Virus genome (UHGV): UHGV-0377591
Source of the DNA: a virus
Reading direction: 5' to 3' (one strand)
Length of the DNA: 44,209 nt
In this document: positions 1 through 44,209 of the stretch, piece by piece
Numbering within the stretch: the first letter of the stretch is position 1
How the letters are laid out: every line of letters begins with the position of its first letter
Made by a program: the position numbers and the translations under genes
The notes under the pieces: model-generated
What the model saw: only the letters and a program-made list of their open reading frames with translations
What the model was told of the DNA's origin: nothing
Databases searched by the model: none

Positions 1-2
1 AA

Positions 3-44
3 CCGAATGAAATGCTGGTAGTGACAGAAGAGGATTTGGAATAG
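3..44 (+). CDS. 3' end of an ORF entering from the left edge (…PNEMLVVTEEDLE*); probably the wrapped end of the primase/helicase gene
   Basis: Open frame from the window edge to TAG at 42-44. Codon phase matches ORF 42013..44209 if position 44209 joins position 1. Confidence 0.4.
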   Translation, partial: PNEMLVVTEEDLE

Positions 45-46
45 GT

Positions 47-76
47 AAAAAAAAAGAAAGGGGCGTTAAGCCCCTT
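47..76 (-). terminator. Rho-independent terminator after the HTH gene (also closes the rightward ORF ending at 44)
   Basis: Stem GGGGC-GTTA-GCCCC at 60-74 preceded on the plus strand by A9 (47-55), which is a T-run on the minus strand. Confidence 0.7.
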
Positions 77-281
77 CACCGAACGCCAGCCACTTGGCGT
101 CTACTTGCAGCACTTCCGCCAGTTTAAACAGCGTCGCCGGGCGGACGTCCTGAGTTACCCCAAGTGCCAGTTGGTTAATCGCGCCCTGGGAAACGCCAGT
201 CAGGACAGCCAGACGGCGCTGGGAGATGCCGAGTTCTTTGCGGCGTTGTTCTACACGGATGCCTAGTTCAGATGGTTGCAT
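66..281 (-). CDS. XRE-family helix-turn-helix transcriptional regulator (Cro/CI-like), 71 aa
   Basis: ORF track; HTH signature ELGISQRRLAVLTGVSQGAINQL; GGAG ribosome-binding site upstream; diverges from the early operon. Confidence 0.8.
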   Translation of the reverse strand: MQPSELGIRVEQRRKELGISQRRLAVLTGVSQGAINQLALGVTQDVRPATLFKLAEVLQVDAKWLAFGEGA

Positions 282-311
282 GTCAATTACTCCTTAGTCA
301 GTTGATATGTG

Positions 312-325
312 AATAGTACCATATT
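312..325 (-). promoter_or_regulatory. Imperfect operator palindrome AATAG-TACC-ATATT upstream of the HTH gene
   Basis: Minus-strand reading gives TACTATTCACAT about 30 nt upstream of the HTH start, the same core as the class II promoters below; no good -35. Confidence 0.4.
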
Positions 326-345
326 AATTATTTTAGAAAAGCCCA

Positions 346-374
346 TTGACATGTGAATAGTTCGCTATTATAGT
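346..374 (+). promoter_or_regulatory. Early sigma70-like promoter (class I) with operator palindrome in the spacer
   Basis: TTGACA (346-351), 17-bp spacer, TATAGT (369-374); AATAG-TTCG-CTATT at 356-369 lies inside the spacer. Confidence 0.6.
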
Positions 375-405
375 TAGTCCATACAAAACGAGAGGAGAGA
401 AACAA

Positions 406-903
406 ATGTTAGAACAATTTCTGAAATTACTGGAACGTTTCGTAGTTGCACACGAACTGATTGCAGCGAACAGTGCAAAACAAGTTGTTCATGCCGACGC
501 GCCGCTGGAAGTAGAGACAGTAGTGTATACCAAAAAAGCGGCGGGCGAGTGTGCCGAAGAAGCAAAAGAAATCACGGTTGAAGGTGAAGACGTCGTTGAC
601 ACTAAACCTGCGGAGGAAGAGAAGCCGAAACGCAAGACGCGTAAAGCTAAAGCAGAGGAACCGACGCCAGAGCCGGAAGAAGAGAAAAAAGAAGTAGATT
701 ACCAATCTCTGCGTGACCAGATTCAGGCTATCGACGATGCAATTAACGAAGGCCCGAGCGATGCCGCGTGCGATGATTCGGATGAACTGCTAGAAGAGTT
801 CACTGGCAAGAAGATGAAGATTGCCGCGATTAAAGACGAAGACCTGGCCGAATACCTGGAACGCCTGACGGCAATCAAGAACAAGTATTTCGAAGAAGAA
901 TAA
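406..903 (+). CDS. Highly acidic early protein, 165 aa, function unknown (candidate DNA mimic)
   Basis: ORF track; strong ribosome-binding site GAGAGGAGAGA; very high Glu/Asp content with a central Lys-rich stretch; ends KYFEEE. Confidence 0.7.
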   Translation: MLEQFLKLLERFVVAHELIAANSAKQVVHADAPLEVETVVYTKKAAGECAEEAKEITVEGEDVVDTKPAEEEKPKRKTRKAKAEEPTPEPEEEKKEVDYQSLRDQIQAIDDAINEGPSDAACDDSDELLEEFTGKKMKIAAIKDEDLAEYLERLTAIKNKYFEEE

Positions 904-910
904 CTATCTC

Positions 911-930
911 GCGGCCTTCGGGCCGCTTTA
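911..930 (+). terminator. Hairpin terminator or attenuator
   Basis: GCGGCC-TTCG-GGCCGC followed by TTTA; short T-run. Confidence 0.45.
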
Positions 931-946
931 ACTGAGGGTCGTAATT

Positions 947-1219
947 ATGATTTACCAACTCTACCGCGCCGTTGACTGGCGGGATAACGCAGAGGCGCTA
1001 TGGCTGTTGCGCGCTCCGTCCGGCGCACACCAGATGGAAGAGATGGCGTACTTAGGCAAAGTACCGCGGCCTAAAGACATAGGCCGTCACGTGTCGCAGA
1101 TTAAGCGCACGACTTTTGCCAAGCCTGACTTTTATGTCTTCGAGTCGATGTATGGGTGGGTCATGCATTGCCATCACCAGACACGGCATTTGATTGACCA
1201 GTGGGAGAACAGGGTATGA
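947..1219 (+). CDS. Hypothetical protein, 90 aa
   Basis: ORF track; stop overlaps the next start (ATGA at 1216-1219). Confidence 0.6.
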   Translation: MIYQLYRAVDWRDNAEALWLLRAPSGAHQMEEMAYLGKVPRPKDIGRHVSQIKRTTFAKPDFYVFESMYGWVMHCHHQTRHLIDQWENRV

Positions 1220-2457
1220 TTCTAAAAGAACGTGGCGGCAATAACGATGTGCACGCCTTACTGTCACCGTCAGGCGCTAAAAAGTGGCTAAGCTGCGCCG
1301 CATCGCTGGCCTGTGAAAAAGATATTCCTAACACATCTGGTAAAGACGCCGTTACAGGGACCGCGTGTCACACCATAGCCGAGGTCCATTTAAATCAGTA
1401 CATCAAAGGCACTGCGTTGCCGTTAGAGCGTGAAGTCGGTGCTTACGTGCTGGATGAAGGCAAAGGCCAGATTAAGGCGTTAATCAGCCCTATGAAAGGT
1501 GCGGTACTTATTACGGCGGACATGATTGAGCAGGTGCGTAAGTACACCGACTACTGCAAACCGATTATCGACGTAGCGACTTACGCCAAGCTGGAAATGC
1601 GCGTCAATCTTACAGAGGTGCTGCATCCGGGATATGAAGGCGTTGAGACGTTCGGGACCGCTGACCTTGTTGCCGTGCAGGAACTGGCGAACACCGACGA
1701 GCACATGCTCATTATTGGAGACCTTAAAACAGGACGGCACCGTGTTGAAGCGAAAGAAAACAAGCAGCTTATGCTTTATGCTCTCGGTGTTTATCGCCGA
1801 CTCAAGAGACGATATAACATCACAGTTGTTCGTCTGGTCATCTTCCAGCCGTACGCTGGGGGCGCGTCGGAGTGGGACATCTCGGTTGAAGGTCTGGAAC
1901 TGTTCGCTAAGTTCGCACGGAAACGTGCACTGTTAGCATTAGATGCGTATTTCCGTGGTAAAAAGAACCTTAAAGCGTCGGACTTCAAGCCGTCAGTAGA
2001 TGGTTGCCAGTGGTGTCGGTTCTCTGAACAGTGCGCCGCGCGTACAAAAACCGTTAACTCTGTACTGGCGGAAGAACTGGAAGATGACTTTGCGCCGGAG
2101 CTTACGCCGGAGCAACTCGTAACCGAGTATGAGAAGTTGCCGTTGTTGCGTCAACACATCGACAAGGTTGAGAAAGCTATGGCTGCCGCGTTGCATTCCG
2201 GTAAGAAAGTTCCGGGGTACAAGCTGGTCGAGGGTCGTCCTGGTAATCGTGCGTGGAAAGATGCAGAGAAAGTAGCAGAACTCTACGGCGACAAGCTGAC
2301 TAAAGAAGTGCTCATGACGCCGACAGAAGCTGTTAAAGTTATCCCGGAAGAAGAACTGAAAGACTTCATTACCCGTAAGCCGGGAGCGCCATGCGTCGCC
2401 GCGGCAGACGATAAACGGCCTGAGTGGGACAGTGTAACAGAGGAGGATTTAGAATGA
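1216..2457 (+). CDS. PD-(D/E)xK Cas4/RecB-like exonuclease with Fe-S cysteine cluster (DUF2800-type)
   Basis: Start moved to ATG 1216 (GGAG upstream). Motifs IGDLKTGR and QLMLYALG; C-terminal CQWCRFSEQC plus N-terminal Cys; ends VTEEDLE. Confidence 0.75.
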   Translation: MILKERGGNNDVHALLSPSGAKKWLSCAASLACEKDIPNTSGKDAVTGTACHTIAEVHLNQYIKGTALPLEREVGAYVLDEGKGQIKALISPMKGAVLITADMIEQVRKYTDYCKPIIDVATYAKLEMRVNLTEVLHPGYEGVETFGTADLVAVQELANTDEHMLIIGDLKTGRHRVEAKENKQLMLYALGVYRRLKRRYNITVVRLVIFQPYAGGASEWDISVEGLELFAKFARKRALLALDAYFRGKKNLKASDFKPSVDGCQWCRFSEQCAARTKTVNSVLAEELEDDFAPELTPEQLVTEYEKLPLLRQHIDKVEKAMAAALHSGKKVPGYKLVEGRPGNRAWKDAEKVAELYGDKLTKEVLMTPTEAVKVIPEEELKDFITRKPGAPCVAAADDKRPEWDSVTEEDLE

Positions 2458-2954
2458 GTTTAGTCCGGGAGCGTTTCATTTATGACAACGGGAAACTAAT
2501 CTATCGCCACAATACAAAAAGAATGTTAGCGGGTCATGAGGCAGGAAGCCTCCACCATTCAGGGTATGTGCAGATATACATTAATCGTAAGTCCTACCAA
2601 AGAAGCCGTTTAATATGGGAGTACCACAACGGCCCTATACCTGAAGGGTTTGAGGTGGACCATATAAATGCGATAAGAAATGATGACAGGATAGAGAATC
2701 TCCAGTTAATCGCCCATAGTGATAATGTGGCTAAAGGTGGTATTCAAACCGGAAGAAGTCATAACAAAAGTGGGTACACTGGCGTGTTTTGGCGCAAAAG
2801 CCACGGTAAATGGCAAGCTGGAATTACCGTAAACGGGCAATATCGTTACCTTGGACTATTCGAAACTCCTGAACATGCTAACGTGGCAAGAAAGAATTTT
2901 GAAAGTAATTTGCTAAAAGAAGTTGACTACCGAATAGCGAACTATTATAGTTAA
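2454..2954 (+). CDS. HNH homing endonuclease with AP2-like DNA-binding domain
   Basis: Start moved to ATG 2454 (AGGAGG upstream, ATGA overlap). HNH core EVDHIN…NDDRIENLQL; AP2-like GYTGVFWRKSHGKWQAGITVNGQYRYLGLFETPEHA. Confidence 0.8.
   Translation: MSLVRERFIYDNGKLIYRHNTKRMLAGHEAGSLHHSGYVQIYINRKSYQRSRLIWEYHNGPIPEGFEVDHINAIRNDDRIENLQLIAHSDNVAKGGIQTGRSHNKSGYTGVFWRKSHGKWQAGITVNGQYRYLGLFETPEHANVARKNFESNLLKEVDYRIANYYS
2923..2951 (+). promoter_or_regulatory. Early sigma70-like promoter (class I) embedded in the 3' end of the HNH gene
   Basis: TTGACT (2923-2928), 17-bp spacer, TATAGT (2946-2951); AATAG-CGAA-CTATT at 2933-2946. Confidence 0.55.
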
Positions 2955-2980
2955 ATCACTGGCCGGGCAGTTCCCGGAGT

Positions 2981-3015
2981 AAACTTAAAATCTAAACTTA
3001 AAATCTAAACTTAAT
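2981..3015 (+). repeat. 13-bp tandem direct repeat AAACTTAAAATCT, about 2.7 copies
   Basis: Two exact units at 2981-2993 and 2994-3006 plus a partial third; sits between the promoter and the SSB-like gene. Confidence 0.8.
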
Positions 3016-3027
3016 GAGGGCTGAACT

Positions 3028-3654
3028 GTGGGACTGAAATTAAATCTGCGTAAAGTAAACACTGCATGGGTTAACGTATTCGAACGCGAAAAAGACCGTG
3101 AAAACGATGATGGCTCAATCACTAAAGGCCAGTACAGCGCAACGATTATCCTGCCGTCTGACCATGCTCAAATCGATGCGCTCTACGACACCGTTTACGC
3201 GGTAGTTGAAGAAGCATTGGGCGCCGCCGCTGCCGAGAAGTGGATGAAATCCAACTACGGCGAAGGTAAGCACATGGATAAATGCGCGATTAAAGACATT
3301 GCCGAGCGCGACAATCCGTTTGAAGACTTCCCGGAAGGATTCTACTTCAAAGCGAAGGCGCAGAAACAGCCACTAATTGTAACCTCTAAAAAAGGTGAGA
3401 CACAGGTAGAGCAGGACTTCAATGCAGACGGCGAGCAGATTGAAGGTGAACAGGTTTACAGCGGCTGTGTTGCCAACGTAAGCGTTGAAATCTGGTTCAG
3501 CCAGAAATACAAAGTTCTCGGTGTTAACCTGCTGGCGATTAAATACGTCGGTGAAGGTAAGGCGTTCGGGGGTTCTAAAGTAGCCGCCAGCGTCGACGAC
3601 CTGGAAGACGACGAAGAGGGTGAAGCACCGCGCCGCGAACGTCGCCGCCGCTAA
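3028..3654 (+). CDS. Putative single-strand DNA-binding protein (DUF2815-like), 208 aa
   Basis: ORF track (GTG start after GAGGG). Sits between the Cas4-like exonuclease and the DNA polymerase; acidic C-terminal region DDLEDDEEGE. Function assigned from context and memory only. Confidence 0.5.
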   Translation: MGLKLNLRKVNTAWVNVFEREKDRENDDGSITKGQYSATIILPSDHAQIDALYDTVYAVVEEALGAAAAEKWMKSNYGEGKHMDKCAIKDIAERDNPFEDFPEGFYFKAKAQKQPLIVTSKKGETQVEQDFNADGEQIEGEQVYSGCVANVSVEIWFSQKYKVLGVNLLAIKYVGEGKAFGGSKVAASVDDLEDDEEGEAPRRERRRR

Positions 3655-3673
3655 TATCTGAATCAATTTAACT

Positions 3674-3697
3674 AAGGCCCTTCATTGGGCCTTTTTA
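3674..3697 (+). terminator. Hairpin terminator or attenuator ahead of the DNA polymerase gene
   Basis: AGGCCC-TTCATT-GGGCCT followed by TTTTT. Confidence 0.6.
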
Positions 3698-3715
3698 CTA
3701 AGGGTCGAAAATAAT

Positions 3716-5890
3716 ATGCAAGACTTACTGTTTAAAGATACTGAAACTTTTAGCGAAGCCGATTTGAAAAAGGTTGGGGCTTACCGGTACTCGGAAGACC
3801 CATCAACAGAGATTATTCTCGCCACTTACGCGTTTAACGATGAACCAGTGGAGGTTTACGACCCTACAAAAGGCCGAAATATACCTAGAGAACTGCGACG
3901 TTGCCTTGCTGGCCTTGAAAAGCCGAATTACGGGTTGAAACTTGTTGGTCACAATTTCCTTCAATTTGACAGACTCGTCATAGAGCGCTGCTGGGGTTAC
4001 AAAATTCACCCAACTAACATCATTGATACGATGCTTCTTGCGTTTCGACACGCGCTGCCCGGGTCACTGGCGGCGTTGTGTGAAGTACTTGGGGTGTCAG
4101 CAGAAAATGCGAAGGATAAACGCGGCAAGGCTCTGATTCAGCGTTTTTCTAAACCGACGCCGAAGAACTACAAAATACGTCGCTACACCGCGGATACACA
4201 CCCGGAAGAGTGGGCCTGGTTTATTAAGTACGGTATTAGCGACATTACATCGATGCGTGAAGTCTTCCATAAGCTGCCGCGTTGGGGTAACTCAGAGTTC
4301 GAGGACCGGGTACTGGAACTGGACCAATTAATCAACGACCGCGGGTTTAAGGTTGACGTCGCACTGGCGGAAGCCGCGATTGAAGCCGTGGAGAAGCACA
4401 AAGCGCAGTTACAGGAAGAAGCCCAGCGCAAATACGGCGGCTCGCTTACTGGTAAAGACTTCCTTCCTATTCTGCGTGAACTGGCCCCTGCGCATCGCAT
4501 CCATAACGCACAGAAGTCTACTCTTAACGACCTGCTGGCTGACGAGGATTTACCCGACGATGCACGCATGATTATCGAAATGCGCCTCGGGGCCGCGTCA
4601 ACTGCGTCAACGAAATATAACCCGCTGTTGCTAGGCCGCTCGTCTGACGACCGCCGTCGTGGTTGCATCCAGTACGGCGGAGCTAAGCGTACATTACGAT
4701 TTGCCGGTAAAGGCTTCCAGCCGCAGAACCTGGCGCGCGGGTATTATCATGATGAGGAACTGGATAAAGGCATTTCAGCGTTACTTAAGGGGCGGGCGCA
4801 CCGACGATTCGATGTCGCTAAATTAACGGCATCGACGGTGCGTAGCTGCATTATACCGGAAGCTGGGCATAAGTTTGTCGTTGCCGATTACTCTAACGTC
4901 GAAGGTCGTGGGTTGGCGTGGCTGGCTGGCGAAGACGATTTAATAGAAGTATTTGTAAACGGGGTTGATGTGTATAAGAAACTCGCATCAACCGTGTTCA
5001 ACGTGGCGTATGAAGACGTAACAAAGGACCAAAGACAAATAGCCAAAGCAATGGTTCTGGGCCTCGGCTACGCGGGGGGTGTCGGTGCTTTCGTCACGTT
5101 TGCTAAAAACTTAGGTCTTGATTTGAATGATATGACACGCACTTTAGACGGAACTTTCCCGGACCATATTTGGGCCGCTACCGCACGCGGTTACGAGTGG
5201 GCGCGTATCCAGGAAGCAAAGCGACCGCCGCATCCTGGTGAGAAGGATGACCGACCATCGTATATTCTTGATAAGAAAGTGTGGCGTACCTGTGATGCGT
5301 TAAAACGTATGTATCGGGAAGCTAATCCTGCAATAGTCCAATTCTGGCGAGATATTGAAGACGCGGCAATGGCAGCTATCCGCAATCCAGGTAAAGAGTT
5401 CACCGCAGGCCCGCGCGGCGTTAAGTTTTCGCGTAACGTAGAAACAGACAACAACGGCAACAAGGTCGCCGGTTGGTGGTTGCGTATGACGTTGCCGTCG
5501 GGCCGCGTTATGTCTTACCCTGGCGTCGGGTTAAGCGTGTCGAAAGAGACAGACGAAGACGGAAAGGTGTCTACTAACGTGCGCATCAAGTACCAGGGCG
5601 AAAACCAGTTAACCCGTCAGTGGGGCTTCCAGTACACCTACTCCGGTAAACTGGTGGAAAACTGCACGCAGGCGCTGTGCCGCGATTTGCTGGCTAATGC
5701 GCTGCTGAACGTTGAAGCAAACGGCTATCCAATTGTACTTCATGTTCACGATGAGATTATCTGCGAGACCCCAGATTTACCGGAATACAATGTAGCTGAA
5801 CTGGAACGATTGATGTGCGAATTACCGAAGTGGGCAGAGGGTTTCCCTCTTGTAGCGGAAGGTGCGGAGATGAAGCGTTATGCTAAGTAA
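3716..5890 (+). CDS. Family A (Pol I-like) DNA polymerase with 3'-5' exonuclease domain, 724 aa
   Basis: Exo I motif DTETFS near the N-terminus; polymerase motif C HVHDEIICE near the C-terminus. Confidence 0.9.
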   Translation: MQDLLFKDTETFSEADLKKVGAYRYSEDPSTEIILATYAFNDEPVEVYDPTKGRNIPRELRRCLAGLEKPNYGLKLVGHNFLQFDRLVIERCWGYKIHPTNIIDTMLLAFRHALPGSLAALCEVLGVSAENAKDKRGKALIQRFSKPTPKNYKIRRYTADTHPEEWAWFIKYGISDITSMREVFHKLPRWGNSEFEDRVLELDQLINDRGFKVDVALAEAAIEAVEKHKAQLQEEAQRKYGGSLTGKDFLPILRELAPAHRIHNAQKSTLNDLLADEDLPDDARMIIEMRLGAASTASTKYNPLLLGRSSDDRRRGCIQYGGAKRTLRFAGKGFQPQNLARGYYHDEELDKGISALLKGRAHRRFDVAKLTASTVRSCIIPEAGHKFVVADYSNVEGRGLAWLAGEDDLIEVFVNGVDVYKKLASTVFNVAYEDVTKDQRQIAKAMVLGLGYAGGVGAFVTFAKNLGLDLNDMTRTLDGTFPDHIWAATARGYEWARIQEAKRPPHPGEKDDRPSYILDKKVWRTCDALKRMYREANPAIVQFWRDIEDAAMAAIRNPGKEFTAGPRGVKFSRNVETDNNGNKVAGWWLRMTLPSGRVMSYPGVGLSVSKETDEDGKVSTNVRIKYQGENQLTRQWGFQYTYSGKLVENCTQALCRDLLANALLNVEANGYPIVLHVHDEIICETPDLPEYNVAELERLMCELPKWAEGFPLVAEGAEMKRYAK

Positions 5891-6011
5891 ATTAATTATC
5901 GCAGTACTGGCGGGATTCGCCGCAGGTGTCTACTGTCACGAGGGTCAATACGGATTGATGGTCGCTGTATTGGGTATGTTTATTGCAATTTATCTGTGGG
6001 TGTTGGAATGA
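5880..6011 (+). CDS. Small membrane protein, 43 aa (not in the ORF track)
   Basis: Manual translation MLSKLIIAVLAGFAAGVYCHEGQYGLMVAVLGMFIAIYLWVLE; two hydrophobic segments; overlaps the polymerase stop. Confidence 0.35.
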   Translation: MLSKLIIAVLAGFAAGVYCHEGQYGLMVAVLGMFIAIYLWVLE

Positions 6012-6106
6012 AAATTTACTGGTTATACGAGGAAGACTGTCGAATCTGTCCGCGCTGCGGGATTGAGCATACGAAACGTGAGGGGTGCGTAGATGAGTAC
6101 GCCTGA
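6008..6106 (+). CDS. Small four-cysteine zinc-ribbon-like protein, 32 aa (not in the ORF track)
   Basis: Manual translation MKIYWLYEEDCRICPRCGIEHTKREGCVDEYA; overlaps both neighbours. Confidence 0.3.
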   Translation: MKIYWLYEEDCRICPRCGIEHTKREGCVDEYA

Positions 6107-6380
6107 GGGGCGCGTGCAGAAATACGCAAAAGACCGATTCGAGGCCATCGGTGGCCTCGTACGCAAATTGTCGTACGAAAATAGAGTGGGTGCCCCTGAC
6201 CTGCTGGTAATTCTCCCCGGCGGCATTGTCTGGTTTATCGAGGTTAAGAAAGACGAAAACACGAAGCCAGACCCGCACCAGCTACGTGAACACGAGCGGA
6301 TGCGTAAACGCGGCGCGAATGTTTTTGTCGTTGGTTCGATAAAACAGGTTGACGACCTAATAGCGAACTATTATAGTTAG
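6093..6380 (+). CDS. VRR-NUC family PD-(D/E)xK nuclease, 95 aa
   Basis: Motifs GAPDLLVI and FIEVKKDEN; C-terminus IANYYS is encoded by the promoter/operator element. Confidence 0.75.
   Translation: MSTPEGRVQKYAKDRFEAIGGLVRKLSYENRVGAPDLLVILPGGIVWFIEVKKDENTKPDPHQLREHERMRKRGANVFVVGSIKQVDDLIANYYS
6349..6377 (+). promoter_or_regulatory. Early sigma70-like promoter (class I) embedded in the 3' end of the VRR-NUC gene
   Basis: TTGACG (6349-6354), 17-bp spacer, TATAGT (6372-6377); AATAG-CGAA-CTATT at 6359-6372. Confidence 0.55.
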
Positions 6381-6410
6381 TCACACACCAACAATATAAG
6401 GAATTGAGAA

Positions 6411-6605
6411 ATGAAACACGAATATGACCGCAAACCAGCACGTGACATCGTACCTGGCGATATGATTTTCAACGTTAAGACCCGTCGTCCTGTTGCCGTT
6501 GATACGGTGTTCGTCGAGTCGAACGGTAAACTGGTTATCGAAGACGTAACGGGTAATGTTACGGCGTTTGGGCGGAAGGAATTGGTACTCTACGTTAAGG
6601 GTTGA
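6411..6605 (+). CDS. Hypothetical protein, 64 aa
   Basis: ORF track; ribosome-binding site AAGGAATTGAGAA upstream. Confidence 0.6.
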   Translation: MKHEYDRKPARDIVPGDMIFNVKTRRPVAVDTVFVESNGKLVIEDVTGNVTAFGRKELVLYVKG

Positions 6606-6607
6606 TT

Positions 6608-8032
6608 ATGTCTAAATTTATCCGTCGAGAGTACCAGAAGCTCATGACTTCGTTCATGCTGCAACACCCGCGCTGTAATATTTGGGCCTCGATGGGCGCG
6701 GGCAAAAGTTCCGCAACGATGTGGGTTCTAAACCGCCTGTTCCGCAACGGGCAGCTTACGGAAGAGGACCGCGTGTTAATCCTCGCCCCGTTACGTGTTG
6801 CATCCGGTACGTGGCCCGCAGAACAAACTAAGTGGGGTTTCCCTTGTCTGAGTGTCGTCGATGCGACCGGTAGCGAGAGGCGTCGCATCGCGGCGCTGGA
6901 GTCGGACGCTAACGTGGTATGCACCAACTACGAAGTTATCGAGTGGCTGATTGACTACTACGGCAAAGACGACTGGCCTTTTACGGTTATCGTTGCCGAT
7001 GAGAGCACGAAACTGAAATCATTCCGCAGTCGTTCAGGCGGCAGCAAGCGGGCAAAGGCGCTTAGCAAGGTTGCGTTCGGTAAGGTCAAGCGTTTTATAA
7101 ACCTGACGGGAACGCCATCACCTAACGGCCTCAAAGACTTGTGGGGCCAGAACTGGTTTATCGACGCGGGCGAGCGCCTCGGCTCATCGTACACGGCATT
7201 CACCGACCGCTGGTTCAACTCGGTACAGAAAGGCAAATCGGCTATGGCGCGCGAATACCACGCTCGCCCTGGTGCGGATAATGAAATTCACCAGAATATG
7301 AAAGACATCAGCCTGACGATTGACGCCGCCGAGTGGTTTGGTTGTGAAGCACCTATTATCGTGCCGATGGAAATTGACCTGCCGAAGAAAGCGCGTCAGG
7401 CGTACATAGATATGGAGGAGAAGCTATTCGCAGAACTGGAAAGTGGGGAAGTTGAAGCGGCTAACGCCGCGGCGAAGACGTCGAAGTGCTTGCAGATTGC
7501 ATCTGGTGCCGTATATGTGTCAGGGCCGGACGGAGAAGCAACGAAAGACTGGGAGAAAGTGCACGACACGAAACTGGATGCGCTTGAGTCAATTGTTGAG
7601 GAGTTACAAGGTGCGCCGTTGCTGGTGGCCTATCAGTTCAAGCACGAACTGGAGCGCATCCTTAAGAGATTCCCACAAGCCCAGGCGTTCGCCAAAGGCG
7701 CGAATGGCAATAAGCAGATGGAAGCGTGGAACCGTGGTGAAATCGAAATCCTATGCGTGCACCCTGCGTCAGCCGGGCATGGTCTCAATTTACAGGACGG
7801 TGGCCATCATCTGGCGTTTATTTCGCAAGGGTGGAACCTTGAGCACTATTTGCAGGTTGTTGAGCGTATAGGTCCAGTCCGACAAAAACAGGCGGGCCAC
7901 GAACGACCGGTATTTCTCTACCACATCGTTGCTAAAGACACGCTGGATGAGGTTGTTGCCGCGCGTACAGACGAGAAGAAATCGGTCCAGGAAGAGTTGC
8001 TTAATTACATGAAGAGACGAGGTAAGAAATGA
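6608..8032 (+). CDS. SF2 (SNF2/DEAD-like) DNA helicase
   Basis: Start moved to ATG 6608 (AAGGG upstream). Walker A SMGAGKSS; motif II VIVADESTKLKS. Confidence 0.8.
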   Translation: MSKFIRREYQKLMTSFMLQHPRCNIWASMGAGKSSATMWVLNRLFRNGQLTEEDRVLILAPLRVASGTWPAEQTKWGFPCLSVVDATGSERRRIAALESDANVVCTNYEVIEWLIDYYGKDDWPFTVIVADESTKLKSFRSRSGGSKRAKALSKVAFGKVKRFINLTGTPSPNGLKDLWGQNWFIDAGERLGSSYTAFTDRWFNSVQKGKSAMAREYHARPGADNEIHQNMKDISLTIDAAEWFGCEAPIIVPMEIDLPKKARQAYIDMEEKLFAELESGEVEAANAAAKTSKCLQIASGAVYVSGPDGEATKDWEKVHDTKLDALESIVEELQGAPLLVAYQFKHELERILKRFPQAQAFAKGANGNKQMEAWNRGEIEILCVHPASAGHGLNLQDGGHHLAFISQGWNLEHYLQVVERIGPVRQKQAGHERPVFLYHIVAKDTLDEVVAARTDEKKSVQEELLNYMKRRGKK

Positions 8033-8214
8033 AACTTAATGTTGACGATGAAATATACAGCATACACTCATTCAATACTTTCACCATCGAGTACATATCG
8101 AAAGACGGCAACAGCTTTGTTTTGGTAAGCTCGGACGGTAAATACGAAAAGTCACGATGCTACACGCTGCCGGACATAAAGCGCAGTTTCAAGAAAAGCG
8201 AAGGTAAGAAATGA
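8029..8214 (+). CDS. Hypothetical protein, 61 aa
   Basis: ORF track; ATGA overlap with the helicase stop. Confidence 0.55.
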   Translation: MKLNVDDEIYSIHSFNTFTIEYISKDGNSFVLVSSDGKYEKSRCYTLPDIKRSFKKSEGKK

Positions 8215-8348
8215 ACATCACAGCCCCGATTCCAGCATTGCAAAAACGTATCAAGGAACTCGAAGAGGAGGTTCTACGACTACGGCAGCAAAGAGACGCC
8301 GCTAATGCTCAACTGGCGTTTGTACTGGAGAAGTTATCAGAAGAGTAG
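8211..8348 (+). CDS. Small coiled-coil protein, 45 aa (not in the ORF track)
   Basis: Manual translation MNITAPIPALQKRIKELEEEVLRLRQQRDAANAQLAFVLEKLSEE; ATGA overlap. Confidence 0.4.
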   Translation: MNITAPIPALQKRIKELEEEVLRLRQQRDAANAQLAFVLEKLSEE

Positions 8349-8350
8349 AG

Positions 8351-8378
8351 AAAAGGCCCCGTTTGGGGCCTTTTGTAT
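8351..8378. terminator. Bidirectional rho-independent terminator between the convergent early and late operons
   Basis: AAAA-GGCCCC-GTTT-GGGGCC-TTTT. Confidence 0.8.
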
Positions 8379-10751
8379 TTAAATGACGAATTGAGATGAA
8401 GATTTAACCGTTATTGTGTTACCGGAAGCCCCCTTGTTAATCAGGGCTATCTTGCCGCCAGAGTGACCAGTAACAGTTTGTTGAACAGTGCCGCCGGTAG
8501 TGGGTTTAACTGTTATTGTAGGTACTGAAGGTGCCAGGCCGGCTGTGAGCATGACTTCGCCGGTCACATCGCAAGTCAAGGTGCCGATAACAGTAAGTGC
8601 GCCAAAAAGCATCGTCGAGATCTCGATGCCAGTCGCCACTCGCTTGGCGACAACTCCACTTTGTGACGTGGGTTTGTAGTAAAAAACAACACCACAACCA
8701 ACGGGCAAAGCTGACAGGACAACATTTTGAACATTTGATGACTTAGTAGCGCCGTACATATCCGGTGCTTCATCATTTGCGGTTTCAGCCGCATATGACA
8801 ATAACAGATCAGCTTTATCCCTTAATTGACCGTAAACACCCTTTATCGCATTTGCAGCCAGGTATACAGAGGCGTTCTGAGAACATGATTCGTTCAGCTC
8901 TCCTCTGAATAACAGAGCGGGAGGGTATACTTTTGACGGCGTACCATCGTAAATAATCTCAATCTGATTCAGTCCTTTTCTAAGGATCCCAGTTCGTGTG
9001 GTGAGTTTGTTCGTAAACGATGAGACGCCATTACTCGCGATATTACCGGAGCTATATGCTGTATTACGGGTATCTTGTTGGCGTATTGATACAGTATTTG
9101 CGCGCCTGGAACCAATGTAAGTAGGGTTATATGGCTCAAAAATAACCATTGATATGTCAGAAGTATCACACCAGACAAAATATCGTATGGTTAAATTTTC
9201 AGTAGCGGGCTTAACCACGCCCCATCCGGTAAGCCCATCCAGGTATGAATTTCCGCTAAGTCGCTCCATAGAAACGTCATATGTACTGCCGGAAGGGTAC
9301 CCGAATGGTTGGATATCGTTAGGCGACACAGGCAGGAAATTATTCCCTTTTGTGGCCTTATGGACGCGATAAGGCATAACCTTGGTCGCGGCATAAGCGC
9401 CAATATATTGGTGACCAAGGGGCGCAAAGTGCGTGTAGTCGAAAGAGCCATCGGTAGGACGACGGCAAATTTCTCCTAAGGTGTAGCTACCGACATCTCT
9501 GTACATCTCAGTTACTGCCTGAGAGAGATCGAGGAACTCTACCGCGGGGAACAGGCGTTCAATATGCTTCTTGATTGATGCCTCGAGAGCCGCCCGTTGT
9601 GAGCCATTCTGGTTCATTGAAACAACGCAGACAGCACATCCATAGCCCCATGCTTTACGGATAAACTGCTCAAAACGGAATAAGTACTGATCGAACCCTA
9701 ACGTATCCAGTTGGCCGTTATCGTTAACGCCCATAGACATAAAGCAGACATCCGGTGGAACATTCCCGTATGCAGTGTTTTTGAAAAAGCCATGGTCGAA
9801 ATTACGATTAGCCCACCCGTCAATAAGTCGCTTTCCAGAAGATGCGCAGTTTTCTGCTTTAAAGATGAAAGCACCATTTTTTGTAAATCGGTTAAGCCAG
9901 TCCGTGAAGGTACGGAACCAGGAACCTGCGCCACCATTGCCATTGTGGTCGTAATTAGTCGAAGAAAGGTCCCCGTTTGAATCAGTTGGGTTGGCTACCC
10001 AGTCGGTTCCGTATGCGCCGTCTGTGATTGAGTCACCAATGATACCAACACGACATAGCGTATTGCGGCGAGCGAACTGGTTTATTACGTTGAATGCAGT
10101 GTATTTGCTCCCATGAGTTGCCAGTGAAACGTCGAAAATGTGCTCGTTACCCCATGGGTCGCGCGTGAGAATTTTTCCTTCACCAGTAAATTTTGTTACA
10201 TCATCATCTGGCAGGAAATTACAGCGTAGCTGGACGTCTTTTGGGATATAAACTTTGCCAGGGAATGCATACAATGCGGCCCGGTTATCTGTTGTGCTGT
10301 TTATAACCACCCCAGGAACATATTTAACGGCGGTTGCGTCCGTTCTGTACATGCCATTTTCAAGGTCATTGCGTAGATTCGGGTCTGTTTGCGGTTTCCA
10401 ATTTGTGTCCAGTAACGGGTTAGTTTCCGCGGGGACAACCTTTGGTAAAGAACCGCCCCATGAATACCAGGCCATGCTTACTGGGTCATAAACGACCTTA
10501 TTGCGGTCTGTAGCCGATAATGTCCCGCCGGTAGTGAAATCAAAAGATGCCGGGAAGAACCCCGCATCTCGCAACACGGCAGGGAGAGTCTTCTGCATCT
10601 GACCAGTAACCGCGTTGGTCGCATAATCGATATCCGCACCACCGGTTACGCCGCCGGATTTACCGGTAATAACCTCGGCTTCGAAAATCTGGTGCTTCTT
10701 GGCGGTTTGTAAATCCGCCAGGCTTAAAACGTCACCGCATCCGCTTGACAT
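8379..10751 (-). CDS. Tail fibre/spike protein with internal SGNH (GDSL) hydrolase-like domain, 790 aa
   Basis: GDSL block RVGIIGDSITDGAYG; last gene of the tail module; Ser/Thr/Gly-rich C-terminus. Confidence 0.75.
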   Translation of the reverse strand: MSSGCGDVLSLADLQTAKKHQIFEAEVITGKSGGVTGGADIDYATNAVTGQMQKTLPAVLRDAGFFPASFDFTTGGTLSATDRNKVVYDPVSMAWYSWGGSLPKVVPAETNPLLDTNWKPQTDPNLRNDLENGMYRTDATAVKYVPGVVINSTTDNRAALYAFPGKVYIPKDVQLRCNFLPDDDVTKFTGEGKILTRDPWGNEHIFDVSLATHGSKYTAFNVINQFARRNTLCRVGIIGDSITDGAYGTDWVANPTDSNGDLSSTNYDHNGNGGAGSWFRTFTDWLNRFTKNGAFIFKAENCASSGKRLIDGWANRNFDHGFFKNTAYGNVPPDVCFMSMGVNDNGQLDTLGFDQYLFRFEQFIRKAWGYGCAVCVVSMNQNGSQRAALEASIKKHIERLFPAVEFLDLSQAVTEMYRDVGSYTLGEICRRPTDGSFDYTHFAPLGHQYIGAYAATKVMPYRVHKATKGNNFLPVSPNDIQPFGYPSGSTYDVSMERLSGNSYLDGLTGWGVVKPATENLTIRYFVWCDTSDISMVIFEPYNPTYIGSRRANTVSIRQQDTRNTAYSSGNIASNGVSSFTNKLTTRTGILRKGLNQIEIIYDGTPSKVYPPALLFRGELNESCSQNASVYLAANAIKGVYGQLRDKADLLLSYAAETANDEAPDMYGATKSSNVQNVVLSALPVGCGVVFYYKPTSQSGVVAKRVATGIEISTMLFGALTVIGTLTCDVTGEVMLTAGLAPSVPTITVKPTTGGTVQQTVTGHSGGKIALINKGASGNTITVKSSSQFVI

Positions 10752-10763
10752 ATAGAGTCCTCT

Positions 10764-13394
10764 TTAATTAAAACCATCGCTGAATCCGTCGGAGAAATCG
10801 CTGCCGTATGGCGCGACGCCGTCGTATTTATAGAAATCTGCTTCATAGTTAATCCCGGTAATCTTAACCGTTCTGTCGTCTCCGGGGTCAACTGTAGAAA
10901 CAAGAATCATCTGAGCATTATGCCTTGCTTCGTTACCGAATGAAAACTCAGTTTTTAGTGCGCTATTCCCTGTGTATATCGCCTCTTGAGGCGCAGAGAG
11001 CATAACCACTTCACGGTCGTGGCTTCCAGGCACAACAGCAACACTTTGAACTCCGCCGTCTCTCTTCTTAAGAATCAGTGAGTGGTCATCCCCCGGAGTA
11101 AACGTAACCGGCTGAGAAAGAGTAAGGGTAAGCCCATTAACGGCAACGACATAACCATCTTGAGGTGCTACTCGCGAGCCTTTAACTACGCTTATTGCCC
11201 GTCCTGGAAGCACAAAAACCCCTTCTTCTGTCGCCGTGAATGATACCGTCACCTTCTTCAACAGGTTCTTCTGGTACCGACGGTACGCCGCCCAGTACGC
11301 CTGACGATAATTACGTATACCTTTAGAGTCATACGTTTCTGTGTTAACACCACCCTCGGCGGGAATGCTGATGGTCTCTTTTACGTTAGTATCTGGGTTG
11401 ATGTAGGAGAACTTAAGACTATCGTATACCTGAGCGTCGTTGAATGTGCGCGTCCACTTTTCCGAAGCTGTTGTCTTACTTCGATGTGTGAATACCATTT
11501 CCGGCCCCATACGCGGGCGCTCGAAATCCAGTAATATGTCTTGCCCTTTACGATATGGAGTGCAGAAAATAGCATCGGCTATTGTGCTGATGATATCCTG
11601 CATGGTCATTTTATAGTCGTCAAAAGTGTAGCAGAATTGACCCGCCTCCACGTTACCGAAATAATTCTCAATCTCGGTCTGAGTCGCTAACAACTTGTCC
11701 ATATTGGATGTTGTTAGGTTGAGATTACCTACTACTGGGTCACGGGCGAGACGTATTAATGATTGAATGGCCTGAGTATTCGGTGTCATTACGGTGTCGA
11801 ATACACCATTACCGAGGTATTTGTACACCATCTCTGTGGCGACCATACGTAACTGTGGTTGCTTAATCTCTGCGGCCCGCGGCGTCTGCTTACGTGCCGA
11901 GTGTACGGTAGTACGATTGCCGTAATGTGGCGTAGTGTCACGGACCTGACCGTAAAGGTTGATATAGGAAACCTCGTCTACCACGGTGCCCTTGAAATCA
12001 AGGTCCAGGTTGGTAACACGACGGGCACGTACCCTAACTTTCGACCTCATGGGCAAGTCGGCGTAAATAGTAACTCCGGTGTAGTCGGCGGACCGACCAG
12101 ATATAACGGCCTGTTTTGAATAGATACTCCCGTATGGGGCACCGGTTTCATCGAGTAGTTGGTATTGGAGTTCAATAGTTACCGACGTACGCAATTTACT
12201 GCCGTTGTCTTTATACATACCGTTAGCGGCAGCGATGTTGGCTACTACGCGTTCAACTTCCAGGCGGTTTAAGGTGGTCCAGTCGGTTAATGTTCTTTCA
12301 TACGTATCCACGGGGCCTACCCACGTGTCACTTCTCTGGGAAAGTGAATAGGTGGTTGAGCCTAAAGCAGCCCAATTAGACGCGCCGCCGGTGTCGACCC
12401 GCAGCTCGAAGTTATCGACATAAAGAACACGAAAGTTGCCGTTGGTATTTGTTACGTCCGGAACGTCAAAGTTATTGAACGACGCGGTGTCACCAACAGA
12501 TAATATTTCCGCGAAGCCAGAATCCCCCGTGTCGTCATACAGGTATCCAATTTTTGTAGCAGAGTCATATCTCACGCGGCCCGTGTCGCTTGGGTTGACC
12601 CGAATATCGTTCTGGGCTTTAAGAACGGCTCCATCTACTTCATTAGACGCGATAGTTATATAAAGATTCTGATTGATAGGTTCCCCCACCAGAAGCTGCG
12701 GGGTATTTGTATTGTTGGGGGATGTAAACGGCGCGTACACCGCGACAGAGGTCCCCGTAATCTCCTGTACCTTAGTATCGCCGTCGGTAATATCTTCGGC
12801 CTTGATGTCCAGATACCCACGACCGGCATCGTAGTATCCGTATTCAATAATGCGACCAGATTCATCGAATATTTTATAGGTAGTCATGAGGTCATTAGGG
12901 ATAGTCTGGACTCTGCCGCAAATATCATACGACCGTTCATATGGACGGGGTTTATTGTTTCGGTCCGTCAGGCTGTTGTTGGGGGACTCAGCCTGCTGGT
13001 TCGCTAAACTCGTTTTAGGCGTTTTCTGCGACGGAGAAATCAACTTGGTAACAAATTTAAGCACACCCAAAGGGTCCAGGAGTTTACCCAGAAAACCGCC
13101 ACCGCCACCAGCGCCTTCGATAATATGGAAAACATCGTCTTCTTTCAGCGCTTCGAAATCTTCAGTTACTTCCGTGTCCTCGCCGATCTCGCCACGGTAA
13201 ATACGTACAGGCACCCCGTCGGGGATGTTAGCGACGACGTATTCCATCGGCGGTACGTTGTGCCGTTCGCGGTCGAAAGTACCGTCTTCGTTACGGGTGT
13301 AATGTAATGTCAGCGCCAAAATTCTATCTCCGCATAAGTTTCGCGCAAGTCTTCCAGACGGTCTAACCGTACCTGGCGACTCGCCAGCTCGCAA
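10764..13394 (-). CDS. Tail tip / host-specificity protein (lambda J-like), N-terminus may include an I-like segment
   Basis: 876-aa ORF after the K-like gene. Start uncertain: the first codon overlaps the K-like gene by 85 nt; an internal ATG lies at 13250. Confidence 0.7.
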   Translation of the reverse strand: MRAGESPGTVRPSGRLARNLCGDRILALTLHYTRNEDGTFDRERHNVPPMEYVVANIPDGVPVRIYRGEIGEDTEVTEDFEALKEDDVFHIIEGAGGGGGFLGKLLDPLGVLKFVTKLISPSQKTPKTSLANQQAESPNNSLTDRNNKPRPYERSYDICGRVQTIPNDLMTTYKIFDESGRIIEYGYYDAGRGYLDIKAEDITDGDTKVQEITGTSVAVYAPFTSPNNTNTPQLLVGEPINQNLYITIASNEVDGAVLKAQNDIRVNPSDTGRVRYDSATKIGYLYDDTGDSGFAEILSVGDTASFNNFDVPDVTNTNGNFRVLYVDNFELRVDTGGASNWAALGSTTYSLSQRSDTWVGPVDTYERTLTDWTTLNRLEVERVVANIAAANGMYKDNGSKLRTSVTIELQYQLLDETGAPYGSIYSKQAVISGRSADYTGVTIYADLPMRSKVRVRARRVTNLDLDFKGTVVDEVSYINLYGQVRDTTPHYGNRTTVHSARKQTPRAAEIKQPQLRMVATEMVYKYLGNGVFDTVMTPNTQAIQSLIRLARDPVVGNLNLTTSNMDKLLATQTEIENYFGNVEAGQFCYTFDDYKMTMQDIISTIADAIFCTPYRKGQDILLDFERPRMGPEMVFTHRSKTTASEKWTRTFNDAQVYDSLKFSYINPDTNVKETISIPAEGGVNTETYDSKGIRNYRQAYWAAYRRYQKNLLKKVTVSFTATEEGVFVLPGRAISVVKGSRVAPQDGYVVAVNGLTLTLSQPVTFTPGDDHSLILKKRDGGVQSVAVVPGSHDREVVMLSAPQEAIYTGNSALKTEFSFGNEARHNAQMILVSTVDPGDDRTVKITGINYEADFYKYDGVAPYGSDFSDGFSDGFN

Positions 13395-13675
13395 TGACTA
13401 ACCATACCGTCATAGTATACTCCGGCGTGCCAGATTACACGGTTTCTGTGCCGTGTTGCCATCAGCACGGCATCGAAGTTTTGCGGAGTTTCTACGCGTA
13501 CAAGGCCTTTAGTATCTTTATGGCCTTCTTCGAAGGCGTCGTTAATCTGTGTTGGCGAAGCGACGTTAAACTCAGGCGTAAAGAGGCCTACATCCGCACG
13601 AACGTTACGGACATGGTGCCAGCAATTACGACGGCGAAAGTCGTACGGCAACCCTGTATAAGAATTAATATTCAT
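13310..13675 (-). CDS. Tail assembly protein, K-like NlpC/P60 peptidase domain
   Basis: Cys-His pair in RRNCWHHV; position between the L-like and J-like genes; ATGA overlap upstream. Confidence 0.55.
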   Translation of the reverse strand: MNINSYTGLPYDFRRRNCWHHVRNVRADVGLFTPEFNVASPTQINDAFEEGHKDTKGLVRVETPQNFDAVLMATRHRNRVIWHAGVYYDGMVSHCELASRQVRLDRLEDLRETYAEIEFWR

Positions 13676-14187
13676 GTGGACAAAACGCCCCGTAACAATG
13701 GGATTACTGAAGGGGTCATTAGTTCACCAGTGGACCTTTGGTTCAACATAGGAACGCCAACGTCGGCGGTAAATAGCCCCTTTTCCTGGTTTATCGACTG
13801 CAACTCGTACACAACAGGCCCGTCAGCCGGGTAAGACAAATCAGTACCAACAAAACGGCGGAATATGAATTTAGGTAGCACGGTATTATCAGGCGGTATC
13901 CTGTCCATCTCATCATCTAACTGGTTACCAATATCAGGTAATGCGAACGACGCCCGCTGGTCCATGTCGTTATTGTTGGCGGCCCCTTTAGCCTCCATAG
14001 GGGTAGCCTCAAACGTTACGACTTCTCCGGTCTCTAACGTCGCCGTCAGGTCGGAAGTTCCGCGCACAAGCAAATACCGCTTTGAAAGAAGCGGGTGTAC
14101 TATCTCCAGCGTCGTGTAGTCAATTTCGCCGTCGGGATTTGAGGCCAGCTTACGGCGATAGGCAGCTTCTACTGATTCCTGGCTCAT
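13672..14187 (-). CDS. Minor tail protein (L-like by position)
   Basis: ORF track; gene order tape measure - M-like - L-like - K-like - J-like. Confidence 0.45.
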   Translation of the reverse strand: MSQESVEAAYRRKLASNPDGEIDYTTLEIVHPLLSKRYLLVRGTSDLTATLETGEVVTFEATPMEAKGAANNNDMDQRASFALPDIGNQLDDEMDRIPPDNTVLPKFIFRRFVGTDLSYPADGPVVYELQSINQEKGLFTADVGVPMLNQRSTGELMTPSVIPLLRGVLST

Positions 14188-14190
14188 AAA

Positions 14191-15591
14191 TTAACCGTCC
14201 ACATTAAAGTCGATACGAGTGATGTATTTACTACCCCACGCCGAATCCGCTTGGGGTATGGAGGCATAACCGTCAACAGACGGAACGTTTACCACAGAGT
14301 CGTCGGAATATGTAATGTCGATGCTTGTTGCTCCGCTCATTACTACTTTTGCCGAGGCTGTAGGGCGTGTAATTAAATTTTCTTCGGTTTTAATATACGA
14401 CGATGAATTAGTAGATTTCTCCATTTGGGCACCAAAAACTGATATAGCACTAACACCATCACTTGGGAAAGACGTGTTGTTAGCAGCGTCAGAGGCCCAC
14501 ACAGACGCGTTTATACTTGTCGGGGAGGAATTAGTAATAACTCGCACCCATACTCTAAACCAGCCATCACCTACTGCTATTATACCGCATCTTGAATAGT
14601 CCTTAGCTGATGTTATCACCCCCGTAGATAGGTCTACATAAACAGGATTACTTGCCACCTGACTAGCAAATACTCCGATCTGAACAAGAGCATTATTGTA
14701 CCCATTTGCTTTCACAAAAACAGAATAGGTGTATGCCGTAGATGCTTCCGGGGTTATCAATTGTAAAACGTTATGAGTACCAGTGGTTGTTGTTGGGACT
14801 AGTTTGGATGCGCCCGTTCCGCCGGTAGGGTCTTGCGTTCCACCGTAGGTAACAGTAGTCCTTGTTTTCGCCCATACGGGATCCGATAAGTCCTCTGACA
14901 TTTTTAGTAGGTTTAGACCACCAACCTCCGGCGGCACACGCCCAACGGCAACACTATCAATAAATGTTAGAGGCCATTCATTAGTGGCTGATTGCACAAG
15001 ATTGCCGTTGCGGTTGATGTAATAAACCTGCGGCCCGTCGTACACAATGCGGCTATCCAGGGCGGACGCCAGAAGGTTAATCGGCGGGTATCCTGCGGGC
15101 CCTTCATCGCTCCAGATGCGCGGGAACGTAGTCTCATAGTTCGCGTATATTTTCAGGAAACTACCCAGACAATCCCCGTAGCAACCATACAAATCTGGCA
15201 GATTCTTAGTAAGACATGTGTCTTCCTGAATTGCTGTGCGCTCTGCTGTAGCCGTAAACGTAATGACCCAGTTCTTGCCGTCGTCTGTGCTATCGCTAAT
15301 ATCAGACGTAATAAGAACCTGGTGGTCTTCGATACCTAAACCGGTATCATGAGGCATGATGAACGAAGATGCCCCGCCGTCTATGTTATTCAGGAAGCTA
15401 TAGAAAGCCTGACGGCCTAGTGACGATACGACCAGGGTAACGCTAATAGGTACCGGTTCGAAGTATGTATCACGTCCCTGTCGAGGCACGCCACCTTGCA
15501 CTTCTGTACGCCAGATATTACTCCCTCGCGTTTGGGAGTACCCCTTCGACACTATTGGTCGAAGGGACATAGGGAATCTCAAATCACTCAT
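14191..15591 (-). CDS. Minor/distal tail protein (M-like by position) with a Thr/Ser-rich C-terminal extension
   Basis: ORF track; immediately downstream of the tape measure gene. Confidence 0.5.
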   Translation of the reverse strand: MSDLRFPMSLRPIVSKGYSQTRGSNIWRTEVQGGVPRQGRDTYFEPVPISVTLVVSSLGRQAFYSFLNNIDGGASSFIMPHDTGLGIEDHQVLITSDISDSTDDGKNWVITFTATAERTAIQEDTCLTKNLPDLYGCYGDCLGSFLKIYANYETTFPRIWSDEGPAGYPPINLLASALDSRIVYDGPQVYYINRNGNLVQSATNEWPLTFIDSVAVGRVPPEVGGLNLLKMSEDLSDPVWAKTRTTVTYGGTQDPTGGTGASKLVPTTTTGTHNVLQLITPEASTAYTYSVFVKANGYNNALVQIGVFASQVASNPVYVDLSTGVITSAKDYSRCGIIAVGDGWFRVWVRVITNSSPTSINASVWASDAANNTSFPSDGVSAISVFGAQMEKSTNSSSYIKTEENLITRPTASAKVVMSGATSIDITYSDDSVVNVPSVDGYASIPQADSAWGSKYITRIDFNVDG

Positions 15592-15594
15592 TGG

Positions 15595-17931
15595 TTAATA
15601 CCCCGGCTGGTTTCGTGTAGCCCGGCGGGACTTGGAGATTGCACTGTTGCTGTCTTGTAACGCCGCCGATACTGTTTCGCTGATGATAACACGTAACCGC
15701 CCTTCGTCGTCACGCTCTGTAACGGCGGAATCAACTCGTCCGGTGGTGTTGTTGACGATTGTCACGCTGTCACCGCCTGACTTGTTGCCGTTCTCGCCCA
15801 TAATCTGGCGCATCTGTTCCGCGGTACGTACGCGTGACGCCCCCGCAGGCATAATAACTTCCGGCTTGTTACGTTCTGCAATGGTGGATAGCTGCCCGGC
15901 AGCTAAGTTACCACCCTGCTCACGGGCCGAACGAATCTTGCTGATGTTAGCGAGACCTGCCGCTACCGCTGTAGCTGCTGCTATCGGCCCAAGTATCCAA
16001 CCAACAAAAGGAATCGCGGACGCAGATTTATAAGCCTCGATGGCGGATGTGTATGTGGCGATGGTGGCCTGGGCGATAGCAAACGCTTTATAAGCGGTAG
16101 ACGCTTCGCCAAGCGACGATTTAATATTATCCGCCATCATGCCGAAAGCGTTACCTGTAGCGTTGGCGCGTTTTAACGCGTACTGGTCGTTTATAGCATT
16201 AACCGCAGCCTGGTACTGTTCCTCGTTAATAAGATTCTGTTCACGGTATCGGTCCGCAACGTCCAGTTTTTGTTGTTCCTGAATTTCCAGAAGCTCAAGC
16301 TCGGTGGCATTCTGACCCATAATCTGAGCCATGAAGTCTTCGCCTTTCTGGTTCTTCTCCTGTCGTTCTTTCTCCCGCTTGGCGAGTTCTTCCTGGCGAG
16401 CGGTGTCCGCCTCCAACATAATCTGAGTTTTAGCGTTCTCGTATTGCTGGTCGCTAAGAAGCTGATTGCCGTAAAACTCCTGTAGCTTGGTTAGCTGCTG
16501 TTCCTGGTTGGCTTCTATTTTCTGGAATACGTCATCATTGAGATGAATCGACTGGTAGTAGAAATCCTCAGCGGCTTTCTTCTGGCGCTCGAACGCATCC
16601 GCAGCTTTCTTGGCGGCTTTTGCACTAGCGTTATCATCTTCTGACCCGCCACCGGCACCAGTTACCTTAAACTTACTAAGCCCTTCTTCCTTAGCGGCTT
16701 CTTTGTCGATGTCATATGCCGCGCGTTTAAGCGCGACGATATTTTGCTGAGCCTCCACCTGTTCGCGGAAACTTTTACGGGTCAGGTCCGCAACATCGCG
16801 CTGAGTATCCAGTGCCATCCCTAACTGGAAGTTAATGTTTTTTGCTACGTCTACAGATTCCCCTGGTGTGAAGGCAGCTTTCACCAACCGGCCAGCGTCC
16901 TGTGCCCCTTTAACCATATCTTCAAAGAATCGCTCCATCGCGGTAAATTCTTCCGCTATGAAATCGAGCGCATCGGCAGCTGATTCCGCGATGGTTGTCG
17001 CCGTTTGTTCGCCACTGTCGGTGATACTTTTACTGCTAAAATCCCAAAGTTCATTCAGCCCGTTTATTGCGTCGCCTACGAAACCAAATGCCGCGTCGAA
17101 CGACATCTCTATCGCGCTGCCCACTTCTGACGCGATGTCACCCCACATACGCATCTCAGCGGTGAGTTCGCCGGATGCTACCTGTGCGTTAAGTTCCTGG
17201 ATTAAATCATCGATGTACCGGATAGGTTCCGCAAGAGCACCAACATCAAGGCTGGTGGCCAGTGTCATTTTTAACTGCGACCATGAGTCGCTGGCACTGG
17301 CGATGGCCCCGTTAAGTGTGTTGGCCTGGTCCGCCATAGCCCCCGCGAAGTTTACGTTACCAATGTTGAGCAGGTATTGCTCGATGTCGGCAGCGCTCTT
17401 CTTAACTACCGTAGTGGTGCCCTGGAATGTAAATTCAACATCGTTTTTGTTCTGCTTGGCCTTGATACCAAATTCTTTAAGGCGCTCAAATTCAAATGTA
17501 CTAGCGTCCGCAACGGCCTCAATCATCTGATTAAGGTCTTTACCCATAGCAGCGGCAGTGTTGCCATAGGAGCGCAACGCTTCTTCTGAGGGGGTAAGGC
17601 CGAGAGCCACCAGTTTACGGAATCCCTCTACCGCCTGTTCAAGGCCATACGGAGTGTCGCGCGCGAAGTCTTGCAGGATGCTTAACGCCTGTCTTGCCCC
17701 CTGCGTGCTTCCGGTTAGCGTTTTCAGGCTGGCGGACATCTTGTCCAGTTGCCGTTGGGAGTCTACCAGTTCCTGTGCGGCCTTGTACGCTGTCGCGGCG
17801 ATAATTGAAGCGAGTCCAGCTACGGCTGCCCCCGCTACTTTTGCCGACTTGGAGAGATTATCAAGACGGTCCGATGTAGCTTTCGCGCCTTGCTCTGATA
17901 CCTTTACAACTAAACTAGCTACATCAGCCAT
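15595..17931 (-). CDS. Tail tape measure protein, 778 aa
   Basis: Long, Ala/Gln/Glu-rich, helical, low-complexity protein after the chaperone genes; Gly-rich hydrophobic segment near the C-terminus. Confidence 0.85.
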   Translation of the reverse strand: MADVASLVVKVSEQGAKATSDRLDNLSKSAKVAGAAVAGLASIIAATAYKAAQELVDSQRQLDKMSASLKTLTGSTQGARQALSILQDFARDTPYGLEQAVEGFRKLVALGLTPSEEALRSYGNTAAAMGKDLNQMIEAVADASTFEFERLKEFGIKAKQNKNDVEFTFQGTTTVVKKSAADIEQYLLNIGNVNFAGAMADQANTLNGAIASASDSWSQLKMTLATSLDVGALAEPIRYIDDLIQELNAQVASGELTAEMRMWGDIASEVGSAIEMSFDAAFGFVGDAINGLNELWDFSSKSITDSGEQTATTIAESAADALDFIAEEFTAMERFFEDMVKGAQDAGRLVKAAFTPGESVDVAKNINFQLGMALDTQRDVADLTRKSFREQVEAQQNIVALKRAAYDIDKEAAKEEGLSKFKVTGAGGGSEDDNASAKAAKKAADAFERQKKAAEDFYYQSIHLNDDVFQKIEANQEQQLTKLQEFYGNQLLSDQQYENAKTQIMLEADTARQEELAKREKERQEKNQKGEDFMAQIMGQNATELELLEIQEQQKLDVADRYREQNLINEEQYQAAVNAINDQYALKRANATGNAFGMMADNIKSSLGEASTAYKAFAIAQATIATYTSAIEAYKSASAIPFVGWILGPIAAATAVAAGLANISKIRSAREQGGNLAAGQLSTIAERNKPEVIMPAGASRVRTAEQMRQIMGENGNKSGGDSVTIVNNTTGRVDSAVTERDDEGRLRVIISETVSAALQDSNSAISKSRRATRNQPGY

Positions 17932-18283
17932 CGTTTCTACCCTCGAAAATAGCGTCTAAGCTCATGATGATGTCAGATTCGAACATGCCTATATTCTGGC
18001 CTGAAACGGTGCTGTATGCCACTAAATCCGACCATCTTAACTGTTCGCGCGGGTACATCTTGATGCCATCATCGTCCACTCGGCGGGTGAATTTGATTTC
18101 CCTGTACTTCTCGAAGGTGGTTAATAGCTCAGGGGGGCATTCCGGCCCTGTGTCCTGCGTTGCTTCCGGCGCGTCTTGCATAACCCCCATAGCAATTAGC
18201 GCGGCTTTATGCCCGTCGGCGATACTGTCAAACTCCCGCCGTTTGTGGCGGGTTATGAAGTTCCAACGGGCAAACTGGAGCAA
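17924..18283 (-). CDS. Tail assembly chaperone T-frame segment, expected as a G-T fusion by -1 frameshift
   Basis: The -1 frame is open from 18316 across the stop of the G-like ORF; candidate shifty sequence CAG-GAA-AAG-TAG (complement of 18289-18300). Confidence 0.5.
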   Translation of the reverse strand: MLQFARWNFITRHKRREFDSIADGHKAALIAMGVMQDAPEATQDTGPECPPELLTTFEKYREIKFTRRVDDDGIKMYPREQLRWSDLVAYSTVSGQNIGMFESDIIMSLDAIFEGRNDG

Positions 18284-18288
18284 CGCGT

Positions 18289-18705
18289 CTACTTTTCCTG
18301 CAATTGGTGAAGCTGTTCATTGTGGAAAACAACAACGTGTTCAGCGAGTCGTTTATATTGTGAGAAAAGAGTATTCAGGTTCTCTTTATTAAATTCATCG
18401 TCGAGACTCCAACCGTTAACCAGTTCAAGCGCTAACTGGCGGTTAAGGTCCGTTGCGGCGTCTTCCATCTTGATGTTGTATTCCGAGAAATCTTTCAGTT
18501 CCTCGCATTTATCGCGAAGCGGTTTCAATTTACCTAATGCCGCGCGGTACGCAAGTGTAAACGCCCTCATAGCTTTAACAGCAACGTCTGCCTCCGGTGA
18601 AACAACGTTCAGCCACTCCCCTGAATCGGTGCCGTCTTTCAGTGGTATCGGCATACGGGCGCCTTTTTCTGCCTCAGCTTCGTAATAAAAATCAGAAAGT
18701 TTCAT
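18289..18705 (-). CDS. Tail assembly chaperone (G-like)
   Basis: ORF track; immediately upstream of the tape measure gene; ribosome-binding site AAAGGA. Confidence 0.65.
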   Translation of the reverse strand: MKLSDFYYEAEAEKGARMPIPLKDGTDSGEWLNVVSPEADVAVKAMRAFTLAYRAALGKLKPLRDKCEELKDFSEYNIKMEDAATDLNRQLALELVNGWSLDDEFNKENLNTLFSQYKRLAEHVVVFHNEQLHQLQEK

Positions 18706-18813
18706 TCTTTAATCCTTTGGTTAAGAGGTTACAGGTTAATGGTAAATGCGCCAGACGGGAACCACCCGCTTTTCGTGTGCGACACTAGGCGCAAAATTAT
18801 TCTATCACATTAC

Positions 18814-18842
18814 TTGCGCACCCCAACATAATAGGATACTAT
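18814..18842 (+). promoter_or_regulatory. Class II promoter with operator palindrome overlapping the -10
   Basis: TTGCGC (18814-18819), 17-bp spacer, TACTAT (18837-18842); AATAG-GATA-CTATT at 18830-18843. Confidence 0.5.
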
Positions 18843-18883
18843 TCACTTACACCAACAATGTTAACTCAAACAGGATCTACACC

Positions 18884-19075
18884 ATGACAGGTATTACTAT
18901 GTTCTTCTTAATCATTATCGTTTTAGTTTATTTTATCCCATTTCTCGTGGCGCATATGCGCAACCATAAAGCTAAATTAGCGATATTCATGGCTAATCTG
19001 TTTCTCGGTTGGGTTCTGCTGCCGTGGGTATTTATTTTAATCTGGGCGTGCAACTCGAATGTCAAAGAGAAGTGA
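18884..19075 (+). CDS. Small two-transmembrane protein, 63 aa (candidate superinfection-immunity or holin-like)
   Basis: MTGITMFFLIIIVLVYFIPFLVAHMRNHKAKLAIFMANLFLGWVLLPWVFILIWACN; AGGA ribosome-binding site; first gene of the rightward insert. Confidence 0.55.
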   Translation: MTGITMFFLIIIVLVYFIPFLVAHMRNHKAKLAIFMANLFLGWVLLPWVFILIWACNSNVKEK

Positions 19076-19114
19076 GCTAGTATAGGACAAATCCTAAACA
19101 CGAGGAAGTAAAGC

Positions 19115-20245
19115 ATGGCTCATAAGAAAATAACCGACGAACAGTTACGGGAAGAATTGAACGCCGGAACAAAAATTATTGATATCGCACGTAAGTATGG
19201 AATCTCAGACCGCGTTATCCGTATCCGTAAAGCGAAGCTGGCTAAGAAAGGTGTAGGCCACGGTCGCGACGTTAGTCACCTTGTGCCTGACGGCTACAAG
19301 ATTAAAGGTACGTCGTCTCTGGTGGACGAGTTCGGCAACACTAAACTGCAATGGGTTAAGACCGACACTGACGCAGAACGTCAGGTCGAGTTGATGAAAG
19401 CTGTAATCGAGGGCATGAAGTCAGAGATTACGCCGATTGCGCCTGTTAAAGCCGTTCGCGCCAAACGTGACGATAAACTACTTAATCTTTACACTGTATC
19501 TGATTTCCATCTCGGTATGCTGGCCTGGGCCGACGAGAGCGGCGACGACTGGGACATGAAGATTGCAGAAGACCTGTTCTCCCGATGGTTCGATGCGGCG
19601 TTTCAGAAAGCACCAGATGCAGGAACTGGGGTTATTAACCTGCTGGGTGACTTCGCGCACTTCGATAGTCTGGATGCGGTTACGCCAGCGAGTGGTCATG
19701 TTCTTGATGCGGACACTCGTTATCAGAAACTGGTCCGCTACATGATTCGTATGGTACGCCGTGTTGTCGGTATGGCGCTGGTTAAGCATAAAAATGTTCG
19801 CTTGCTTATCGTGCAAGGGAATCACGACGAAAGTGGCATGATTTGGTTAGCTGAGATGTTTAGTACGCTGTACGACAATGAGCCGCGTGTGTTCGTAGAT
19901 ACGTCGCCGGATGTTTACAAGATGGTTCAACACGGCAAAACGACGCTGTTCTTTACACACGGCCATAAATGCAGGTTTGAGGTGGTCGAACCGATTATGA
20001 TTGCCAAGTTCCGCAAAGCGTTCGGCGAGAGCGTTTACAGCTACGCCCACGTAGGCCACCTGCACCATCAGAAGATTGTAGAAAGCCGTAACATGATTGT
20101 TGAGCAACACCGCACCTTAGCGGCTAAAGACGCCTACGCCTCGCGCGGCGGATGGATGTCGGGCCGTAGTGCAAATGTAATTACTTATAGCGCCGAATAT
20201 GGCGAGGTCGCACGTTTAACTATTTCACCGGAGATGCTGGGATGA
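19115..20245 (+). CDS. Calcineurin-like (Mre11/SbcD-type) metallophosphoesterase with N-terminal HTH-like domain, 376 aa
   Basis: Motifs VSDFHLG, LLGDFAHFD, VQGNHDE, FTHGHK, HVGHLHH; N-terminal TKIIDIARKYGISDRVIRIRK. Confidence 0.75.
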   Translation: MAHKKITDEQLREELNAGTKIIDIARKYGISDRVIRIRKAKLAKKGVGHGRDVSHLVPDGYKIKGTSSLVDEFGNTKLQWVKTDTDAERQVELMKAVIEGMKSEITPIAPVKAVRAKRDDKLLNLYTVSDFHLGMLAWADESGDDWDMKIAEDLFSRWFDAAFQKAPDAGTGVINLLGDFAHFDSLDAVTPASGHVLDADTRYQKLVRYMIRMVRRVVGMALVKHKNVRLLIVQGNHDESGMIWLAEMFSTLYDNEPRVFVDTSPDVYKMVQHGKTTLFFTHGHKCRFEVVEPIMIAKFRKAFGESVYSYAHVGHLHHQKIVESRNMIVEQHRTLAAKDAYASRGGWMSGRSANVITYSAEYGEVARLTISPEMLG

Positions 20246-20730
20246 AAGATATTGTGATTTTCGATTTAGACGGGACATTGGCGGACGGTACTCATCGTTT
20301 ACACCTGCTACCGAAAGATAACTACAACGAAACATGGGCGTGGAAGCCATTTAACATGGCGTGCAAAGATGATTCGCCGATATATGACAACATCCACTTG
20401 TGCAACACGCTGTGACATACCGGGATGACCATAATCATCCTTACCGGGCGAAGCGACGACGCCGAGGAAGAAACTCGTGAGTGGTTACGTAAAAACAATG
20501 TCAAGTTCGACGTTCTGTTAATGCGCAGCAAGCACGACAACAGAAAAGACATCGTAATTAAAGAAGAGGTGTTACGTGCTATCGGGCTGGAGAGAATATT
20601 GTGTGCGTTCGACGACTCTCCAGCGGTAATAAAGCATTTCCGCGGACTCGGTATAACCACTCACGCGGTTACTGAATACGACTGTAACGGGAACTCTACA
20701 CACTTAAAATCACACGGGAGCGATAAATAA
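20242..20730 (+). pseudogene. HAD-superfamily phosphatase (polynucleotide 3'-phosphatase-like) interrupted by an in-frame TGA at 20413-20415
   Basis: Motif I VIFDLDGTLA lies before the stop; motifs ILTGRSDD, HDNRKD and AFDDS lie after it in the same frame. By recollection resembles the phosphatase domain of T4 polynucleotide kinase. Confidence 0.6.
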
Positions 20731-21284
20731 TGGCTAAGGTAATTATTCTTAATGGCCCTGCGGGCTGCGGGAAAGACACACTTGCTATGGCGCTGGTAGA
20801 AATGGGCTTTGCGAAAGGAACTACCAGTTTCAAGAATCCAATGTTCAATATCGCTCTGGCGGCGTTAGGCCCGGATGCTTACCACGAGTTTCTCGACGGC
20901 TACGACGACCGGGCGCGGAAAGAAAAGCCAGAAGGCTTCCTTAATGGCTTGTCGCGGCGTCAGTTCATGATTGCTATATCTGAGCAATTCATTAAACCGG
21001 TACTTGGTAGTGATTATTTCGGTAAGTATCTTGCTGGAAACTTGCCAGACGGCGACGAAGTTTTTGTAGTGTCCGATGGCGGGTTCGCCAGCGAAGTAGC
21101 CCCTATCGTCGCCGCGGGTCATGATGTAAGAATCGTCCGCTTGCACCGAGAAGGCTATACGTTTGAGGGGGACAGCCGTGGTTATCTGTATGGCGTTGAT
21201 GGTGTAAAAGATTGCGACACCTACATCATACCGGGGGACATTAAATCGAACGTTATAGACATTGCTTTAAAATTAGGTTTGTAA
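20730..21284 (+). CDS. P-loop kinase (dNMP kinase-like or polynucleotide 5'-kinase-like), 184 aa
   Basis: Walker A ILNGPAGCGKDT; ATGA-type overlap with the HAD gene stop. Confidence 0.65.
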   Translation: MAKVIILNGPAGCGKDTLAMALVEMGFAKGTTSFKNPMFNIALAALGPDAYHEFLDGYDDRARKEKPEGFLNGLSRRQFMIAISEQFIKPVLGSDYFGKYLAGNLPDGDEVFVVSDGGFASEVAPIVAAGHDVRIVRLHREGYTFEGDSRGYLYGVDGVKDCDTYIIPGDIKSNVIDIALKLGL

Positions 21285-21285
21285 G

Positions 21286-21312
21286 AAAAAGGCCCCTTTC
21301 GGGGCCTTAGTT
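21286..21312. terminator. Bidirectional rho-independent terminator
   Basis: AAAAA-GGCCCC-TTTC-GGGGCC-TTAGTTTTA between the convergent kinase and major tail protein genes. Confidence 0.8.
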
Positions 21313-22479
21313 TTATGCGTAACTAATACGTTGAATTACGATAGACGACTGGTATTGGTTGCCTGTGGACTGCCCTTCTATACTTTGGGTAATTGATTCC
21401 GGGCCGGATATTTCTGGTGTAACCGCCGTAAGCTCTGCACGTTTCAAACTGAAAGACATAGCCCCGTTTACCCCCGCCAGAATAGAGTTAATCTCTACCT
21501 GCTGTTCGTTGATAAACTTCTGAATCATAGCCATGTCATACAGCTTGCCGGAGATGGAGAAGGTGTTAGCCGCGCGGCTACGTTCCACAAACGCTACGTT
21601 AGTGTTACCAAGTTCGAACTGCGCGGATGCACTGTTGTCGTTGGTGATGGTCAGGCTGTCACACCGCAACGGAGTAGAACCGTCGAACACAGAGACGTCA
21701 ACGGAGGAGAACGGCTCGTCACCAAACGTAACAGAAGAGAAATCAGAGCCGGACGGCGGCGTAGCGAGAATCTCCTGGCTGCGCCCGATGAACGGGAAGC
21801 TGCCCGTTACCATCGCGTTAACGGCCTGCTCCACGGTAAAACCGGAAACTTCCACACCTTTGGTCAGTGTGTACGCGTCGGCCCCACCGCACTGGCCTTT
21901 GTACCAGGTGAGGATAGAGAACGTCTTACACGCGTTACCAGTTTCCAGTTTATCGCCGGTTTTAGCGTCGGTTGTTACGGTCTCGGTGGTCAGAGTATGT
22001 TGGATCCCAGCACCGGTGACAACAGTCGCACTTACCTCGGTTACGATAAACGGTTTAGCGTTATCGCCCGTTAAGCCAGTAAACGCAATCAGGTCGCCTA
22101 CTTCAACGCCATCCGTAATGAAGCTACCGTCGGCACGAGTGAACGTCTTGCCCACCGGTGCGACGGTAATCGACAGCCCCGACAGAGAAACACCGGATTG
22201 CCACGTAGAGCCTAAAGCCCCCGCCAGCCAGTCGTCCTGGCTTTTCGAGCTAAGCTCGATGGCGTATTCTCCGCTAACCTGTTTGTTACCGGTGCGGATG
22301 GACGTAGTTTCACGGCTGCCGTCCAGTTCATTGGAGGTCAGCGTGTCGCGGGTAATAGCGGGAACGCCACCTGTGTTGCGCAACGGCGACCAGACCGGGT
22401 TGGTCGGTGTTACGCCCGGGGTCACTTCCGCCACATAGAATTGCGCGGTATTCGCGCCCTTAAAAGGAGTTGTAGCCAT
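21313..22479 (-). CDS. Major tail (tube) protein
   Basis: Start moved to ATG 22479 (AGAGG upstream); large protein followed by a strong terminator; position before the chaperones. Confidence 0.7.
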   Translation of the reverse strand: MATTPFKGANTAQFYVAEVTPGVTPTNPVWSPLRNTGGVPAITRDTLTSNELDGSRETTSIRTGNKQVSGEYAIELSSKSQDDWLAGALGSTWQSGVSLSGLSITVAPVGKTFTRADGSFITDGVEVGDLIAFTGLTGDNAKPFIVTEVSATVVTGAGIQHTLTTETVTTDAKTGDKLETGNACKTFSILTWYKGQCGGADAYTLTKGVEVSGFTVEQAVNAMVTGSFPFIGRSQEILATPPSGSDFSSVTFGDEPFSSVDVSVFDGSTPLRCDSLTITNDNSASAQFELGNTNVAFVERSRAANTFSISGKLYDMAMIQKFINEQQVEINSILAGVNGAMSFSLKRAELTAVTPEISGPESITQSIEGQSTGNQYQSSIVIQRISYA

Positions 22480-22481
22480 AT

Positions 22482-22898
22482 TCACAGCCTCTTGGTGAAT
22501 GCAATAAAGTTAATTGACAATGGTTTTTTGGCCCATCCGTTTTCTACAATCAGCGGCCCCAGGCTAACCGATTGAACCTCGGCGCAGATGTCGTTACGCG
22601 AAAATGACTTACCTGCTTTAAACGCCGTGTTAAGTAAGTCTGCCATTTTATTGATTGGCGCGCTACCTTTCACCGATGCGTAGTTAATATCTACCTGATA
22701 GACGCCCGCACGTTGTTCCGTGAAGAACAAATCAGCCTGTTCCGTATCCGCCAGCAACATGTAACTTGCCAGATACGGCGTATCGGTTGACGTCGGCGCA
22801 TCGATGTTTTCAAGCGCAACCTTGATGCCGTTGGCGGTTCCGAAGGCTACCAGCGGTACATCAAACGCTTTTGTTAAGTCCTCAAAGTAGCCCATCAT
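22482..22898 (-). CDS. Tail terminator / tail completion protein (by position)
   Basis: ORF track; ATGA coupling on both sides. Confidence 0.45.
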   Translation of the reverse strand: MMGYFEDLTKAFDVPLVAFGTANGIKVALENIDAPTSTDTPYLASYMLLADTEQADLFFTEQRAGVYQVDINYASVKGSAPINKMADLLNTAFKAGKSFSRNDICAEVQSVSLGPLIVENGWAKKPLSINFIAFTKRL

Positions 22899-23290
22899 TT
22901 CACCTTGTTGGCTTCTTCGTTAATGAGTTGCTGGAAGCGTGACACATTAGTCCTGACCATGCCTTGCGGCGCTTGTTGCGACCAGCCATACTCCAGCCGT
23001 TGTGCATACGGCAGGTTATTTGTCAGCGTGAACTCGCGCCAGTCGGCAGCTTTCAGTACGAAACTTGTAGCATTTCCGATTGCTATGTTTCCTGATTTAT
23101 CCGTAGCATCTGTAATCCCGGAGGTAGGAGTACCTCCAGATGCCATCCAGTTCATACGGAATCGACCAGTATCCACCGGGCTCGCCTTTATGATAGCGGA
23201 AAACAGCTTGATAGACACCTGACGCATCACCTTCTCAGGGTTCTTCTTCGCCTTTTCCACGAACTTAGAGACATCAAGCGCGAAACTCAT
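22895..23290 (-). CDS. Neck / head-tail adaptor protein (HK97 gp10-like by size and position)
   Basis: ORF track; translationally coupled. Confidence 0.45.
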   Translation of the reverse strand: MSFALDVSKFVEKAKKNPEKVMRQVSIKLFSAIIKASPVDTGRFRMNWMASGGTPTSGITDATDKSGNIAIGNATSFVLKAADWREFTLTNNLPYAQRLEYGWSQQAPQGMVRTNVSRFQQLINEEANKVK

Positions 23291-23646
23291 TTTCTCACCT
23301 GAATAAAGTATGCCACGACATCATCATTAACCATCTTCTTCTCTATGGCTACAACAGACCATTGCGCGTCGCCGAATTGCACCTTGTCTTCCATCTTAGG
23401 AGCGACACTGCAATCGGCTTTAACAATCATGTCGCCCGCCTGAATTGTAGTACCGTTCACCAGTCCTGCGTTAACAGGAACCGGAACGGCCTTCAACGGC
23501 AACACTTCATCGTCAGACCAGACGTACTCGCCGAGAACTTCATCCCACACTTTCGAGCCAGCACGAACCAGAGATACCGTGCTACCGAATTTGGTTAGCA
23601 GGCGTGTACCCACGCCTTGCATACGTTTACTGAAAGCAGTACCCAT
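23287..23646 (-). CDS. Neck protein, hypothetical
   Basis: Start moved to internal ATG 23646, which overlaps the upstream stop as TAATG. Confidence 0.45.
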   Translation of the reverse strand: MGTAFSKRMQGVGTRLLTKFGSTVSLVRAGSKVWDEVLGEYVWSDDEVLPLKAVPVPVNAGLVNGTTIQAGDMIVKADCSVAPKMEDKVQFGDAQWSVVAIEKKMVNDDVVAYFIQVRK

Positions 23647-24260
23647 TACGCGGCCTCCAGTCTCGAAATAACCAGTAGCGCGGATGGTGCGGTCCCCCAT
23701 GCAGTTACGGTAGCCGCTTGTAGGTATACTCCGCCGAAGTCACTCCCGGCGCTATCCCGCATAATCTGAACGGCAAACGTCTGGCCTGCGGTTGGGTTAA
23801 TAACGACGCGGGACTCAATCGGGATTGTGGTGTCGGCACTTACCAGTTTCGTAGCTGCCGGTGAGCCGTACTGAGCACCGTTTACCAGAATGCGTGATAA
23901 CAAAATAGACGTGCCGCTTGCTCCAGTGCGCCCGGCCTGTAACTTGATGCGAACGGCGTAGTTACCTGCGGTGTTGAACGTAACCAGCCCGGCCGCATTA
24001 ATCATTACCGGGTCGGATGCACTATCCTGAGCAGAGCCGAACGATAACTGCAATGCCGTATCTACAGCGGAAGGAGCTTGTGTCACGGTTGACGCGGCAC
24101 GGAGAACTTCAACCTCTTTAACACCAGGAGTGGCGTAAATAGGCGAGTCCGCCATCTGTGTTAGCACCCCGCGTAACTTCGCTGGCGTGATAAGCCCGGT
24201 TGTGTTGTCGGGTAGCTCGGATCCGATTAGCGTAAATATCTCTGTCTTAGTCTTCGCCAT
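23646..24260 (-). CDS. Structural protein, hypothetical, 204 aa
   Basis: ORF track; lies in the head-tail joining region. Confidence 0.5.
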   Translation of the reverse strand: MAKTKTEIFTLIGSELPDNTTGLITPAKLRGVLTQMADSPIYATPGVKEVEVLRAASTVTQAPSAVDTALQLSFGSAQDSASDPVMINAAGLVTFNTAGNYAVRIKLQAGRTGASGTSILLSRILVNGAQYGSPAATKLVSADTTIPIESRVVINPTAGQTFAVQIMRDSAGSDFGGVYLQAATVTAWGTAPSALLVISRLEAA

Positions 24261-24262
24261 TT

Positions 24263-24775
24263 TTAACCCCGGTACACGTTAAATGAGAAGCCATTGTTAA
24301 GACCACCACACAGTAACGGGCGCAAGGCGTCATCGGCTGCGGTAATTGCAGTAGTAGCTCCGCTGTTGCCATTGTTGAAGTAGGTCACTGTTACCGCACC
24401 CTCGACACGCTCAGTCTGCACGGCGCGGCCGTCTGAGTTAGCCCGGACTTCGGTGCCCTCGCCATATGTAGCGGCAGCGATTACCTGCGCAAGAATCACC
24501 TGTTTCGGAATGGCGTTGTTGGCCACCGCGAACCCGTTTAACGTAACGCCGGTGCGGGGGTATGCAAGAGACTGTTCGGCGGATACTCGACGACCGCACA
24601 TCTGCGGTTCTGCAAGCCCTACATAAGTAGCACCGTTGCGTAAGGCCACCTCTGCTGCGGTATCGTCTTCCGGCAGCTCAAGGCCATAATTAGCCGCTAA
24701 CGCGCGGGCGTCAGCCAGACTAATGTAACTGTCGGCATTTGGGACGATCACCCCAGTTTCCACGATTAGCGGCAT
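24263..24775 (-). CDS. Head completion / head-tail connector protein (putative)
   Basis: ORF track; position after the capsid genes. Confidence 0.45.
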   Translation of the reverse strand: MPLIVETGVIVPNADSYISLADARALAANYGLELPEDDTAAEVALRNGATYVGLAEPQMCGRRVSAEQSLAYPRTGVTLNGFAVANNAIPKQVILAQVIAAATYGEGTEVRANSDGRAVQTERVEGAVTVTYFNNGNSGATTAITAADDALRPLLCGGLNNGFSFNVYRG

Positions 24776-24778
24776 AAA

Positions 24779-24958
24779 TTATTCCTCTGACTTACGGCGA
24801 CGACGCTTAGTACCACCGCCGTTGTTGTGCCCTTCTTCGTTGTCCGGTTGAGTCGCAACCAGTTCATCCGCTTCTACAACACCGCGAACGGGCATCACCT
24901 GACCGTCAATAATATCAACGTGGGTGTACTTTTCGCGTATTACATAATTATCTGCCAT
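24779..24958 (-). CDS. Small protein with basic C-terminus, 59 aa (not in the ORF track)
   Basis: Manual translation MADNYVIREKYTHVDIIDGQVMPVRGVVEADELVATQPDNEEGHNNGGGTKRRRRKSEE. Confidence 0.4.
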   Translation of the reverse strand: MADNYVIREKYTHVDIIDGQVMPVRGVVEADELVATQPDNEEGHNNGGGTKRRRRKSEE

Positions 24959-24994
24959 GACCTTTCCTTATTACGACCCCGAAGGGCCGTTGTA

Positions 24995-25339
24995 TCAAGA
25001 CACAGTTGCTACAGTGCTGCTGGAGATAATATTACCATACACATCGTGAACAACCACTTTATACGTGCCGGAGTCGACAGACGCGACAGTGGTGGCTTTG
25101 GTGTAGGTAGCCGCGGTAGCGCCCGCGATAGCGTTGTTGTTCTTGTACCACTGGTAAGTGTACGGAGCCAGACCGCCAGTAGCCTCAACGGTAAGCGTCA
25201 ATGCGTAGGGCGCACTAACAGTGGTGGTGGCATTGAGTGGGGTAGAGAAAGATGCAGGGGCGATATTTGCCATATCGATTTTAGCGCCTACGGTATCAGC
25301 GGACACACCGGTAATACGACGTTTGATTACATCAACCAT
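24995..25339 (-). CDS. Ig-like domain virion protein (decoration-type)
   Basis: Motif APYTYQWYKNNNAIAG and all-beta Thr/Ser/Val-rich composition. Confidence 0.55.
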   Translation of the reverse strand: MVDVIKRRITGVSADTVGAKIDMANIAPASFSTPLNATTTVSAPYALTLTVEATGGLAPYTYQWYKNNNAIAGATAATYTKATTVASVDSGTYKVVVHDVYGNIISSSTVATVS

Positions 25340-25350
25340 TTTTAATCTCC

Positions 25351-25722
25351 TCAGGATGCGATGATTTTAGCGGCACGAAGCTGTGCCAGTAAGGCGTTAA
25401 GTTGCGACGCCACGTTGTTGACTGCGGTCTGTGCGGATGTAGCAACCGCGGCGGCCTCTTCACCAGTAATGGTCTGCGTGCCGACGTCGGGAACCGCGGT
25501 GCCCTGAACGAACTTATCGCCCGCCATCGCGGTAGTCGAAGTTGTTCCGATAACAAGGCTTGACGTACCCGCGCCAATAGCAGTACGCGCCGCCTCTTGG
25601 CTTTCCCCCGAGGCGATTACCGCGGGTTTGCCTGTTACTTCTTCCCATCCTACGCTGATATCCAGGTCGCTAAAGTCAACGTTCTGGAGACTACGCGGTA
25701 GGCCTTTTCCGGTCTTAGCCAT
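25351..25722 (-). CDS. Structural protein, hypothetical (possible head decoration)
   Basis: ORF track; immediately downstream of the major capsid gene. Confidence 0.5.
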   Translation of the reverse strand: MAKTGKGLPRSLQNVDFSDLDISVGWEEVTGKPAVIASGESQEAARTAIGAGTSSLVIGTTSTTAMAGDKFVQGTAVPDVGTQTITGEEAAAVATSAQTAVNNVASQLNALLAQLRAAKIIAS

Positions 25723-25747
25723 AATTTACCTCTTAGTAAATGAAAAG

Positions 25748-25768
25748 AGGGACCGAAGTCCCTCTCGA
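25748..25768 (-). terminator. Hairpin terminator/attenuator just after the major capsid gene
   Basis: GAGGGAC-CGAA/TTCG-GTCCCTC followed on the minus strand by TTTTCATTT. Confidence 0.55.
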
Positions 25769-25781
25769 TTATATCTTAACC

Positions 25782-26831
25782 TTAAGCCACTACACCAGTT
25801 ACCAGGAAGGCAATCGGTACATGCTTACGGTCGACAACACGGTTCCAGTTGGAGGCGTTCGCCAGATCCTGCCAGGAAGCGGAGCGTGCAACAGTCTCGG
25901 TGCCGTTACCGGTGATTACTGCGCTGGTGAAGCTGTAGCCCAGCGGGTGCAGCAACCAGGTCTTACGGGTCCACAGGGTTTCGACACCACCACCGTTACC
26001 ACGAGACGCTTCGCGTTCGTATTCCAGCGGGTTAGACGGGTTGCCTTCGCCGTAACCGATAGCGCCGTTGCCGAAGATGATAGAAATGAACTTACGGCTA
26101 CCGCCAGTACCAACTACGGTCATGCTGTCGTCAACAATCACACGGTAACCCTGGTAGGTGGCGAACAAGGTGTCGTTGTCCGCGTCTTTGATGAAGTCAA
26201 TAAGCTGCTGCTTACGCGCCTGCGCATAAACGAAGCTGTGCATCGCGATAGCGCCCAGCACTTCACCGCCGTTACCCATCAGAGCATCACCCATAGTCTG
26301 GGTAGCGTCGATGAATGCGCCTGCGTCGAAGCCCAGAGTAGCGGACACGTCGATAACCATGTCGTTCTGCTCGTGGTATGCATCGGTAGCGGCTACGTTG
26401 TCGTTGTACAGACCGAGCGCGGTAGCAATCAGACGACGTTGTGCCTGGCGCTGCCAGAAGTTATCAAGACGAGAAGCCACGGATTGCAGCGGATTCTGAC
26501 TGGTCAGTTCGACAGTCAGGTCAGCCTGGCCAAAACCTTCGTTCAGGTAGGCAACGCGCGCCATCATCTCACCAGTCTGCACATTACGCGGGGTTGCGAT
26601 ATCCTGGTATACATCGTTCGAGTAGTTCGGCTCGATAGAAGTATCAATCGCTTTCCAGAAAGGAATGTTTGCGATGTTGGACGGGCCGCGGGCAATCTCA
26701 GCGGCGTACGGAGTCGGGGTCAGGATACCGGACTGGAAGAACGCGGTTTTTTCTACCGGGTCCTCGGTCATATAAGACGCCAGGACCGGGATGTTGCCAG
26801 TTACGATATCGCCGATAGTGGTAATTGCCAT
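25782..26831 (-). CDS. Major capsid protein, 349 aa
   Basis: Follows the scaffold gene and is followed by a terminator; typical size; the long antisense ORF 25740..27329 is low-complexity and was rejected. Confidence 0.85.
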   Translation of the reverse strand: MAITTIGDIVTGNIPVLASYMTEDPVEKTAFFQSGILTPTPYAAEIARGPSNIANIPFWKAIDTSIEPNYSNDVYQDIATPRNVQTGEMMARVAYLNEGFGQADLTVELTSQNPLQSVASRLDNFWQRQAQRRLIATALGLYNDNVAATDAYHEQNDMVIDVSATLGFDAGAFIDATQTMGDALMGNGGEVLGAIAMHSFVYAQARKQQLIDFIKDADNDTLFATYQGYRVIVDDSMTVVGTGGSRKFISIIFGNGAIGYGEGNPSNPLEYEREASRGNGGGVETLWTRKTWLLHPLGYSFTSAVITGNGTETVARSASWQDLANASNWNRVVDRKHVPIAFLVTGVVA

Positions 26832-26833
26832 TA

Positions 26834-27535
26834 TTATTTCCTCAGGGCTTTAAGTTGCCGTTCAAATTCGGCAGGGTTCGATTTATACAGAGCTAAACGC
26901 TCCGCTTCACTCATGTCTTTAAACGCTGGTGCGGCCCCGCCGCCTTTGCCACCGGAAGCCCCGCCGCCGGAAGCTGCATTTGCTTTAATCAAATGCGAAA
27001 ACGCTTTGTGTTCACGCAGGTATTTGCGGAACTGTTCCGGGTCAGTCGTGATTACATTACCGTCTGCGCCCACAAACTTAGTAACCACATCATCACCTTC
27101 GAACTCAGTCTTAACGAACGGAGCAAGAATGTCTACTGCTTCCGGGGTAATAAAGTCACCTGCGAAAGAGCCTAACACCGCTTTACGTTCGCTGCCGAGG
27201 ATGCGCTCAGCCATTTTGGTGATGCGACCATCTTTCTCGGCTAACACCGGGTCATACTGGCTACGAATCGTCTTTTCGAACTCGTCCATCTTACCAGCGG
27301 CTTTTAGCGCCTCCTGGTGCGCGCGCTGACGTTCCTCTTCGGCCTCTTTTGCTTTACGGGCGGCTTCTTTCTTCTCCGCCAGCAATGCTTCCTGATTGGC
27401 CTTAAGTCCGGCAACTTCTTTCTCAATCATCGCCTGAACTTCTTCAGCGGTGAACATTTTTGGAGCGTCGCCACCGCCAGATTTATCTTCTGCCCCAGCT
27501 TCTTCCTGGAACGGATAGTGTAAAAAACGATTCAT
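26834..27535 (-). CDS. Scaffolding protein
   Basis: Start moved to ATG 27535 (the track start is TTG). Lys/Glu/Ala-rich coiled-coil EEVQAMIEKEVAGLKANQEALLAEKKEAARKAKEAEEERQRAHQEALKAAG. Confidence 0.7.
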   Translation of the reverse strand: MNRFLHYPFQEEAGAEDKSGGGDAPKMFTAEEVQAMIEKEVAGLKANQEALLAEKKEAARKAKEAEEERQRAHQEALKAAGKMDEFEKTIRSQYDPVLAEKDGRITKMAERILGSERKAVLGSFAGDFITPEAVDILAPFVKTEFEGDDVVTKFVGADGNVITTDPEQFRKYLREHKAFSHLIKANAASGGGASGGKGGGAAPAFKDMSEAERLALYKSNPAEFERQLKALRK

Positions 27536-27617
27536 AGTCAGTATGTCCCCTGGACGTTGGAATCCGGGCCTCCCGGATTTACATGTCAAGAATAAATTAT
27601 TCCAACATACAAGGCAA

Positions 27618-27881
27618 CTATTCCAGAATATTCCTCACGTAATCCTGCAACATGAACACTTTCAGTCTCAGTTGCCGTACACATTCGGCGTTCTGAACAT
27701 CGATAGCTAAATCCTCGTCAGCGTCGATACTTGGCGGTGCCAGTTTGCACGGCGGCTGCATCATCGTCGTATCCGGGGATGGAATTGGCGTTGGCAACGG
27801 CGTGGGACTTGAGCAGGACGCGAGCATCGTCGAAAGTGCACACGCTGCGGCCAGGCGTTTTAATGTACTTAACGACTTCAC
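27618..27881 (-). CDS. Outer-membrane spanin (Rz1-like lipoprotein), 87 aa
   Basis: GTG start with GAGG ribosome-binding site; lipobox LASC with Cys at position 23; proline-rich mature region SSPTPLPTPIPSPDTTMMQPP; starts inside the i-spanin gene in another frame. Confidence 0.7.
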   Translation of the reverse strand: MKSLSTLKRLAAACALSTMLASCSSPTPLPTPIPSPDTTMMQPPCKLAPPSIDADEDLAIDVQNAECVRQLRLKVFMLQDYVRNILE

Positions 27882-28113
27882 GGGTAATCACCTCTGATTT
27901 CGTCTTGCCTTCGTTGTCAGCGGCGGCGGCCTTAGATTCGTCCTGCTGCTGCCGTTGTGTTTTCTTCGCTAACTCAGCCTGTGCTTTCTGCTGTTGCTGC
28001 GAAACGAGATTCGCCCGGCCTTCGTTCCAGCCGCTGCGATACTGGTAGATTCCGTAGCCGTATGTCAGGAGAATGAAACATGCTCCAGCTACGACAGTTG
28101 CGTTAAGATTCAT
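27718..28113 (-). CDS. Inner-membrane spanin (Rz-like), 131 aa
   Basis: N-terminal transmembrane segment ATVVAGACFILLTYGYGIY followed by Gln-rich helical region QQQQKAQAELAKKTQRQQQ; strong AGGGGA ribosome-binding site. Confidence 0.7.
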   Translation of the reverse strand: MNLNATVVAGACFILLTYGYGIYQYRSGWNEGRANLVSQQQQKAQAELAKKTQRQQQDESKAAAADNEGKTKSEVITREVVKYIKTPGRSVCTFDDARVLLKSHAVANANSIPGYDDDAAAVQTGTAKYRR

Positions 28114-28363
28114 GTTTCCCCTTTCTCGATAAGTAAAGCCCCGCTTTAAGGCGGGGCGCTAGTCCTTATCATTTAAACATAGAAACGGCGTAATCTCAGT
28201 AAACCAGTTACTTTTTACACAAGCAATAGAGTATGGCCCTTCCGAACGCGTCAGCGTAACTACACTCAGGACTTACGTCCCGCTCCGTTACCTGCCCGCG
28301 CCGCGGTCGCTTGCTCATACTTCACAAGCTCAGGTGGAGCTTATCATATTTTCAGTGAAAAGT

Positions 28364-28379
28364 CAACTATTCGAATAGT
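28364..28379. promoter_or_regulatory. Perfect 16-bp palindrome AACTATTCGAATAGTT (everted operator half-sites)
   Basis: CTATT-CG-AATAG core; 55 bp upstream of the class II promoter. Confidence 0.5.
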
Positions 28380-28432
28380 TTATTCCAACGTTTACAATTG
28401 AGTGGAATAACTGGAATACGTAAATAAATAGT

Positions 28433-28461
28433 TTGCGCGCACCAACATAATAGGGTACTAT
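28433..28461 (+). promoter_or_regulatory. Class II promoter with operator palindrome overlapping the -10
   Basis: TTGCGC (28433-28438), 17-bp spacer, TACTAT (28456-28461); AATAG-GGTA-CTATT at 28449-28462. Confidence 0.5.
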
Positions 28462-28488
28462 TCAGTTAACTTAAACAGGAGATGAGAA

Positions 28489-29010
28489 ATGGTTACTACA
28501 GTAATTACTTTCCCTGCGTATGTAGGGGCGAAAATATGCAGGGCTAAAAATGATGTTCGCTACTATTTGAACGCTTTTTACATAGACCCTGAAGGATTGA
28601 TAGTGTCTACGGACGGTCATAGATTGTTCTGCGACAATGTGAAGACCAACGTTGAGAAAGGGACTCTCATAGACATCAAAGGGAGAGAGCCTTCTAAATT
28701 TAACTACGCGGAGGTAAACCACGACAACGGCAGTGTATCTTTCTATAACGATAATCGTGCGCTTATATGTACACTTCCGGTAGATGTTGTAGAAGGAAAC
28801 TTTCCTGACTGGAGACGCGTGGCGCACATCACACCGGGTGTTGTCGATAGTATAGGGTTCACCCTGCGTTATTTGGCAGACGCGTACAAGATTTCTAAGG
28901 CATACAAAAATGAAATTGCTCGTTTCGATTTCCAGGACCAAACCAGAGGATGCAAAATACAATTTTCAAACACGGCCTTTATGGTGTTAATGCCTGCGCG
29001 ATTTAAATAA
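28489..29010 (+). CDS. Hypothetical protein, 173 aa, encoded on the opposite strand inside the head-gene module
   Basis: ORF track; own promoter and AGGAGATGAGAA ribosome-binding site; own terminator. Confidence 0.65.
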   Translation: MVTTVITFPAYVGAKICRAKNDVRYYLNAFYIDPEGLIVSTDGHRLFCDNVKTNVEKGTLIDIKGREPSKFNYAEVNHDNGSVSFYNDNRALICTLPVDVVEGNFPDWRRVAHITPGVVDSIGFTLRYLADAYKISKAYKNEIARFDFQDQTRGCKIQFSNTAFMVLMPARFK

Positions 29011-29015
29011 AACTA

Positions 29016-29040
29016 AGGCCCCATTATGGGGCCTTTTATC
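29016..29040. terminator. Bidirectional rho-independent terminator
   Basis: AGGCCCC-ATTAT-GGGGCCT-TTTTAT. Confidence 0.75.
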
Positions 29041-29497
29041 ATCCTGGTTTAGAGACCTTCGCCGCTTTGCTTACGGCCTCCGCACCATCGGCATCAGTAA
29101 CTTTAACGAAGTATTCACCAGCCGCATTAACAGTCAGAGACAGAGCCTCTTCCGGGGCGTTCACCACTTCCTTCCCGTCTTTGTACCAGGTCAGTACATA
29201 CGGCGCTTTACCCGCCTTAACTTCGACAGTGATGGTGGCGCTACCGTCGACCAGCTCGGTGTCTTTCGGTTGCACAGAGAAATACACATCGCCAGCATCT
29301 GCCAGATACGGAATCTCATAAAGCATACCTGCCGCTGGAAGTGCAATACCGGTTTTATCTGCAAACGGCATATCATCTACCGGCGTACCCAGTACACTTT
29401 CGTCCTCAATAAATACCACGTTCTCACCAGAGCCAGACACGCGGGCGTACTGGACTACGCGTCGCGACGGTACATCAGTTACTTTGAAAAAGCACAT
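29039..29497 (-). CDS. Ig-like domain virion protein
   Basis: Motif APYVLTWYKDGKEV, paralogous in style to the 24995..25339 protein. Confidence 0.55.
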   Translation of the reverse strand: MCFFKVTDVPSRRVVQYARVSGSGENVVFIEDESVLGTPVDDMPFADKTGIALPAAGMLYEIPYLADAGDVYFSVQPKDTELVDGSATITVEVKAGKAPYVLTWYKDGKEVVNAPEEALSLTVNAAGEYFVKVTDADGAEAVSKAAKVSKPG

Positions 29498-29500
29498 AAA

Positions 29501-30124
29501 CTAAACCTCTTTCATTGAGTTAATCTTACGTAAGACGCCTTCGAAAAGGCGTGGGTCTATGCTATCGCAAAGACCTTTGTATTCATATGCTAATTCAATT
29601 TTTCTATGAAACCATGCTACGTGTGCCTCTTGAGCGGTTTCGTAAGCGCCTATTTGTTCAGATACGCCATCCACGGATACTTGAGCGATGAATCTTTTCT
29701 TTTGTTTATGGAAATGTACGCCGAGTGGGTGTTCGCCTCGAAGAGCGTCGTGGGCTGTTAGGAAAGTATTGAGGGATTTAGGGATAAAAACACAGTTAGA
29801 AGCATCGTAAACCTTATTTCCCGGGTTAAGTAAATCCTTATCTATCTGCCACCCAGGTACATAAAAATCATCAAACCAGACCTTGAAATTACTGAACACC
29901 AACCAATCGTCCGACACGCGGCAACCTATATAAGTTCTGTTTCTTTGCTGCCATTTCTTGTCGTAGCACCTCTTTAACATGTTCTTCCATACGGCGTAGG
30001 ACGCTATATGCACCCCTCCGCAACTTATTGGTGAAACATCGTTAATACCCACACCAAAAACAATTCCCATATTAAACCCTATAAGAAAACCCCATGAAGA
30101 TTGGTCGATGCCAGAGATAGGCAT
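29501..30124 (-). CDS. Putative homing endonuclease-like protein with AP2-like DNA-binding domain
   Basis: C-terminal AP2-like GVHFHKQKKRFIAQVSVDGVSEQIGAYETAQEAHVAW; N-terminal catalytic domain not assigned; true start probably internal. Confidence 0.45.
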   Translation of the reverse strand: MPISGIDQSSWGFLIGFNMGIVFGVGINDVSPISCGGVHIASYAVWKNMLKRCYDKKWQQRNRTYIGCRVSDDWLVFSNFKVWFDDFYVPGWQIDKDLLNPGNKVYDASNCVFIPKSLNTFLTAHDALRGEHPLGVHFHKQKKRFIAQVSVDGVSEQIGAYETAQEAHVAWFHRKIELAYEYKGLCDSIDPRLFEGVLRKINSMKEV

Positions 30125-30194
30125 ACCTTCATGGGGTTATATTCTTTCTCTATTTTTAGTAGTTCACCGACCAAAGCTAGCTACTAGATATACT

Positions 30195-31271
30195 TTATAC
30201 CGACCTAAGATATTCAGCAACCCTGTTATCTAACGCCGCCATCTCCTTCAAGGTTAAAGGTCTACCAAAAGCGTCGACGGATATTACCCGGAATTCCTCT
30301 GGGGATATCCCACTATTCCTGAATATAGCACCGCGGGTAGGTCCGAGTGCTTCATCCACGAACCATGCCGGTTGCTGTTTCAGGAACTCGTAATAGGTGG
30401 TGTCTGCGCTTACCTGCATACCGCCGTCCGCACCCTTAGCCGCGCGTTTTGCACCTTTATCTAGGAAGTCGAACTCCGAACTGATTACCGGTGCAGTGGT
30501 ACTTCGACATCCAAAATGGGCGGGGGGCATCGGACCTTTACCGATTTCCCACGTCATCCCGTCTCTGGCCCTGCAAATCGTACTGGTACGGCTGTCCAGC
30601 GTTGACACCCATTCGTATTTCTCGATGATGTCGTCGTTCTGGCGGTATGTCTCGTTGCGGGCTTCGTTGGATACGTGAGACAGCGCGGTGCGGATTACCG
30701 TAGCCGCGTTGCGTTCAGAGATGTCCGCCAGCCCACCAGCGCCTACGACATTTTTAACAATCTGCCGTGTGGTTTGGCCCTGAACAAACCCCATCTTAAC
30801 GCCAGTTACGAGGCGCGCGGCCTCCGTTTCACCCCAGCCTGCCATCAGCTTAGTGAAATCGACGGGCTTGTCGCTTAACGACAGCGGCTGAAACTCGGCA
30901 GCAGCCCACACCTGTTCGGCGGTAGGCGTAACAAATTCCGCGTCAACGTTGGCGGTCAGTGTTTTTACGTTCCACTCAGCCTCATATGCGGCCAGTTCCT
31001 TAAGGTCTTCTGTCAGCTTTGTTTGCCAGTCACCTGTAAGCCCCGTCAGTGCTTCTTCAAGGTCGCGTAACAGTTTATTCAGTCGCGCAGTGCTTCGCCC
31101 GTCGTCACCGAATAACAGCACCTGCCGTTTGATTTCGTCCCGCATCTCCTGAATGAACGGTGCGAGGTCTTTCACTTCACCGGACGCGGTGCGTTGCAGC
31201 CATATCTGGTGGCTGATTAGGGATGTAAGTAAGCTCATAGATAAACCCTGTGGCGCTAAAGTTAATAGCAT
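30195..31271 (-). CDS. Head morphogenesis protein (SPP1 gp7 / Mu F-like, by position and size)
   Basis: ORF track; immediately downstream of the portal gene. Confidence 0.65.
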   Translation of the reverse strand: MLLTLAPQGLSMSLLTSLISHQIWLQRTASGEVKDLAPFIQEMRDEIKRQVLLFGDDGRSTARLNKLLRDLEEALTGLTGDWQTKLTEDLKELAAYEAEWNVKTLTANVDAEFVTPTAEQVWAAAEFQPLSLSDKPVDFTKLMAGWGETEAARLVTGVKMGFVQGQTTRQIVKNVVGAGGLADISERNAATVIRTALSHVSNEARNETYRQNDDIIEKYEWVSTLDSRTSTICRARDGMTWEIGKGPMPPAHFGCRSTTAPVISSEFDFLDKGAKRAAKGADGGMQVSADTTYYEFLKQQPAWFVDEALGPTRGAIFRNSGISPEEFRVISVDAFGRPLTLKEMAALDNRVAEYLRSV

Positions 31272-31277
31272 ACTATA

Positions 31278-31300
31278 AGAAAGCCCCTTTCGGGGCTATA
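31278..31300 (-). terminator. Weak hairpin terminator/attenuator after the portal gene
   Basis: AGCCCC-TTTC/GAAA-GGGGCT followed on the minus strand by TTTCTTA. Confidence 0.4.
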
Positions 31301-31307
31301 GGCGAAC

Positions 31308-32789
31308 TTACTGCTGAGCGGTGTCTTGTTGCTGCGCCGACTGCGGAATCTCTCCTGCTACCCGAGCAACAGCACCTAACGGCAGCGGTGTATCCTCGAT
31401 AGCGTTCTGAATGTCTTCATCAGTCCAGTCGGTTACGCCAGCCTTACGCAGCGCGGCGTAATAAGCAGTGGCGGGTAACAAGCCAGCGTTAATATCCGCC
31501 ATCCACTGCGCGCGGTCCTGAGCGGTCATAGGTTGCAGGAAGAACTCCATATTCAGTTTGAACTCAATCTCTGTGCCTTCACGCAACCCTAGCATCGCAG
31601 CTACCCAGCGCAGCGCATCGGTATACGCCATGCTTACGTTACGTGCGATTGTCGCCATAACAGACGTATCAGCGCCACGTTGCAGACGGGCCGATTCAGC
31701 GGTGATTTGCTGAGTCGGGGTGATAAGCTGCGCGCCAATCTGGATGGCTTGGTTCTCTTTATCCAGCATGTTCTGCTTAGCGAGGTTGTTCTCTCCGGCC
31801 TGAACCAGAAACGCATTGCCGCCGTAACCGATGTTATGGCCCGAACGTGAACCCATTCGCACGCCGTGGGGGTTGGCCTCTTTCCACTGCTCCATGCTCA
31901 TATTCTCACCCGGGGCGATGAACAAAGTAGGCTGGCCTACTACGAAGCTGGATTCCTCATTGTCCGCGCTGTTGCGGAAATGCCCGATATTAAGTTCAGC
32001 CAACGGCAGCAAAGGCGCATCGTCTACAGTGGCGTCGTTGTTGCTTGCTCCGATGAACGTGAACGGGATTTTGCCGCGTAACTGTTCGCCAAGTTCCGGG
32101 AATATTTCGATTACTTCATCCTGGGCACCACCTCCGGCATCGAAGCGATAGATTCGCTGGCGATAGCGGCTGTCAATCAGGTCAAGGACACGGTATTGCT
32201 CACCGAACTTGGTTTCAAACTCTGCGCCAGGTTCTGAGTATTCCCACACCTCACGCAGCACGACCATTGTCACACGGTTAACCGAACCGATGCGGGTCAG
32301 TCGCCAGTTGATGATGTTCTCCGCAGTGTAGAACGCGATTACCGGGTTTAATAATCCTGCGTTCTGCTCTGCTGCCGTTGCCGCTGCTGTCTCCGGCGCG
32401 TCCACCAGCAGCCCGCCACGGCCAACCGAGTCAATCTCCATCAGCGTGTCCTGCGCGTGCTGCCACAGCCCAACACCGGAACCGTCGGCATTGTGCAACA
32501 GGTACTCCAGTTCAGGTGGAATAATTTGCTCGGGGTCTTTGCGCATGACACTGCCGACCATCCCGGCCAGGGTACGTTTAGTGAAGTTGTAGCAGATAGC
32601 GCCGTTCTCATATTCTTCCTGTCGCTGGGCTGCGTAGGTCGGGTCGGGTTCGTTCTTACCGACGTTGCGCAGATAGCTAATAAGGTCACCTTCCAGCGCA
32701 TGACGTACCTTCTGCCATTTATCGAAGTGGTGCAGCCATTCCCGGTGTTTTGTCTTAACACCTTGATTCTGACCGTTCATAGTTAACAT
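31308..32789 (-). CDS. Portal protein, 493 aa
   Basis: Size and position immediately after the large terminase gene. Confidence 0.85.
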   Translation of the reverse strand: MLTMNGQNQGVKTKHREWLHHFDKWQKVRHALEGDLISYLRNVGKNEPDPTYAAQRQEEYENGAICYNFTKRTLAGMVGSVMRKDPEQIIPPELEYLLHNADGSGVGLWQHAQDTLMEIDSVGRGGLLVDAPETAAATAAEQNAGLLNPVIAFYTAENIINWRLTRIGSVNRVTMVVLREVWEYSEPGAEFETKFGEQYRVLDLIDSRYRQRIYRFDAGGGAQDEVIEIFPELGEQLRGKIPFTFIGASNNDATVDDAPLLPLAELNIGHFRNSADNEESSFVVGQPTLFIAPGENMSMEQWKEANPHGVRMGSRSGHNIGYGGNAFLVQAGENNLAKQNMLDKENQAIQIGAQLITPTQQITAESARLQRGADTSVMATIARNVSMAYTDALRWVAAMLGLREGTEIEFKLNMEFFLQPMTAQDRAQWMADINAGLLPATAYYAALRKAGVTDWTDEDIQNAIEDTPLPLGAVARVAGEIPQSAQQQDTAQQ

Positions 32790-32801
32790 TGAATAATCCT
32801 C

Positions 32802-34052
32802 TTAAAGTGCGAAAGTCACCGGGATGTTGATTACTGGTTTAACCACCGGCATCTCGTAAACTACAGGATAGCCCAGGGCATCTGCCATATGGTCGATGAT
32901 GCCGTCTTTGGATGGCTCCCCGTTATCGTCATATGCCTGCTGCTCCAGCGTCTTCGCTATCTCAGGGCATAAGTGGTCGTTAACCCACAGCTTACCTTTT
33001 TCCAGTGCGGTATTCACCGCTAAAACACGGTCTTTAACCGGCGGGTTGGCAGATTTAGCGCGAACATCGAACCCCGCCTGCTGTAGTAAGGCAATATCGG
33101 AGATTGATGCCGAGTTTGTCTTGCGGTTCTTGCCGCTGGCGTCGGGGTACACGACGATGCGGTGGCCCTGCGACTTCCACTTCTCTGTAATTACGCGCAC
33201 GGTATCCGGCGTATCGAACAGGCCTTTCAGTTCTGCTACCGCGTGCCAGCCGTCTTTACGTTGCACATACACGGCGCTGGCGTTCTTCGTAACGTTGAAG
33301 TCCTGCCCGATGTACAGCGTGTCGCCCGGTTGGATTGTCTCTTTGCTGCGATGCTTACGTCGGTCGTAGGCGTAGTAGACGCTGCCGTATGTCAGGTTAA
33401 CGAACTCCCCATTCAGGTACGCGTTAATCAGTTGCGCTGGGTAAGTCTCGGTCAGCGAGCTAATGTAGTCAGGCGGCAGGAATCGCGCGTTCTCGTGGGT
33501 GGAAGCCTGCACCATTGAGTAACTCGGTGTCGGGTTCTCTTTGAACTTGGCGTAGACGAACTTGAACCCTTCCGGCGTCGTGGTGACGGAGATGTGGTTG
33601 GTTACACCAGGGATAACCAGACGCATACGGGCGACGATTTTGTTCCATGCCAGTTCAGCTTTTTCTCGGCTCAGTACGTCCAGTTCATCCACGACCGCGG
33701 CGGCGATTTTGAAACCCACAATCGAACCGGGGTTATCCATAGAACGACAGATAACCGTTCCGAGCACCGTCTTACCGCGAGTAACCACGACCTCTTTGTC
33801 TCCGGATTTAACCAGCACATCAAGGCCGAGCAGGTTAGCCGCTTCCTCGAATGTCGGGTAGAAGATGTCACGGATGGCGGGATAGGTAGGGCCGAAGTAG
33901 CCCAGGCGCGTACCAGGGTGCTTGAGCATAAACGTAAGCAGGTCAAGGCAGCCGACAAACGTCTTGCCACTACCGAAGCCGCCTACGTAGGCCTTGTATT
34001 TGTTGTCACAATTCAGGAACAGTGCCTGCGGCGCGGATAGCTGAATACTCAT
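32802..34052 (-). CDS. Terminase large subunit, 416 aa
   Basis: Walker A YVGGFGSGKT; Walker B AAVVDELD; followed by the portal gene. Confidence 0.9.
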   Translation of the reverse strand: MSIQLSAPQALFLNCDNKYKAYVGGFGSGKTFVGCLDLLTFMLKHPGTRLGYFGPTYPAIRDIFYPTFEEAANLLGLDVLVKSGDKEVVVTRGKTVLGTVICRSMDNPGSIVGFKIAAAVVDELDVLSREKAELAWNKIVARMRLVIPGVTNHISVTTTPEGFKFVYAKFKENPTPSYSMVQASTHENARFLPPDYISSLTETYPAQLINAYLNGEFVNLTYGSVYYAYDRRKHRSKETIQPGDTLYIGQDFNVTKNASAVYVQRKDGWHAVAELKGLFDTPDTVRVITEKWKSQGHRIVVYPDASGKNRKTNSASISDIALLQQAGFDVRAKSANPPVKDRVLAVNTALEKGKLWVNDHLCPEIAKTLEQQAYDDNGEPSKDGIIDHMADALGYPVVYEMPVVKPVINIPVTFAL

Positions 34053-34594
34053 TCCTCTACCTCACCCATGTTCGTTGTTACAATTTTACCTACAGGCTCC
34101 GCAACACTGAAAATAATCTCAGTCGGTGCCGTTTCTTCGGCGGATTCAACTGGTTTCTCTTTGCCAAGGCCAAGTTTCGCAGCGGCAAACGTAGCAGAGA
34201 TACCTGCGGCCCCTGTCTCAGTGAAGTATGCCTCTTCCAATGCCTGCGCTGTCTCCCATGCTTCTGCGAATGCGGGAATCTCGCGCAGCCACAGCTTAAT
34301 AATCGGGATAGTGACGCCGATGCGTAAGGCAAAGCGGGCCAGTGACGGCGGTTTGTCCTGAATCAGCGGGCGTTCGTCGCCTTTGGAGGTAGGCACAAGC
34401 TCCCACGACGTGCGGTCGAAGAAACGAATCAATTCGTCGCAATAGTCCGGGTCCCACAACGCGGCGGAATTACGGGATGATTGATAAAGGCTCTGTTTAC
34501 CGAGCGGTCGTTTACGGCGACGGTTTGCGCTAACAGCTTCTTCATGTGCAGCTTGCACCACCTCTGGCGATGGCTGCTTGAGTTTCAGCTTCAT
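34049..34594 (-). CDS. Terminase small subunit (putative)
   Basis: Start moved to ATG 34594 (AAGGGG upstream); ATGA overlap with the large terminase start. Confidence 0.55.
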   Translation of the reverse strand: MKLKLKQPSPEVVQAAHEEAVSANRRRKRPLGKQSLYQSSRNSAALWDPDYCDELIRFFDRTSWELVPTSKGDERPLIQDKPPSLARFALRIGVTIPIIKLWLREIPAFAEAWETAQALEEAYFTETGAAGISATFAAAKLGLGKEKPVESAEETAPTEIIFSVAEPVGKIVTTNMGEVEE

Positions 34595-34685
34595 ATAATC
34601 CCCTTGCATATGCGTCTGACCATCAGAGCGCACCAGACGCGCCCTACGCGTCTAAAGGGATTATATAAGGGGATTGGGCGGGATG

Positions 34686-34712
34686 TACAGAAAAGCCCTC
34701 CGTAGAGGGCTT
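34686..34712 (-). terminator. Rho-independent terminator
   Basis: GCCCTC-CGTA/TACG-GAGGGC followed on the minus strand by TTTTCT. Confidence 0.6.
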
Positions 34713-34804
34713 GTATCAGTTATACAGGCCGTGTCGTGGTGCTCTTTTACCATCGCCGCCGTAATGGTTGTTAGCTACAGCGATAGCCCAGACGTTAGGG
34801 ATGA

Positions 34805-35047
34805 TTAGTAGCCGCATTCGTTCTCCTCTTTAGCAATACGTTGCTCTGTTTTAGTGATACCCCGGCGCGTGAATAACACCGGGCTTGTCTTAACGTGCGT
34901 CATCAGACGATTGTTATAAATTACGTGGCGCTCGCAATCAACGTCTTTGCTGTACTTCGCAATCGTCATTTCGTTGATGCCGGTTTGTCGGCATGTCTCA
35001 GCCATCGTGCCGTATTCTTTAATCAGGTTCGGAATGCTGGTAATCAT
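34805..35047 (-). CDS. Small HTH-containing protein, 80 aa
   Basis: Start moved to ATG 35047 (GAGGAA upstream; ATGA coupling); helix-turn-helix-like MAETCRQTGINEMTIAKY. Confidence 0.5.
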   Translation of the reverse strand: MITSIPNLIKEYGTMAETCRQTGINEMTIAKYSKDVDCERHVIYNNRLMTHVKTSPVLFTRRGITKTEQRIAKEENECGY

Positions 35048-35214
35048 CCTAAGAAATTCCTCGTTGTCCACATCGCATTCGGATATTTGTTATCACGGTC
35101 CTGCACTACGGCAATCATGTTTCCTCGTTGCACAAGACAGAAGTGCCGCTGTTGCTCGCCGTTGTATCGACGCCAGATTGCTTCTTCTATTGCGGCGTTG
35201 ATGTCACTGAACAT
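35044..35214 (-). CDS. Hypothetical small protein, 56 aa (not in the ORF track)
   Basis: Manual translation MFSDINAAIEEAIWRRYNGEQQRHFCLVQRGNMIAVVQDRDNKYPNAMWTTRNFLG. Confidence 0.35.
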   Translation of the reverse strand: MFSDINAAIEEAIWRRYNGEQQRHFCLVQRGNMIAVVQDRDNKYPNAMWTTRNFLG

Positions 35215-35301
35215 TAATATCTACCCCACAGAAATCCAACCAATAACCCAATGAAGTAACTAAGACCGACCAGACCAATAACCACCTCAAGACTCATACT
35301 C

Positions 35302-35484
35302 TCACCCCACTATCTCATCACCAAGCCACGCCGTTTCTCGTATATCGTCGACCACACAGGCGGCGTGCTCCCGGCTGATTGCAAAAATGTAGAAGCTGAA
35401 CTTCTTCCCGTCGGCGTCGATGTGGTTAACCGAGTAGGGTTTCCATAGGACGCCATCAATAACTACCGGTTCAGGCGCTTTCAT
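35302..35484 (-). CDS. Hypothetical protein, 60 aa
   Basis: Start moved to ATG 35484 (GGGTGG upstream); the track start is TTG. Confidence 0.45.
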   Translation of the reverse strand: MKAPEPVVIDGVLWKPYSVNHIDADGKKFSFYIFAISREHAACVVDDIRETAWLGDEIVG

Positions 35485-35749
35485 CTGGCGACCACCCAAG
35501 GCCACTAAGCATGTTAGTAATCTCCGACTCAAGCCGTTGGCCTAACTCTGATTTAGTGCAATGCTCTGACCATTCTCCTGACTCCAGCAAGCCGAGCATA
35601 TTTTCTATGTCCGCCGTGAGTGCGAGTAACAACTTAAACGCCTCCAGTTGAAATTCACCGTTAATCGACAGTTGCCCGCCTAACGTCTGTTTCTCTGACT
35701 CAAGAACCTGAATACGGCGTTCGAGCGATGCGATTGTGATTTTAGGCAT
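35471..35749 (-). CDS. Hypothetical coiled-coil protein, 92 aa
   Basis: Start moved to ATG 35749 (AGGGTG upstream). Confidence 0.5.
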   Translation of the reverse strand: MPKITIASLERRIQVLESEKQTLGGQLSINGEFQLEAFKLLLALTADIENMLGLLESGEWSEHCTKSELGQRLESEITNMLSGLGWSPDESA

Positions 35750-35915
35750 TGGTATCACCCTTGTTCAGGTTGAAACGGTTGATAAGTTCGCGGCGGTGCT
35801 CTTGCCACTCTGCGAGTTGTTTTTCCAGGTGTTCGATCATCTCGTCCGCGCCTTTAAGCCACGCTTGCCCGGTCGCAGATTCGACGCATGCTTTTTCATA
35901 TTCGTTGTTAGTCAT
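35742..35915 (-). CDS. Hypothetical small protein, 57 aa (not in the ORF track)
   Basis: Manual translation MTNNEYEKACVESATGQAWLKGADEMIEHLEKQLAEWQEHRRELINRFNLNKGDTNA. Confidence 0.35.
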   Translation of the reverse strand: MTNNEYEKACVESATGQAWLKGADEMIEHLEKQLAEWQEHRRELINRFNLNKGDTNA

Positions 35916-36060
35916 TCTTTACGCTCTCCCCACATGCGATTTAGATACTTGTCCGGCCCCGGGAAACTGTTACGTTTCATCAGTTCCTCGCGTGTCGGGA
36001 ACGGGGTGTGACTGACTTTACGTCCTACACGTAATGGCTTGCTGGACCTTGTTCGCTCAT

Positions 36061-36086
36061 TTCTTCTCTCCTGCATAAGCTGCTTT
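36061..36086. repeat. 26-bp exact direct repeat TTCTTCTCTCCTGCATAAGCTGCTTT, second copy at 36323-36348
   Basis: Identical strings at both sites; each spans the end of an MKITDT-type small ORF. Confidence 0.85.
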
Positions 36087-36124
36087 CAGTTGCTTGTTTT
36101 TGAAGGCTTTGGTATCTGTGATTT

Positions 36125-36322
36125 TCATTCGTAGCCCTCAAACTTACGTAAATCGCCTTTAGTGATATACTTACGGCGGGCCAATATCGTGTCCACGTCA
36201 TAATCCATTAGTGCGCCCGTTTCTTCCCCATCTGGCGTCATACTCGGCCCGTAAACAGAGAGACCCATCTCATTAAGGTATGTCATGAACTTCTCTACCG
36301 TTTTCTTCTGGTAACGCTTCAT
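36125..36322 (-). CDS. Hypothetical protein, 65 aa
   Basis: ORF track; ATGA coupling on both sides. Confidence 0.5.
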   Translation of the reverse strand: MKRYQKKTVEKFMTYLNEMGLSVYGPSMTPDGEETGALMDYDVDTILARRKYITKGDLRKFEGYE

Positions 36323-36468
36323 TTCTTCTCTCCTGCATAAGCTGCTTTAAGTGCCTTCATCGCCGCGGTCCAGAACGCGTCCGCTGGAATATTGCTGCTC
36401 AGGTTACTTACGGCGATACGTGCCATCAGTTGTGCGTCTTCGAATGCTTCGGTGTCTGTGATTTTCAT
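36319..36468 (-). CDS. Hypothetical small protein, 49 aa (not in the ORF track); a truncated 23-aa copy lies at 36057-36128
   Basis: Manual translation MKITDTEAFEDAQLMARIAVSNLSSNIPADAFWTAAMKALKAAYAGEKK; the short copy reads MKITDTKAFKNKQLKAAYAGEKK. Confidence 0.35.
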   Translation of the reverse strand: MKITDTEAFEDAQLMARIAVSNLSSNIPADAFWTAAMKALKAAYAGEKK

Positions 36469-36473
36469 ATTCA

Positions 36474-36686
36474 TTATCCCGCGTTGAAGGAGCCAAGTAC
36501 GATTCCGCTTTCTTTCGGTTTCTTGATTTCGGTAACTTTTACGTCATCGTTGAAGTTATTCATGGTTATTGGGTCGTCCTTAGCGCGAACCAGGCACAAG
36601 GCTTCTTCTGGCGACTTAGCCCACACCACAAAAGAATCGTATTGGTCGTAATCACACCAGCTGGCTTCTACTAAATATAATTTCAT
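36474..36686 (-). CDS. Hypothetical protein, 70 aa
   Basis: ORF track; GGAG ribosome-binding site; TTGACT-17-TATATT promoter-like sequence on the minus strand at 36720-36748. Confidence 0.5.
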   Translation of the reverse strand: MKLYLVEASWCDYDQYDSFVVWAKSPEEALCLVRAKDDPITMNNFNDDVKVTEIKKPKESGIVLGSFNAG

Positions 36687-36769
36687 CTTCTCTACTCCGT
36701 TCTCGTTGTCGATGGAGTAAATATAGTAGGGTCGCAGGTAATAGTCAACTAGTCATTGCAGAAAATAGA

Positions 36770-36803
36770 TAAAAAAAAATCCCGGCTGGGTCAGGGCCGG
36801 GAT
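36770..36803 (-). terminator. Strong rho-independent terminator after the endolysin gene
   Basis: Stem ATCCCGGC/GCCGGGAT with a 9-nt loop, followed on the minus strand by T9. Confidence 0.85.
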
Positions 36804-36867
36804 AAAACTGGAGAGCAGAGGGATGGAACAGGAGGTGATTTAAGTATCGTCGGATTAGTCTTAGGTG

Positions 36868-37365
36868 TTAACCTTTCACCGCTCGCCCGATAGCCTCCGC
36901 CTCCTGCCACGGCTTACCATCGAACAGCGCCAGACGACCAGCGGTACGGCGCCGGAGACCAAGCAGTTTCCTGCCTTTCTGGTAGACAAACTGACCCATA
37001 ATCCGACGGCACTCCGCTACATTTCCCAGGCGCACCGCGTCATCGAAGTCGGCTAGCTGGTTATCTTTCTCTATAACCCCTGTACCCACGTTGAAACAAA
37101 GGTCACAAATTGCGTCGAACTGCGCTTGATTGAATATCGGGTGCACTAATTCGTCGGCTTTCCTGACGGCCCTAGCCATATCGCGATTAAGTAGCAGGAG
37201 GCCTTGTCCGGGAGTGATGGTCTTGCCCGGTGTTACGTCCGGTCCGTAGTGGCCGTAGCCTATCGTCAGGTACTTCTCGTTTGACGTAGCACGATACGCA
37301 GTTCCGCGGAATCCCTCGAACGCGGCGGTGAAATGCAGTCCATTATCTGAAATGTTTCGAGACAC
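36868..37365 (-). CDS. Endolysin, GH24 (T4-lysozyme-type) muramidase
   Basis: Start moved to GTG 37365 (GGAGGA upstream). Catalytic signature FEGFRGTAYRATSNEKYLTIGYGH. Confidence 0.8.
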   Translation of the reverse strand: MSRNISDNGLHFTAAFEGFRGTAYRATSNEKYLTIGYGHYGPDVTPGKTITPGQGLLLLNRDMARAVRKADELVHPIFNQAQFDAICDLCFNVGTGVIEKDNQLADFDDAVRLGNVAECRRIMGQFVYQKGRKLLGLRRRTAGRLALFDGKPWQEAEAIGRAVKG

Positions 37366-37615
37366 GCTTATGTCCTCCGTATGACAGCCACGCCTGTCGA
37401 ATCTGACGCAGCGCAACTAATGTGATTAACGTCTCTGGCAGCGTTGGTGACATGCTGCCCTGTAACAGGTGGATACATCCGGCGGCGCAGACGATAGCAG
37501 TCAGGATATAGAGCACCCGGCCGAACAGCCCGTCGTCAACGCTGGGGTGATACACATTAAACAGCGATGTACCCCCGATTGCCAGCATACCGCCGAACCA
37601 GAATAACTCATTCAT
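37343..37615 (-). CDS. Two-transmembrane lysis-cassette protein (antiholin or second holin)
   Basis: Start moved to ATG 37615 (ATGA overlap with the holin stop); transmembrane segments LFWFGGMLAIGGTSLF and VLYILTAIVCAAGCIHLL. Confidence 0.45.
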   Translation of the reverse strand: MNELFWFGGMLAIGGTSLFNVYHPSVDDGLFGRVLYILTAIVCAAGCIHLLQGSMSPTLPETLITLVALRQIRQAWLSYGGHKRVSKHFR

Positions 37616-37916
37616 CCGGGCCCCCTCGACGTGCGATGTATTCTCCGGCAACGATACCGGAGAGACGGGAATAAATAGGCATCCAGAGAACGGCGATGAT
37701 AAAGCCCAGGCCAGCTATCTCGCGCTCCCCGGTAATACCGAACCATTGGGCTGCGAGAGGTGCACCAAATACGGCGCAGGTGAAGCCAGTTACGATAAAG
37801 AAGAAGCCGTCGATAGGGCCGGAAATAACGGACTTATGTTGTCGTAGTCCGATGACCCCTCCGGCGAGTGCGGCAGCCAGAAGCCAGCCTGTCACTGTTT
37901 CAGTAAATTTATCCAA
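37608..37916 (-). CDS. Holin (three predicted transmembrane segments)
   Basis: Hydrophobic segments WLLAAALAGGVIGL, FFFIVTGFTCAVFGAPLAA and LGFIIAVLWMPIY; first gene of the lysis cassette. Confidence 0.6.
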   Translation of the reverse strand: MDKFTETVTGWLLAAALAGGVIGLRQHKSVISGPIDGFFFIVTGFTCAVFGAPLAAQWFGITGEREIAGLGFIIAVLWMPIYSRLSGIVAGEYIARRGGPDE

Positions 37917-37975
37917 GATGAATCCTCCAGGTGCGTATTAAGTATGCAGTAACTGGAGGATACCACGGGTAGGAA

Positions 37976-38416
37976 TTATCCTAATAGTTGTTTGGTAATA
38001 ATCTTGCCGCCGTTGTTGGTGTCGAACTTCGATGCAACGGCTACGCCACCATGTGCCGAATACTCACATTCCATGGCCGCTAGTGCATAGGGTGCGCCAG
38101 ACCCAACGGCGGCAAAGCTATCGGCAACAGGAATAACAGAACTTAGTGCGCAATCCCATGATTTATAAAACGCGACTTTATACACCTTTTCTGTGTCTTT
38201 CACAAACACCAGGGCTTCGAAATCGAAGTCATAGTGCTTAGGCACTAAAATTCCCCGGTCACCAACGAGAATATCCCCTACCCCAGCATCGCCAGCGACC
38301 CCAATGACAGCGAAATAATTCTCGTATATCTTGGTATCTGTGTTGTAGCAGTTACTTCCGCACACAACACGGGTGTCACAGGCCATCGTCTTTCCGTCGA
38401 ACGCGATAGTAGTCAT
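37976..38416 (-). CDS. HslV / proteasome-beta-like N-terminal nucleophile hydrolase, 146 aa
   Basis: Thr right after the start Met (MTTIAFDG); AVIGVAGDAGVGD and AAVGSGAPYALAA blocks parallel bacterial HslV as recalled; GGAG ribosome-binding site. Confidence 0.6.
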   Translation of the reverse strand: MTTIAFDGKTMACDTRVVCGSNCYNTDTKIYENYFAVIGVAGDAGVGDILVGDRGILVPKHYDFDFEALVFVKDTEKVYKVAFYKSWDCALSSVIPVADSFAAVGSGAPYALAAMECEYSAHGGVAVASKFDTNNGGKIITKQLLG

Positions 38417-38706
38417 TTGCGTCTCCAGATGTATTGTCGTCTCTGCGGTTTCGTCGGAATATCATCGTATCCCAGCGATTTCCAGTAATTAAATAGCCGA
38501 TTAGCGATAGCGGCGCGCTCCTTTGTTTTAAACTCACCGAGATTCACGGCCTTCCCGTTCTGGAATCCACAGGCGCGGACCGCTTTGCGTCTGGCCTGAA
38601 TCTCAGGGTACATCGCGTTACCCCGACGCTTGTATATCCGGGTGTTCGCTCTCGGCGACAGCGGCGCAAGGCCGCTTCGTTCCAGGATGTCAGTTGCGAG
38701 GCTCAT
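38413..38706 (-). CDS. Hypothetical basic protein, 97 aa
   Basis: Start moved to ATG 38706 (ATGA coupling; the track start is TTG). Confidence 0.45.
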   Translation of the reverse strand: MSLATDILERSGLAPLSPRANTRIYKRRGNAMYPEIQARRKAVRACGFQNGKAVNLGEFKTKERAAIANRLFNYWKSLGYDDIPTKPQRRQYIWRRK

Positions 38707-38897
38707 ATTCCGAGAATCTCGCGGGCCATTTCTTCTGTAACTTTCGAACAAGGTGCGTACATTACCTGTTCGGCGAATTCACGTAACTTTGCTTCAAGTT
38801 TCAGATAAGCGTCGTATTCTACATAATCGCCGTATGCATACTCAGCCATCTCAGGCTCTGGCAGACCCCACGCTTTTACCTCATATCTCTGCACCAT
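38703..38897 (-). CDS. Small hypothetical protein (paralog A), 64 aa
   Basis: Start moved to ATG 38897 (TGATG coupling). Shares YVEYDAYLKLEAKLREF with paralog B. Confidence 0.5.
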   Translation of the reverse strand: MVQRYEVKAWGLPEPEMAEYAYGDYVEYDAYLKLEAKLREFAEQVMYAPCSKVTEEMAREILGI

Positions 38898-39079
38898 CAA
38901 TCCACCCCTTCCACATGTGTAACCGACCCACAGTTCGCGCACTCGACGTAATCCGGAAACTGGTCTTTGTATTTCTGTAACTCGGCTTCGAGTTTCGCGT
39001 AGTCTTCATAACTTACGTACTCCCCGTTTACTTTGCTATCGAAGTGGCCATCTTCATAAAAGCCTTTGCGAACAGCCAT
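38897..39079 (-). CDS. Small hypothetical protein (paralog B) with C-terminal CxxC, 60 aa
   Basis: ORF track; YVSYEDYAKLEAELQKY; ends ECANCGSVTHVEGVD. Confidence 0.5.
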   Translation of the reverse strand: MAVRKGFYEDGHFDSKVNGEYVSYEDYAKLEAELQKYKDQFPDYVECANCGSVTHVEGVD

Positions 39080-39081
39080 AA

Positions 39082-39285
39082 TTATCTCTCCTGTTTACCA
39101 AGTCGCTTAGGTGAGCAGATAGCGCGTACCTCTGAATCGTTGGGCTTGTCGCCCTGAAACAGGAAGTGCGCGTTCTCTGCGGCGCGTGCCGCTGACTGGC
39201 ACGCCTCCATCGAGTAAAACGTTTCTGATGCCGCCAGTTGCATCTGGCCTGCGGTAAGTGTCCAGATAAATAAGATGCTGGTCAT
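39082..39285 (-). CDS. Small protein with N-terminal hydrophobic segment, 67 aa
   Basis: Start moved to ATG 39285 (ATGA coupling); begins MTSILFIWTLTAGQMQLAAS. Confidence 0.45.
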   Translation of the reverse strand: MTSILFIWTLTAGQMQLAASETFYSMEACQSAARAAENAHFLFQGDKPNDSEVRAICSPKRLGKQER

Positions 39286-39620
39286 TTCTTTAGTCCGCAT
39301 ATTCTGCACATCATTGCGGAAGGTGACTTACGACTCCCAACGAATCGCCAGTGATGGGAACATTCCGACGTATCCCCCTTGCAGCAACCAGATTGCTCGG
39401 ACACTTGCGCGCACTTGCGGATAAGTTTGTACGCCTCCACGTCACCTGTAGCCAACGCCTTATGCAACTCCTTAATATGTTCTGACGCATCACGTAACTG
39501 ATTCTTGAGTGACAACACCTCGTGCGCCAGGTCTTCGCACTGTTGCTTGTACGGGCTGTTGTTCACCTGCTGCCGTAGTTGGTCGATCAGGTACTCGAAT
39601 ACTTCGTTTTTGTTACTCAT
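39282..39620 (-). CDS. Hypothetical protein with Cys-rich C-terminus, 112 aa
   Basis: ORF track; C-terminal CCKGDTSECSHH…CRIC. Confidence 0.5.
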   Translation of the reverse strand: MSNKNEVFEYLIDQLRQQVNNSPYKQQCEDLAHEVLSLKNQLRDASEHIKELHKALATGDVEAYKLIRKCAQVSEQSGCCKGDTSECSHHWRFVGSRKSPSAMMCRICGLKK

Positions 39621-39763
39621 CAGCTACCTCCAGTTCGCCGTAAACATGCTCGTTGTCGCCGCTGCATACACTGCAAACTCGCAACTCAGCATAAAGCTGT
39701 TCCAGTTTCTCAACCGTCAGATACTTATACATCTTCCGTCTCTCCTCTCGTTTGTGTAAATGA

Positions 39764-39792
39764 ATAGTAGCCTATTCTATCTTAATGTGCAA
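39764..39792 (-). promoter_or_regulatory. Class II promoter (leftward) with operator palindrome
   Basis: Minus strand TTGCAC, 17-bp spacer, TACTAT; plus-strand AATAG-TAGC-CTATT at 39763-39776. Confidence 0.5.
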
Positions 39793-40024
39793 GTAAATTT
39801 TATTGGTGTTTTAAAGATAATCGTTCACTGCGAATCCAGTAGTACCTCGGGCGTCGTACCCACTGACGCCATCGCATAACACGGTACTTGTTGCCGTCTG
39901 ACACAACAATAAGCCCGAATCGCTTTTCTCCGTTTCTACCGTCCAGGTTACGATGTCATTCGGTTTCATTGTTGCATCTCCTGCAATAGTCGCTTCGATT
40001 GTTGCGTTTGGTGAAATAGAACAA

Positions 40025-40060
40025 AAATGAGAAAAATGATACGCTGCTGTGTAGCAGCGT
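40025..40060 (-). terminator. Rho-independent terminator
   Basis: Perfect 8-bp stem ACGCTGCT-GTGT-AGCAGCGT (40041-40060) followed on the minus strand by a T-rich run. Confidence 0.6.
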
Positions 40061-40106
40061 AAGTCACTCAGTAAAATCTTAAACTATTGACCTGTTACAC
40101 CACCTG

Positions 40107-40319
40107 TTACACCAGCGATGGCGTCTTAGGCAGCGGCATCCAGTGGGTTACATCTTCAAGGGTATTTCCGGATAAATACGTGAAACCTCTATATTTCTTA
40201 TAATCGATTGGGCTTACAACCCAGTTCCAATATGCTGCCACGATTTCACCTTGACTAAATGCAAGTAACATTTGCGTATATTCCGGCATCCGCCCACTAC
40301 ACTTAATCCACTCGCCCAT
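40107..40319 (-). CDS. DUF551-like phage protein, 70 aa
   Basis: N-terminal EWIKCSGRMPE and C-terminal VTHWMPLPKTP match the family hallmarks as recalled. Confidence 0.55.
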   Translation of the reverse strand: MGEWIKCSGRMPEYTQMLLAFSQGEIVAAYWNWVVSPIDYKKYRGFTYLSGNTLEDVTHWMPLPKTPSLV

Positions 40320-40322
40320 ATC

Positions 40323-40514
40323 TCACTTCTGATTCGCTATAAACAACACACCAGCTTTCCACGCCCGCCACGCGAGACGCGTCTTAACGTTCAGGTACTC
40401 TTTCTTAGAGCCCTTGTTAACAGGCAGACCCTCGACGACGGCCCACCGTTCAAATGCTTCTCTCATAACTAATAACTCCGATAACTTTAGATTTCTCGCG
40501 CCTGGCGCAACCAT
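40323..40514 (-). CDS. Hypothetical protein
   Basis: ORF track; start uncertain. Confidence 0.4.
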   Translation of the reverse strand: MVAPGARNLKLSELLVMREAFERWAVVEGLPVNKGSKKEYLNVKTRLAWRAWKAGVLFIANQK

Positions 40515-40705
40515 GTTCTATGTAGTAGCGCGCCTGCTTGACGCTTTCGCAACGCGTCAGAGTAACCCACCAGAAAAAAGCCAACGCGAACCTGCACGGC
40601 AGGTGTAATTCGTTTCTCACCGAAGGCGGTAACCCACTCTTCGCTAACTATGCGGTATTTACTTAACACGGCAACCTCCCTGGGAGTCGTCGGCACGAGC
40701 ATCAT
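40487..40705 (-). CDS. Hypothetical protein
   Basis: ORF track; overlaps both neighbours, start uncertain. Confidence 0.4.
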   Translation of the reverse strand: MMLVPTTPREVAVLSKYRIVSEEWVTAFGEKRITPAVQVRVGFFLVGYSDALRKRQAGALLHRTWLRQAREI

Positions 40706-40868
40706 GATTCGATGCCGTTCGTATTGCTCGTAAACTATTTAACATTCTCTCACTAGTAGATGTAATAACCGTTATACCATCCACCAGGTGGATCTCGTAA
40801 CGTTCGGCTACGAAGTATATTTCCTCGAATTCATGATGTTTCAGTTCTTCAAATAATTCTTCCATCAC
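40659..40868 (-). CDS. Hypothetical acidic protein
   Basis: ORF track; start uncertain. Confidence 0.4.
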   Translation of the reverse strand: MMEELFEELKHHEFEEIYFVAERYEIHLVDGITVITSTSERMLNSLRAIRTASNHDARADDSQGGCRVK

Positions 40869-41056
40869 TTCGCCCCTTTGAATTTAAAATTGTTGCCGAT
40901 GAGTTCTAAATCTCCCCCAGGCATGCGTATTACCGAGTTTACTCCTCCCACATTTTGCACAATCACGATGTACTCCCCTGGAAATAAATCAGATTTTAAT
41001 TCAATTATGCCGTGGCTACCGTCGGCACATTTCACCAACTGACCCTCCTTAAACAT
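40865..41056 (-). CDS. Hypothetical protein, 63 aa; first gene of the leftward accessory operon
   Basis: ORF track; class II promoter about 35 nt upstream. Confidence 0.5.
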   Translation of the reverse strand: MFKEGQLVKCADGSHGIIELKSDLFPGEYIVIVQNVGGVNSVIRMPGGDLELIGNNFKFKGAK

Positions 41057-41090
41057 AACCCTAACTCCTCTGTCTCGTTTCGATAAGTGA

Positions 41091-41119
41091 ATAGTATCCT
41101 ATTATATTGGGGTGTGCAA
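41091..41119 (-). promoter_or_regulatory. Class II promoter (leftward) with operator palindrome
   Basis: Minus strand TTGCAC, 17-bp spacer, TACTAT; plus-strand AATAG-TATC-CTATT at 41090-41103; extra half-site GAATAGTT at 41122-41129. Confidence 0.55.
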
Positions 41120-41492
41120 GAGAATAGTTACGTTGCCGTTGTGATTCTTTAGGGAAGGTTGTGCCTTTATTCTTATTACTTGGTAACTAAAGGGCAGGCC
41201 TTAAGCCTGCCCAATAATCGTTACATTTTTACGGTTGCGAATCTACGGCACATTAAGAAAATCAGATACTTAAGATATATGCTGCCGATGAGAATAGAGC
41301 TTGCCCAAGGCAACCGGAGATACTAAGAAAGGAAAGTTACTATAATTCTCATGTTCAGTAAACTGCCGCCTAACACTTCGCGTTGGGCGCTCGTTTTCGG
41401 CGGGTTTTACAAGGTGAACAGGAATCAAAGTAACTAAGATATAGAAGCACCTTAAACGAAGATTTTCATAATGTCAATAGTTGAGATTATGT

Positions 41493-41521
41493 TTGATTTC
41501 CCATTATTCGCAATGTATACT
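41493..41521 (+). promoter_or_regulatory. Sigma70-like promoter for the rightward regulator/primase operon
   Basis: TTGATT (41493-41498), 17-bp spacer, TATACT (41516-41521); no operator palindrome. Confidence 0.5.
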
Positions 41522-41553
41522 TGGTTTCGTTAACTGATGATGAGGGGTTGAGA

Positions 41554-41724
41554 ATGACACAGAATGAAGTAGCTGAGCGTATTGGGGTTACTCGCCGCAC
41601 GCTTAATAACTGGTTAAAGAGTGGGAAGTTCCCGGATTGTTGTATCCGCATTATGGGCCGCCGGCAGCCGGGTACGTTTGACCCGGAGAAAGTGGAAGCG
41701 TGGATTAAGGAGAACGTGAAATGA
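41554..41724 (+). CDS. Small HTH DNA-binding protein (AlpA/excisionase-like fold), 56 aa
   Basis: Start moved to ATG 41554 (GAGGGG upstream). MTQNEVAERIGVTRRTLNNWLKSGKFP. Confidence 0.6.
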   Translation: MTQNEVAERIGVTRRTLNNWLKSGKFPDCCIRIMGRRQPGTFDPEKVEAWIKENVK

Positions 41725-41954
41725 CCGAATTTCAGTCGCGCGTATTTACGGCAGTCGTTTCCTTAACACGTAAAAAAGGGTCGTGCAGCGTTATCGACTT
41801 GCGCCGCAGTTATTTTACGTACTATAGTTCTGCCATTATTGAAGGGTCGTTGAAAGTGCTGGTTAAATCCGGTGTCGTGAAAAACGTTGGCGGGAAATAT
41901 AGCGCTGTTGCTGAAGTTCGCGGAATGATCGCTACTTTAGAAGACCTGGAATAA
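41721..41954 (+). CDS. Hypothetical protein, 77 aa
   Basis: ORF track; ATGA coupling. Confidence 0.55.
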   Translation: MTEFQSRVFTAVVSLTRKKGSCSVIDLRRSYFTYYSSAIIEGSLKVLVKSGVVKNVGGKYSAVAEVRGMIATLEDLE

Positions 41955-42012
41955 AAGAAAGCCCCGACGCGGTGAACGCCGAGGCCAAATTACTTGCTGA
42001 AGGAAATACAAC

Positions 42013-44209
42013 ATGTCCGATGTAATTTTATCCTACTCGTGGTCACGTCGCAACGCGCGGGCAGAGAAAAAGGATATAAACGTCAGAACCACACACACGG
42101 CAACACTGGACGACCTGAAAGAGCTAATTCAGCCGCTTGATGCTGTTCGTGACGGAATTAACCCGAAGACCGCGCCGGGGTATATCACTGCCGCGTGTGA
42201 CTCTACGCACAGCACCGTAAAAGACCCTGAAACCGCTGACTTTAAGCAAGCACGTAAAGGCTTCTTCTATCGCTGCGACGCGTCTGTAAGCAAATCGTCG
42301 CTCGCCTATCTGGACTTCGACAGCGCAACACCGGAAGAGTATCAGGAAGCTGTGCGCCTGGTTAAGCGCAGCCGCCTGGCTATGTGCCTCTACACCACGG
42401 CATCCCATACCGATGAGTCACCACGCTTTCGCGTCGTCATGCCGATGGCCCGTCCTGTTGAGGGTGGTGACATCATCCGTGTTCGTCATGGCTTGCTTGA
42501 GCACTTCTTCAAAGGCATGGGCGCTGACCGCAGCGGGTTTACTCTGTCACAACCGATGTACCTGCCGCCGGTTGGCTCTACGGTTATCTGGTCGCGCCGC
42601 AACGACCTGATTGACCCGGACGAGTTACTGGAAGGTATCCCCGCCGTTGACGTTAGCAGCGCATCGGATTACCAGATACCGGAAGAACTGCGTACCGCGT
42701 TTACTGATGCGTTTGAGGCGCTGGCGTTTGAGTACGGCGGTGTTATGACGCCCCGCGGCCTTAAGATGCCAGCTACGCCGGAACATGCAGAAAATTACAG
42801 CGACCCTACGCCGCGGCCGGACGACTTCCTGCTGTGCTTCCCGCGCGAGGGCTACGAAGCGCCGAACGTAACCATGATCCACGACACTGACATTACGGCA
42901 ACCGAAGGCATGTCGCCGAAAGAGGTGTGGAAGTATGCGTGTGATGCGACCGGGCTGCCGTTCAGTGAAGTCGCCGAGGCTATCGGATGGGGTGCGCGTG
43001 AATCTGTTTCATGCAGCCTGGACGACCTGGAAGACGATGATGGCTCAGAGGAGGACGAGCTACCGGAACCGGTAAAGGCTGATTTCGTCGTTGAAGGTTA
43101 TATGCCGTCAGACTGCATCTGGGATATCGTCGGGGAGTCGGGCACATACAAATCGTTCTATACGCTGGGGATGATGTATCTTAGCGCCGCCGGATACCGG
43201 TTCGCCGGGGCGGACACCCAGCGTTGCCATCACTTCTATATCGACGGTGAGGGTGGCGCGGCTACACGCACACGTATTGACGCACTCGCGGCTAAATACG
43301 GCGAGGAAGGTAAAGATTATGTACATGTCATCGACATGGGCGAAGTCGGAAAACTGAAAAGCCTGATTAAGTTAATGCGCGAAACTGCGGGGGATGAACC
43401 TATTGGCATGGTTGCGTTTGACACCCTCAACCAGACGCTGGCCCTGACGATCGATAAGTTCGACGAGAACAGCTCATCAACGGCAATCGGTATGGGTAAA
43501 GTTATCGCCATCCTGAAAGAAGTACGCGACGCAACTAAAGCTGCGGTGGGTGTTGTCCACCATACACCGAAGGGCGGAAAGAAAGCCCGTGGTAGCGGGG
43601 CACTGTATGCTGGCGTCGACGTGGAACTGACAATCGAACGTGCAACCGTCCGCCAGATAAACGTATACCACTCTAAATTCAAACATGGGCCTCAACAGAA
43701 AACGGTTGGCATGGTGCTGGAGTCTGTACAGTTCCGTGAAGCACCACCGCCGAAAGAGTACCGTGCTGTCGAGTTCCTGGGTAGCACAGAGGAGTACGGC
43801 ACAATCGTAAACCTGGACCTGCCTGAGCCGCACAAGGCGCTTGTGCTGATGCCGTGGGGCTTCGAGCCGTTCAAGACTGACGAGGAGAAAGAGCGGGAAG
43901 AAGGGCTGACAAAGGAAGGTAAAGAAAACGTAAAGAATGCTGTAAAACGTGGGAAGGATGAAGGGCGTAAGGAATCGATACTCGCCGCGCTTGAAGACCT
44001 GCAACAGTCAGATGACACAGGTCGCGGTTTTACTCAGCAGCAGATAGTGGCCCGTTCCGGTGACTTTTCTGTGACTAACACCCATCTTGATAAAATGCTG
44101 AAAGATGGTGAACTAATGCTAGGCTGTGATGCTAATGGCGAAGTAGTACCGAGAACGTATCGTATGCCTGAAAGAATAGGGGATAGACTAAGACCGAAGA
44201 CAATATACG
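42013..44209 (+). CDS. Primase/helicase: AEP (Prim-Pol) N-terminal domain plus RecA-like helicase domain; 3'-truncated by the window edge
   Basis: Open frame from ATG 42013 to the window end (732 codons; absent from the track because it has no stop). AEP-like LAYLDFDS and TASHTDE; Walker A IVGESGTYKS; Walker B MVAFDTLN. Confidence 0.8.
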   Translation, partial: MSDVILSYSWSRRNARAEKKDINVRTTHTATLDDLKELIQPLDAVRDGINPKTAPGYITAACDSTHSTVKDPETADFKQARKGFFYRCDASVSKSSLAYLDFDSATPEEYQEAVRLVKRSRLAMCLYTTASHTDESPRFRVVMPMARPVEGGDIIRVRHGLLEHFFKGMGADRSGFTLSQPMYLPPVGSTVIWSRRNDLIDPDELLEGIPAVDVSSASDYQIPEELRTAFTDAFEALAFEYGGVMTPRGLKMPATPEHAENYSDPTPRPDDFLLCFPREGYEAPNVTMIHDTDITATEGMSPKEVWKYACDATGLPFSEVAEAIGWGARESVSCSLDDLEDDDGSEEDELPEPVKADFVVEGYMPSDCIWDIVGESGTYKSFYTLGMMYLSAAGYRFAGADTQRCHHFYIDGEGGAATRTRIDALAAKYGEEGKDYVHVIDMGEVGKLKSLIKLMRETAGDEPIGMVAFDTLNQTLALTIDKFDENSSSTAIGMGKVIAILKEVRDATKAAVGVVHHTPKGGKKARGSGALYAGVDVELTIERATVRQINVYHSKFKHGPQQKTVGMVLESVQFREAPPPKEYRAVEFLGSTEEYGTIVNLDLPEPHKALVLMPWGFEPFKTDEEKEREEGLTKEGKENVKNAVKRGKDEGRKESILAALEDLQQSDDTGRGFTQQQIVARSGDFSVTNTHLDKMLKDGELMLGCDANGEVVPRTYRMPERIGDRLRPKTIY

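What the first reader, a model, noticed from the sequence alone, without database searches (positions are those of the whole stretch)
18283..18316. Candidate programmed -1 frameshift joining the two tail chaperone ORFs
The G-like ORF (18289..18705) ends …CAG-GAA-AAG-TAG on the minus strand. The -1 frame is open from 18316 through the T-like ORF (17924..18283) and reads …GGA-AAA-GTA-GAC…, so a -1 slip on GGAAAAG just before the stop would give a G-T fusion (…LQEK then VDALLQFARW…). This matches the conserved chaperone frameshift of long-tailed phages, but the heptamer is not a canonical XXXYYYZ site.
Basis: partly seen in the sequence, partly recalled or inferred. Interest (0 to 1): 0.4.

Follow-up and report, generated by a model that had tools for sequence, protein, structure and literature searches.

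The report
Tail chaperone G-T frameshift, non-canonical site
This is the standard programmed -1 ribosomal frameshift that long-tailed phages use to make a minor fused tail-assembly chaperone; here it uses a slightly off-consensus slip site (G_GAA_AAG next to the stop codon), and public records of near-identical phages already annotate it.

Summary
The 138-aa chaperone ORF (18289..18705, minus strand) ends CAG-GAA-AAG-TAG. The -1 frame is open from 18316 and runs through the T ORF into the tape-measure gene.

The window is a Kagunavirus-type E. coli siphophage. G matches Pfam Phage_TAC_4 and T matches Phage_TAC_18.

Among 31 distinct junction types (T identity down to 40%):
- AAAGTA is invariant.
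- G ends NNA_AAG + stop in 30 of 31.
- Some relatives carry canonical A_AAA_AAG or G_GGA_AAG at the same position.
- The shortest 0/-1 overlap is 10 nt, which pins the site.
- 28 of 31 lineages have no start codon for T before codon 11.
- The first 30 T-frame codons after the site evolve as coding sequence.

The base before GAA is always G, so G_GAA_AAG acts as a near-cognate heptamer. No stimulatory RNA structure is conserved across the family. The window's own clade has an unusually stable hairpin starting 5 nt after the slip site, but it has no covariation support.

The exact 260-aa fusion (…LQEK|VDALL…, 29.9 kDa) is already deposited (QNO11663.1; K1G ADA82267.1; Shemara). I found no experimental proof.

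Verdict: real, well supported by comparison, and ordinary.

The parts
18289..18705 (-). G: tail assembly chaperone, 138 aa, 15.9 kDa, the 0-frame product
   Evidence: ORF list. Pfam PF08748 Phage_TAC_4, E 2.5e-8. phrog_15027 positions 1-138, E 4.8e-50.
18292..18298 (-). Slip site G_GAA_AAG. The core tetramer A_AAG is 18295..18292. tRNA-Lys re-pairs from AAG to AAA, and tRNA-Glu from GAA to GGA with a central G.U pair.
   Evidence: Sequence. AAAG is invariant in 31 junction types. The codon before AAG always ends in A (GAA 17, GCA 6, AAA 6, GGA 1, TCA 1). The base before GAA is G in 17/17 types.
18289..18291 (-). 0-frame stop TAG immediately 3' of the slip site; a possible 'shifty stop' contributor
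   Evidence: A stop directly follows AAG in 30 of 31 junction types (TAG 24, TAA 6, never TGA). Its role in slippage is inferred, not shown.
18292..18316 (-). 0/-1 overlap window in this phage (25 nt); the shift must happen here
   Evidence: The -1 frame TGA lies at 18319..18317. In relatives the overlap shrinks to 16 nt and 10 nt and still contains NNA_AAG.
17924..18292 (-). T segment (122 aa + stop), read in the -1 frame; the C-terminal half of the G-T fusion
   Evidence: Pfam PF23812 Phage_TAC_18, E 1.3e-18. phrog_15027 positions 139-259. T-frame coding signature from codon 2 onward.
18200..18286 (-). Predicted extended hairpin starting 5 nt after the slip site. It includes a 10-bp helix (18272..18263 with 18219..18210) and an apical hairpin (18252..18235). 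It is a candidate clade-specific stimulator.
   Evidence: MFE -44.1 kcal/mol, z -3.8. The 100 nt from 18288 give -42.1 kcal/mol, z -4.6, the most extreme of 322 same-strand windows. No covariation. Not conserved across the family.
15595..17931 (-). Tape measure protein gene; its ATG overlaps the T stop by 8 nt
   Evidence: ORF list. Weak Pfam TMP_3 hit at 35.5 bits, below the 41-bit cutoff. Annotated as tape measure protein in Schulenburg and fFiEco03.
21313..22485 (-). Tail tube gene (context); separated from G by an opposite-strand gene block
   Evidence: Pfam PF18906 Phage_tube_2, E 1.6e-38.

Best explanation
A small fraction of ribosomes translating the chaperone gene G slip back one nucleotide on G_GAA_AAG (18298..18292), the last two sense codons of G. 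tRNA-Lys moves from AAG to AAA, and tRNA-Glu moves from GAA to GGA with a tolerated central G.U pair. The next codon read is GUA (Val) instead of the UAG stop. Translation then continues through the T frame to 17924 and gives a 260-aa G-T fusion (...LQEK-VDALLQFARW...). By analogy with lambda gpG/gpGT, abundant G coats the tape-measure protein, while the rare G-T links it through its T domain to the tail tube subunit.

Shown here: the frames, the family identity, the position of the shift, and the fact that T cannot be made on its own in most relatives.

Inferred: that the shift is ribosomal and low-level, the exact tRNA choreography (tandem slip during translocation, or Lys-only slip with the stop codon in the A site), and any stimulation by the adjacent stop or by the clade-specific hairpin 5 nt downstream.
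For: 1. Frames and junction are as described.
2. G matches Phage_TAC_4 and T matches Phage_TAC_18, directly upstream of the tape-measure gene. phrog_15027 is a 259-position profile that covers G and then T.
3. In 31 distinct junction types from 121 loci (T identity 100 to 40%), AAAGTA is invariant and G ends NNA_AAG + stop in 30 of 31. The codon before AAG encodes five different amino acids but always ends in A, against a 22% background.
4. Relatives carry canonical A_AAA_AAG (L087, L114-L121) or G_GGA_AAG (L038/L107) at the same position.
5. The overlap shrinks to 10 nt in L114 and still contains the motif.
6. 28 of 31 lineages have no ATG/GTG/TTG in the T frame before codon 11 (usually 32-35, up to 109), and 30 of 31 have none in the overlap.
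7. T-frame codons 2-31 show third-position entropy 1.36 against 0.63 and 0.69, a synonymous fraction of 0.40 against 0.10 and 0.085 in the other frames, and no stop in any of 31 sequences.
8. The base before GAA is G in 17/17 types across six preceding amino acids, and A precedes AAA in 6/6. It varies before GCA, where re-pairing is impossible.
9. A_AA.G is the most shift-prone tetramer in E. coli (PMC4066793), and E. coli has a single tRNA-Lys for AAA and AAG (PMC5009743). The window encodes no tRNA.
10. Independent annotators deposited exactly this fusion.
Against: There is no experimental evidence for the fusion in this phage group in the searchable literature. In reporter assays, tetramers without a stimulator are barely above background, about 0.15% (PMC4066793). 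No stimulator is conserved across the family. The window's hairpin has no covariation support. In the window's own clade a TTG at T codon 4, with AGGA 12 nt upstream, could allow some independent initiation.
Confidence: 0.85

Rival explanations
1. T is made as a separate 13.6 kDa protein by its own initiation, or by termination-reinitiation, at the TTG at 18283..18281. The AGGA inside the putative slip site would serve as a Shine-Dalgarno sequence, and there would be no frameshift.
For: A TTG sits at T codon 4 in the window's clade and in Jerseyvirus, with AGGA 12 nt upstream. Many GenBank records annotate T as a separate CDS, and Schulenburg even marks an RBS there.
Against: The TTG is CTG in every other lineage. 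28 of 31 junction types have no canonical start before codon 11, and using the first available start would remove the conserved VxALYxFARW...KFDSIADGH block. Annotated starts disagree between records: TTG, CTG, an internal TTG, and position 863. This model does not explain the invariance of A_AAG, the third-position A of the preceding codon, or the G before GAA. The 12-nt SD spacing is long.
Confidence: 0.07
2. A frameshift occurs, but purely by single-tRNA (Lys) slippage on A_AAG while UAG sits unread in the A site (a 'shifty stop'). The preceding GAA and the downstream hairpin would be irrelevant.
For: A_AAG + stop is the only unit common to all lineages. GCA and TCA lineages cannot re-pair a P-site tRNA. 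A stop follows AAG directly in 30 of 31 types. The K1-type and Eta lineages have no downstream structure, z about 0. Single-tRNA A_AAG shifting is established for IS1222 and B. subtilis cdd (PMC5009743).
Against: The base before GAA is G in 17/17 junction types, across codons for Q, L, K, M, A and S. This points to selection for re-pairing of a second tRNA. The review states that a slow A site matters more for +1 than for -1 shifting. L085 keeps A_AAG but has its stop one codon later.
Confidence: 0.3
3. The fusion arises by transcriptional slippage of RNA polymerase on the A run rather than by ribosomal slippage.
For: There is an A run at the site, and relatives have six A in a row.
Against: The window has only four A. 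From general knowledge, productive RNA polymerase slippage in E. coli needs runs of roughly 8-9 or more. The requirement for G after the A run (AAG, never AAA, in 31 of 31 types) fits tRNA-Lys slippage, not polymerase slippage.
Confidence: 0.01

Closest known systems
Phage lambda gpG/gpGT programmed -1 frameshift (Levin 1993; Xu, Hendrix and Duda 2004, 2013, 2014; as summarised in PMC5009743)
   Same: Two overlapping chaperone ORFs lie directly upstream of the tape-measure gene. The second ORF is in the -1 frame and has no conserved start. The slip is on ...A_AAG near the end of G. The result is an abundant short product plus a rare fusion. One relative (L038/L107) carries lambda's exact G_GGA_AAG.
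   Different: The heptamer here is G_GAA_AAG, where P-site re-pairing needs a central G.U pair. The slip site abuts the G stop codon. The protein families differ (Phage_TAC_4 / Phage_TAC_18 rather than lambda's G and T families). The tail tube gene is not adjacent, because an opposite-strand gene block intervenes.
Annotated 'tail assembly chaperone frameshift product' of phages K1G (ADA82267.1/YP_009168804.1), fFiEco03/fPoEco01 (QNO11663.1, QNO11812.1) and Shemara (QEA10354.1)
   Same: This is the same feature. My predicted fusions match these deposited proteins residue for residue, and the fFiEco03 protein is identical to the window's predicted fusion.
   Different: None in sequence. These are annotations without published experimental support, and sister records (Schulenburg, Shashou, EC3-1, Ent2, Eta) annotate T as a separate gene.
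NNA_AAG hexanucleotide / A_AAG tetranucleotide -1 sites (IS1222 G_CGA_AAG; B. subtilis cdd A_CGA_AAG; Licznar 2003; Sharma 2014, PMC4066793)
   Same: The core is tRNA-Lys(UUU) slipping from AAG to AAA. The third base of the 5' codon must be A. The GCA_AAG and TCA_AAG lineages of this family are of this type.
   Different: The known cases use CGA (an inosine-reading tRNA) and depend on a downstream structure or an upstream SD. Here the 5' codon is GAA, no stimulator is conserved, and a stop codon follows directly.
E. coli dnaX A_AAA_AAG frameshift
   Same: The A-site event is the same (Lys AAG to AAA). Distant relatives of this locus (L087, L114-L121) carry exactly A_AAA_AAG at the homologous position.
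   Different: dnaX has a strong upstream SD and a downstream stem-loop and shifts at about 50-80%. No such conserved elements are found here, and a low rate is expected. The Rfam search found no match to any family at gathering score.

Membership tests
Tail assembly chaperone G/GT -1 frameshift of long-tailed phages (Xu et al. 2004) | Two ORFs located between the major tail (tube) gene and the tape-measure gene | tested here: met
   G and T lie directly upstream of the tape-measure gene, and the T stop overlaps the TMP ATG. The tube gene (21313..22485) is upstream on the same strand but is separated by a 2.5-kb opposite-strand block, so the order is kept and contiguity is not.
Tail assembly chaperone G/GT -1 frameshift of long-tailed phages (Xu et al. 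2004) | The second ORF is in the -1 frame, overlaps the 3' end of the first, and lacks its own conserved start | tested here: met
   The -1 relation holds in all 121 loci analysed. There is no start before codon 11 in 28 of 31 junction types and none in the overlap in 30 of 31.
Tail assembly chaperone G/GT -1 frameshift of long-tailed phages (Xu et al. 2004) | Canonical X_XXY_YYZ slippery heptamer in the overlap | tested here: not met
   The window has G_GAA_AAG. The feature is met at the homologous position in relatives, with A_AAA_AAG and G_GGA_AAG. The window's site is one base away from lambda's heptamer and contains the A_AAG tetramer.
Tail assembly chaperone G/GT -1 frameshift of long-tailed phages (Xu et al. 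2004) | Proteins belong to tail assembly chaperone families | tested here: met
   PF08748 (E 2.5e-8) and PF23812 (E 1.3e-18), both above their curated cut-offs. phrog_15027 and phrog_313 are both 'tail assembly chaperone'.
Tail assembly chaperone G/GT -1 frameshift of long-tailed phages (Xu et al. 2004) | Both G and G-T are produced, at a high G to G-T ratio, and both are needed for tail assembly | not testable with these tools
   This needs western blot or mass spectrometry plus genetics. No such data were found in the literature searches.
A_AAG (NNA_AAG) single-tRNA -1 shift sites in bacteria with one tRNA-Lys | A_AAG in the 0 frame, with the 5' codon ending in A | tested here: met
   GAA_AAG in the window, and 31 of 31 junction types are NNA_AAG.
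A_AAG (NNA_AAG) single-tRNA -1 shift sites in bacteria with one tRNA-Lys | The host decodes AAA and AAG with a single tRNA-Lys(mnm5s2UUU) | tested here: inconclusive
   The closest relatives are E. coli phages, and E. coli has one tRNA-Lys (PMC5009743). The window encodes no tRNA. The host of this particular sequence is inferred, not given.
A_AAG (NNA_AAG) single-tRNA -1 shift sites in bacteria with one tRNA-Lys | A stimulatory element: downstream structure at a 5-9 nt spacing, or an upstream SD at 10-14 nt | tested here: inconclusive
   The window has an unusually stable hairpin starting 5 nt downstream (z -4.6, top of 322 windows). It shows no covariation, no family-wide conservation, and z about 0 in the K1-type and Eta lineages. 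SD-like strings 10-12 nt upstream appear only sporadically, in fmb-p1, Eta and L069.

The most novel reading that the evidence does not exclude
The near-universal placement of the stop codon directly after A_AAG (30 of 31 junction types, TAG or TAA, never TGA) is functional. This phage group would then use a stop-codon-coupled -1 frameshift, in which slow release-factor decoding, rather than an RNA structure, supplies the pause. The G to G-T ratio would then track host RF1/RF2 activity. That would be a distinct and simpler sub-type of tail-chaperone frameshift signal that works without a canonical heptamer.
Probability: 0.3. Interest if true: 0.45.

Novelty: already known. Interest (0 to 1): 0.25.

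Why it matters
For genome annotation, the T ORF of Kagunavirus, Jerseyvirus and Cornellvirus phages should be annotated as the C-terminal part of a joined G-T CDS with the junction ...K|V..., not as a stand-alone 'hypothetical protein' with arbitrary TTG or CTG starts.

For recoding biology, the family offers a natural allelic series at one homologous position: A_AAA_AAG, G_GGA_AAG, G_GAA_AAG, N_GCA_AAG and G_TCA_AAG, almost always followed directly by a stop. This could be used to measure how much P-site re-pairing and an adjacent stop contribute to low-level -1 shifting in enterobacteria. Otherwise the feature is a textbook mechanism.

Tried and rejected
1. Family-wide stimulatory structure. 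RNAalifold on 6 and on 31 representatives gave -2.4 kcal/mol and zero pairs respectively. Rejected.
2. Covariation test of the window's hairpin within its clade plus Jerseyvirus. There were no double changes, with two wobble-compatible and several disruptive single changes. Inconclusive.
3. Conserved upstream Shine-Dalgarno at 10-14 nt. This is only sporadic by inspection. Rejected as a family feature.
4. Rfam scan for known frameshift elements. Only two sub-threshold snoRNA chance hits appeared.
5. Promoter or terminator between G and T. None on the minus strand.
6. Independent start for T. Rejected for most lineages.
7. Transcriptional slippage. Rejected on A-run length and the invariant G.
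8. PMID 25663216 (Anany 2015, cited in the Schulenburg record) is not held in the library, so I could not read what it says about the frameshift.
9. PMC6787027 (64 dnaX variants) and PMC10861913 contain no measurement of G_GAA_AAG. The Shemara announcement does not discuss its frameshift call.
10. I did not run the large protein-database searches or structure prediction, because the exact-sequence look-up already settled prior annotation and the comparative DNA evidence was sufficient.

Full report
**What is there**

On the minus strand the 138-codon ORF 18289..18705 ends ...CAC CAA TTG CAG GAA AAG TAG. The frame one base back has a TGA at 18319..18317 and is then open. It reads ...GGA AAA GTA GAC GCG TTG CTC CAG..., which translates as ...GKVDALLQFARW..., and runs to a TGA at 17926..17924. 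That TGA overlaps the ATG (17931..17929) of the 778-aa tape-measure ORF. A shift after AAG gives a 260-aa, 29.9 kDa protein. G alone is 15.9 kDa.

**Identity**

The region is 97.9% identical to Escherichia phage Schulenburg, and 369 phage records match it, mostly Kagunavirus and Jerseyvirus of the Guernseyvirinae.

- G matches Pfam Phage_TAC_4 (E 2.5e-8).
- The -1 frame product matches Phage_TAC_18 (E 1.3e-18).
- The downstream ORF is the tape measure.
- A Phage_tube_2 protein lies upstream at 21313..22485.
- PHROG 15027, 'tail assembly chaperone', is a 259-position profile. G fills positions 1-138 and T fills 139-259.

**Comparative test of the site**

I collected 36 and then 78 loci from IMG/VR, plus nine annotated GenBank regions. 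In all 121 loci that could be analysed, T is in the -1 frame of G.

The loci collapse to 31 distinct junction types, with T identity to the window running from 100% down to 40%. Across these:

- The six bases AAAGTA have zero entropy, while the neighbouring third-codon positions vary.
- G ends NNA_AAG followed directly by a stop in 30 of 31 types (TAG 24, TAA 6). The exception, L085, keeps GCA_AAG with the stop one codon later.
- The codon before AAG is GAA (17), GCA (6), AAA (6), GGA (1) or TCA (1). These are five different amino acids, and the codon always ends in A. Only 22% of codons in these genes end in A, and only 43% of Lys codons are AAG.
- At the homologous position some relatives carry fully canonical heptamers: A_AAA_AAG (L087, L114-L121) and lambda's G_GGA_AAG (L038/L107).
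- The distance between the last -1-frame stop and the 0-frame stop varies from 205 nt down to 16 nt and 10 nt (L114). The only sequence always inside it is NNA_AAG.

**T cannot be made on its own**

In 28 of 31 junction types the first ATG/GTG/TTG in the T frame is at codon 11 or later. It is usually at codon 32-35, and at 51, 58 and 109 in three lineages. In 30 of 31 types there is no start codon inside the overlap.

The TTG at 18283 that defines the 'T ORF' in the window is a Leu codon. It is CTG in every lineage outside the window's clade and Jerseyvirus. Depositors have chosen TTG, CTG, an internal TTG, or a start about 170 nt downstream for the same gene.

The 30 T-frame codons immediately after the slip site nevertheless evolve as coding sequence in that frame only:

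- Third-position entropy is 1.36, against 0.63 and 0.69 at positions 1 and 2.
- 40% of differing codon pairs are synonymous, against 10% and 8.5% in the other two frames.
- No stop occurs in the T frame in any of 31 sequences, against 19 and 28 sequences with stops in the other frames.

The protein alignment is conserved from the first codon after the shift: V-x-A-L-x-x-[FY]-A.

**Mechanism**

In E. coli, A_AA.G is by far the most shift-prone tetramer. It reaches 5.6% with a strong pseudoknot but stays near the 0.15% background without one (PMC4066793). E. coli has one tRNA-Lys for both AAA and AAG. A_AAG shifting with a non-re-pairing 5' codon is used by IS1222 and occurs in B. subtilis cdd (PMC5009743). 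The window encodes no tRNA.

The GCA_AAG and TCA_AAG lineages can therefore only use Lys-only slippage.

The first base of the heptamer tells a further story. It is G before GAA in 17/17 junction types, and the preceding codons encode Q, L, K, M, A and S. It is A before AAA in 6/6 and G before GGA in 1/1. Before GCA it is C, G, C, C or A. So wherever a second tRNA could re-pair, the base that lets it do so is kept.

G_GAA_AAG is thus best read as a selected near-cognate heptamer, with tRNA-Glu moving from GAA to GGA with a central G.U pair. Whether the shift happens during translocation of the Glu/Lys pair, or after it with UAG waiting in the A site, cannot be decided from sequence. Both routes give the same protein.

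**Stimulators**

- No structure is conserved across the family. RNAalifold gives -2.4 kcal/mol on six lineages and zero pairs on 31.
- No Rfam family matches.
- SD-like strings 10-12 nt upstream are sporadic.
- In the window itself, the 100 nt that follow the stop fold at -42.1 kcal/mol. The z-score is -4.6, the most extreme of 322 same-strand windows across the structural genes. The predicted extended hairpin starts 5 nt after the slip site.
- Related lineages are heterogeneous. Mean z is -1.4, and 13 of 31 fall below -2, but the K1-type and Serratia Eta lineages are at about 0.
- Within the window's clade plus Jerseyvirus there are only ten distinct sequences and no compensatory changes.

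The hairpin is a reasonable clade-specific candidate stimulator and nothing more. The adjacent stop is the only conserved candidate. The review notes that a slow A site matters more for +1 than for -1 shifting, but it also cites a -1 case that depends on a nearby stop.

**Prior knowledge**

The fusions I predicted for fFiEco03 (identical to the window's fusion), for the K1-type phage fTaEco01, and for Shemara are present residue for residue in NCBI. The fTaEco01 fusion is identical to the deposited K1G protein. The accessions are QNO11663.1/YP_010748927.1, ADA82267.1/YP_009168804.1 (phage K1G) and QEA10354.1. The corresponding records carry joined CDSs labelled 'frameshift product'.

Other records leave T as a separate hypothetical gene. 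The Shashou genome note states that there is 'no canonical slippery sequence' (PMC6776780).

I found no paper reporting detection of the fusion protein.

**Verdict**

This is a textbook G/G-T tail chaperone frameshift that has already been annotated for this very protein. The modest points of interest are:

- the off-consensus heptamer;
- the clean allelic series of slip sites at one homologous position;
- the nearly invariant stop codon directly after the site, which could be tested as a stop-coupled -1 signal.

Noticed in passing
window 18746..21284 (+ strand): A block of opposite-strand genes sits between the tail tube gene (21313..22485, -) and G. It contains a superinfection immunity protein (18746..19075), a calcineurin-like phosphoesterase (19115..20245) and three small ORFs up to 21284. 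This breaks the usual tube-G-T-tape-measure contiguity. The same layout is annotated in Schulenburg and fFiEco03.
   Followed up: partly
window 17924..17931 (-): The T stop codon (TGA 17926..17924) overlaps the tape-measure ATG (17931..17929) within ATGGCTGA. This suggests translational coupling of the tape measure to whatever ribosomes finish the T frame, or to an SD within the end of T.
   Followed up: no
window 18189..18288 (-): This is the most stable 100-nt RNA fold among 322 windows of the structural-gene strand (-42.1 kcal/mol, z -4.6). It lies entirely inside T coding sequence and is absent in the K1-type and Eta lineages. It may be a clade-specific frameshift stimulator or may be unrelated.
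   Followed up: yes
L085 (IMGVR_UViG_2162886012_000023), junction near 1201: This is the only junction type where the stop does not follow AAG directly (GCA AAG TTA TAG). It is a natural test case for whether the adjacent stop matters.
   Followed up: no
L038 / L107 (IMGVR_UViG_2974654489_000001), junction: A single A-to-G change relative to its K1-type sisters converts G_GAA_AAG into lambda's canonical G_GGA_AAG, which changes Glu to Gly in G. The two heptamers therefore appear interchangeable in nature.
   Followed up: partly
31 junction types: The stop codon after the slip site is TAG in 24 types and TAA in 6, and never TGA. TGA would still give Val (GTG) in the -1 frame. TAG is the rarest E. 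coli stop (general knowledge). The bias may reflect the T-frame residue that follows (Asp/Glu against Lys), or a preference for RF1-only termination.
   Followed up: no
window, helicase gene (not located): The genome note for the close relative Shashou reports an intein in the helicase (PMC6776780). I did not check whether the window carries one.
   Followed up: no

What the first reader, a model, noticed from the sequence alone, without database searches (positions are those of the whole stretch)
18814..21312. Rightward insert inside the tail module: phosphoesterase, 3'-phosphatase and P-loop kinase as a candidate end-healing cassette
A promoter-to-terminator unit on the opposite strand splits the major tail protein gene from the tail chaperone genes. 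It encodes a small two-transmembrane protein, a calcineurin-like metallophosphoesterase with Mre11/SbcD-type motifs and an HTH-like N-terminus, a HAD phosphatase that by recollection resembles the 3'-phosphatase domain of T4 polynucleotide kinase (VIFDLDGTLA, TGRSDD, HDNRKDIVIKEEVL, AFDDS), and a P-loop kinase (GPAGCGKDT). Kinase plus 3'-phosphatase plus phosphoesterase are the activities needed to heal broken nucleic-acid ends. In T4, Pnk with RNA ligase repairs tRNA cut by host anticodon nucleases, so this may be a counter-defence module; no ligase is present in the window. A nucleotide-pool function (dNMP kinase plus nucleotidase) is the main alternative.
Basis: partly seen in the sequence, partly recalled or inferred. 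Interest (0 to 1): 0.75.

Follow-up and report, generated by a model that had tools for sequence, protein, structure and literature searches.

The report
Phage nucleotide-supply operon, not end-healing
A four-gene operon sitting backwards inside the tail genes of a Kagunavirus phage is real, but its kinase belongs to a family already shown to phosphorylate free DNA nucleotides, so it is most likely an ordinary, already-annotated nucleotide-supply module and not a repair kit for broken nucleic-acid ends.

Summary
The window is a near-complete Kagunavirus (Guernseyvirinae) genome. The + strand unit at 18814-21312 is real. It has a conserved promoter-like site, four genes and a conserved hairpin terminator. 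The genes are a T4 Imm-type superinfection immunity protein, an HTH-metallophosphoesterase (MPE), a T4-Pnk-type HAD phosphatase and a P-loop kinase. The unit lies between the tail tube gene and the tail chaperone genes.

- The HAD gene carries an in-frame TGA (20413-20415, Trp58 to stop). None of 26 relatives has it.
- The MPE shows only generic superfamily motifs, not Mre11/SbcD-specific ones.

The end-healing idea fails at the kinase.
- It falls in PHROG 139 with T4 gp1 dNMP kinase, not with T4 Pnk.
- Its best structural match is T4 gp1 (1DEK).
- It is 51% identical to Rao1 gp58 (R1DNK). R1DNK has been shown to convert dNMPs to dNDPs and to trigger the Kongming defence.
- Rao1 carries the same MPE-HAD-kinase trio.

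Two papers already describe this trio as nucleotide-supply genes. The roles of the MPE and the HAD remain untested. Verdict: new member of a known kind, low to moderate interest.

The parts
18814..18842 (+). Candidate sigma-70 promoter: TTGCGC, 17 nt, TACTAT. It lies in the divergent intergenic region 18706-18883.
   Evidence: Read from the sequence. The hexamers are conserved in VIPECOTH07, K1ind2 and Jerseyvirus dunkel. The generic scan is not above chance. Function is inferred.
18884..19075 (+). Superinfection immunity protein (63 aa, two hydrophobic segments), T4 Imm type.
   Evidence: PF14373 at 51.8 bits against a cut-off of 27.9. phrog_1039, E 2.5e-23. Annotated this way in relatives.
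19115..20245 (+). HTH-metallophosphoesterase (376 aa), phrog_704, substrate unknown. N-terminal three-helix HTH about residues 8-44; MPE core about residues 119-376.
   Evidence: phrog_704, E 7.7e-164. DxH/GD/GNHD/H/GHxH are invariant in alignments. AF2 model pLDDT 77. The fold search shows a generic MPE fold. There is no PDB sequence relative. The family has 4603 50%-identity clusters.
20242..20730 (+). T4-Pnk-type HAD phosphatase gene (162 codons), interrupted by an opal codon. The N-fragment ORF is 20242-20415 (57 aa, DxDxT motif). The C-fragment ORF is 20425-20730 (101 aa, motifs II-IV).
   Evidence: With Trp58 restored: PF25109 HAD_PNKP 74.4 bits and phrog_415 E 7.5e-67. PDB hits are Pnkp1 4xrp at 2.7e-7 and the T4 Pnk phosphatase 5uj0 at 2e-4. 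It is 27% identical over 154 aa to T4 Pnk, E 1e-9.
20413..20415 (+). In-frame TGA (Trp58 to stop), followed by C.
   Evidence: EM1, BCH953P1 and L AB-2017 have TGG. Against EM1 there are 18 synonymous changes and this one nonsense change. None of 26 related genes has a stop. The same allele is on 3 public contigs; the one read is 100% identical to the window.
20730..21284 (+). dNMP kinase (184 aa), gp1/DNK family, Walker A GPAGCGK15D.
   Evidence: phrog_139, E 3.7e-43; T4 gp1 hits only phrog_139. AF2 pLDDT 94.5. The top PDB fold match is 1DEK, TMq 0.69. It is 51% identical to Rao1 R1DNK, E 1e-61. R1DNK's activity on dNMPs is published.
21289..21308 (.). Bidirectional intrinsic terminator hairpin between the convergent kinase and tail tube genes.
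   Evidence: 8-bp stem with 6 GC pairs and T-runs on both strands. Folds at -19 kcal/mol, z -3.9. The stem is invariant and the loop varies in relatives.
17924..18705 (-). Flank: tail assembly chaperone pair (18289-18705, and 17924-18283 as the frameshift extension).
   Evidence: PF08748 and PF23812. The K1ind2 record annotates a joined frameshift product.
21313..22485 (-). Flank: tail tube (major tail) protein.
   Evidence: PF18906 Phage_tube_2, E 1.6e-38.

Best explanation
This is a conserved accessory operon of Kagunavirus phages, transcribed against the surrounding tail genes. It combines a superinfection-immunity membrane protein with a three-gene nucleotide-metabolism trio.

Shown, by homology to a characterised enzyme: the last gene encodes a gp1/DNK-type deoxynucleoside monophosphate kinase. 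It converts dNMPs to dNDPs. The host NDP kinase then makes dNTPs for phage DNA synthesis.

Inferred: the two upstream enzymes work on the same pool.
- The HTH-metallophosphoesterase would act as a DNA-binding nuclease or phosphodiesterase that releases or trims nucleotides from host nucleic acid.
- The Pnk-type HAD phosphatase would remove 3'-phosphates from 3'-dNMPs or from 3'-phosphorylated fragments, or would dephosphorylate particular mononucleotides.

In this phage the phosphatase gene carries a very recent opal mutation. It is therefore either inactive or made only at a low level by readthrough. That fits a dispensable, fitness-tuning role.
For: Kinase:
- It shares PHROG 139 with T4 gp1, while T4 Pnk goes to phrog_505.
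- Its best PDB fold match is T4 dNMP kinase 1DEK (TMq 0.69), followed by phosphomevalonate kinase. T4 Pnk is not in the top 50.
- It is 51% identical over its full length to R1DNK.
- R1DNK phosphorylates dAMP, dGMP, dCMP and dTMP. Its K15A mutant is dead. Deleting it lowers dATP in infected cells (sequence).

Trio:
- Rao1 carries orthologues of all three genes in the same order: gp56 45%, gp57 54%, gp58 51% identity.
- The trio is syntenic in Drexlerviridae-like and SP6-like phages.
- In a Vequintavirus the same kinase sits next to a different HAD, an NT5C-type 5'-nucleotidase, together with thymidylate synthase and ribonucleotide reductase.

HAD:
- T5 Dmp, a proven 5'-dNMP phosphatase, falls in the same PHROG 415 as this HAD.
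- A calcineurin-type MPE plus a HAD acting in sequence on dNTPs is documented in the PUA-Cal-HAD defence system.

Literature and dispensability:
- Two papers already assign the trio to nucleotide metabolism or supply.
- Jerseyvirus relatives keep Imm and the MPE but replace the HAD and kinase with an HNH gene and an Ant gene.
- Rao1 lacking dnk shows no fitness cost.
- The window carries the nonsense allele.
Against: - No substrate is known for the MPE or for this HAD subfamily.
- By pairwise sequence the HAD is nearer the T4 Pnk 3'-phosphatase (27% over 154 aa, E 1e-9) than T5 Dmp, which matches only at motif I. A polynucleotide 3'-end substrate is therefore not excluded.
- A 3'-phosphatase does not obviously feed a 5'-dNMP kinase.
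- In SP6-like phages the trio lies directly before an ATP-dependent DNA ligase.
- The MPE often occurs alone. The three genes need not form one pathway.
Confidence: 0.58

Rival explanations
1. End-healing cassette. The MPE opens 2',3'-cyclic phosphates or trims damaged ends. The HAD removes 3'-phosphates. The kinase phosphorylates 5'-OH ends. A host ligase, or in other phages a phage ligase, can then reseal DNA or tRNA cut by defence nucleases.
For: - The HAD is a genuine relative of the T4 Pnk and Pnkp1 phosphatase domains.
- The trio moves as a unit between unrelated phage backbones.
- In Era103, Aer_P220 and three metagenomic loci it is immediately followed by an ATP-dependent DNA ligase.
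- A second, non-orthologous MPE (phrog_221) occupies the same position before the HAD and kinase in Autographiviridae.
- In Campylobacter phage F368 the MPE is adjacent to a ligase.
Against: - The kinase is a gp1/DNK-type enzyme whose acceptor is a phosphate, not a hydroxyl. An orthologue at 51% identity is a proven dNMP kinase.
- There is no ligase in this genome.
- The phosphatase gene is broken here.
- In Era103 the trio sits in a slot between endonuclease VII and ligase genes that are already near each other on the SP6 backbone, judged from the record's gp21 and gp24 notes. From my recollection, T7 also has its unrelated nucleotide kinase (gene 1.7) near its ligase (gene 1.3).
Confidence: 0.12
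2. Counter-defence by nucleotide-pool editing. The HAD, the MPE or both offset the liability of carrying a dNMP kinase, or attack nucleotide-based immunity. They would remove precursors or messengers, as Dmp depletes dAMP against Kongming, or degrade cyclic or modified nucleotide signals.
For: - R1DNK-type kinases trigger Kongming. T5 Dmp, in the same PHROG 415 as this HAD, blocks it by depleting dAMP. Dmp homologues co-occur with DNKs.
- The best PDB fold hit of the MPE is the cyclic-nucleotide phosphodiesterase Rv0805, though only marginally.
- The MPE orthologue of Pantoea phage AAS23 was detected in virions. That would suit an early-acting protein.
Against: - Rao1 carries the orthologous HAD (gp57) next to R1DNK and is still sensitive to Kongming, while T5 Dmp supplied in trans rescues it.
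- The HAD matches T5 Dmp pairwise only at motif I.
- None of the four proteins hits PADLOC.
- The MPE fold hits do not discriminate between subfamilies.
Confidence: 0.15
3. No common pathway. The four genes are independent accessory genes that share a permissive slot in the tail module and are co-inherited.
For: - The slot is plastic. Jerseyvirus dunkel has Imm-MPE-HNH-small ORF-Ant there.
- The MPE stands alone in Stevie, RcMcLean, Vibrio phages and Bas85.
- The kinase stands alone in many metagenomic phages.
- Imm has no link to nucleotide chemistry.
Against: - The MPE-HAD-kinase order, with overlapping stop and start codons, is kept across three unrelated phage backbones at 41-55% identity.
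- HAD-kinase adjacency recurs with a different HAD family.
Confidence: 0.12

Closest known systems
R1DNK (gp58) of Escherichia phage Rao1 and the phage DNK family that triggers the Kongming (KomABC) defence (bioRxiv 10.1101/2024.12.20.629578)
   Same: It is 51% identical over the full length, with the same length (184 aa), the same Walker A lysine (K15) and the same RxGYTFEGDSR lid motif. Rao1 has the same upstream neighbours: gp56 MPE at 45% and gp57 HAD at 54% identity.
   Different: The genomic position differs. In Rao1 the trio follows the replication genes and precedes the lysis genes on the same strand. Here it is an opposite-strand insert in the tail module, headed by an Imm gene, and the HAD gene is interrupted.
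T4 gp1 deoxynucleoside monophosphate kinase (PDB 1DEK)
   Same: Same PHROG 139. It is the best structural match of the AF2 model, TMq 0.69. Both have a GKD Walker A.
   Different: Identity is only 18%. Profile-to-sequence alignment finds just the P-loop region. gp1 is 57 residues longer. From general knowledge, gp1's substrate range (hmdCMP, dTMP, dGMP) differs from that reported for R1DNK.
T4 polynucleotide kinase/phosphatase (Pnk, PDB 1LTQ) and bacterial Pnkp1 (PDB 4XRP)
   Same: The HAD phosphatase is homologous to their phosphatase domains, with DxDxT, (S/T)GR, RKD..KEE and DD motifs.
   Different: - The phosphatase is a stand-alone protein, not fused to a kinase.
- The neighbouring kinase is not Pnk-type (phrog_139, not phrog_505).
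- There is no ligase partner in the genome.
- The gene is broken here.
T5 Dmp deoxynucleoside-5'-monophosphatase
   Same: Same PHROG 415. It occurs in a phage that also encodes a dNMP kinase. It shows that this HAD clade includes a mononucleotidase.
   Different: Pairwise similarity is limited to motif I. Dmp is 244 aa and is encoded on the first-step-transfer DNA, away from the T5 dnk gene.
MPE-HAD-dNMP kinase trio of Drexlerviridae (Pantoea phage AAS23 gp38-40, PMC8004638; KanT1 survey, PMC13164509)
   Same: The same three families in the same order, interpreted there as nucleotide metabolism or nucleotide supply.
   Different: It sits in a different phage family and module. In AAS23 the phosphoesterase was also found in the virion proteome.
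Mre11/SbcD nucleases
   Same: Shared metallophosphoesterase fold and metal-binding motifs. M. jannaschii Mre11 and E. coli SbcD are among the fold hits.
   Different: They score no better than Rv0805, purple acid phosphatase or GpdQ. There is no significant sequence hit; T. maritima SbcD gives E 1.1. No Rad50/SbcC partner is adjacent. The N-terminal HTH is not an Mre11 feature.

Membership tests
Phage dNMP kinase (T4 gp1 / R1DNK, PHROG 139) | Sequence membership in the family that contains the characterised enzymes | tested here: met
   phrog_139, E 3.7e-43. T4 gp1 hits only phrog_139, E 1.8e-65. 51% identity to R1DNK, E 1e-61.
Phage dNMP kinase (T4 gp1 / R1DNK, PHROG 139) | NMP-kinase fold closest to gp1; Walker A lysine (K15 in R1DNK) and lid arginines conserved | tested here: met
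   AF2 pLDDT 94.5. 1DEK is the top hit, TMq 0.69. G14, K15, D16, R137, R140 and R150 are invariant or nearly invariant.
Phage dNMP kinase (T4 gp1 / R1DNK, PHROG 139) | ATP-dependent phosphorylation of dNMPs to dNDPs | not testable with these tools
   Shown for the orthologue R1DNK in the literature, not for this protein.
T4 Pnk / PNKP end-healing enzymes | HAD DxDxT 3'-phosphatase domain of the PNKP type | tested here: met
   PF25109 at 74.4 bits against a cut-off of 27.6. PDB hits 4xrp, 5uj0 and 1ltq. BLASTP E 1e-9 to T4 Pnk residues 162-300. The ORF nevertheless carries an in-frame stop.
T4 Pnk / PNKP end-healing enzymes | Pnk-type P-loop 5'-hydroxyl polynucleotide kinase domain | tested here: not met
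   T4 Pnk maps to phrog_505, 2071 and 8238, while the window kinase maps only to phrog_139 and 31701. T4 Pnk is absent from the top 50 fold hits. hhalign aligns only 25 P-loop columns.
T4 Pnk / PNKP end-healing enzymes | Kinase and phosphatase fused in one polypeptide, with a cognate ligase encoded by the same genome | tested here: not met
   The genes are separate. No ligase is annotated in the 91%-identical relative, and tblastn with two phage ligases finds none. No ligase-sized unexplained ORF exists.
Bacterial Pnkp (kinase-metallophosphoesterase-ligase) / Hen1 RNA repair | Kinase, MPE and adenylyltransferase domains in one protein with a Hen1 partner | tested here: not met
   The MPE is a separate HTH-fused protein. 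No adenylyltransferase or Hen1 gene is present. C. thermocellum Pnkp is not among the top 50 fold hits.
Mre11/SbcD nuclease | MPE catalytic motifs | tested here: met
   D130, H132, G178-D179, G235-N236-H237-D238, H282, G314-H315 and H317 are invariant. These motifs define the whole superfamily, not Mre11.
Mre11/SbcD nuclease | Specific similarity to Mre11/SbcD, with a capping domain and a Rad50/SbcC partner | tested here: not met
   Fold hits to Mre11/SbcD (E 5e-8 to 4e-6) are no better than those to Rv0805, PAP or GpdQ. The PDB profile search gives E 1.1. No SbcC-like gene is adjacent.
T5 Dmp 5'-deoxyribonucleotidase | Close sequence relationship to Dmp | tested here: inconclusive
   Same PHROG 415, but pairwise BLASTP aligns only motif I, E 0.002.
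T4 Imm superinfection immunity protein (PF14373) | Pfam domain above the gathering threshold; small protein with two hydrophobic segments | tested here: met
   51.8 bits against 27.9. phrog_1039. Two hydrophobic stretches are visible in the 63-aa sequence.

The most novel reading that the evidence does not exclude
The mobile MPE-HAD-DNK trio is a counter-defence unit, not plain metabolism. The Pnk-type phosphatase and the HTH-metallophosphoesterase would neutralise nucleotide-based immunity that the kinase itself provokes or that starves the phage, such as Kongming dITP signalling or dNTP-depleting systems like PUA-Cal-HAD. Alternatively they would clean 3'-blocked DNA ends made by defence nucleases, so that host or phage ligase can reseal them. 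The opal allele in this phage would then be a natural loss-of-function variant.
Probability: 0.12. Interest if true: 0.7.

Novelty: new member of a known kind. Interest (0 to 1): 0.28.

Why it matters
If the favoured reading holds, the locus is one more copy of a widespread nucleotide-supply trio and is ordinary.

Three things are still of some value:
- The kinase makes this phage a predicted trigger of the Kongming defence. That is relevant to host range and to phage-therapy choices among Kagunaviruses.
- The HTH-metallophosphoesterase belongs to a very large family (over 4600 50%-identity clusters) with no characterised member. It travels with a Pnk-type phosphatase and a dNMP kinase, so one biochemical study would annotate thousands of phage genes.
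- The natural opal allele of the phosphatase, sitting on a background of purely synonymous divergence, shows that the gene is under selection yet can be lost.

Tried and rejected
- Sequence searches of the PDB with the kinase, alone or as a 52-sequence profile, found only P-loop matches.
- hhalign of that profile against single T4 gp1 and T4 Pnk sequences aligned only the P-loop in both cases, so it could not discriminate. PHROG co-membership, the fold search and the R1DNK comparison settled the question instead.
- PDB sequence searches with the MPE, alone or as a profile, gave only weak HTH hits and SbcD at E 1.1.
- Foldseek against the PDB and against the viral library gave only generic MPE folds or uncharacterised phage proteins.
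- I tested whether the MPE is a relative of T5 A1, the host-DNA degradation protein with an N-terminal DNA-binding domain. hhalign gave probability 17% over the GNHD motif only, and A1 falls in a different PHROG. Rejected.
- NCBIfam and PADLOC gave nothing useful.
- I considered that the HAD might be a Dmp-like anti-Kongming enzyme. Rao1 carries the orthologue and remains Kongming-sensitive, so I kept this only as a minor rival.
- I considered the adjacency to a DNA ligase in Autographiviridae as support for healing and sealing. Its weight is lowered because the trio sits in a pre-existing slot between endonuclease VII and ligase on the SP6 backbone.
- I considered that the TGA might be a sequencing artefact. 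The same allele is on 3 public contigs, but the one examined is 100% identical to the window, so these are not independent.


Full report
**What the window is**

Megablast of 18700-21400 finds 275 phage records. The best are Kagunavirus (Guernseyvirinae) phages of Escherichia at about 91% identity over the whole stretch. The window aligns with most of the 44.2-kb genome of Escherichia phage vB_VIPECOTH07. It is therefore a near-complete Kagunavirus genome.

**The observation**

On the + strand there are four ORFs:
- 18884-19075 (63 aa)
- 19115-20245 (376 aa)
- 20242-20730 (162 codons)
- 20730-21284 (184 aa)

The - strand flanks are the tape measure gene (15595-17931), the tail assembly chaperone pair (17924-18283, PF23812; 18289-18705, PF08748) and the tail tube gene (21313-22485, PF18906). 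So the unit does split the tube gene from the chaperone genes.

The last three genes overlap (ATGA at 20242-20245, TAATG at 20728-20732), which indicates translational coupling.

A hairpin at 21289-21308 fills the 28-nt gap between the convergent kinase and tube genes. It folds at -19 kcal/mol (z = -3.9 against shuffles). Its GGCCCC/GGGGCC stem is invariant while the loop varies in Kagunavirus and Jerseyvirus relatives.

These hexamers are conserved, and a Jerseyvirus has TTGCAT-17-TATTAT. The generic promoter scan is not above chance, so promoter function remains inferred.

GC content is unremarkable. GC skew flips with the coding strand.

**Two corrections to the observation**

*1. The HAD frame is broken.* The translation reads ...HLCNTL*HTGMTIIILTGRSDD... 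with TGA at 20413-20415.
- The three closest relatives (EM1, BCH953P1, L AB-2017) have TGG (Trp) there.
- Against EM1 the gene differs at 19 codons: 18 synonymous and this one nonsense change. The lineage was under purifying selection and the stop is very recent.
- None of 26 related HAD genes has an in-frame stop.
- The 57-aa truncated product is on record from three public contigs. The one shown is 100% identical to the window over 6.2 kb, so this is not independent confirmation.
- The stop is followed by C. From my recollection of Poole et al. 1995, UGA-C is the weakest termination context in E. coli, and misreading by tRNA-Trp would restore the ancestral residue. An ATG lies 9 nt downstream (20425). 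Low-level full-length protein or reinitiation is therefore possible, but untested.

*2. The 'Mre11/SbcD-type motifs' are generic.* They are the metallophosphoesterase motifs DxH, GD, GNHD, H and GHxH, invariant in two alignments.
- The AF2 model has pLDDT 77.
- It matches Rv0805, purple acid phosphatase, Mre11, GpdQ, PolD DP1, SbcD and LpxH at similar E-values.
- A 51-sequence profile finds no PDB relative. The best MPE hit is T. maritima SbcD at E 1.1.
- The N-terminal HTH is supported by three predicted helices, by weak GerE/Lrp hits and by precomputed HTH Pfam hits in homologues.
- The family is very large: 4603 50%-identity clusters at E no greater than 0.001. It has no characterised member in the viral structure library.

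**The first gene**

It is a T4 Imm-type superinfection immunity protein (PF14373 at 51.8 bits, phrog_1039). It is unrelated to nucleic-acid chemistry.

**The phosphatase**

These results use the sequence with Trp58 restored.
- PF25109 (HAD_PNKP) at 74.4 bits and phrog_415 at E 7.5e-67.
- PDB hits to Pnkp1 (4xrp, 2.7e-7) and to the T4 Pnk phosphatase domain (5uj0, 2e-4; 1ltq, 2.4e-3).
- 27% identity over 154 residues to T4 Pnk residues 162-300 (E 1e-9), with the DxDxT, GR, RKD..KEE and DD motifs aligned.

However, T5 Dmp also falls in phrog_415 (E 3.6e-57). Dmp is an enzyme that dephosphorylates free 5'-dNMPs. Pairwise it matches this HAD only at motif I. From general knowledge, the T4 Pnk phosphatase itself also acts on 3'-dNMPs. 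Family membership alone therefore does not fix a polynucleotide substrate.

**The kinase**

This is where the end-healing reading fails.
- The protein matches phrog_139, 'deoxynucleoside monophosphate kinase', at E 3.7e-43.
- T4 gp1 matches only phrog_139 (E 1.8e-65). I checked the gp1 sequence I used as 100% identical to the T4 record.
- T4 Pnk goes to phrog_505, and its kinase half to other families.
- A confident AF2 model (pLDDT 94.5) has T4 dNMP kinase 1DEK as its best PDB match (TMq 0.69). Phosphomevalonate kinase comes next. T4 Pnk is not in the top 50.
- The protein is 51% identical over its full length (E 1e-61) to R1DNK, gp58 of Escherichia phage Rao1 (sequence from the paper's supplement).

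Zeng et al. (bioRxiv 10.1101/2024.12.20.629578) report the following for R1DNK:
- It phosphorylates dAMP, dGMP, dCMP and dTMP to the diphosphates.
- The K15A mutant is inactive. The window protein has the same K15.
- Deleting dnk lowers dATP in infected cells, without fitness cost in the laboratory.
- R1DNK and related kinases from KarlJaspers, vB_KpnS-VAC2 and T5 trigger the Kongming defence.

Rao1 carries orthologues of all three genes in the same order: gp56 MPE (45%), gp57 HAD (54%) and gp58.

**Is it a cassette?**

Among 80 viral contigs that encode a relative of the kinase:
- All 16 Kagunavirus loci have the trio.
- Seven more distant loci (41-55% identity, 45-51 kb genomes) keep MPE-HAD-kinase in that order.
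- Eleven more keep the HAD close upstream of the kinase.
- The rest have the kinase without either partner within 5 kb, at tblastn sensitivity.

Other contexts:
- In SP6-like Autographiviridae (Era103, Aer_P220 and metagenomic loci) the trio is followed directly by an ATP-dependent DNA ligase. In some of them a non-orthologous MPE (phrog_221) takes the first position.
- That is the best point in favour of healing and sealing. In Era103, however, the trio sits between endonuclease VII and ligase genes that are close on the SP6 backbone anyway, judged from the record's gp21 and gp24 notes.
- In a Vequintavirus the kinase lies next to an NT5C-type HAD 5'-nucleotidase, thymidylate synthase and ribonucleotide reductase. 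That is a nucleotide-metabolism context, and a second, independent HAD-kinase pairing.
- The MPE often stands alone: Stevie, RcMcLean, Vibrio phages and Bas85.
- In the sister genus Jerseyvirus the same slot holds Imm-MPE-HNH-small ORF-Ant, with no HAD or kinase. The slot is plastic, and HAD plus kinase are dispensable.

**Prior knowledge**

- GenBank relatives already annotate the four genes as superinfection immunity protein, DNA repair exonuclease, polynucleotide kinase and dNMP kinase.
- The Pantoea phage AAS23 paper assigns gp38-40 (phosphoesterase, 3'-phosphatase/5'-PNK, dNMP kinase) to nucleotide metabolism. It also detected the phosphoesterase in virions (PMC8004638).
- The KanT1 survey of Drexlerviridae notes that PNK and dNMP kinase genes most often follow the 'DNA repair exonuclease'. 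It proposes that they enhance nucleotide supply (PMC13164509).
- A calcineurin-type MPE and a HAD acting in sequence on dNTPs are documented in the PUA-Cal-HAD defence (bioRxiv 10.64898/2026.01.15.699771). An MPE-HAD pairing is therefore not diagnostic of end repair.

**Conclusion**

The structure described is real and is a conserved operon. Its best-supported function is nucleotide supply, with the kinase step established by homology to a characterised enzyme. The MPE and HAD steps are inferred. The end-healing or counter-defence reading is not excluded for the HAD and MPE, but three things count against it:
- It loses its kinase.
- It has no ligase in this genome.
- It concerns a phosphatase gene that is broken in this very phage.

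A Dmp-like anti-Kongming role for the HAD is weakened, because Rao1 carries the orthologue and is still Kongming-sensitive.

I rate this as a new member of a known kind, with low to moderate interest. What remains open is the substrate of a very large uncharacterised HTH-metallophosphoesterase family, and the reason a Pnk-type phosphatase travels with a dNMP kinase.

Noticed in passing
window 20413-20415: In-frame TGA (Trp58 to stop) in the HAD phosphatase gene, followed by C, with an ATG 9 nt downstream. Against phage EM1 there are 18 synonymous differences and this single nonsense change, and none of 26 relatives has a stop. It could be a recent loss of function, a leaky stop or an assembly-level variant.
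   Followed up: yes
L091 (Salmonella phage dunkel, Jerseyvirus) 2759-5626: The same slot between the tail chaperone and tail tube genes holds Imm, the MPE, an HNH endonuclease, a 76-aa ORF and a Rha/Ant anti-repressor, in place of the HAD and the kinase. The 76-aa ORF matches only the C-terminal part of larger PHROG profiles (phrog_2452; also phrog_17613, an 'ATPase' family), so it may be a gene remnant. The slot is a plastic accessory island.
   Followed up: partly
L096 (Aeromonas phage Aer_P220) 1511-4493; L097 (Era103) 4115-7317; L039, L042, L043, L046: In SP6-like Autographiviridae the MPE-HAD-kinase trio is followed directly by an ATP-dependent DNA ligase. In some of them a non-orthologous MPE (phrog_221) replaces the phrog_704 MPE in the same position.
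   Followed up: partly
L095 (Escherichia phage NHEP1, Vequintavirus) 3004-5390: The homologous dNMP kinase is immediately followed by an NT5C-type HAD 5'(3')-deoxyribonucleotidase, and lies near thymidylate synthase and ribonucleotide reductase. This is a second, independent kinase-plus-HAD pairing.
   Followed up: partly
window 17924-18705 (- strand) and window 22895-23700: The tail assembly chaperone is a two-ORF pair (138 aa and 119 aa). The K1ind2 record annotates it as a joined programmed-frameshift product. The same record also joins the two tail-completion ORFs.
   Followed up: no
Literature: Pantoea phage AAS23 gp38 (orthologue of window 19115-20245): LC-MS/MS detected the phosphoesterase in purified virions (PMC8004638). 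If real, the HTH-MPE could be a virion-associated or ejected protein.
   Followed up: no
window 20242-20730, columns 130-290 of alignment A1: The middle third of the HAD gene is mosaic. It is about 72% identical to most Kagunaviruses (K1G group) but 96-98% identical to EM1 and BCH953P1, while both ends of the gene are highly conserved in all. This suggests recombination within the gene.
   Followed up: partly
window 2424-2954 (+) and 29501-30124 (-): These are ORFs in segments with no nucleotide match to the close relative vB_VIPECOTH07 (uncovered segments 2456-2921 and 29498-30207). From their N-terminal sequences alone they looked to me like homing (HNH-type) endonucleases. No family search was run on them.
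   Followed up: no

What the first reader, a model, noticed from the sequence alone, without database searches (positions are those of the whole stretch)
18884..19075. Small two-transmembrane protein leading the rightward insert
The 63-aa product (MTGITMFFLIIIVLVYFIPFLVAHMRNHKAKLAIFMANLFLGWVLLPWVFILIWACN) has two hydrophobic helices separated by a short basic loop. It is expressed from a class II promoter away from the holin/endolysin cassette. That topology fits a superinfection-immunity/exclusion protein or an accessory holin-like protein.
Basis: inference. Interest (0 to 1): 0.4.

Follow-up and report, generated by a model that had tools for sequence, protein, structure and literature searches.

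The report
T4 Imm-like superinfection immunity gene
This small membrane protein gene of a Kagunavirus (an E. coli siphophage) is an ordinary relative of the phage T4 Imm protein, which stops a second phage from delivering its DNA, and it already carries that name in closely related genomes.

Summary
The ORF at 18884-19075 (+) is real. It encodes 63 aa, has an AGGA ribosome-binding site, and shows dN/dS of about 0.03 against relatives. It has two hydrophobic helices joined by a basic loop.

It matches Pfam PF14373 (Imm_superinfect) over the whole profile at 51.8 bits (cut-off 27.9). It also matches PHROG 1039, and phage T4 Imm directly (BLASTP E 9e-12). The two T4 Imm residues whose mutation weakens exclusion, R33 and W50, are conserved here as R26 and W43.

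The window is a Kagunavirus (Guernseyvirinae).

The holin alternative is not supported. The lysis cassette (endolysin plus two holins) lies 17.8 kb away, and the protein hits no holin family.

"Class II promoter" is unsupported, because no ORF large enough for a T7-type single-subunit phage RNA polymerase is one, and the annotated relative lists none. A conserved sigma-70-like promoter (TTGCGC, 17 nt, TACTAT) sits upstream instead.

The exclusion function is inferred by homology and is untested in this phage group. The family is very large and also occurs in bacterial chromosomes.

Side observations:
- An int-alpA-like RNA motif lies on the opposite strand just upstream.
- The neighbouring polynucleotide kinase gene carries an in-frame stop.

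The parts
18884..19075 (+). imm-like CDS, 63 aa plus stop; superinfection immunity protein family PF14373
   Evidence: ORF. Pfam 51.8 bits against cut-off 27.9, profile 1-42 of 42. PHROG 1039 E 2.5e-23. dN/dS about 0.03. Single copy in the window.
18872..18875 (+). Shine-Dalgarno AGGA, 8 nt before the ATG
   Evidence: Sequence. A purine-rich block sits at the same place in relatives.
18814..18842 (+). Predicted sigma-70-type promoter of imm: -35 TTGCGC (18814-18819), 17-nt spacer, -10 TACTAT (18837-18842)
   Evidence: The same spacing with TTGCAC/TACTAT (L013) and TTGCAT/TATTAT (L028) is found in the other clades. This is a consensus match only and has not been shown to function. The tool's own scan gave a nearby alternative, ATCACA-17-CATAAT at 18804-18832.
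18893..18952 (+). Hydrophobic helix 1 (aa 4-23). The N-terminal part is variable between alleles; Y16-F17-x-P19 and A23 are family-invariant.
   Evidence: Hydropathy; AF2 helix 3-25; family column statistics.
18953..18976 (+). Short basic loop (aa 24-31, HMRNHKAK). It contains R26, which aligns with T4 Imm R33, and H28.
   Evidence: R26 is invariant in the diverse alignment A3. T4 R33A lowers exclusion (bioRxiv 10.64898/2026.03.06.709160).
18977..19051 (+). Hydrophobic helix 2 (aa 32-56), with the family motif N38-L-F-L-G42-W43 ... W48 ... W54-A-C56. W43 aligns with T4 Imm W50.
   Evidence: T4 W50A lowers exclusion. This clade departs from the family at G47P and T44V.
19115..21284 (+). Rest of the rightward cassette, probably co-transcribed with imm: metallophosphoesterase/DNA repair exonuclease (19115-20245), polynucleotide kinase-phosphatase (20242-20730, interrupted by TGA), dNMP kinase (20730-21284)
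   Evidence: Co-transcription is an inference from the short gaps and shared strand.
15595..17931 (-). Tape measure protein, the candidate target of the Imm-like protein by analogy with T4 only. A hydrophobic segment lies at about aa 638-662.
   Evidence: PF20155 at 35.5 bits, below its 41-bit cut-off; annotated TMP (phrog_1538) in PQ417132. Hydrophobic peak. The C-terminal roughly 190 aa are conserved across Kagunavirus and Jerseyvirus loci. There is no sequence similarity to T4 gp29. The interaction is not shown.

Best explanation
The gene encodes an inner-membrane helical-hairpin protein of the Imm_superinfect family (PF14373). It is a homologue of phage T4 Imm.

Proposed working:
- It is made from a host-RNA-polymerase promoter at the head of the rightward DNA-metabolism cassette and inserts into the cytoplasmic membrane of the infected cell.
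- There it prevents a later-arriving phage of the same or a similar kind from passing its genome across the inner membrane, so the superinfecting DNA stays outside the cytoplasm.
- By analogy with T4, where Imm binds the tape measure protein and blocks its channel-forming step, the likely target is the membrane-inserting C-terminal module of the incoming phage's tape measure protein.

Shown here: the gene is real and under strong constraint, it belongs to the family, the functionally tested T4 residues are conserved, and it lies outside the lysis module.

Inferred: membrane location and topology, the exclusion phenotype, the target and the timing of expression.
For: - Family match: PF14373 at 51.8 bits (cut-off 27.9) covering profile positions 1-42 of 42 at aa 15-56. 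T4 Imm scores 58.2 bits with the same profile at aa 22-63. BLASTP of the window protein against T4 Imm gives E 9e-12, 28% identity and 56% positives over 54 aa without gaps.
- PHROG 1039 'immunity to superinfection', E 2.5e-23. This is the PHROG that contains T4 Imm according to PMC9409062.
- T4 Imm binds the TMP gp29, and R33A and W50A reduce exclusion (bioRxiv 10.64898/2026.03.06.709160). These positions are R26 and W43 here. They are 97% and 98% conserved among 152 family members, and R26 is invariant in alignment A3.
- Strong purifying selection, strongest in the conserved core: 14 synonymous against 0-1 non-synonymous changes in codons 26-63.
- Two-helix model with pLDDT 80.8 and hydropathy.
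- The window TMP has a hydrophobic segment and a C-terminal module conserved across the subfamily.
- Close relatives annotate the gene the same way.
- A Kagunavirus transcriptome lists the homologue among its expressed phage genes (PMC12645636).
Against: - No experiment on any Guernseyvirinae Imm was found.
- The family is very large: 9038 cluster representatives at E<=1e-3. It is present in chromosomes of many bacterial phyla. A Yersinia copy sits among epimerase and ABC-transporter genes rather than phage genes. Family membership alone therefore does not prove an exclusion role.
- The window TMP has no detectable similarity to T4 gp29 (E 0.56), so the T4 target cannot simply be transferred.
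- One relative (L027) keeps a nearly identical Imm with a very different TMP C-terminus. Imm alleles are only loosely linked to TMP alleles.
- The K1B4 transcriptome puts the homologue in its latest expression class, unlike early T4 imm. That class also holds DNA polymerase, so its meaning is unclear.
- The clade has P at the position where 93% of the family has G (G47).
Confidence: 0.68

Rival explanations
1. It is a true PF14373 family member, but its job here is not exclusion of superinfecting phage. The domain would be a general small inner-membrane module, for example modulating a host membrane protein or transport during takeover. The 'immunity' name would then be an over-extension from T4.
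For: - Huge family: 9038 representatives.
- Found in at least 505 bacterial species genomes with one motif pattern, across many phyla.
- The Yersinia copy lies in a non-phage neighbourhood that is syntenic in two species, with a 90-aa C-terminal extension.
- Family members range from 58 to 332 aa, with the domain at either end.
- Only T4 Imm has experimental support in the papers found.
- The gene heads a DNA-metabolism cassette rather than a defence locus.
Against: - Residues needed for T4 exclusion are conserved.
- The protein is little more than the conserved domain, so it has no other functional module.
- Chromosomal copies could equally be host-encoded blocks to phage DNA entry.
Confidence: 0.22
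2. It is an accessory holin, antiholin or lysis-timing protein, as the first reader proposed as an alternative.
For: Small size and two hydrophobic helices resemble class II holins. Two Met codons at residues 1 and 6 look superficially like a dual start.
Against: - No holin family in Pfam at E<=1 or in PHROGs at E<=0.01.
- The phage has two holin genes (PHROG 2508 and 2359) next to its endolysin at 36868-37916, 17.8 kb away. The relative PQ417132 also annotates spanin genes elsewhere in the genome.
- Met6 is absent from the other two alleles, and no charged residue lies between the two Mets.
- Strong specific homology to Imm.
Confidence: 0.04
3. It is a chance ORF in an AT-rich intergenic or promoter region and not a gene.
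For: Short ORF; GC is 38.5% against 50.4% for the window.
Against: - Pfam E 7.7e-14.
- Conserved reading frame, start and stop in 36 loci.
- dN/dS about 0.03 with saturated synonymous sites.
- Ribosome-binding site present.
Confidence: 0.01

Closest known systems
Phage T4 Imm (immunity to superinfection; UniProt P08986; Pfam PF14373)
   Same: - Same Pfam domain in the same register and direct BLASTP similarity.
- Same hydrophobic helix, basic loop, hydrophobic helix layout.
- Equivalents of T4 R33 and W50 are conserved.
- Encoded by a virulent phage, outside the lysis genes.
   Different: - 63 aa against 83 aa: a shorter N-terminus and no roughly 20-aa hydrophilic C-terminal tail.
- 28% identity only.
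- The host phage is a siphovirus whose TMP is unrelated in sequence to T4 gp29.
- The gene heads a cassette inserted among tail genes, not the T4 gene 42-43 region.
- H28 and G42 are kept here but are S and N in T4, and this clade has P47 where T4 and most of the family have G.
- Function is untested here.
Imm-like genes of other Guernseyvirinae (for example vB_VIPECOTH07_00055, Golestan, K1G, Salmonella phage SETP7 and SeF1 Gp_027)
   Same: Orthologues at the same position between the tail assembly chaperone and the exonuclease. Identity is 67-100%. They are already annotated as superinfection immunity proteins.
   Different: They differ only in allele. The window carries the 'MTGITMFF...' N-terminal helix, while many Kagunaviruses carry 'MSSLPVSL...' and Jerseyviruses carry a 59-aa form.
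HK97 gp15 (superinfection exclusion moron acting through the tape measure protein)
   Same: It works like the proposed mechanism: a small inner-membrane protein of a siphophage that blocks genome entry and interacts with the TMP (cited in bioRxiv 10.64898/2026.03.06.709160). From my own memory, not checked here, gene 15 also lies inside the tail gene cluster next to the TMP gene.
   Different: No sequence comparison was run here, so this is an analogy and not a family assignment. HK97 is temperate, and gp15 is expressed from the prophage.
Class II (two-transmembrane) holins
   Same: Size and two hydrophobic helices.
   Different: No family match, no linkage to the endolysin, and no conserved dual start.

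Membership tests
Pfam PF14373 Imm_superinfect / PHROG 1039 | Score at or above the curated gathering cut-off, over the full domain | tested here: met
   51.8 bits against 27.9, profile 1-42 of 42. PHROG 1039 E 2.5e-23.
Pfam PF14373 Imm_superinfect / PHROG 1039 | Family signature residues (Y-F-x-P ... A-x-x-R-x-H ... I-F-x-x-N-L-x-L-G-W ... W ... W-A-C) | tested here: met
   Y16, F17, P19, A23, R26, H28, I34, N38, G42, W43, W48 and W54 are all present. The exceptions are G47P and T44V.
T4 Imm-type superinfection exclusion protein (functional class) | Detectable homology to T4 Imm itself | tested here: met
   BLASTP E 9e-12 over 54 aa. T4 Imm matches the same Pfam model.
T4 Imm-type superinfection exclusion protein (functional class) | Residues required for exclusion in T4 (R33, W50) conserved | tested here: met
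   They align to R26 and W43. The mutational data come from bioRxiv 10.64898/2026.03.06.709160.
T4 Imm-type superinfection exclusion protein (functional class) | Small integral inner-membrane protein with hydrophobic helices | tested here: met
   Hydropathy peaks of 2.5-3.2 and 1.7-2.5. AF2 gives two helices. Location and topology in the cell are not testable here.
T4 Imm-type superinfection exclusion protein (functional class) | Expressed early in infection from a host-polymerase promoter | tested here: inconclusive
   A conserved sigma-70-like promoter is predicted. The K1B4 transcriptome places the homologue in its latest class, together with DNA polymerase.
T4 Imm-type superinfection exclusion protein (functional class) | Blocks genome entry of a superinfecting phage (exclusion phenotype) | not testable with these tools
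   Needs plating and DNA-entry assays. No published test for Guernseyvirinae was found.
T4 Imm-type superinfection exclusion protein (functional class) | Binds the tape measure protein of the excluded phage | not testable with these tools
   The window TMP shows no similarity to gp29. It does have a conserved hydrophobic C-terminal module. No complex prediction tool was available.
Holins (class II) | Match to a holin family | tested here: not met
   None in Pfam at E<=1 or in PHROGs at E<=0.01.
Holins (class II) | Gene adjacent to the endolysin in a lysis cassette | tested here: not met
   The endolysin and two holins lie at 36868-37916 (-), 17.8 kb away.
Known anti-phage defence systems (PADLOC-DB 2.0) | Match to any catalogued defence protein model | tested here: not met
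   No family at E<=1.

The most novel reading that the evidence does not exclude
[quoted passage not shown] In this reading it is not specific to T-even myoviruses but is general to the PF14373 fold.
- In Guernseyvirinae the 63-aa protein would bind the conserved hydrophobic C-terminal module of a TMP that is unrelated in sequence to gp29 and is encoded about 1 kb away. That would make a linked immunity-target pair, like colicin immunity genes.
- The thousands of chromosomal homologues in bacteria would then be an uncatalogued family of host-encoded blocks to phage genome entry. They are absent from PADLOC.

Nothing here excludes this reading, and nothing here tests it.
Probability: 0.25. Interest if true: 0.5.

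Novelty: already known. Interest (0 to 1): 0.15.

Why it matters
For annotation, the matter is settled: this is the standard Imm-like gene of Guernseyvirinae.

It has some practical relevance, because Kagunaviruses and Jerseyviruses are used in phage cocktails. A working exclusion protein would limit co-infection by related cocktail members.

It would also give a compact 63-aa siphovirus counterpart for testing whether the newly reported T4 Imm-TMP mechanism is general.

Tried and rejected
- Extended 109-aa ORF from ATG 18746: rejected. The upstream in-frame part is not conserved and is interrupted by stops in relatives.
- Holin reading: rejected.
- 'Class II promoter': rejected. No ORF large enough for a T7-type phage RNA polymerase is one, and the annotated relative lists none.
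- PADLOC, NCBIfam, PDB sequence search and BFVD fold search gave nothing for the protein.
- The word-indexed protein search found only 10 close relatives. The exhaustive profile search was needed to see the family.
- A diverse alignment (A3) was too variable for the genome scan, so a narrower one (A4) was used.
- Similarity between the window TMP and T4 gp29: none.
- Co-variation of Imm alleles with TMP alleles: only loose linkage, with exceptions L009, L015 and L027. This gives no support for co-evolution.
- Names for distant family members: mostly unnamed metagenomic proteins.
- DNA search of 5,426 complete E. coli genomes for the gene: no match.
- Low GC of the gene as a sign of foreign origin: not pursued. 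It is explained as well by hydrophobic codons and the adjacent AT-rich promoter.

Full report
**What is there**

The + strand carries an ATG ORF at 18884-19075. It encodes 63 aa: MTGITMFFLIIIVLVYFIPFLVAHMRNHKAKLAIFMANLFLGWVLLPWVFILIWACNSNVKEK.

AGGA at 18872-18875 lies 8 nt before the ATG. Hydropathy shows two hydrophobic stretches, at about aa 4-23 and 32-56, around the basic loop HMRNHKAK. An AlphaFold2 model built on ten relatives gives two helices, 3-25 and 29-60, with mean pLDDT 80.8.

A longer in-frame ORF starting at 18746 is not conserved. Relatives have stops in that stretch.

**It is a real gene**

The ORF is kept with the same start and stop in 36 IMG/VR loci, and tblastn finds it in 371 GenBank phage records.

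- Against L010 there are 22.7 synonymous and 5.3 non-synonymous differences, giving dN/dS 0.03.
- In codons 26-63 there are 14 synonymous changes and 0-1 non-synonymous changes.
- A profile scan of all six frames finds only this one copy in the window.

**What the window is**

The region 18300-20800 is 91.8% identical to Escherichia phage vB_VIPECOTH07 (Kagunavirus, Guernseyvirinae). It matches 238 phage records, mostly Escherichia and Salmonella siphophages.

In that annotated relative the gene order is as follows:
- tape measure protein (-)
- two tail assembly chaperone ORFs (-)
- superinfection immunity protein (+)
- DNA repair exonuclease (+)
- polynucleotide kinase (+)
- dNMP kinase (+)
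- tail genes (-)

The window has the same order. The ORF therefore does lead a 2.4-kb rightward cassette set inside the leftward structural genes.

The lysis cassette is at 36868-37916 (-). It holds an endolysin and two holins, PHROG 2508 and 2359, and lies 17.8 kb away.

The relative has no RNA polymerase gene. All window ORFs of 700 aa or more are a DNA polymerase, tail proteins or the tape measure protein. 'Class II promoter', a T7 term, therefore has no basis here.

**Promoter**

The 178-nt intergenic region was aligned across three clades. One sigma-70-like arrangement keeps its position in all of them:
- TTGCGC, 17 nt, TACTAT in the window (18814-18842)
- TTGCAC, 17 nt, TACTAT in L013
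- TTGCAT, 17 nt, TATTAT in the Jerseyvirus-like L028

The tool's own scan gave a neighbouring alternative at 18804-18832. These are consensus matches and have not been shown to function.

**Family**

- Pfam PF14373 Imm_superinfect: 51.8 bits against a 27.9 cut-off, aa 15-56 matching profile 1-42 of 42.
- PHROG 1039 'immunity to superinfection': E 2.5e-23.
- T4 Imm, read from NC_000866, scores 58.2 bits on the same model at aa 22-63.
- T4 Imm aligns with the window protein at E 9e-12, with 28% identity and 56% positives over 54 aa and no gaps.

No holin family appears in either library. PADLOC, NCBIfam, the PDB sequence set and BFVD give nothing.

**Mechanism known for the family founder**

A 2026 preprint (bioRxiv 10.64898/2026.03.06.709160) reports three things about T4 Imm:
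- It co-purifies with a fragment of the T4 tape measure protein gp29.
- It sits against the helical-bundle domain of gp29 in a cryo-EM map.
- It loses activity with R33A and W50A.

The authors propose that Imm blocks the TMP's channel-forming step. They compare this with colicin immunity proteins and with HK97 gp15.

In the BLASTP alignment, T4 R33 and W50 correspond to R26 and W43 of the window protein. Among 152 aligned family members these positions are R in 97% and W in 98%. In a diverse 36-sequence alignment that includes T4 Imm, R26, I34 and W54 are invariant.

This clade departs from the family at two points. It has P47 where 93% of the family has G, and V44 where 81% has T.

**Transfer of the mechanism**

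The window TMP is 778 aa, encoded at 15595-17931 (-). It has a hydrophobic segment near aa 638-662. Its C-terminal roughly 190 aa are conserved in nearly all Kagunavirus and Jerseyvirus loci, although the central part exists as unrelated alleles.

It has no detectable similarity to T4 gp29 (E 0.56). Imm N-terminal alleles are only loosely linked to TMP alleles; L009 and L015 are exceptions. L027 combines a nearly identical Imm with a very different TMP C-terminus.

TMP binding is thus a reasonable analogy and not a finding.

**Caveats on function**

- The exhaustive profile search finds 9038 cluster representatives at E<=1e-3 and 407 at E<=1e-10. They are 58-332 aa long, with the domain at either end.
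- One motif pattern found relatives in at least 505 species genomes over many phyla.
- In two Yersinia species a 146-aa member sits in the same neighbourhood of epimerase, DUF3828 and ABC-transporter genes, not among phage genes.
- No copy is found at DNA level in 5,426 complete E. coli genomes.
- The only experimental data found are for T4.
- Papers on Kagunavirus and Jerseyvirus genomes name the gene by homology only.
- A K1B4 transcriptome lists the homologue in its latest class, together with DNA polymerase. That does not match the early expression of T4 imm, but the classes in that study are coarse.

**Verdict**

The first interpretation (superinfection immunity) is supported by homology and is already the standard annotation. 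The holin alternative is not supported. The finding is ordinary and already known, so its interest is low.

**Side observations**

- The conserved block just upstream on the opposite strand matches Rfam RF02996 (int-alpA RNA). The window copy scores 32.5 bits at E 7e-5, just under the 35.8 cut-off. The copy in L010 scores 36.6 bits and passes.
- On 14 distinct copies, 95% of cells pair in the proposed three-helix structure, against 32-60% when the partners are slid. Three pairs change on both sides, and the G-U intermediates fit only the minus strand. There are few independent events, because only two or three clades contribute.
- A conserved leftward promoter-like site (TTGGTG, 16 nt, TATTAT at 18855-18828; TTGACG, 17 nt, TATTAA in L028) overlaps the imm promoter.
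- The kinase gene has TGA where relatives have TGG.

Noticed in passing
window 18731-18795, minus strand: A block more conserved than the flanking coding DNA matches Rfam RF02996 (int-alpA RNA) over the full model. The window copy scores 32.5 bits at E 7e-5, just below the 35.8 cut-off. The copy in relative L010 (3847-3911) scores 36.6 and passes. The three-helix structure is 95% paired on 14 distinct copies, with three pairs changed on both sides and G-U wobbles that fit only the minus strand. It lies in the likely 5' leader of the tail chaperone and tape measure operon. Its function is unknown. I did not see it mentioned for these phages, though I ran no search targeted at that.
   Followed up: partly
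window 18814-18855: Two conserved divergent sigma-70-like promoters overlap. The rightward one is TTGCGC-17-TACTAT (18814-18842), for imm. The leftward one is TTGGTG-16-TATTAT (18855-18828; TTGACG-17-TATTAA in the Jerseyvirus-like L028). Their -10 boxes are 3 bp apart, and each -35 lies in the other's transcribed region, so the two may compete for polymerase. A second leftward candidate, TTGGGG-16-TAGAAT, ends just before the int-alpA-like element. All are consensus matches only.
   Followed up: partly
window 20413-20415: The polynucleotide kinase/phosphatase gene (20242-20730) is interrupted by an in-frame TGA where relatives have TGG (Trp58: LCNTLWHTG against LCNTL*HTG). This leaves 57-aa and 101-aa ORFs in the same frame. 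It is either a real nonsense mutation or a sequencing error.
   Followed up: yes
window 18884-18958 compared with L013-L027: The imm gene is mosaic. Kagunaviruses carry two unrelated N-terminal helix alleles (MTGITMFFLIII... and MSSLPVSLILFA...) joined to an almost identical core. Against L013, codons 1-25 have dS 2.5 and dN 0.55, while codons 26-63 have dS 0.24 and dN 0. This points to a recombination junction near codon 25.
   Followed up: partly
window 15595-17931 (-) and relatives: The tape measure protein is strongly mosaic among relatives. At least three unrelated alleles occupy the N-terminal and central part (10-30% identity), joined to a conserved C-terminal module. L027 has a further, divergent C-terminal region with insertions.
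   Followed up: partly
L071 4980-5420 and L100 4962-5402 (Yersinia chromosomes): A 146-aa PF14373 protein (64 bits) with a long C-terminal extension sits in the same non-phage neighbourhood in two Yersinia species, among NAD-dependent epimerases, DUF3828 and an ABC transporter. The 'superinfection immunity' domain is thus also a resident chromosomal gene.
   Followed up: partly
window 14191-15591 (-): Directly downstream of the tape measure gene the window has a 466-aa ORF. At this position the relative PQ417132 has a 166-aa virion protein and a + strand HNH endonuclease gene. The difference was not examined.
   Followed up: no
window 18800-19100: GC falls to 35-39% over the promoter region and imm, against 50.4% for the whole window. 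This may reflect hydrophobic codons and the AT-rich promoter rather than foreign origin.
   Followed up: no

What the first reader, a model, noticed from the sequence alone, without database searches (positions are those of the whole stretch)
20413..20415. Single in-frame TGA inside an otherwise intact HAD phosphatase gene
Reading from ATG 20242 gives motif I (FDLDGTL) and then …HLCNTL-stop-HTGMTIIILTGR…; the downstream part (track ORF 20425..20730) is in the same frame and keeps HAD motifs II to IV. Nothing else in the gene looks decayed. This is either a very recent nonsense mutation, a sequencing or assembly error, or a recoding event such as UGA readthrough.
Basis: seen in the sequence. 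Interest (0 to 1): 0.6.

Follow-up and report, generated by a model that had tools for sequence, protein, structure and literature searches.

The report
Recent stop mutation in phage phosphatase
A wild E. coli phage (Kagunavirus) assembled from a metagenome carries a single fresh G-to-A change that turns a tryptophan codon into a stop inside a dispensable phosphatase gene; it is an ordinary, very young nonsense mutation, not a recoding signal.

Summary
TGA at 20413-20415 lies in frame inside a 162-codon PNKP-type HAD phosphatase gene (20242..20730, +).

- **Relatives:** all 14 relatives examined that carry the same allele type read TGG (Trp58) there.
- **No decay:** with Trp restored, the protein is 100% identical to that of phage EM1. 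The two genes differ by 18 synonymous changes plus this one. The 315 nt after the stop are nucleotide-identical to an intact IMG/VR relative.
- **Not an assembler artefact:** the window is ENA metagenome contig ERZ27313269:k115_217878. The identical TGA allele is in an independent Logan assembly of run SRR3313046, and three contigs in all carry both fragments.
- **Not programmed recoding:** no relative has the stop, nothing downstream resembles a SECIS or a stable structure, the phage has no tRNA, and TGA ends 30 of 64 conserved genes here.
- **Accessory gene:** the closest genome overall (Schulenburg) lacks it.

Most likely effect: a 57-aa dead fragment is the main product. Background UGA reading by Trp-tRNATrp (about 2-4% in E. 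coli K-12) would regenerate exactly the ancestral protein. An ATG 9 nt after the stop could restart translation. Interest is low.

The parts
20242..20730 (+). PNKP-type HAD phosphatase gene (162 codons), interrupted at codon 58
   Evidence: Pfam HAD_PNKP 1.3e-20; phrog_415 7.5e-67; PDB matches to 4XRP, 5UJ0 and 1LTQ; intact 162-aa orthologues are annotated in EM1, XY1 and ST20.
20413..20415 (+). In-frame TGA (opal), derived from TGG (Trp58) by a G->A transition at 20415; the next base is C (UGA-C context)
   Evidence: TGG in 12 relatives and in L029 and L030. The same TGA is in the Logan SRR3313046 contig.
20242..20415 (+). N-terminal fragment ORF, 57 aa (6.6 kDa), carrying only HAD motif I (FDLDGT)
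   Evidence: called as a separate 57-aa gene on the source contig.
20425..20730 (+). Same-frame ORF of 101 aa (11.5 kDa) starting at ATG (Met62), 9 nt after the TGA; carries motifs II-IV; candidate translational restart product
   Evidence: called as a 101-aa HAD_PNKP gene on the source contig. Restart is inferred from the distance dependence of termination-reinitiation in E. coli (PMC10666635).
20230..20233 (+). GGAG Shine-Dalgarno-like motif 8 nt upstream of ATG 20242
   Evidence: Read directly from the sequence.
19115..20245 (+). Upstream metallophosphoesterase / DNA-repair-exonuclease-like gene; its TGA overlaps the HAD ATG (ATGA, 4-nt overlap)
   Evidence: phrog_704 7.7e-164; Metallophos_2 match below the Pfam cut-off.
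20730..21284 (+). Downstream P-loop kinase-like gene (dNMP-kinase family phrog_139); its ATG overlaps the HAD TAA (TAATG, 1-nt overlap) and it has its own GGGAG 9 nt upstream
   Evidence: phrog_139 3.7e-43; only Walker-A matches in the PDB.

Best explanation
This is a real and very recent opal nonsense mutation (TGG->TGA, Trp58->stop) in an accessory gene of a wild Kagunavirus population. The gene is a stand-alone PNKP-type HAD 3'-phosphatase in a three-gene module of metallophosphoesterase, phosphatase and P-loop kinase. Shown: the stop is derived, unique to this genome, reproduced by two assembly pipelines, and not followed by any decay; the gene is absent from the closest relative. Inferred consequences: most ribosomes terminate at UGA and release a 57-aa peptide that holds only the nucleophile motif I and cannot be an active phosphatase. 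A small share of ribosomes read UGA with Trp-tRNATrp, the normal near-cognate competitor of RF2. Because the ancestral residue was Trp, this yields exactly the wild-type 18.6-kDa enzyme. That share is about 2-4% in E. coli K-12 reporters, and the following C, from my own recollection of the literature, is the weakest E. coli context. The allele is therefore a leaky knock-down, not a null. Some terminating ribosomes may restart at AUG 20425, 9 nt downstream. That would give a motif I-less 101-aa fragment and keep ribosomes flowing to the 1-nt-overlapping kinase gene, which in any case has its own ribosome-binding site. The phage tolerates the lesion because the gene is dispensable in its current host.
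For: The TGA is present and in frame. TGG sits at the homologous codon in 12/12 same-allele relatives and in 2 further metagenomic contigs. No phage record, IMG/VR contig, JGI metagenome contig or GTDB genome carries the TGA allele. Window versus EM1 shows 19 nt differences, of which 18 are synonymous and 1 is the nonsense change. Downstream of the stop there are 0 differences from L005 over 315 nt, and 6 synonymous and 0 nonsynonymous differences from EM1. The window equals ENA ERZ27313269 k115_217878. The identical allele is in Logan SRR3313046_33378, with 0 differences over 2955 bp. Three contigs carry both fragments. It is the only interrupted gene among 132 mapped CDSs. Schulenburg, the closest genome at 94%, has no homologue. 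Trp58 aligns to Ala in T4 Pnkp and Lys in Pnkp1, and is absent in the K1G-type allele, so the position is tolerant. Trp-tRNATrp competes with RF2, giving 2-4% UGA readthrough in wild-type E. coli (PMC10570021). Termination-reinitiation in E. coli still works partly at +2 to +14 nt and is nearly lost at +38 nt (PMC10666635).
Against: Raw reads could not be inspected, so the allele frequency within the sample is unknown. The two assemblies may derive from the same reads. No expression or protein data exist; readthrough and restart levels are extrapolated from E. coli K-12 reporters and from other gene pairs. AUG 20425 has no convincing Shine-Dalgarno sequence and lies in a predicted 7-bp hairpin. 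The natural host strain, and therefore its RF2 activity, is unknown. The claim that UGA-C is the weakest E. coli stop context (Poole et al. 1995) rests on my own knowledge, because the paper was not readable here.
Confidence: 0.85

Rival explanations
1. Artefact: the A at 20415 is a sequencing, amplification (for example MDA or PCR jackpot) or assembly error, and the phage really has TGG.
For: It is a single-base substitution in a metagenome-assembled contig. Every other known genome has TGG. The gene is otherwise perfect.
Against: The identical allele was recovered by a different pipeline (Logan, run SRR3313046) on a contig of different length (36,308 vs 44,324 bp), and three contigs carry it. 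No other gene in the 44-kb window shows a stop or frameshift, so the assembly is of high quality. Assemblers follow the best-supported k-mer path, so the A must dominate the reads (inference).
Confidence: 0.07
2. Programmed recoding: the UGA is a functional signal (regulated readthrough, selenocysteine insertion, or a reassigned UGA=Trp code in the host) that makes full-length protein by design.
For: UGA is the leakiest stop and is read by Trp-tRNATrp (PMC10570021). The ancestral residue is Trp, and the +4 base is C.
Against: The stop is not conserved in any relative. There is no Rfam match, and the 80 nt around and after the UGA fold no better than shuffles (z = -0.88). Relatives with TGG share this downstream sequence, down to nucleotide identity in L005. 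Homologues have Trp, Ala, Lys or a gap here, never Cys or Sec. The phage has no tRNA gene. TGA terminates 30/64 conserved genes of this genome, including 6 in the same TGAC context, and about 45% of genes in relatives. This is the only in-frame TGA found.
Confidence: 0.02
3. Functional split or selected loss: the nonsense allele is advantageous. Either the 57-aa and 101-aa pieces work together or separately after restart at AUG 20425, or inactivation of the phosphatase was selected, for example to escape a host defence that senses it.
For: AUG 20425 lies 9 nt after the stop, within the range where E. coli termination-reinitiation still operates. The allele is dominant enough to be assembled. 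A second, non-identical 101-aa protein of another allele type (P0002) exists on a 1,026-bp Logan contig.
Against: No relative shows the split. Motif I, with the nucleophile Asp, would sit on a different polypeptide from motifs II-IV of one Rossmann-like domain. AUG 20425 has no good Shine-Dalgarno sequence and is sequestered in a hairpin. P0002 could not be examined and may be a contig-edge gene call. Loss of a gene that half the genus lacks needs no selective explanation.
Confidence: 0.06

Closest known systems
Phosphatase domain of bacteriophage T4 polynucleotide kinase/phosphatase (Pnkp, PseT; PDB 1LTQ, 5UJ0) and Pnkp1 (PDB 4XRP)
   Same: Same HAD_PNKP family (Pfam PF25109, 74 bits). Motifs DxDGT, (I/V)xxSGR/TGR, RKD and DD align. 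It is a phage accessory end-healing or nucleotide-metabolism gene. From my own knowledge, T4 pseT is likewise dispensable on ordinary hosts.
   Different: Here the phosphatase is a stand-alone 162-aa protein without the fused N-terminal kinase. A separate P-loop kinase-like gene follows, which matches dNMP-kinase phrog_139 and has no PDB match to the Pnkp kinase domain. The copy in the window is interrupted by a stop. Substrate was not tested.
Classical opal (UGA) nonsense mutants of coliphages and their intrinsic leakiness
   Same: A TGG->TGA transition creates an opal codon that RF2 reads in competition with Trp-tRNATrp, giving a few percent full-length product (PMC10570021). Restart at a nearby AUG is also a known behaviour of such mutants (general knowledge; distance dependence in PMC10666635).
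   Different: This one was found in a natural metagenomic population, not a laboratory mutant. Because the lost residue is Trp, the leak product would be identical to wild type.
Programmed UGA readthrough (for example the Qbeta A1 protein) and bacterial selenocysteine insertion
   Same: An in-frame UGA followed by coding sequence in the same frame.
   Different: Those stops are conserved among relatives and separate a complete protein from an extension, or lie upstream of a SECIS hairpin. Here the stop is unique to one genome, cuts a single domain in two, and has no associated element.

Membership tests
HAD superfamily, PNKP-type phosphatase (Pfam PF25109) | Profile score above the curated threshold over the whole domain | tested here: met
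   74.4 bits against a cut-off of 27.6, residues 3-145 on profile positions 2-140 of 143, with the stop read as Trp; phrog_415 7.5e-67.
HAD superfamily, PNKP-type phosphatase (Pfam PF25109) | Catalytic motifs I (DxDxT), II (S/T), III (K/R) and IV (DD) | tested here: met
   D8-L-D10-G-T12, ILT68GR, R102-K103-D104 and F-D123-D124-S. Motifs II-IV align to T4 Pnkp and Pnkp1. All are conserved in 22 relatives.
HAD superfamily, PNKP-type phosphatase (Pfam PF25109) | Uninterrupted reading frame encoding one polypeptide | tested here: not met
   TGA at codon 58. The gene belongs to the family by descent, but in this genome it is a nonsense allele.
HAD superfamily, PNKP-type phosphatase (Pfam PF25109) | 3'-phosphatase activity on polynucleotide or nucleotide substrates | not testable with these tools
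   Needs an enzyme assay.
Programmed stop-codon readthrough | Stop codon conserved at the site among relatives | tested here: not met
   TGG in 14 same-allele relatives, and no stop in 10 others. No TGA allele in four public collections.
Programmed stop-codon readthrough | Stimulatory context or downstream RNA structure specific to the site | tested here: not met
   Fold z-score -0.88, no Rfam match. The downstream sequence is shared with TGG relatives and is nucleotide-identical in L005. The TGAC context is also used by 6 ordinary gene ends in the window.
Selenocysteine (SECIS-dependent) recoding | SECIS hairpin just downstream of UGA, and Cys or Sec at the site in homologues | tested here: not met
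   No structured element beyond a 7-bp hairpin also present in TGG relatives. Homologues have Trp, Ala, Lys or a gap.
Alternative genetic code (UGA = Trp or Gly) | UGA absent as a terminator and frequent in frame at conserved positions | tested here: not met
   TGA ends 30/64 conserved genes. There is one in-frame TGA in 132 mapped CDSs. The relatives are E. coli phages.
Recent unitary pseudogene / nonsense allele | Disabling lesion relative to intact orthologues | tested here: met
   A single TGG->TGA change against intact 162-aa orthologues.
Recent unitary pseudogene / nonsense allele | Relaxed constraint (excess nonsynonymous changes, further lesions) after the stop | tested here: not met
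   0 nonsynonymous changes downstream versus EM1 and L005. The lesion is therefore too young for decay, or the gene is still partly expressed.

The most novel reading that the evidence does not exclude
The opal allele is not neutral debris but a selected, leaky down-tuning of the phosphatase in a natural phage population. Termination at a weak UGA-C, with Trp-tRNATrp readthrough, would restore the exact wild-type enzyme at a few percent. Restart at AUG 20425 would preserve coupling to the kinase. The benefit could be, for example, to evade a host defence that senses the phosphatase while keeping residual activity. A possible second truncated allele (P0002) would then hint at recurrence.
Probability: 0.05. 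Interest if true: 0.4.

Novelty: already known. Interest (0 to 1): 0.1.

Why it matters
It matters little beyond annotation. The locus should be annotated as one interrupted (pseudo)gene of the PNKP-type HAD phosphatase family, not as two small hypothetical genes, as gene callers did on the source contig. It adds one natural data point that the metallophosphoesterase-phosphatase-kinase module of Kagunaviruses is dispensable. It also illustrates that a Trp->opal change is the mildest kind of nonsense mutation, because background readthrough re-inserts Trp. It opens no new question about recoding.

Tried and rejected
1. Exact-pattern scans for the TGA allele in IMG/VR, JGI metagenome contigs and GTDB genomes, and a 71-nt megablast against phage records, found nothing.
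2. A first window-wide scan for broken genes used all ORFs of two relatives. It was useless because antisense and out-of-frame ORFs dominated, so it was redone with annotated CDSs.
3. The only other flagged ORF (a Schulenburg 54-aa hypothetical) proved intact in the window with a different N-terminus.
4. An Rfam scan at a permissive E-value and RNA folding around the UGA found no element.
5. A tRNA scan for a suppressor found none.
7. Poole et al. 1995 could not be read, and the papers found with 'UGAC' dealt with eukaryotes, so the E. coli UGA-C statement stays marked as my own knowledge.
8. A search for the sample accessions in the literature found nothing.
9. A PDB search of the neighbouring P-loop protein gave only Walker-A matches.
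10. +1 frameshifting of the prfB type (CUU UGA C) was considered and rejected. The P-site codon here is CUG, which cannot re-pair in +1, and the downstream ORF is in frame 0.
11. Strong Rho polarity was considered. The 314-nt stretch after the stop is not C-rich or G-poor (C 70, G 78), so it is not predicted, though this was not tested.

Full report
**Observation.** An ORF opens at ATG 20242 and is preceded by GGAG 8 nt upstream. It reads MKDIVIFDLDGTL...HLCNTL and meets TGA at 20413-20415. It then continues in the same frame (HTGMTIIILTGR...) to TAA at 20728-20730. The ORF lister gives a 57-aa ORF (20242..20415) and a 101-aa ORF (20425..20730), and (20425-20242) is divisible by 3. With the stop read as Trp, the 162-aa, 18.6-kDa product matches Pfam HAD_PNKP (PF25109) at 74.4 bits against a cut-off of 27.6, over residues 3-145. 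It matches PHROG 415 'polynucleotide kinase' at 7.5e-67. It also matches the solved phosphatase domains of Pnkp1 (4XRP) and T4 Pnkp (5UJ0, 1LTQ), with motif II (ILTGR), motif III (RKD) and motif IV (FDDS) aligned. Motif I (FDLDGT) lies before the stop, and motifs II-IV lie after it.

**What the genome is.** The window is a Kagunavirus (Guernseyvirinae), a K1G-like siphovirus of Escherichia. The 801 nt around the gene match 221 phage records, the best being Escherichia phage EM1 at 96%. Over 24 kb the closest genome is phage Schulenburg, at 94% identity and 94% coverage. The window is the ENA metagenome contig ERZ27313269:k115_217878. A 6,306-bp stretch of that contig is identical to the window. 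The contig length of 44,324 equals 44,209 + 115, which is what a circular MEGAHIT contig looks like once its k-mer overlap is trimmed.

**Comparison with relatives.**
- Codon 58 is TGG in EM1, BCH953P1, XY1 and ST20, in seven IMG/VR contigs, and in two further metagenomic contigs that encode the identical downstream kinase (L029, L030).
- Ten relatives carry a second allele type (K1G-like), in which the local segment is different and one residue shorter (L-NRRYAV instead of LWHTGMTI). None of them has a stop.
- The window differs from the EM1 gene at 19 nucleotides. Eighteen are synonymous and one is the TGG->TGA change, so the protein is otherwise 100% identical.
- Downstream of the stop there are 0 differences from the intact IMG/VR relative L005 over 315 nt. 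Against EM1 there are 6 synonymous and 0 nonsynonymous differences.
- The lesion is therefore a single derived G->A transition, too young for any further decay.
- No record with the TGA allele exists in the phage collection, IMG/VR, the JGI metagenome contigs or the GTDB genomes.

**Is it an artefact?**
- The exact 57-aa and 101-aa products are each on three contigs of 20-50 kb in the assembly index. So is the exact upstream 376-aa protein.
- One of these contigs comes from a different pipeline and has a different length: Logan assembly SRR3313046_33378, 36,308 bp. It is identical to the window over 2,955 bp, including the TGA.
- Mapping the 161 annotated CDSs of EM1 and Schulenburg onto the window gave 132 matches. 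The phosphatase is the only well-aligned gene with an in-frame stop. The one other flagged small ORF is intact in the window (35044..35214, minus strand).
- A high-quality assembly with one substitution, reproduced by two assemblers, argues that the A is in the reads.
- I could not see the reads, and I cannot tell whether the two assemblies used the same run. I leave about 7% for an artefact, including an amplification jackpot.

**Is it recoding?** The tests for programmed recoding all fail.
- The stop is not conserved in any relative.
- The 80 nt around and after the UGA fold no better than shuffled sequence (z = -0.88). The only local hairpin, a 7-bp stem that includes AUG 20425, lies in sequence that relatives with TGG share, down to nucleotide identity in L005.
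- A permissive Rfam scan finds nothing.
- Homologues have Trp, Ala (T4 Pnkp), Lys (Pnkp1) or a gap at this position, never Cys. That excludes a selenocysteine history.
- The phage encodes no tRNA.
- TGA is the terminator of 30 of 64 conserved genes in this window, six of them in the same TGAC context. In relatives it ends 38 of 76 and 36 of 85 annotated genes. A UGA=Trp code is therefore excluded.
- A prfB-like +1 shift is not possible on CUG-UGA-C, and it is not needed because the downstream ORF is in frame 0.

**Most likely mechanism and consequences (inferred, not measured).**
- Ribosomes starting at AUG 20242 mostly terminate at UGA and release a 6.6-kDa peptide. It carries only the Asp nucleophile motif, so it cannot be an active HAD enzyme.
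- UGA is the leakiest stop in E. coli. Trp-tRNATrp competes with RF2, and wild-type K-12 reporters give about 2% readthrough at 37 C and 4% at 25 C (PMC10570021).
- From my own knowledge (Poole, Brown and Tate 1995, listed as reference 92 of PMC5829715 but not readable here), UGA followed by C is the weakest E. coli termination signal.
- Because the ancestral residue is Trp, the readthrough product would be exactly the wild-type protein. The position also looks tolerant to substitution: it lies on the variable helix before the motif II strand. The allele is best described as a leaky knock-down.
- AUG 20425 lies 9 nt after the stop. In E. coli, termination-reinitiation is reduced but not abolished at +2 to +14 nt, and is nearly lost at +38 nt (PMC10666635). 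Some restart is therefore plausible, even though the AUG lacks a good Shine-Dalgarno sequence and sits in a hairpin.
- The restart product (11.5 kDa, motifs II-IV only) should be inactive. Its translation would, however, keep ribosomes arriving at the TAATG overlap with the downstream kinase-like gene. That gene also has its own GGGAG 9 nt upstream.
- The stretch after the stop is not C-rich (C 70, G 78 of 314). I therefore do not predict strong Rho polarity, but this was not tested.

**Why the phage tolerates it.**
- The gene is accessory. Schulenburg, the closest genome, has three small unrelated ORFs between the metallophosphoesterase gene and the tail tube gene. It gives no tblastn hit to the phosphatase.
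- Only about 57 phage records encode a protein at least 80% identical, whereas 504 records match the surrounding 24 kb.
- The wider family is common in phages: 1,794 records, often next to a dNMP-kinase-like P-loop gene.
- By homology it is the 3'-phosphatase half of T4 Pnkp. From general knowledge, T4 Pnkp is dispensable on ordinary hosts and needed only against tRNA-nicking defence.
- The substrate of the stand-alone Kagunavirus enzyme is unknown.

**Comparison with known things, and novelty.**
- By descent the gene is a member of the HAD_PNKP family. All sequence criteria are met except an intact frame.
- The event is a classical opal nonsense mutation. It is not a member of the programmed-readthrough, selenocysteine or alternative-code classes, because each defining feature that could be tested was not met.
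- Nothing here is new in kind.
- The practical consequence is for annotation. The two small genes called on the source contig (57 aa with no Pfam hit, 101 aa HAD_PNKP) are fragments of one interrupted gene.

**Residual uncertainty.**
- Allele frequency in the reads is unknown.
- The third contig could not be viewed.
- A second, non-identical 101-aa protein (P0002, XY1-like allele) exists on a 1,026-bp Logan contig.
- The most novel reading still open is that the leaky stop is a selected down-tuning or escape allele. I put it at about 5%.

**Scores.** Interest 0.1. Best explanation (real recent nonsense mutation, leaky by default) 0.85.

Noticed in passing
window 19115-21284 (+); Schulenburg L023 13304-15017: The metallophosphoesterase, HAD phosphatase and P-loop kinase genes form a tightly packed module with ATGA (4-nt) and TAATG (1-nt) stop/start overlaps, which suggests translational coupling. 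In the closest genome, Schulenburg, the phosphatase and kinase are replaced by three small hypothetical ORFs, so this is a mosaic accessory module.
   Followed up: partly
window 20242-20730; loci L001-L021: The phosphatase gene exists in two allele types in Kagunaviruses. They differ sharply only in residues ~50-95 (LWHTGMTI...KNNVKFDVL versus L-NRRYAV...RHRVEFYQL). The window's copy itself looks mosaic: its 5' part encodes the EM1 amino-acid variants (N29, S45, Y48), while its 3' 315 nt are identical to IMG/VR contig L005. This suggests intragenic recombination.
   Followed up: partly
protein P0002 (Logan contig of 1,026 bp; not retrievable): A second 101-aa protein starts at the same Met62 but belongs to the XY1/ST20-like allele. 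It is either an independent truncation of the same gene in another phage or a gene call at a contig edge.
   Followed up: partly
whole window; ENA ERZ27313269 k115_217878: The window length (44,209) equals the source contig length (44,324) minus 115. This fits a circular MEGAHIT contig with its terminal k-mer repeat removed, that is, a complete genome.
   Followed up: partly
window 21533-22438 (+), antisense to the tail tube gene 21313-22485 (-): A 301-aa ORF runs antisense to the tail tube protein gene. EM1 has a corresponding antisense ORF of 349 aa at 92% identity. It is probably a by-product of codon composition and not a gene.
   Followed up: no
Klebsiella phage mfs OP611406.1 4633-5114 (H73): The homologous phosphatase matches in two tblastn pieces under two 'hypothetical protein' features. 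This may be a frameshifted or split copy in an unrelated phage.
   Followed up: no
window 34805-35214 (-): The small ORF at 35044..35214 shares only its C-terminal half (100% over 26 aa) with a 54-aa Schulenburg hypothetical protein. The N-terminal half is in another frame relative to Schulenburg. It is a mosaic junction inside a tiny gene, not a broken gene.
   Followed up: partly

What the first reader, a model, noticed from the sequence alone, without database searches (positions are those of the whole stretch)
27597..28418. Direct repeats and GGAATA clusters bracket the spanin cassette
The 10-mer TTATTCCAAC occurs at 27597-27606 and 28380-28389, flanking the spanin genes. Both flanks also carry closely spaced GGAATA hexamers: GGAATA-ACT-GGAATA on the plus strand at 28404-28418, and GGAATA-TTCT-GGAATA plus a third copy on the minus strand at 27597-27634. 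These could be recombination scars from cassette insertion or binding sites for a regulator acting on the spanin and insert promoters.
Basis: seen in the sequence. Interest (0 to 1): 0.45.

Follow-up and report, generated by a model that had tools for sequence, protein, structure and literature searches.

The report
GGAATA repeats mark two phage promoters
The GGAATA repeats on both sides of the spanin genes of this Kagunavirus phage are real, non-random and conserved, but they lie inside two internal promoters (one for the spanin leader, one for the scaffold/capsid genes) and are most likely binding sites for an unidentified regulator, not scars of a gene insertion.

Summary
In detail: every motif is at the stated coordinates. 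The exact 10-mer repeat is not remarkable on its own, because the window has 120 such pairs within 1 kb. The GGAATA clustering is: 6 copies in 821 bp (0 of 300 shuffles), and it is the only non-homopolymer hexamer with two tight clusters.

The window is an E. coli Kagunavirus (Guernseyvirinae). Read on the minus strand, each cluster sits in a sigma70-type promoter. P_sp (TTGACT-17-TGaTAAGCT, 28366→28338) drives a structured ~200-nt leader that ends in a hairpin just before the spanins. P_sc (TTGCCT-17-TATTCT, 27617→27589) drives the scaffold/capsid mRNA, which begins with a conserved 5' hairpin.

Each promoter carries one inverted repeat GGAATA-N3-TATTC (centre about −48.5 at P_sp, −14.5 at P_sc) and one tandem hexamer pair. 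Across three genera the half-sites are invariant while the centre and flanks vary, including synonymous sites of the last o-spanin codons.

More distant relatives keep the spanins and both promoters but not the GGAATA motifs, so "insertion scars" is rejected. The variable + strand insert is a separate moron whose junction lies at 28418/28419. A regulator operator is the best reading, but binding is untested. Ordinary biology, modest novelty.

The parts
27597..27606 (+). 10-mer copy 1 (TTATTCCAAC; GTTGGAATAA on the minus strand). It lies in the 17-nt spacer of P_sc, at about -24..-15.
   Evidence: spacer position
28380..28389 (+). 10-mer copy 2. It lies upstream of P_sp at about -58..-49, a position not equivalent to that of copy 1.
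27590..27603 (-). Inverted repeat GGAATA-ATT-TATTC, centre about -14.5 of P_sc. Its right half is part of the -10 hexamer TATTCT.
   Evidence: 2 sites, 0.01 expected; invariant in Kagunavirus, Jerseyvirus and Cornellvirus
28373..28386 (-). Inverted repeat GGAATA-AAC-TATTC, centre about -48.5 of P_sp.
   Evidence: half-sites at least 90% conserved in 49 unique sequences, central 3 nt variable (AAC / CTT / AAT)
27619..27634 (-). Tandem GGAATA-TTCT-GGAATA (10-bp period), at about -52..-37 of P_sc. It lies inside the last codons of the o-spanin gene (R-N-I-L-E-stop; TAG at 27620-27618).
   Evidence: every third-codon position of the last 6 codons is invariant across Kagunavirus and Jerseyvirus, against 1 of the 19 codons before them
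28404..28418 (+). Tandem GGAATA-ACT-GGAATA (TATTCC-AGT-TATTCC on the minus strand; 9-bp period), at about -87..-73 of P_sp. It is the last backbone sequence before the moron junction.
27589..27617 (-). P_sc, predicted sigma70-type promoter of the scaffold/major-capsid operon: -35 TTGCCT (27617-27612), 17-nt spacer, -10 TATTCT (27594-27589), +1 near 27582.
   Evidence: rank 27 of about 88,000 positions in a PWM scan; divergent relatives keep TTGCAT or TTGTTA, a 17-nt spacer, and TATTCT or TATATT, with a different spacer sequence
27563..27577 (-). Conserved hairpin TCCGGGAGGCCCGGA near the 5' end of the predicted P_sc transcript.
   Evidence: the closing pair occurs as GC, UA and AU; by eye, L069 reads GACGGG/CCCGTC
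27545..27555 (-). Small hairpin GUCC-AGG-GGAC that holds the scaffold Shine-Dalgarno sequence; scaffold ATG at 27535-27533.
   Evidence: by eye, L066 reads GACC..GGTC
28338..28366 (-). P_sp, predicted sigma70-type promoter with an extended -10: -35 TTGACT (28366-28361), 17-nt spacer, TGa-TAAGCT (-10 at 28343-28338), +1 near 28331.
   Evidence: rank 7 of about 88,000 positions; TnGAyT-N17-TGnTAmsCT is conserved in three genera
28125..28331 (-). Structured ~200-nt leader RNA ending in a GC-rich hairpin (28157-28138) followed by UUUACUU, 24 nt before the i-spanin ATG. Relatives annotate it as a 36-aa ORF (28208-28318), which is not conserved.
   Evidence: z = -2.97; 7 pairs with compensatory changes; no Rfam family
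27618..28113 (-). Spanin genes: i-spanin 27718-28113 and the overlapping o-spanin 27618-27761 (or a longer ORF reaching 27881).
   Evidence: phrog_2536 (2e-55) and phrog_5672 (1e-29)
28419..29037 (+). Moron, not part of the motif system: promoter TTGCGC (28433-28438)-17-TACTAT (28456-28461), a 173-aa beta-clamp-domain-like gene (28489-29010), and a bidirectional terminator (29015-29035).

Best explanation
The repeats are cis-regulatory DNA of two conserved internal promoters on the minus strand of a Kagunavirus genome.

P_sp (28366→28338) starts a structured ~200-nt leader that ends in a hairpin just upstream of the spanin genes. P_sc (27617→27589) starts the scaffold/major-capsid mRNA, which opens with a conserved stabiliser-like 5' hairpin.

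The GGAATA hexamers form one 14-bp inverted repeat (GGAATA-N3-TATTC) plus one tandem pair at each promoter. I take them to be recognition sites of a dimeric sequence-specific DNA-binding protein, probably phage-encoded, that couples the two promoters. Bound at P_sc it would cover the spacer and the -10 hexamer, which predicts repression or timing control. Bound at P_sp it would sit at about -48 and further upstream, which predicts activation or modulation.

Shown here: the motifs are non-random, they show a footprint-like conservation pattern, both regions are promoter-like with conserved -35/-10 geometry, and the motif positions are as stated. Inferred: that a protein binds, which protein it is, and the direction of its effect.

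The 10-mer identity is a by-product of the shared half-site plus three flanking bases. It is not a target-site duplication.
For: - Clustering statistics.
- Identity of the window and gene order.
- P_sp and P_sc rank 7th and 27th of about 88,000 positions in a sigma70 PWM scan. Both are intergenic or at a gene end, and both point at the downstream genes.
- In diverged IMG/VR relatives, P_sc keeps TTGCAT or TTGTTA, a 17-nt spacer, TATTCT or TATATT, and the 5' hairpin, while the spacer sequence is replaced.
- At P_sp, 49 unique sequences from three genera give the consensus TATTCCAgTTATTCC....GGAATAaa.TATTC.AA.AGT.GACT...TG.TAagCT. The hexamers, the -35 and the extended -10 stay at 90% or more, while the flanks and the 3-nt centre of the inverted repeat vary.
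- The two hexamers that lie in o-spanin codons are invariant at synonymous sites, while neighbouring codons vary. The one variant seen (AGG→CGG) leaves GGAATA intact.
- Insert-less phages keep the tandem pair right after the Hoc terminator, so it belongs to the backbone.
- Distant lineages carry other repeated heptamers (TTGCGAG; TTTGCGAAAG), in direct and inverted copies, at the equivalent promoter. This is what regulator/operator pairs that change together would look like.
- DNA-binding candidates exist: an Xre-type HTH, an HTH_17 protein and a NinH-like protein. Only the NinH-like protein is well conserved (64-70%) in all three genera that keep the inverted repeat. Lambda NinH is a dimeric Fis-like DNA binder and bender (PMC7166090).
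Against: - There is no experimental transcription start site or binding data. The one Kagunavirus RNA-seq paper is too coarse (PMC12645636).
- The inverted repeat sits at non-equivalent positions in the two promoters (-14.5 and -48.5).
- The tandem pairs differ in orientation and period (10 bp and 9 bp).
- Natural isolates tolerate single changes in individual hexamers (L021, L028, L029, L031, L044, L055).
- More distant relatives run both promoters without any GGAATA, and Cornellvirus type 2 has the motif only at P_sc. The sites are therefore dispensable for promoter function as such.
- Part of the conservation could come from the -10 hexamer (TATTCT) and from o-spanin coding.
- The sequence set was picked with a degenerate motif pattern. 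The unbiased alignments show the same pattern, however.
Confidence: 0.55

Rival explanations
1. The regions are promoters and nothing more. The hexamers are AT-rich promoter context (-10 hexamer, spacer, UP-like upstream DNA, o-spanin codons) kept by ordinary promoter and coding constraint. No dedicated binding protein exists, and the resemblance between the two regions is shared ancestry or chance.
For: Both regions score as sigma70 promoters. Distant relatives keep the promoters without GGAATA. One half-site is the -10 hexamer itself, and two hexamers are coding. Single-hexamer variants occur in nature.
Against: The tandem pair at -87..-73 of P_sp is too far upstream for an UP element, by my own knowledge of UP elements at about -40..-60. 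It is at least 90% conserved while its flanks vary. The half-sites are invariant with a variable 3-nt centre. Synonymous sites are invariant. GGAATA is the only non-homopolymer hexamer with two tight clusters.
Confidence: 0.25
2. The motifs are the loading site of a Q/AlpA-like processive antiterminator. A small phage protein binds the GGAATA elements at P_sp, or in the spacer of P_sc, joins RNA polymerase, and lets it read through the leader hairpin/terminator into the spanin and capsid genes, as lambda Q does at pR'-tR'.
For: The layout promoter, ~200-nt leader, GC hairpin with U-rich tail, then lysis genes and head genes resembles lambda pR'/6S RNA/tR' (my own knowledge). At P_sc the inverted repeat lies between -35 and -10, where the binding elements of AlpA and lambda Q lie (PMC7969949).
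Against: Pfam finds no Q-family or AlpA-family protein among the small ORFs. The HTH_17 protein does not match AlpA chains in the PDB and is absent from Cornellvirus, which keeps the site. The P_sp spacer is not conserved between genera. The U-tract after the leader hairpin is poor in Jerseyvirus and absent in Cornellvirus.
Confidence: 0.08
3. The motifs serve the variable + strand insert. They either regulate the moron promoter or act as a conserved boundary sequence that guides recombinational exchange of morons.
For: The moron junction is exactly at 28418/28419. GGAATA at 28413-28418 lies at -55..-50 of the moron promoter, the same distance as GGAATA at 28386-28381 from P_sp (read from the sequence). 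In Cornellvirus a second + strand moron sits next to the region-A hexamers.
Against: Insert-less phages keep the pair (K1ind2, ER17, f18SE, sidste, STP03). Region A in this window has no insert. The moron carries its own promoter motif, found at six places in the genome with no GGAATA nearby.
Confidence: 0.08
4. One reading: the 10-mers are target-site duplications or recombination scars left when a spanin cassette was inserted.
For: An exact 10-bp direct repeat brackets a 773-bp segment that holds the leader and the spanins.
Against: The window has 120 such 10-mer pairs within 1 kb. No empty site was found among 494 related records. In Jerseyvirus the two 10-mers differ. Distant relatives have the spanins at the same place without the repeats. 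No transposase or integrase is nearby. The copies sit at functional promoter positions.
Confidence: 0.02

Closest known systems
Activator-dependent phage late or middle promoters with an upstream dyad (Mu C / Mor sites centred near -43.5; P2 Ogr / P4 Delta sites centred near -55). Recalled from my own knowledge.
   Same: A sigma70 promoter with imperfect hexamers, plus a conserved inverted repeat upstream of -35 (centre about -48.5 at P_sp), in front of late (lysis and head) genes of a phage that has no RNA polymerase of its own.
   Different: No C, Mor or Ogr homologue was found. The same dyad also overlaps the -10 of a second promoter. Extra tandem hexamers are present. Binding is untested.
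Lambdoid Cro/CI-type operators overlapping promoters
   Same: A short palindrome with conserved half-sites and a variable centre that overlaps the -10 and spacer of P_sc. A small Xre-type HTH gene is present in the genome.
   Different: The Xre-type protein more probably uses the other palindrome (GAATAGTAcCCTATTAT), two copies of which sit at its own gene. It is only 39-50% identical across genera in which GGAATA is invariant.
Lambda pR' - 6S RNA - tR' - lysis genes with Q antitermination; P. aeruginosa AlpA at PalpB-tB (PMC7969949)
   Same: A promoter, a short terminated leader of about 200 nt, then lysis genes followed by head genes. A binding element lies in the promoter spacer at P_sc.
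   Different: No Q or AlpA homologue was detected. Only the spanins follow the leader; holin and endolysin are about 9 kb away. The terminator quality is not conserved between genera.
Morons of HK97/HK022-type phages (promoter + gene + terminator set into a late operon). Recalled from my own knowledge.
   Same: Segment 28419-29037 has its own promoter, one gene and a terminator, is antisense to the head genes, and is replaced by unrelated genes or is absent in relatives.
   Different: This describes the neighbouring insert, not the GGAATA motifs themselves.
5' stabiliser hairpins of highly expressed mRNAs (ompA, T7 gene 10 leader). Recalled from my own knowledge.
   Same: A GC-rich hairpin a few nucleotides from the predicted 5' end of the scaffold/capsid mRNA, with compensatory changes.
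   Different: The 5' end has not been mapped and stabilisation has not been tested.

Membership tests
sigma70-type bacterial promoter | -35 and -10 hexamers close to TTGACA/TATAAT, separated by 16-18 bp | tested here: met
   P_sp is TTGACT-17-TAAGCT with TG at -15/-14. P_sc is TTGCCT-17-TATTCT. They rank 7th and 27th of about 88,000 positions. The tool's stricter 9-of-12 scan did not list them.
sigma70-type bacterial promoter | Hexamers and spacing conserved in relatives while the spacer sequence drifts | tested here: met
sigma70-type bacterial promoter | Transcription start about 7 nt downstream of the -10 hexamer | not testable with these tools
   No TSS data are available. The RNA-seq paper PMC12645636 gives only per-gene time classes.
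Operator / transcription-factor binding site | Dyad or direct-repeat symmetry with conserved half-sites and a less conserved centre | tested here: met
   GGAATA-N3-TATTC occurs at both promoters. The centre is AAC, CTT, AAT or ATT.
Operator / transcription-factor binding site | Over-representation and clustering beyond composition | tested here: met
   (0 of 300 and 1 of 300 shuffles)
Operator / transcription-factor binding site | A cognate DNA-binding protein that binds the site | not testable with these tools
   Only candidates were found: NinH-like (34805-35071, minus strand), Xre-type HTH (66-281, minus strand) and HTH_17 (41521-41724, plus strand).
Target-site duplication / insertion scar | Relatives with an empty site holding a single repeat copy | tested here: not met
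   None among 494 records or 58 IMG/VR loci.
Target-site duplication / insertion scar | The two flanking repeats stay identical to each other across relatives that carry the insertion | tested here: not met
   Jerseyvirus has AGTGGAATAA and TAAGGAATAC. The repeats are absent in L061, L066 and L069 although the spanins are present.
Target-site duplication / insertion scar | A mobility gene (transposase, integrase or homing endonuclease) inside the bracketed segment | tested here: not met
   The segment holds only the leader and the two spanin genes.
Q / AlpA-type antitermination module | A Q-family or AlpA-family protein encoded by the element | tested here: not met
   Pfam scan of the small ORFs; PDB sequence search with the HTH_17 protein.
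Q / AlpA-type antitermination module | An intrinsic terminator between the promoter and the regulated genes | tested here: inconclusive
   In Kagunavirus there is a hairpin followed by UUUACUU. The stem covaries, but the U-tract is poor in Jerseyvirus and absent in Cornellvirus.
Intrinsic terminator (leader 3' hairpin, 28157-28138) | A GC-rich stem followed by a U-run | tested here: met
   7 GC pairs, tail TTTACTTATC. Met for this window only.
Rfam RNA families (for the leader) | A score above the family gathering threshold | tested here: not met
   The best hit is wcaG at 18.5 bits against a threshold of 42, E = 2.

The most novel reading that the evidence does not exclude
The GGAATA sites, the structured leader with its 3' hairpin, and a small phage DNA-binding protein together form a previously undescribed late-gene switch shared by Guernseyvirinae. 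The NinH-like Fis mimic is the only candidate protein whose distribution fits. In this reading, one protein bound at GGAATA dyads releases or activates the spanin-leader promoter and gates the scaffold/capsid promoter, possibly with read-through of the leader terminator. It would be functionally analogous to lambda Q or Mu C but would use unrelated parts.
Probability: 0.12. Interest if true: 0.6.

Novelty: new member of a known kind. Interest (0 to 1): 0.33.

Why it matters
Guernseyvirinae (Kagunavirus, Jerseyvirus, Cornellvirus) are among the phages most often isolated for E. coli and Salmonella therapy and biocontrol, yet their transcription programme is essentially unmapped.

- **Testable elements.** Two internal promoters, a candidate operator shared by them, and a structured leader that is routinely mis-annotated as a 36-aa protein give concrete targets for 5'-end mapping, footprinting and engineering. 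Examples are tuning capsid or lysis timing, or choosing safe insertion points.
- **Cargo slot.** The work defines the exact junction (28418/28419) of a hot spot where unrelated antisense genes are swapped. That is useful for anyone inserting cargo genes.
- **Caveat.** None of this overturns current understanding. It is ordinary phage regulatory architecture that had not been described for this group.

Tried and rejected
- **Rfam and tRNA scans.** Rfam scan of 27000-29200 at E up to 10 gave only noise. No tRNA or tmRNA in the window.
- **Built-in promoter scan.** It did not list P_sp or P_sc because of its 9-of-12 rule. I therefore wrote a PWM scan from remembered sigma70 frequencies; its scores are approximate.
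- **IMG/VR pattern scan.** Scanning with GGAATANNNTATTCNNNNNNTNGAYT was too degenerate. It returned 120+ mostly unrelated contigs and was dropped.
- **Literature.** Nothing on GGAATA in these phages and nothing on Jerseyvirus late promoters. The only published motif is the PHIRE "phage promoter" tgAATAGTa-ccTATTat of fBC-Eco01 (PMC9825357). It is a different element: the early or moron promoter, six copies here.
- **Host-factor sites considered from memory and rejected.** ArgR box (half-site spacing off by 1 bp), Fis core (14 bp instead of 15 bp between G and C), RcsAB box (9 of 14), DnaA box (7 of 9), H-NS nucleation site (7 of 10). None was tested with a tool.
- **Replication origin or pac site.** Rejected for lack of iteron-length repeats and because of the location in the head-gene module.
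- **Q/AlpA idea.** No homologue found.
- **HTH_17 protein as the binder.** Weakened because Cornellvirus lacks the protein but keeps the site.
- **AlphaFold on the moron protein.** Run without an alignment, it gave pLDDT 33, so no fold search was run.
- **IMG/VR search with the NinH-like protein.** It reached only close relatives, so it could not test co-occurrence in lineages without GGAATA.
- **Covariance model of the leader core.** It found only the flanking sequences in Cornellvirus type-1 leaders.
Full report
**1. Observation**

- TTATTCCAAC at 27597-27606 and 28380-28389.
- GGAATA-ACT-GGAATA at 28404-28418 (+).
- On the minus strand, GGAATA-TTCT-GGAATA at 27619-27634 and a third copy at 27598-27603.
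- A sixth hexamer inside the second 10-mer (28381-28386, minus strand).

The 10-mer occurs only twice in the window. That is a weak fact, because the window contains 120 exact 10-mer direct pairs within 1 kb (shuffles give 45.6 +/- 9).

The hexamer clustering is strong:
- 6 of 30 copies lie in 821 bp (0 of 300 shuffles).
- Three copies within 40 bp occur twice (1 of 300 shuffles has even one such cluster).
- GGAATA is the only non-homopolymer hexamer of 2080 with two such clusters.
- The longer pattern GGAATA-N3-TATTC occurs exactly twice, once per cluster, with 0.01 expected.

**2. Context**

The window is an E. coli phage of the genus Kagunavirus (Guernseyvirinae), about 98% identical to fPoEco01, fFiEco02 and Schulenburg.

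Gene order on the minus strand is: head morphogenesis, HNH endonuclease, Hoc-like decoration protein, [a + strand gene at 28489-29010], a 375-bp "intergenic" stretch, i-spanin/o-spanin, scaffold, major capsid protein. Holin and endolysin lie about 9 kb away.

The spanins sit next to the scaffold gene in all 494 related records found, across Kagunavirus, Jerseyvirus and Cornellvirus. They also do so in 58 IMG/VR loci.

**3. Region A (27540-27640) read on the minus strand**

The sequence reads GGAATA-TTCT-GGAATA-G-TTGCCT-TGTATGTTGGAATAATT-TATTCT-TGACATGTAAA-TCCGGGAGGCCCGGA-...-GTCCAGGGGAC-...-ATG (scaffold).

TTGCCT-17-TATTCT is a sigma70-like promoter, which I call P_sc. It ranks 27th of about 88,000 positions in a PWM scan built from remembered sigma70 frequencies.

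The decisive evidence is comparative. Diverged relatives keep the hexamers, the 17-bp spacing and the downstream hairpin, but replace the spacer, which is the part that holds the "10-mer":
- L061 and L068: TTGCAT-17-TATTCT.
- L066, L067 and L072: TTGTTA-17-TATATT.
- L069 and L070: TTGCAT-17-TATATT.

The hairpin shows compensatory changes: its closing pair occurs as GC, UA and AU, and by eye L069 reads GACGGG/CCCGTC.

With +1 near 27582, the three hexamers lie at about -52..-47, -42..-37 and -21..-16. The inverted repeat GGAATA-ATT-TATTC is centred at about -14.5, and its right half belongs to the -10 hexamer.

The first two hexamers lie in the last six codons of the o-spanin gene (R-N-I-L-E-stop). 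All their third-codon positions are invariant across Kagunavirus and Jerseyvirus, against 1 of the 19 preceding codons, most of which vary. The single variant seen (AGG→CGG) leaves GGAATA intact.

**4. Region B (28330-28420) read on the minus strand**

The sequence reads TATTCC-AGT-TATTCC-N17-GGAATA-AAC-TATTC-GAATAG-TTGACT-N17(..TGA)-TAAGCT.

TTGACT-17-TGaTAAGCT is an extended -10 promoter, which I call P_sp. It ranks 7th in the PWM scan.

Forty-nine unique sequences from three genera give the consensus TATTCCAgTTATTCC....aa.tgtAaAt..tGGAATAaa.TATTC.AA.AGT.GACTttT.......aaT.TG.TAagCT. The hexamers, the -35 and the extended -10 are kept. The flanks and the 3-nt centre of the inverted repeat (AAC, CTT or AAT) are free. 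That set was picked with a degenerate pattern, but the unbiased alignments show the same thing.

With +1 near 28331:
- The inverted repeat is centred at about -48.5.
- The tandem pair lies at -87..-73.
- The 10-mer lies at -58..-49, which is not equivalent to its position in P_sc.

The two promoters share GAATAGTTG(A/C)CT, that is GAATAG plus the -35 hexamer. The paralogous alignment of the two regions is therefore through the -35 hexamer, not through the 10-mer.

**5. What P_sp transcribes**

From about 28331 to the i-spanin RBS runs a ~200-nt leader that folds better than shuffles (-78 kcal/mol, z = -2.97). It ends in a 7-GC-pair hairpin followed by UUUACUU (28157-28138).

RNAalifold on 19 Kagunavirus and Jerseyvirus sequences gives 23 pairs. 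Seven of them have compensatory changes, including three in the 3' hairpin.

The 36-aa ORF annotated here in several relatives is not conserved. It is frameshifted in L015 and L018, loses its ATG in L020, and its start region is deleted in Jerseyvirus.

No Rfam family matches. A covariance model of the core finds only the flanking GCGACCGC...CGGAAGGGCC in Cornellvirus type-1 leaders. The U-tract is poor in Jerseyvirus and absent in Cornellvirus, so "terminator" holds for this window only.

**6. The insert**

Homology to insert-less phages (K1ind2, ER17) stops at 28418, the last base of the tandem pair. In those phages the Hoc terminator comes next.

In other relatives the same slot holds a 68-aa gene, an adenine methyltransferase or a 180-aa gene.

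All these inserts bring the same promoter and 5' UTR: TTGCrC-17-TACTAT followed by ...AACTTAAACAGGAG. This is the "phage promoter" motif tgAATAGTa-ccTATTat reported for fBC-Eco01 (PMC9825357). It has six copies in this window, two of them at the Xre-type HTH gene.

The insert is therefore a moron with its own promoter, and the GGAATA pair belongs to the backbone.

One curiosity: GGAATA at 28413-28418 lies at -55..-50 of the moron promoter, the same distance as GGAATA at 28386-28381 from P_sp.

Cornellvirus has a second antisense moron between the spanins and the scaffold gene, inserted just upstream of GGAATAGTTGCC.

**7. Why not scars**

- No empty site exists in any relative.
- The two 10-mers are not identical to each other in Jerseyvirus.
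- Lineages L061/L068, L066/67/72 and L069/70 have the spanins in the same place and both promoters, but no GGAATA.
- The segment carries no mobility gene.

**8. Mechanism**

The footprint-like conservation, the dyad symmetry, the synonymous-site constraint and the far-upstream tandem pair argue for a sequence-specific binding protein rather than bare promoter context.

Lineages L066/67/72 and L069/70 carry different repeated heptamers (TTGCGAG; TTTGCGAAAG), in direct and inverted copies, at the equivalent promoter. That fits regulator/operator pairs that have diverged together.

Three small DNA-binding candidates are encoded:

| Candidate | Window position | Conservation |
|---|---|---|
| Xre-type HTH | 66-281, minus strand | 39-50% identical across genera |
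| HTH_17 protein | 41521-41724, plus strand | 85-88% Kagunavirus vs Jerseyvirus; undetectable in two Cornellvirus genomes that keep the P_sc dyad |
| NinH-like protein | 34805-35071, minus strand, just upstream of terS | 64-70% identical in all three genera |

Lambda NinH is a dimeric Fis-like DNA binder and bender (PMC7166090).

I therefore rank NinH-like first, weakly.

Predicted logic (inference only): occupancy of the dyad at -14.5 blocks P_sc, while occupancy at -48.5 and -80 modulates P_sp. This would couple spanin-leader and capsid transcription.

A Q/AlpA-like antitermination reading is attractive by layout (PMC7969949) but lacks a detectable protein.

**9. Verdict**

What is there is ordinary phage regulatory architecture not yet described for this subfamily, plus a structured leader RNA that deserves its own look.

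Noticed in passing
window 28125-28331 (minus strand): Conserved, structured ~200-nt leader or sRNA between P_sp and the i-spanin gene. It has compensatory base changes and no Rfam family. Several GenBank records mis-annotate it as a 36-aa hypothetical protein (28208-28318). An invariant single-stranded CGGAAGGGCC is shared by Kagunavirus, Jerseyvirus and Cornellvirus type-1 leaders.
   Followed up: partly
window 28489-29010 (+): The moron gene encodes a 173-aa protein. Residues 16-116 match domain II of the E. coli beta sliding clamp (PDB 3pwe/1mmi residues 144-252, E about 3e-5). Records name it either 'sliding clamp' or 'RusA-like resolvase'. It is a half-size clamp fragment of unknown role. 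AlphaFold without an alignment failed (pLDDT 33).
   Followed up: partly
window 311-327, 355-371, 18828-18844, 28447-28463, 39762-39778, 41089-41105: Six copies of the palindromic promoter motif GAATAGTAcCCTATTAT (TTGCrC-17-TACTAT on the other strand). Two copies sit in front of the Xre-type HTH gene, which suggests an autoregulated early-promoter operator. The same ~60-bp promoter and 5' UTR unit precedes unrelated morons in different phages.
   Followed up: partly
L066, L067, L072 (about 250-330 nt upstream of the i-spanin start) and L069, L070: Distant relatives have other repeated heptamers at the equivalent spanin-leader promoter: CTCGCAA x2 followed by TTGCGAG x2, or TTTGCGAAAG x2 with an inverted copy. 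The layout is analogous to the GGAATA sites, but the 'word' is different.
   Followed up: no
window 27545-27555 (minus strand): The scaffold Shine-Dalgarno sequence sits in a small conserved hairpin GUCC-AGG-GGAC. By eye, L066 has a compensatory change (GACC..GGUC). This may be a translational control element.
   Followed up: partly
window 36720-36790 (minus strand): Another strong internal promoter (TTGACT-17-TATATT, rank 2 in the PWM scan) directly after a terminator (cccggc...gccggg followed by a T-run). It shares TAGTTGACT with P_sp but has no GGAATA repeats.
   Followed up: no
L009 (W5_chr3) 2018-2281 and L010 (TS6) 2007-2279: Cornellvirus carries an extra + strand gene between the scaffold gene and the spanins. 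Both intergenic regions that flank the spanins are therefore hot spots for antisense morons.
   Followed up: partly
window 28326-28342: Inverted repeat AAGCTC-CACCT-GAGCTT overlapping the -10 hexamer and the start site of P_sp. The scan lists it as a + strand terminator-like site. In Jerseyvirus the -10 hexamer TACGCT is instead directly repeated 3 nt downstream. Function unknown.
   Followed up: no
window 29501-30124 (minus strand): An HNH endonuclease gene lies between the head-morphogenesis and Hoc-like genes. It is present in only some relatives, so it is a second variable slot in the head module.
   Followed up: no
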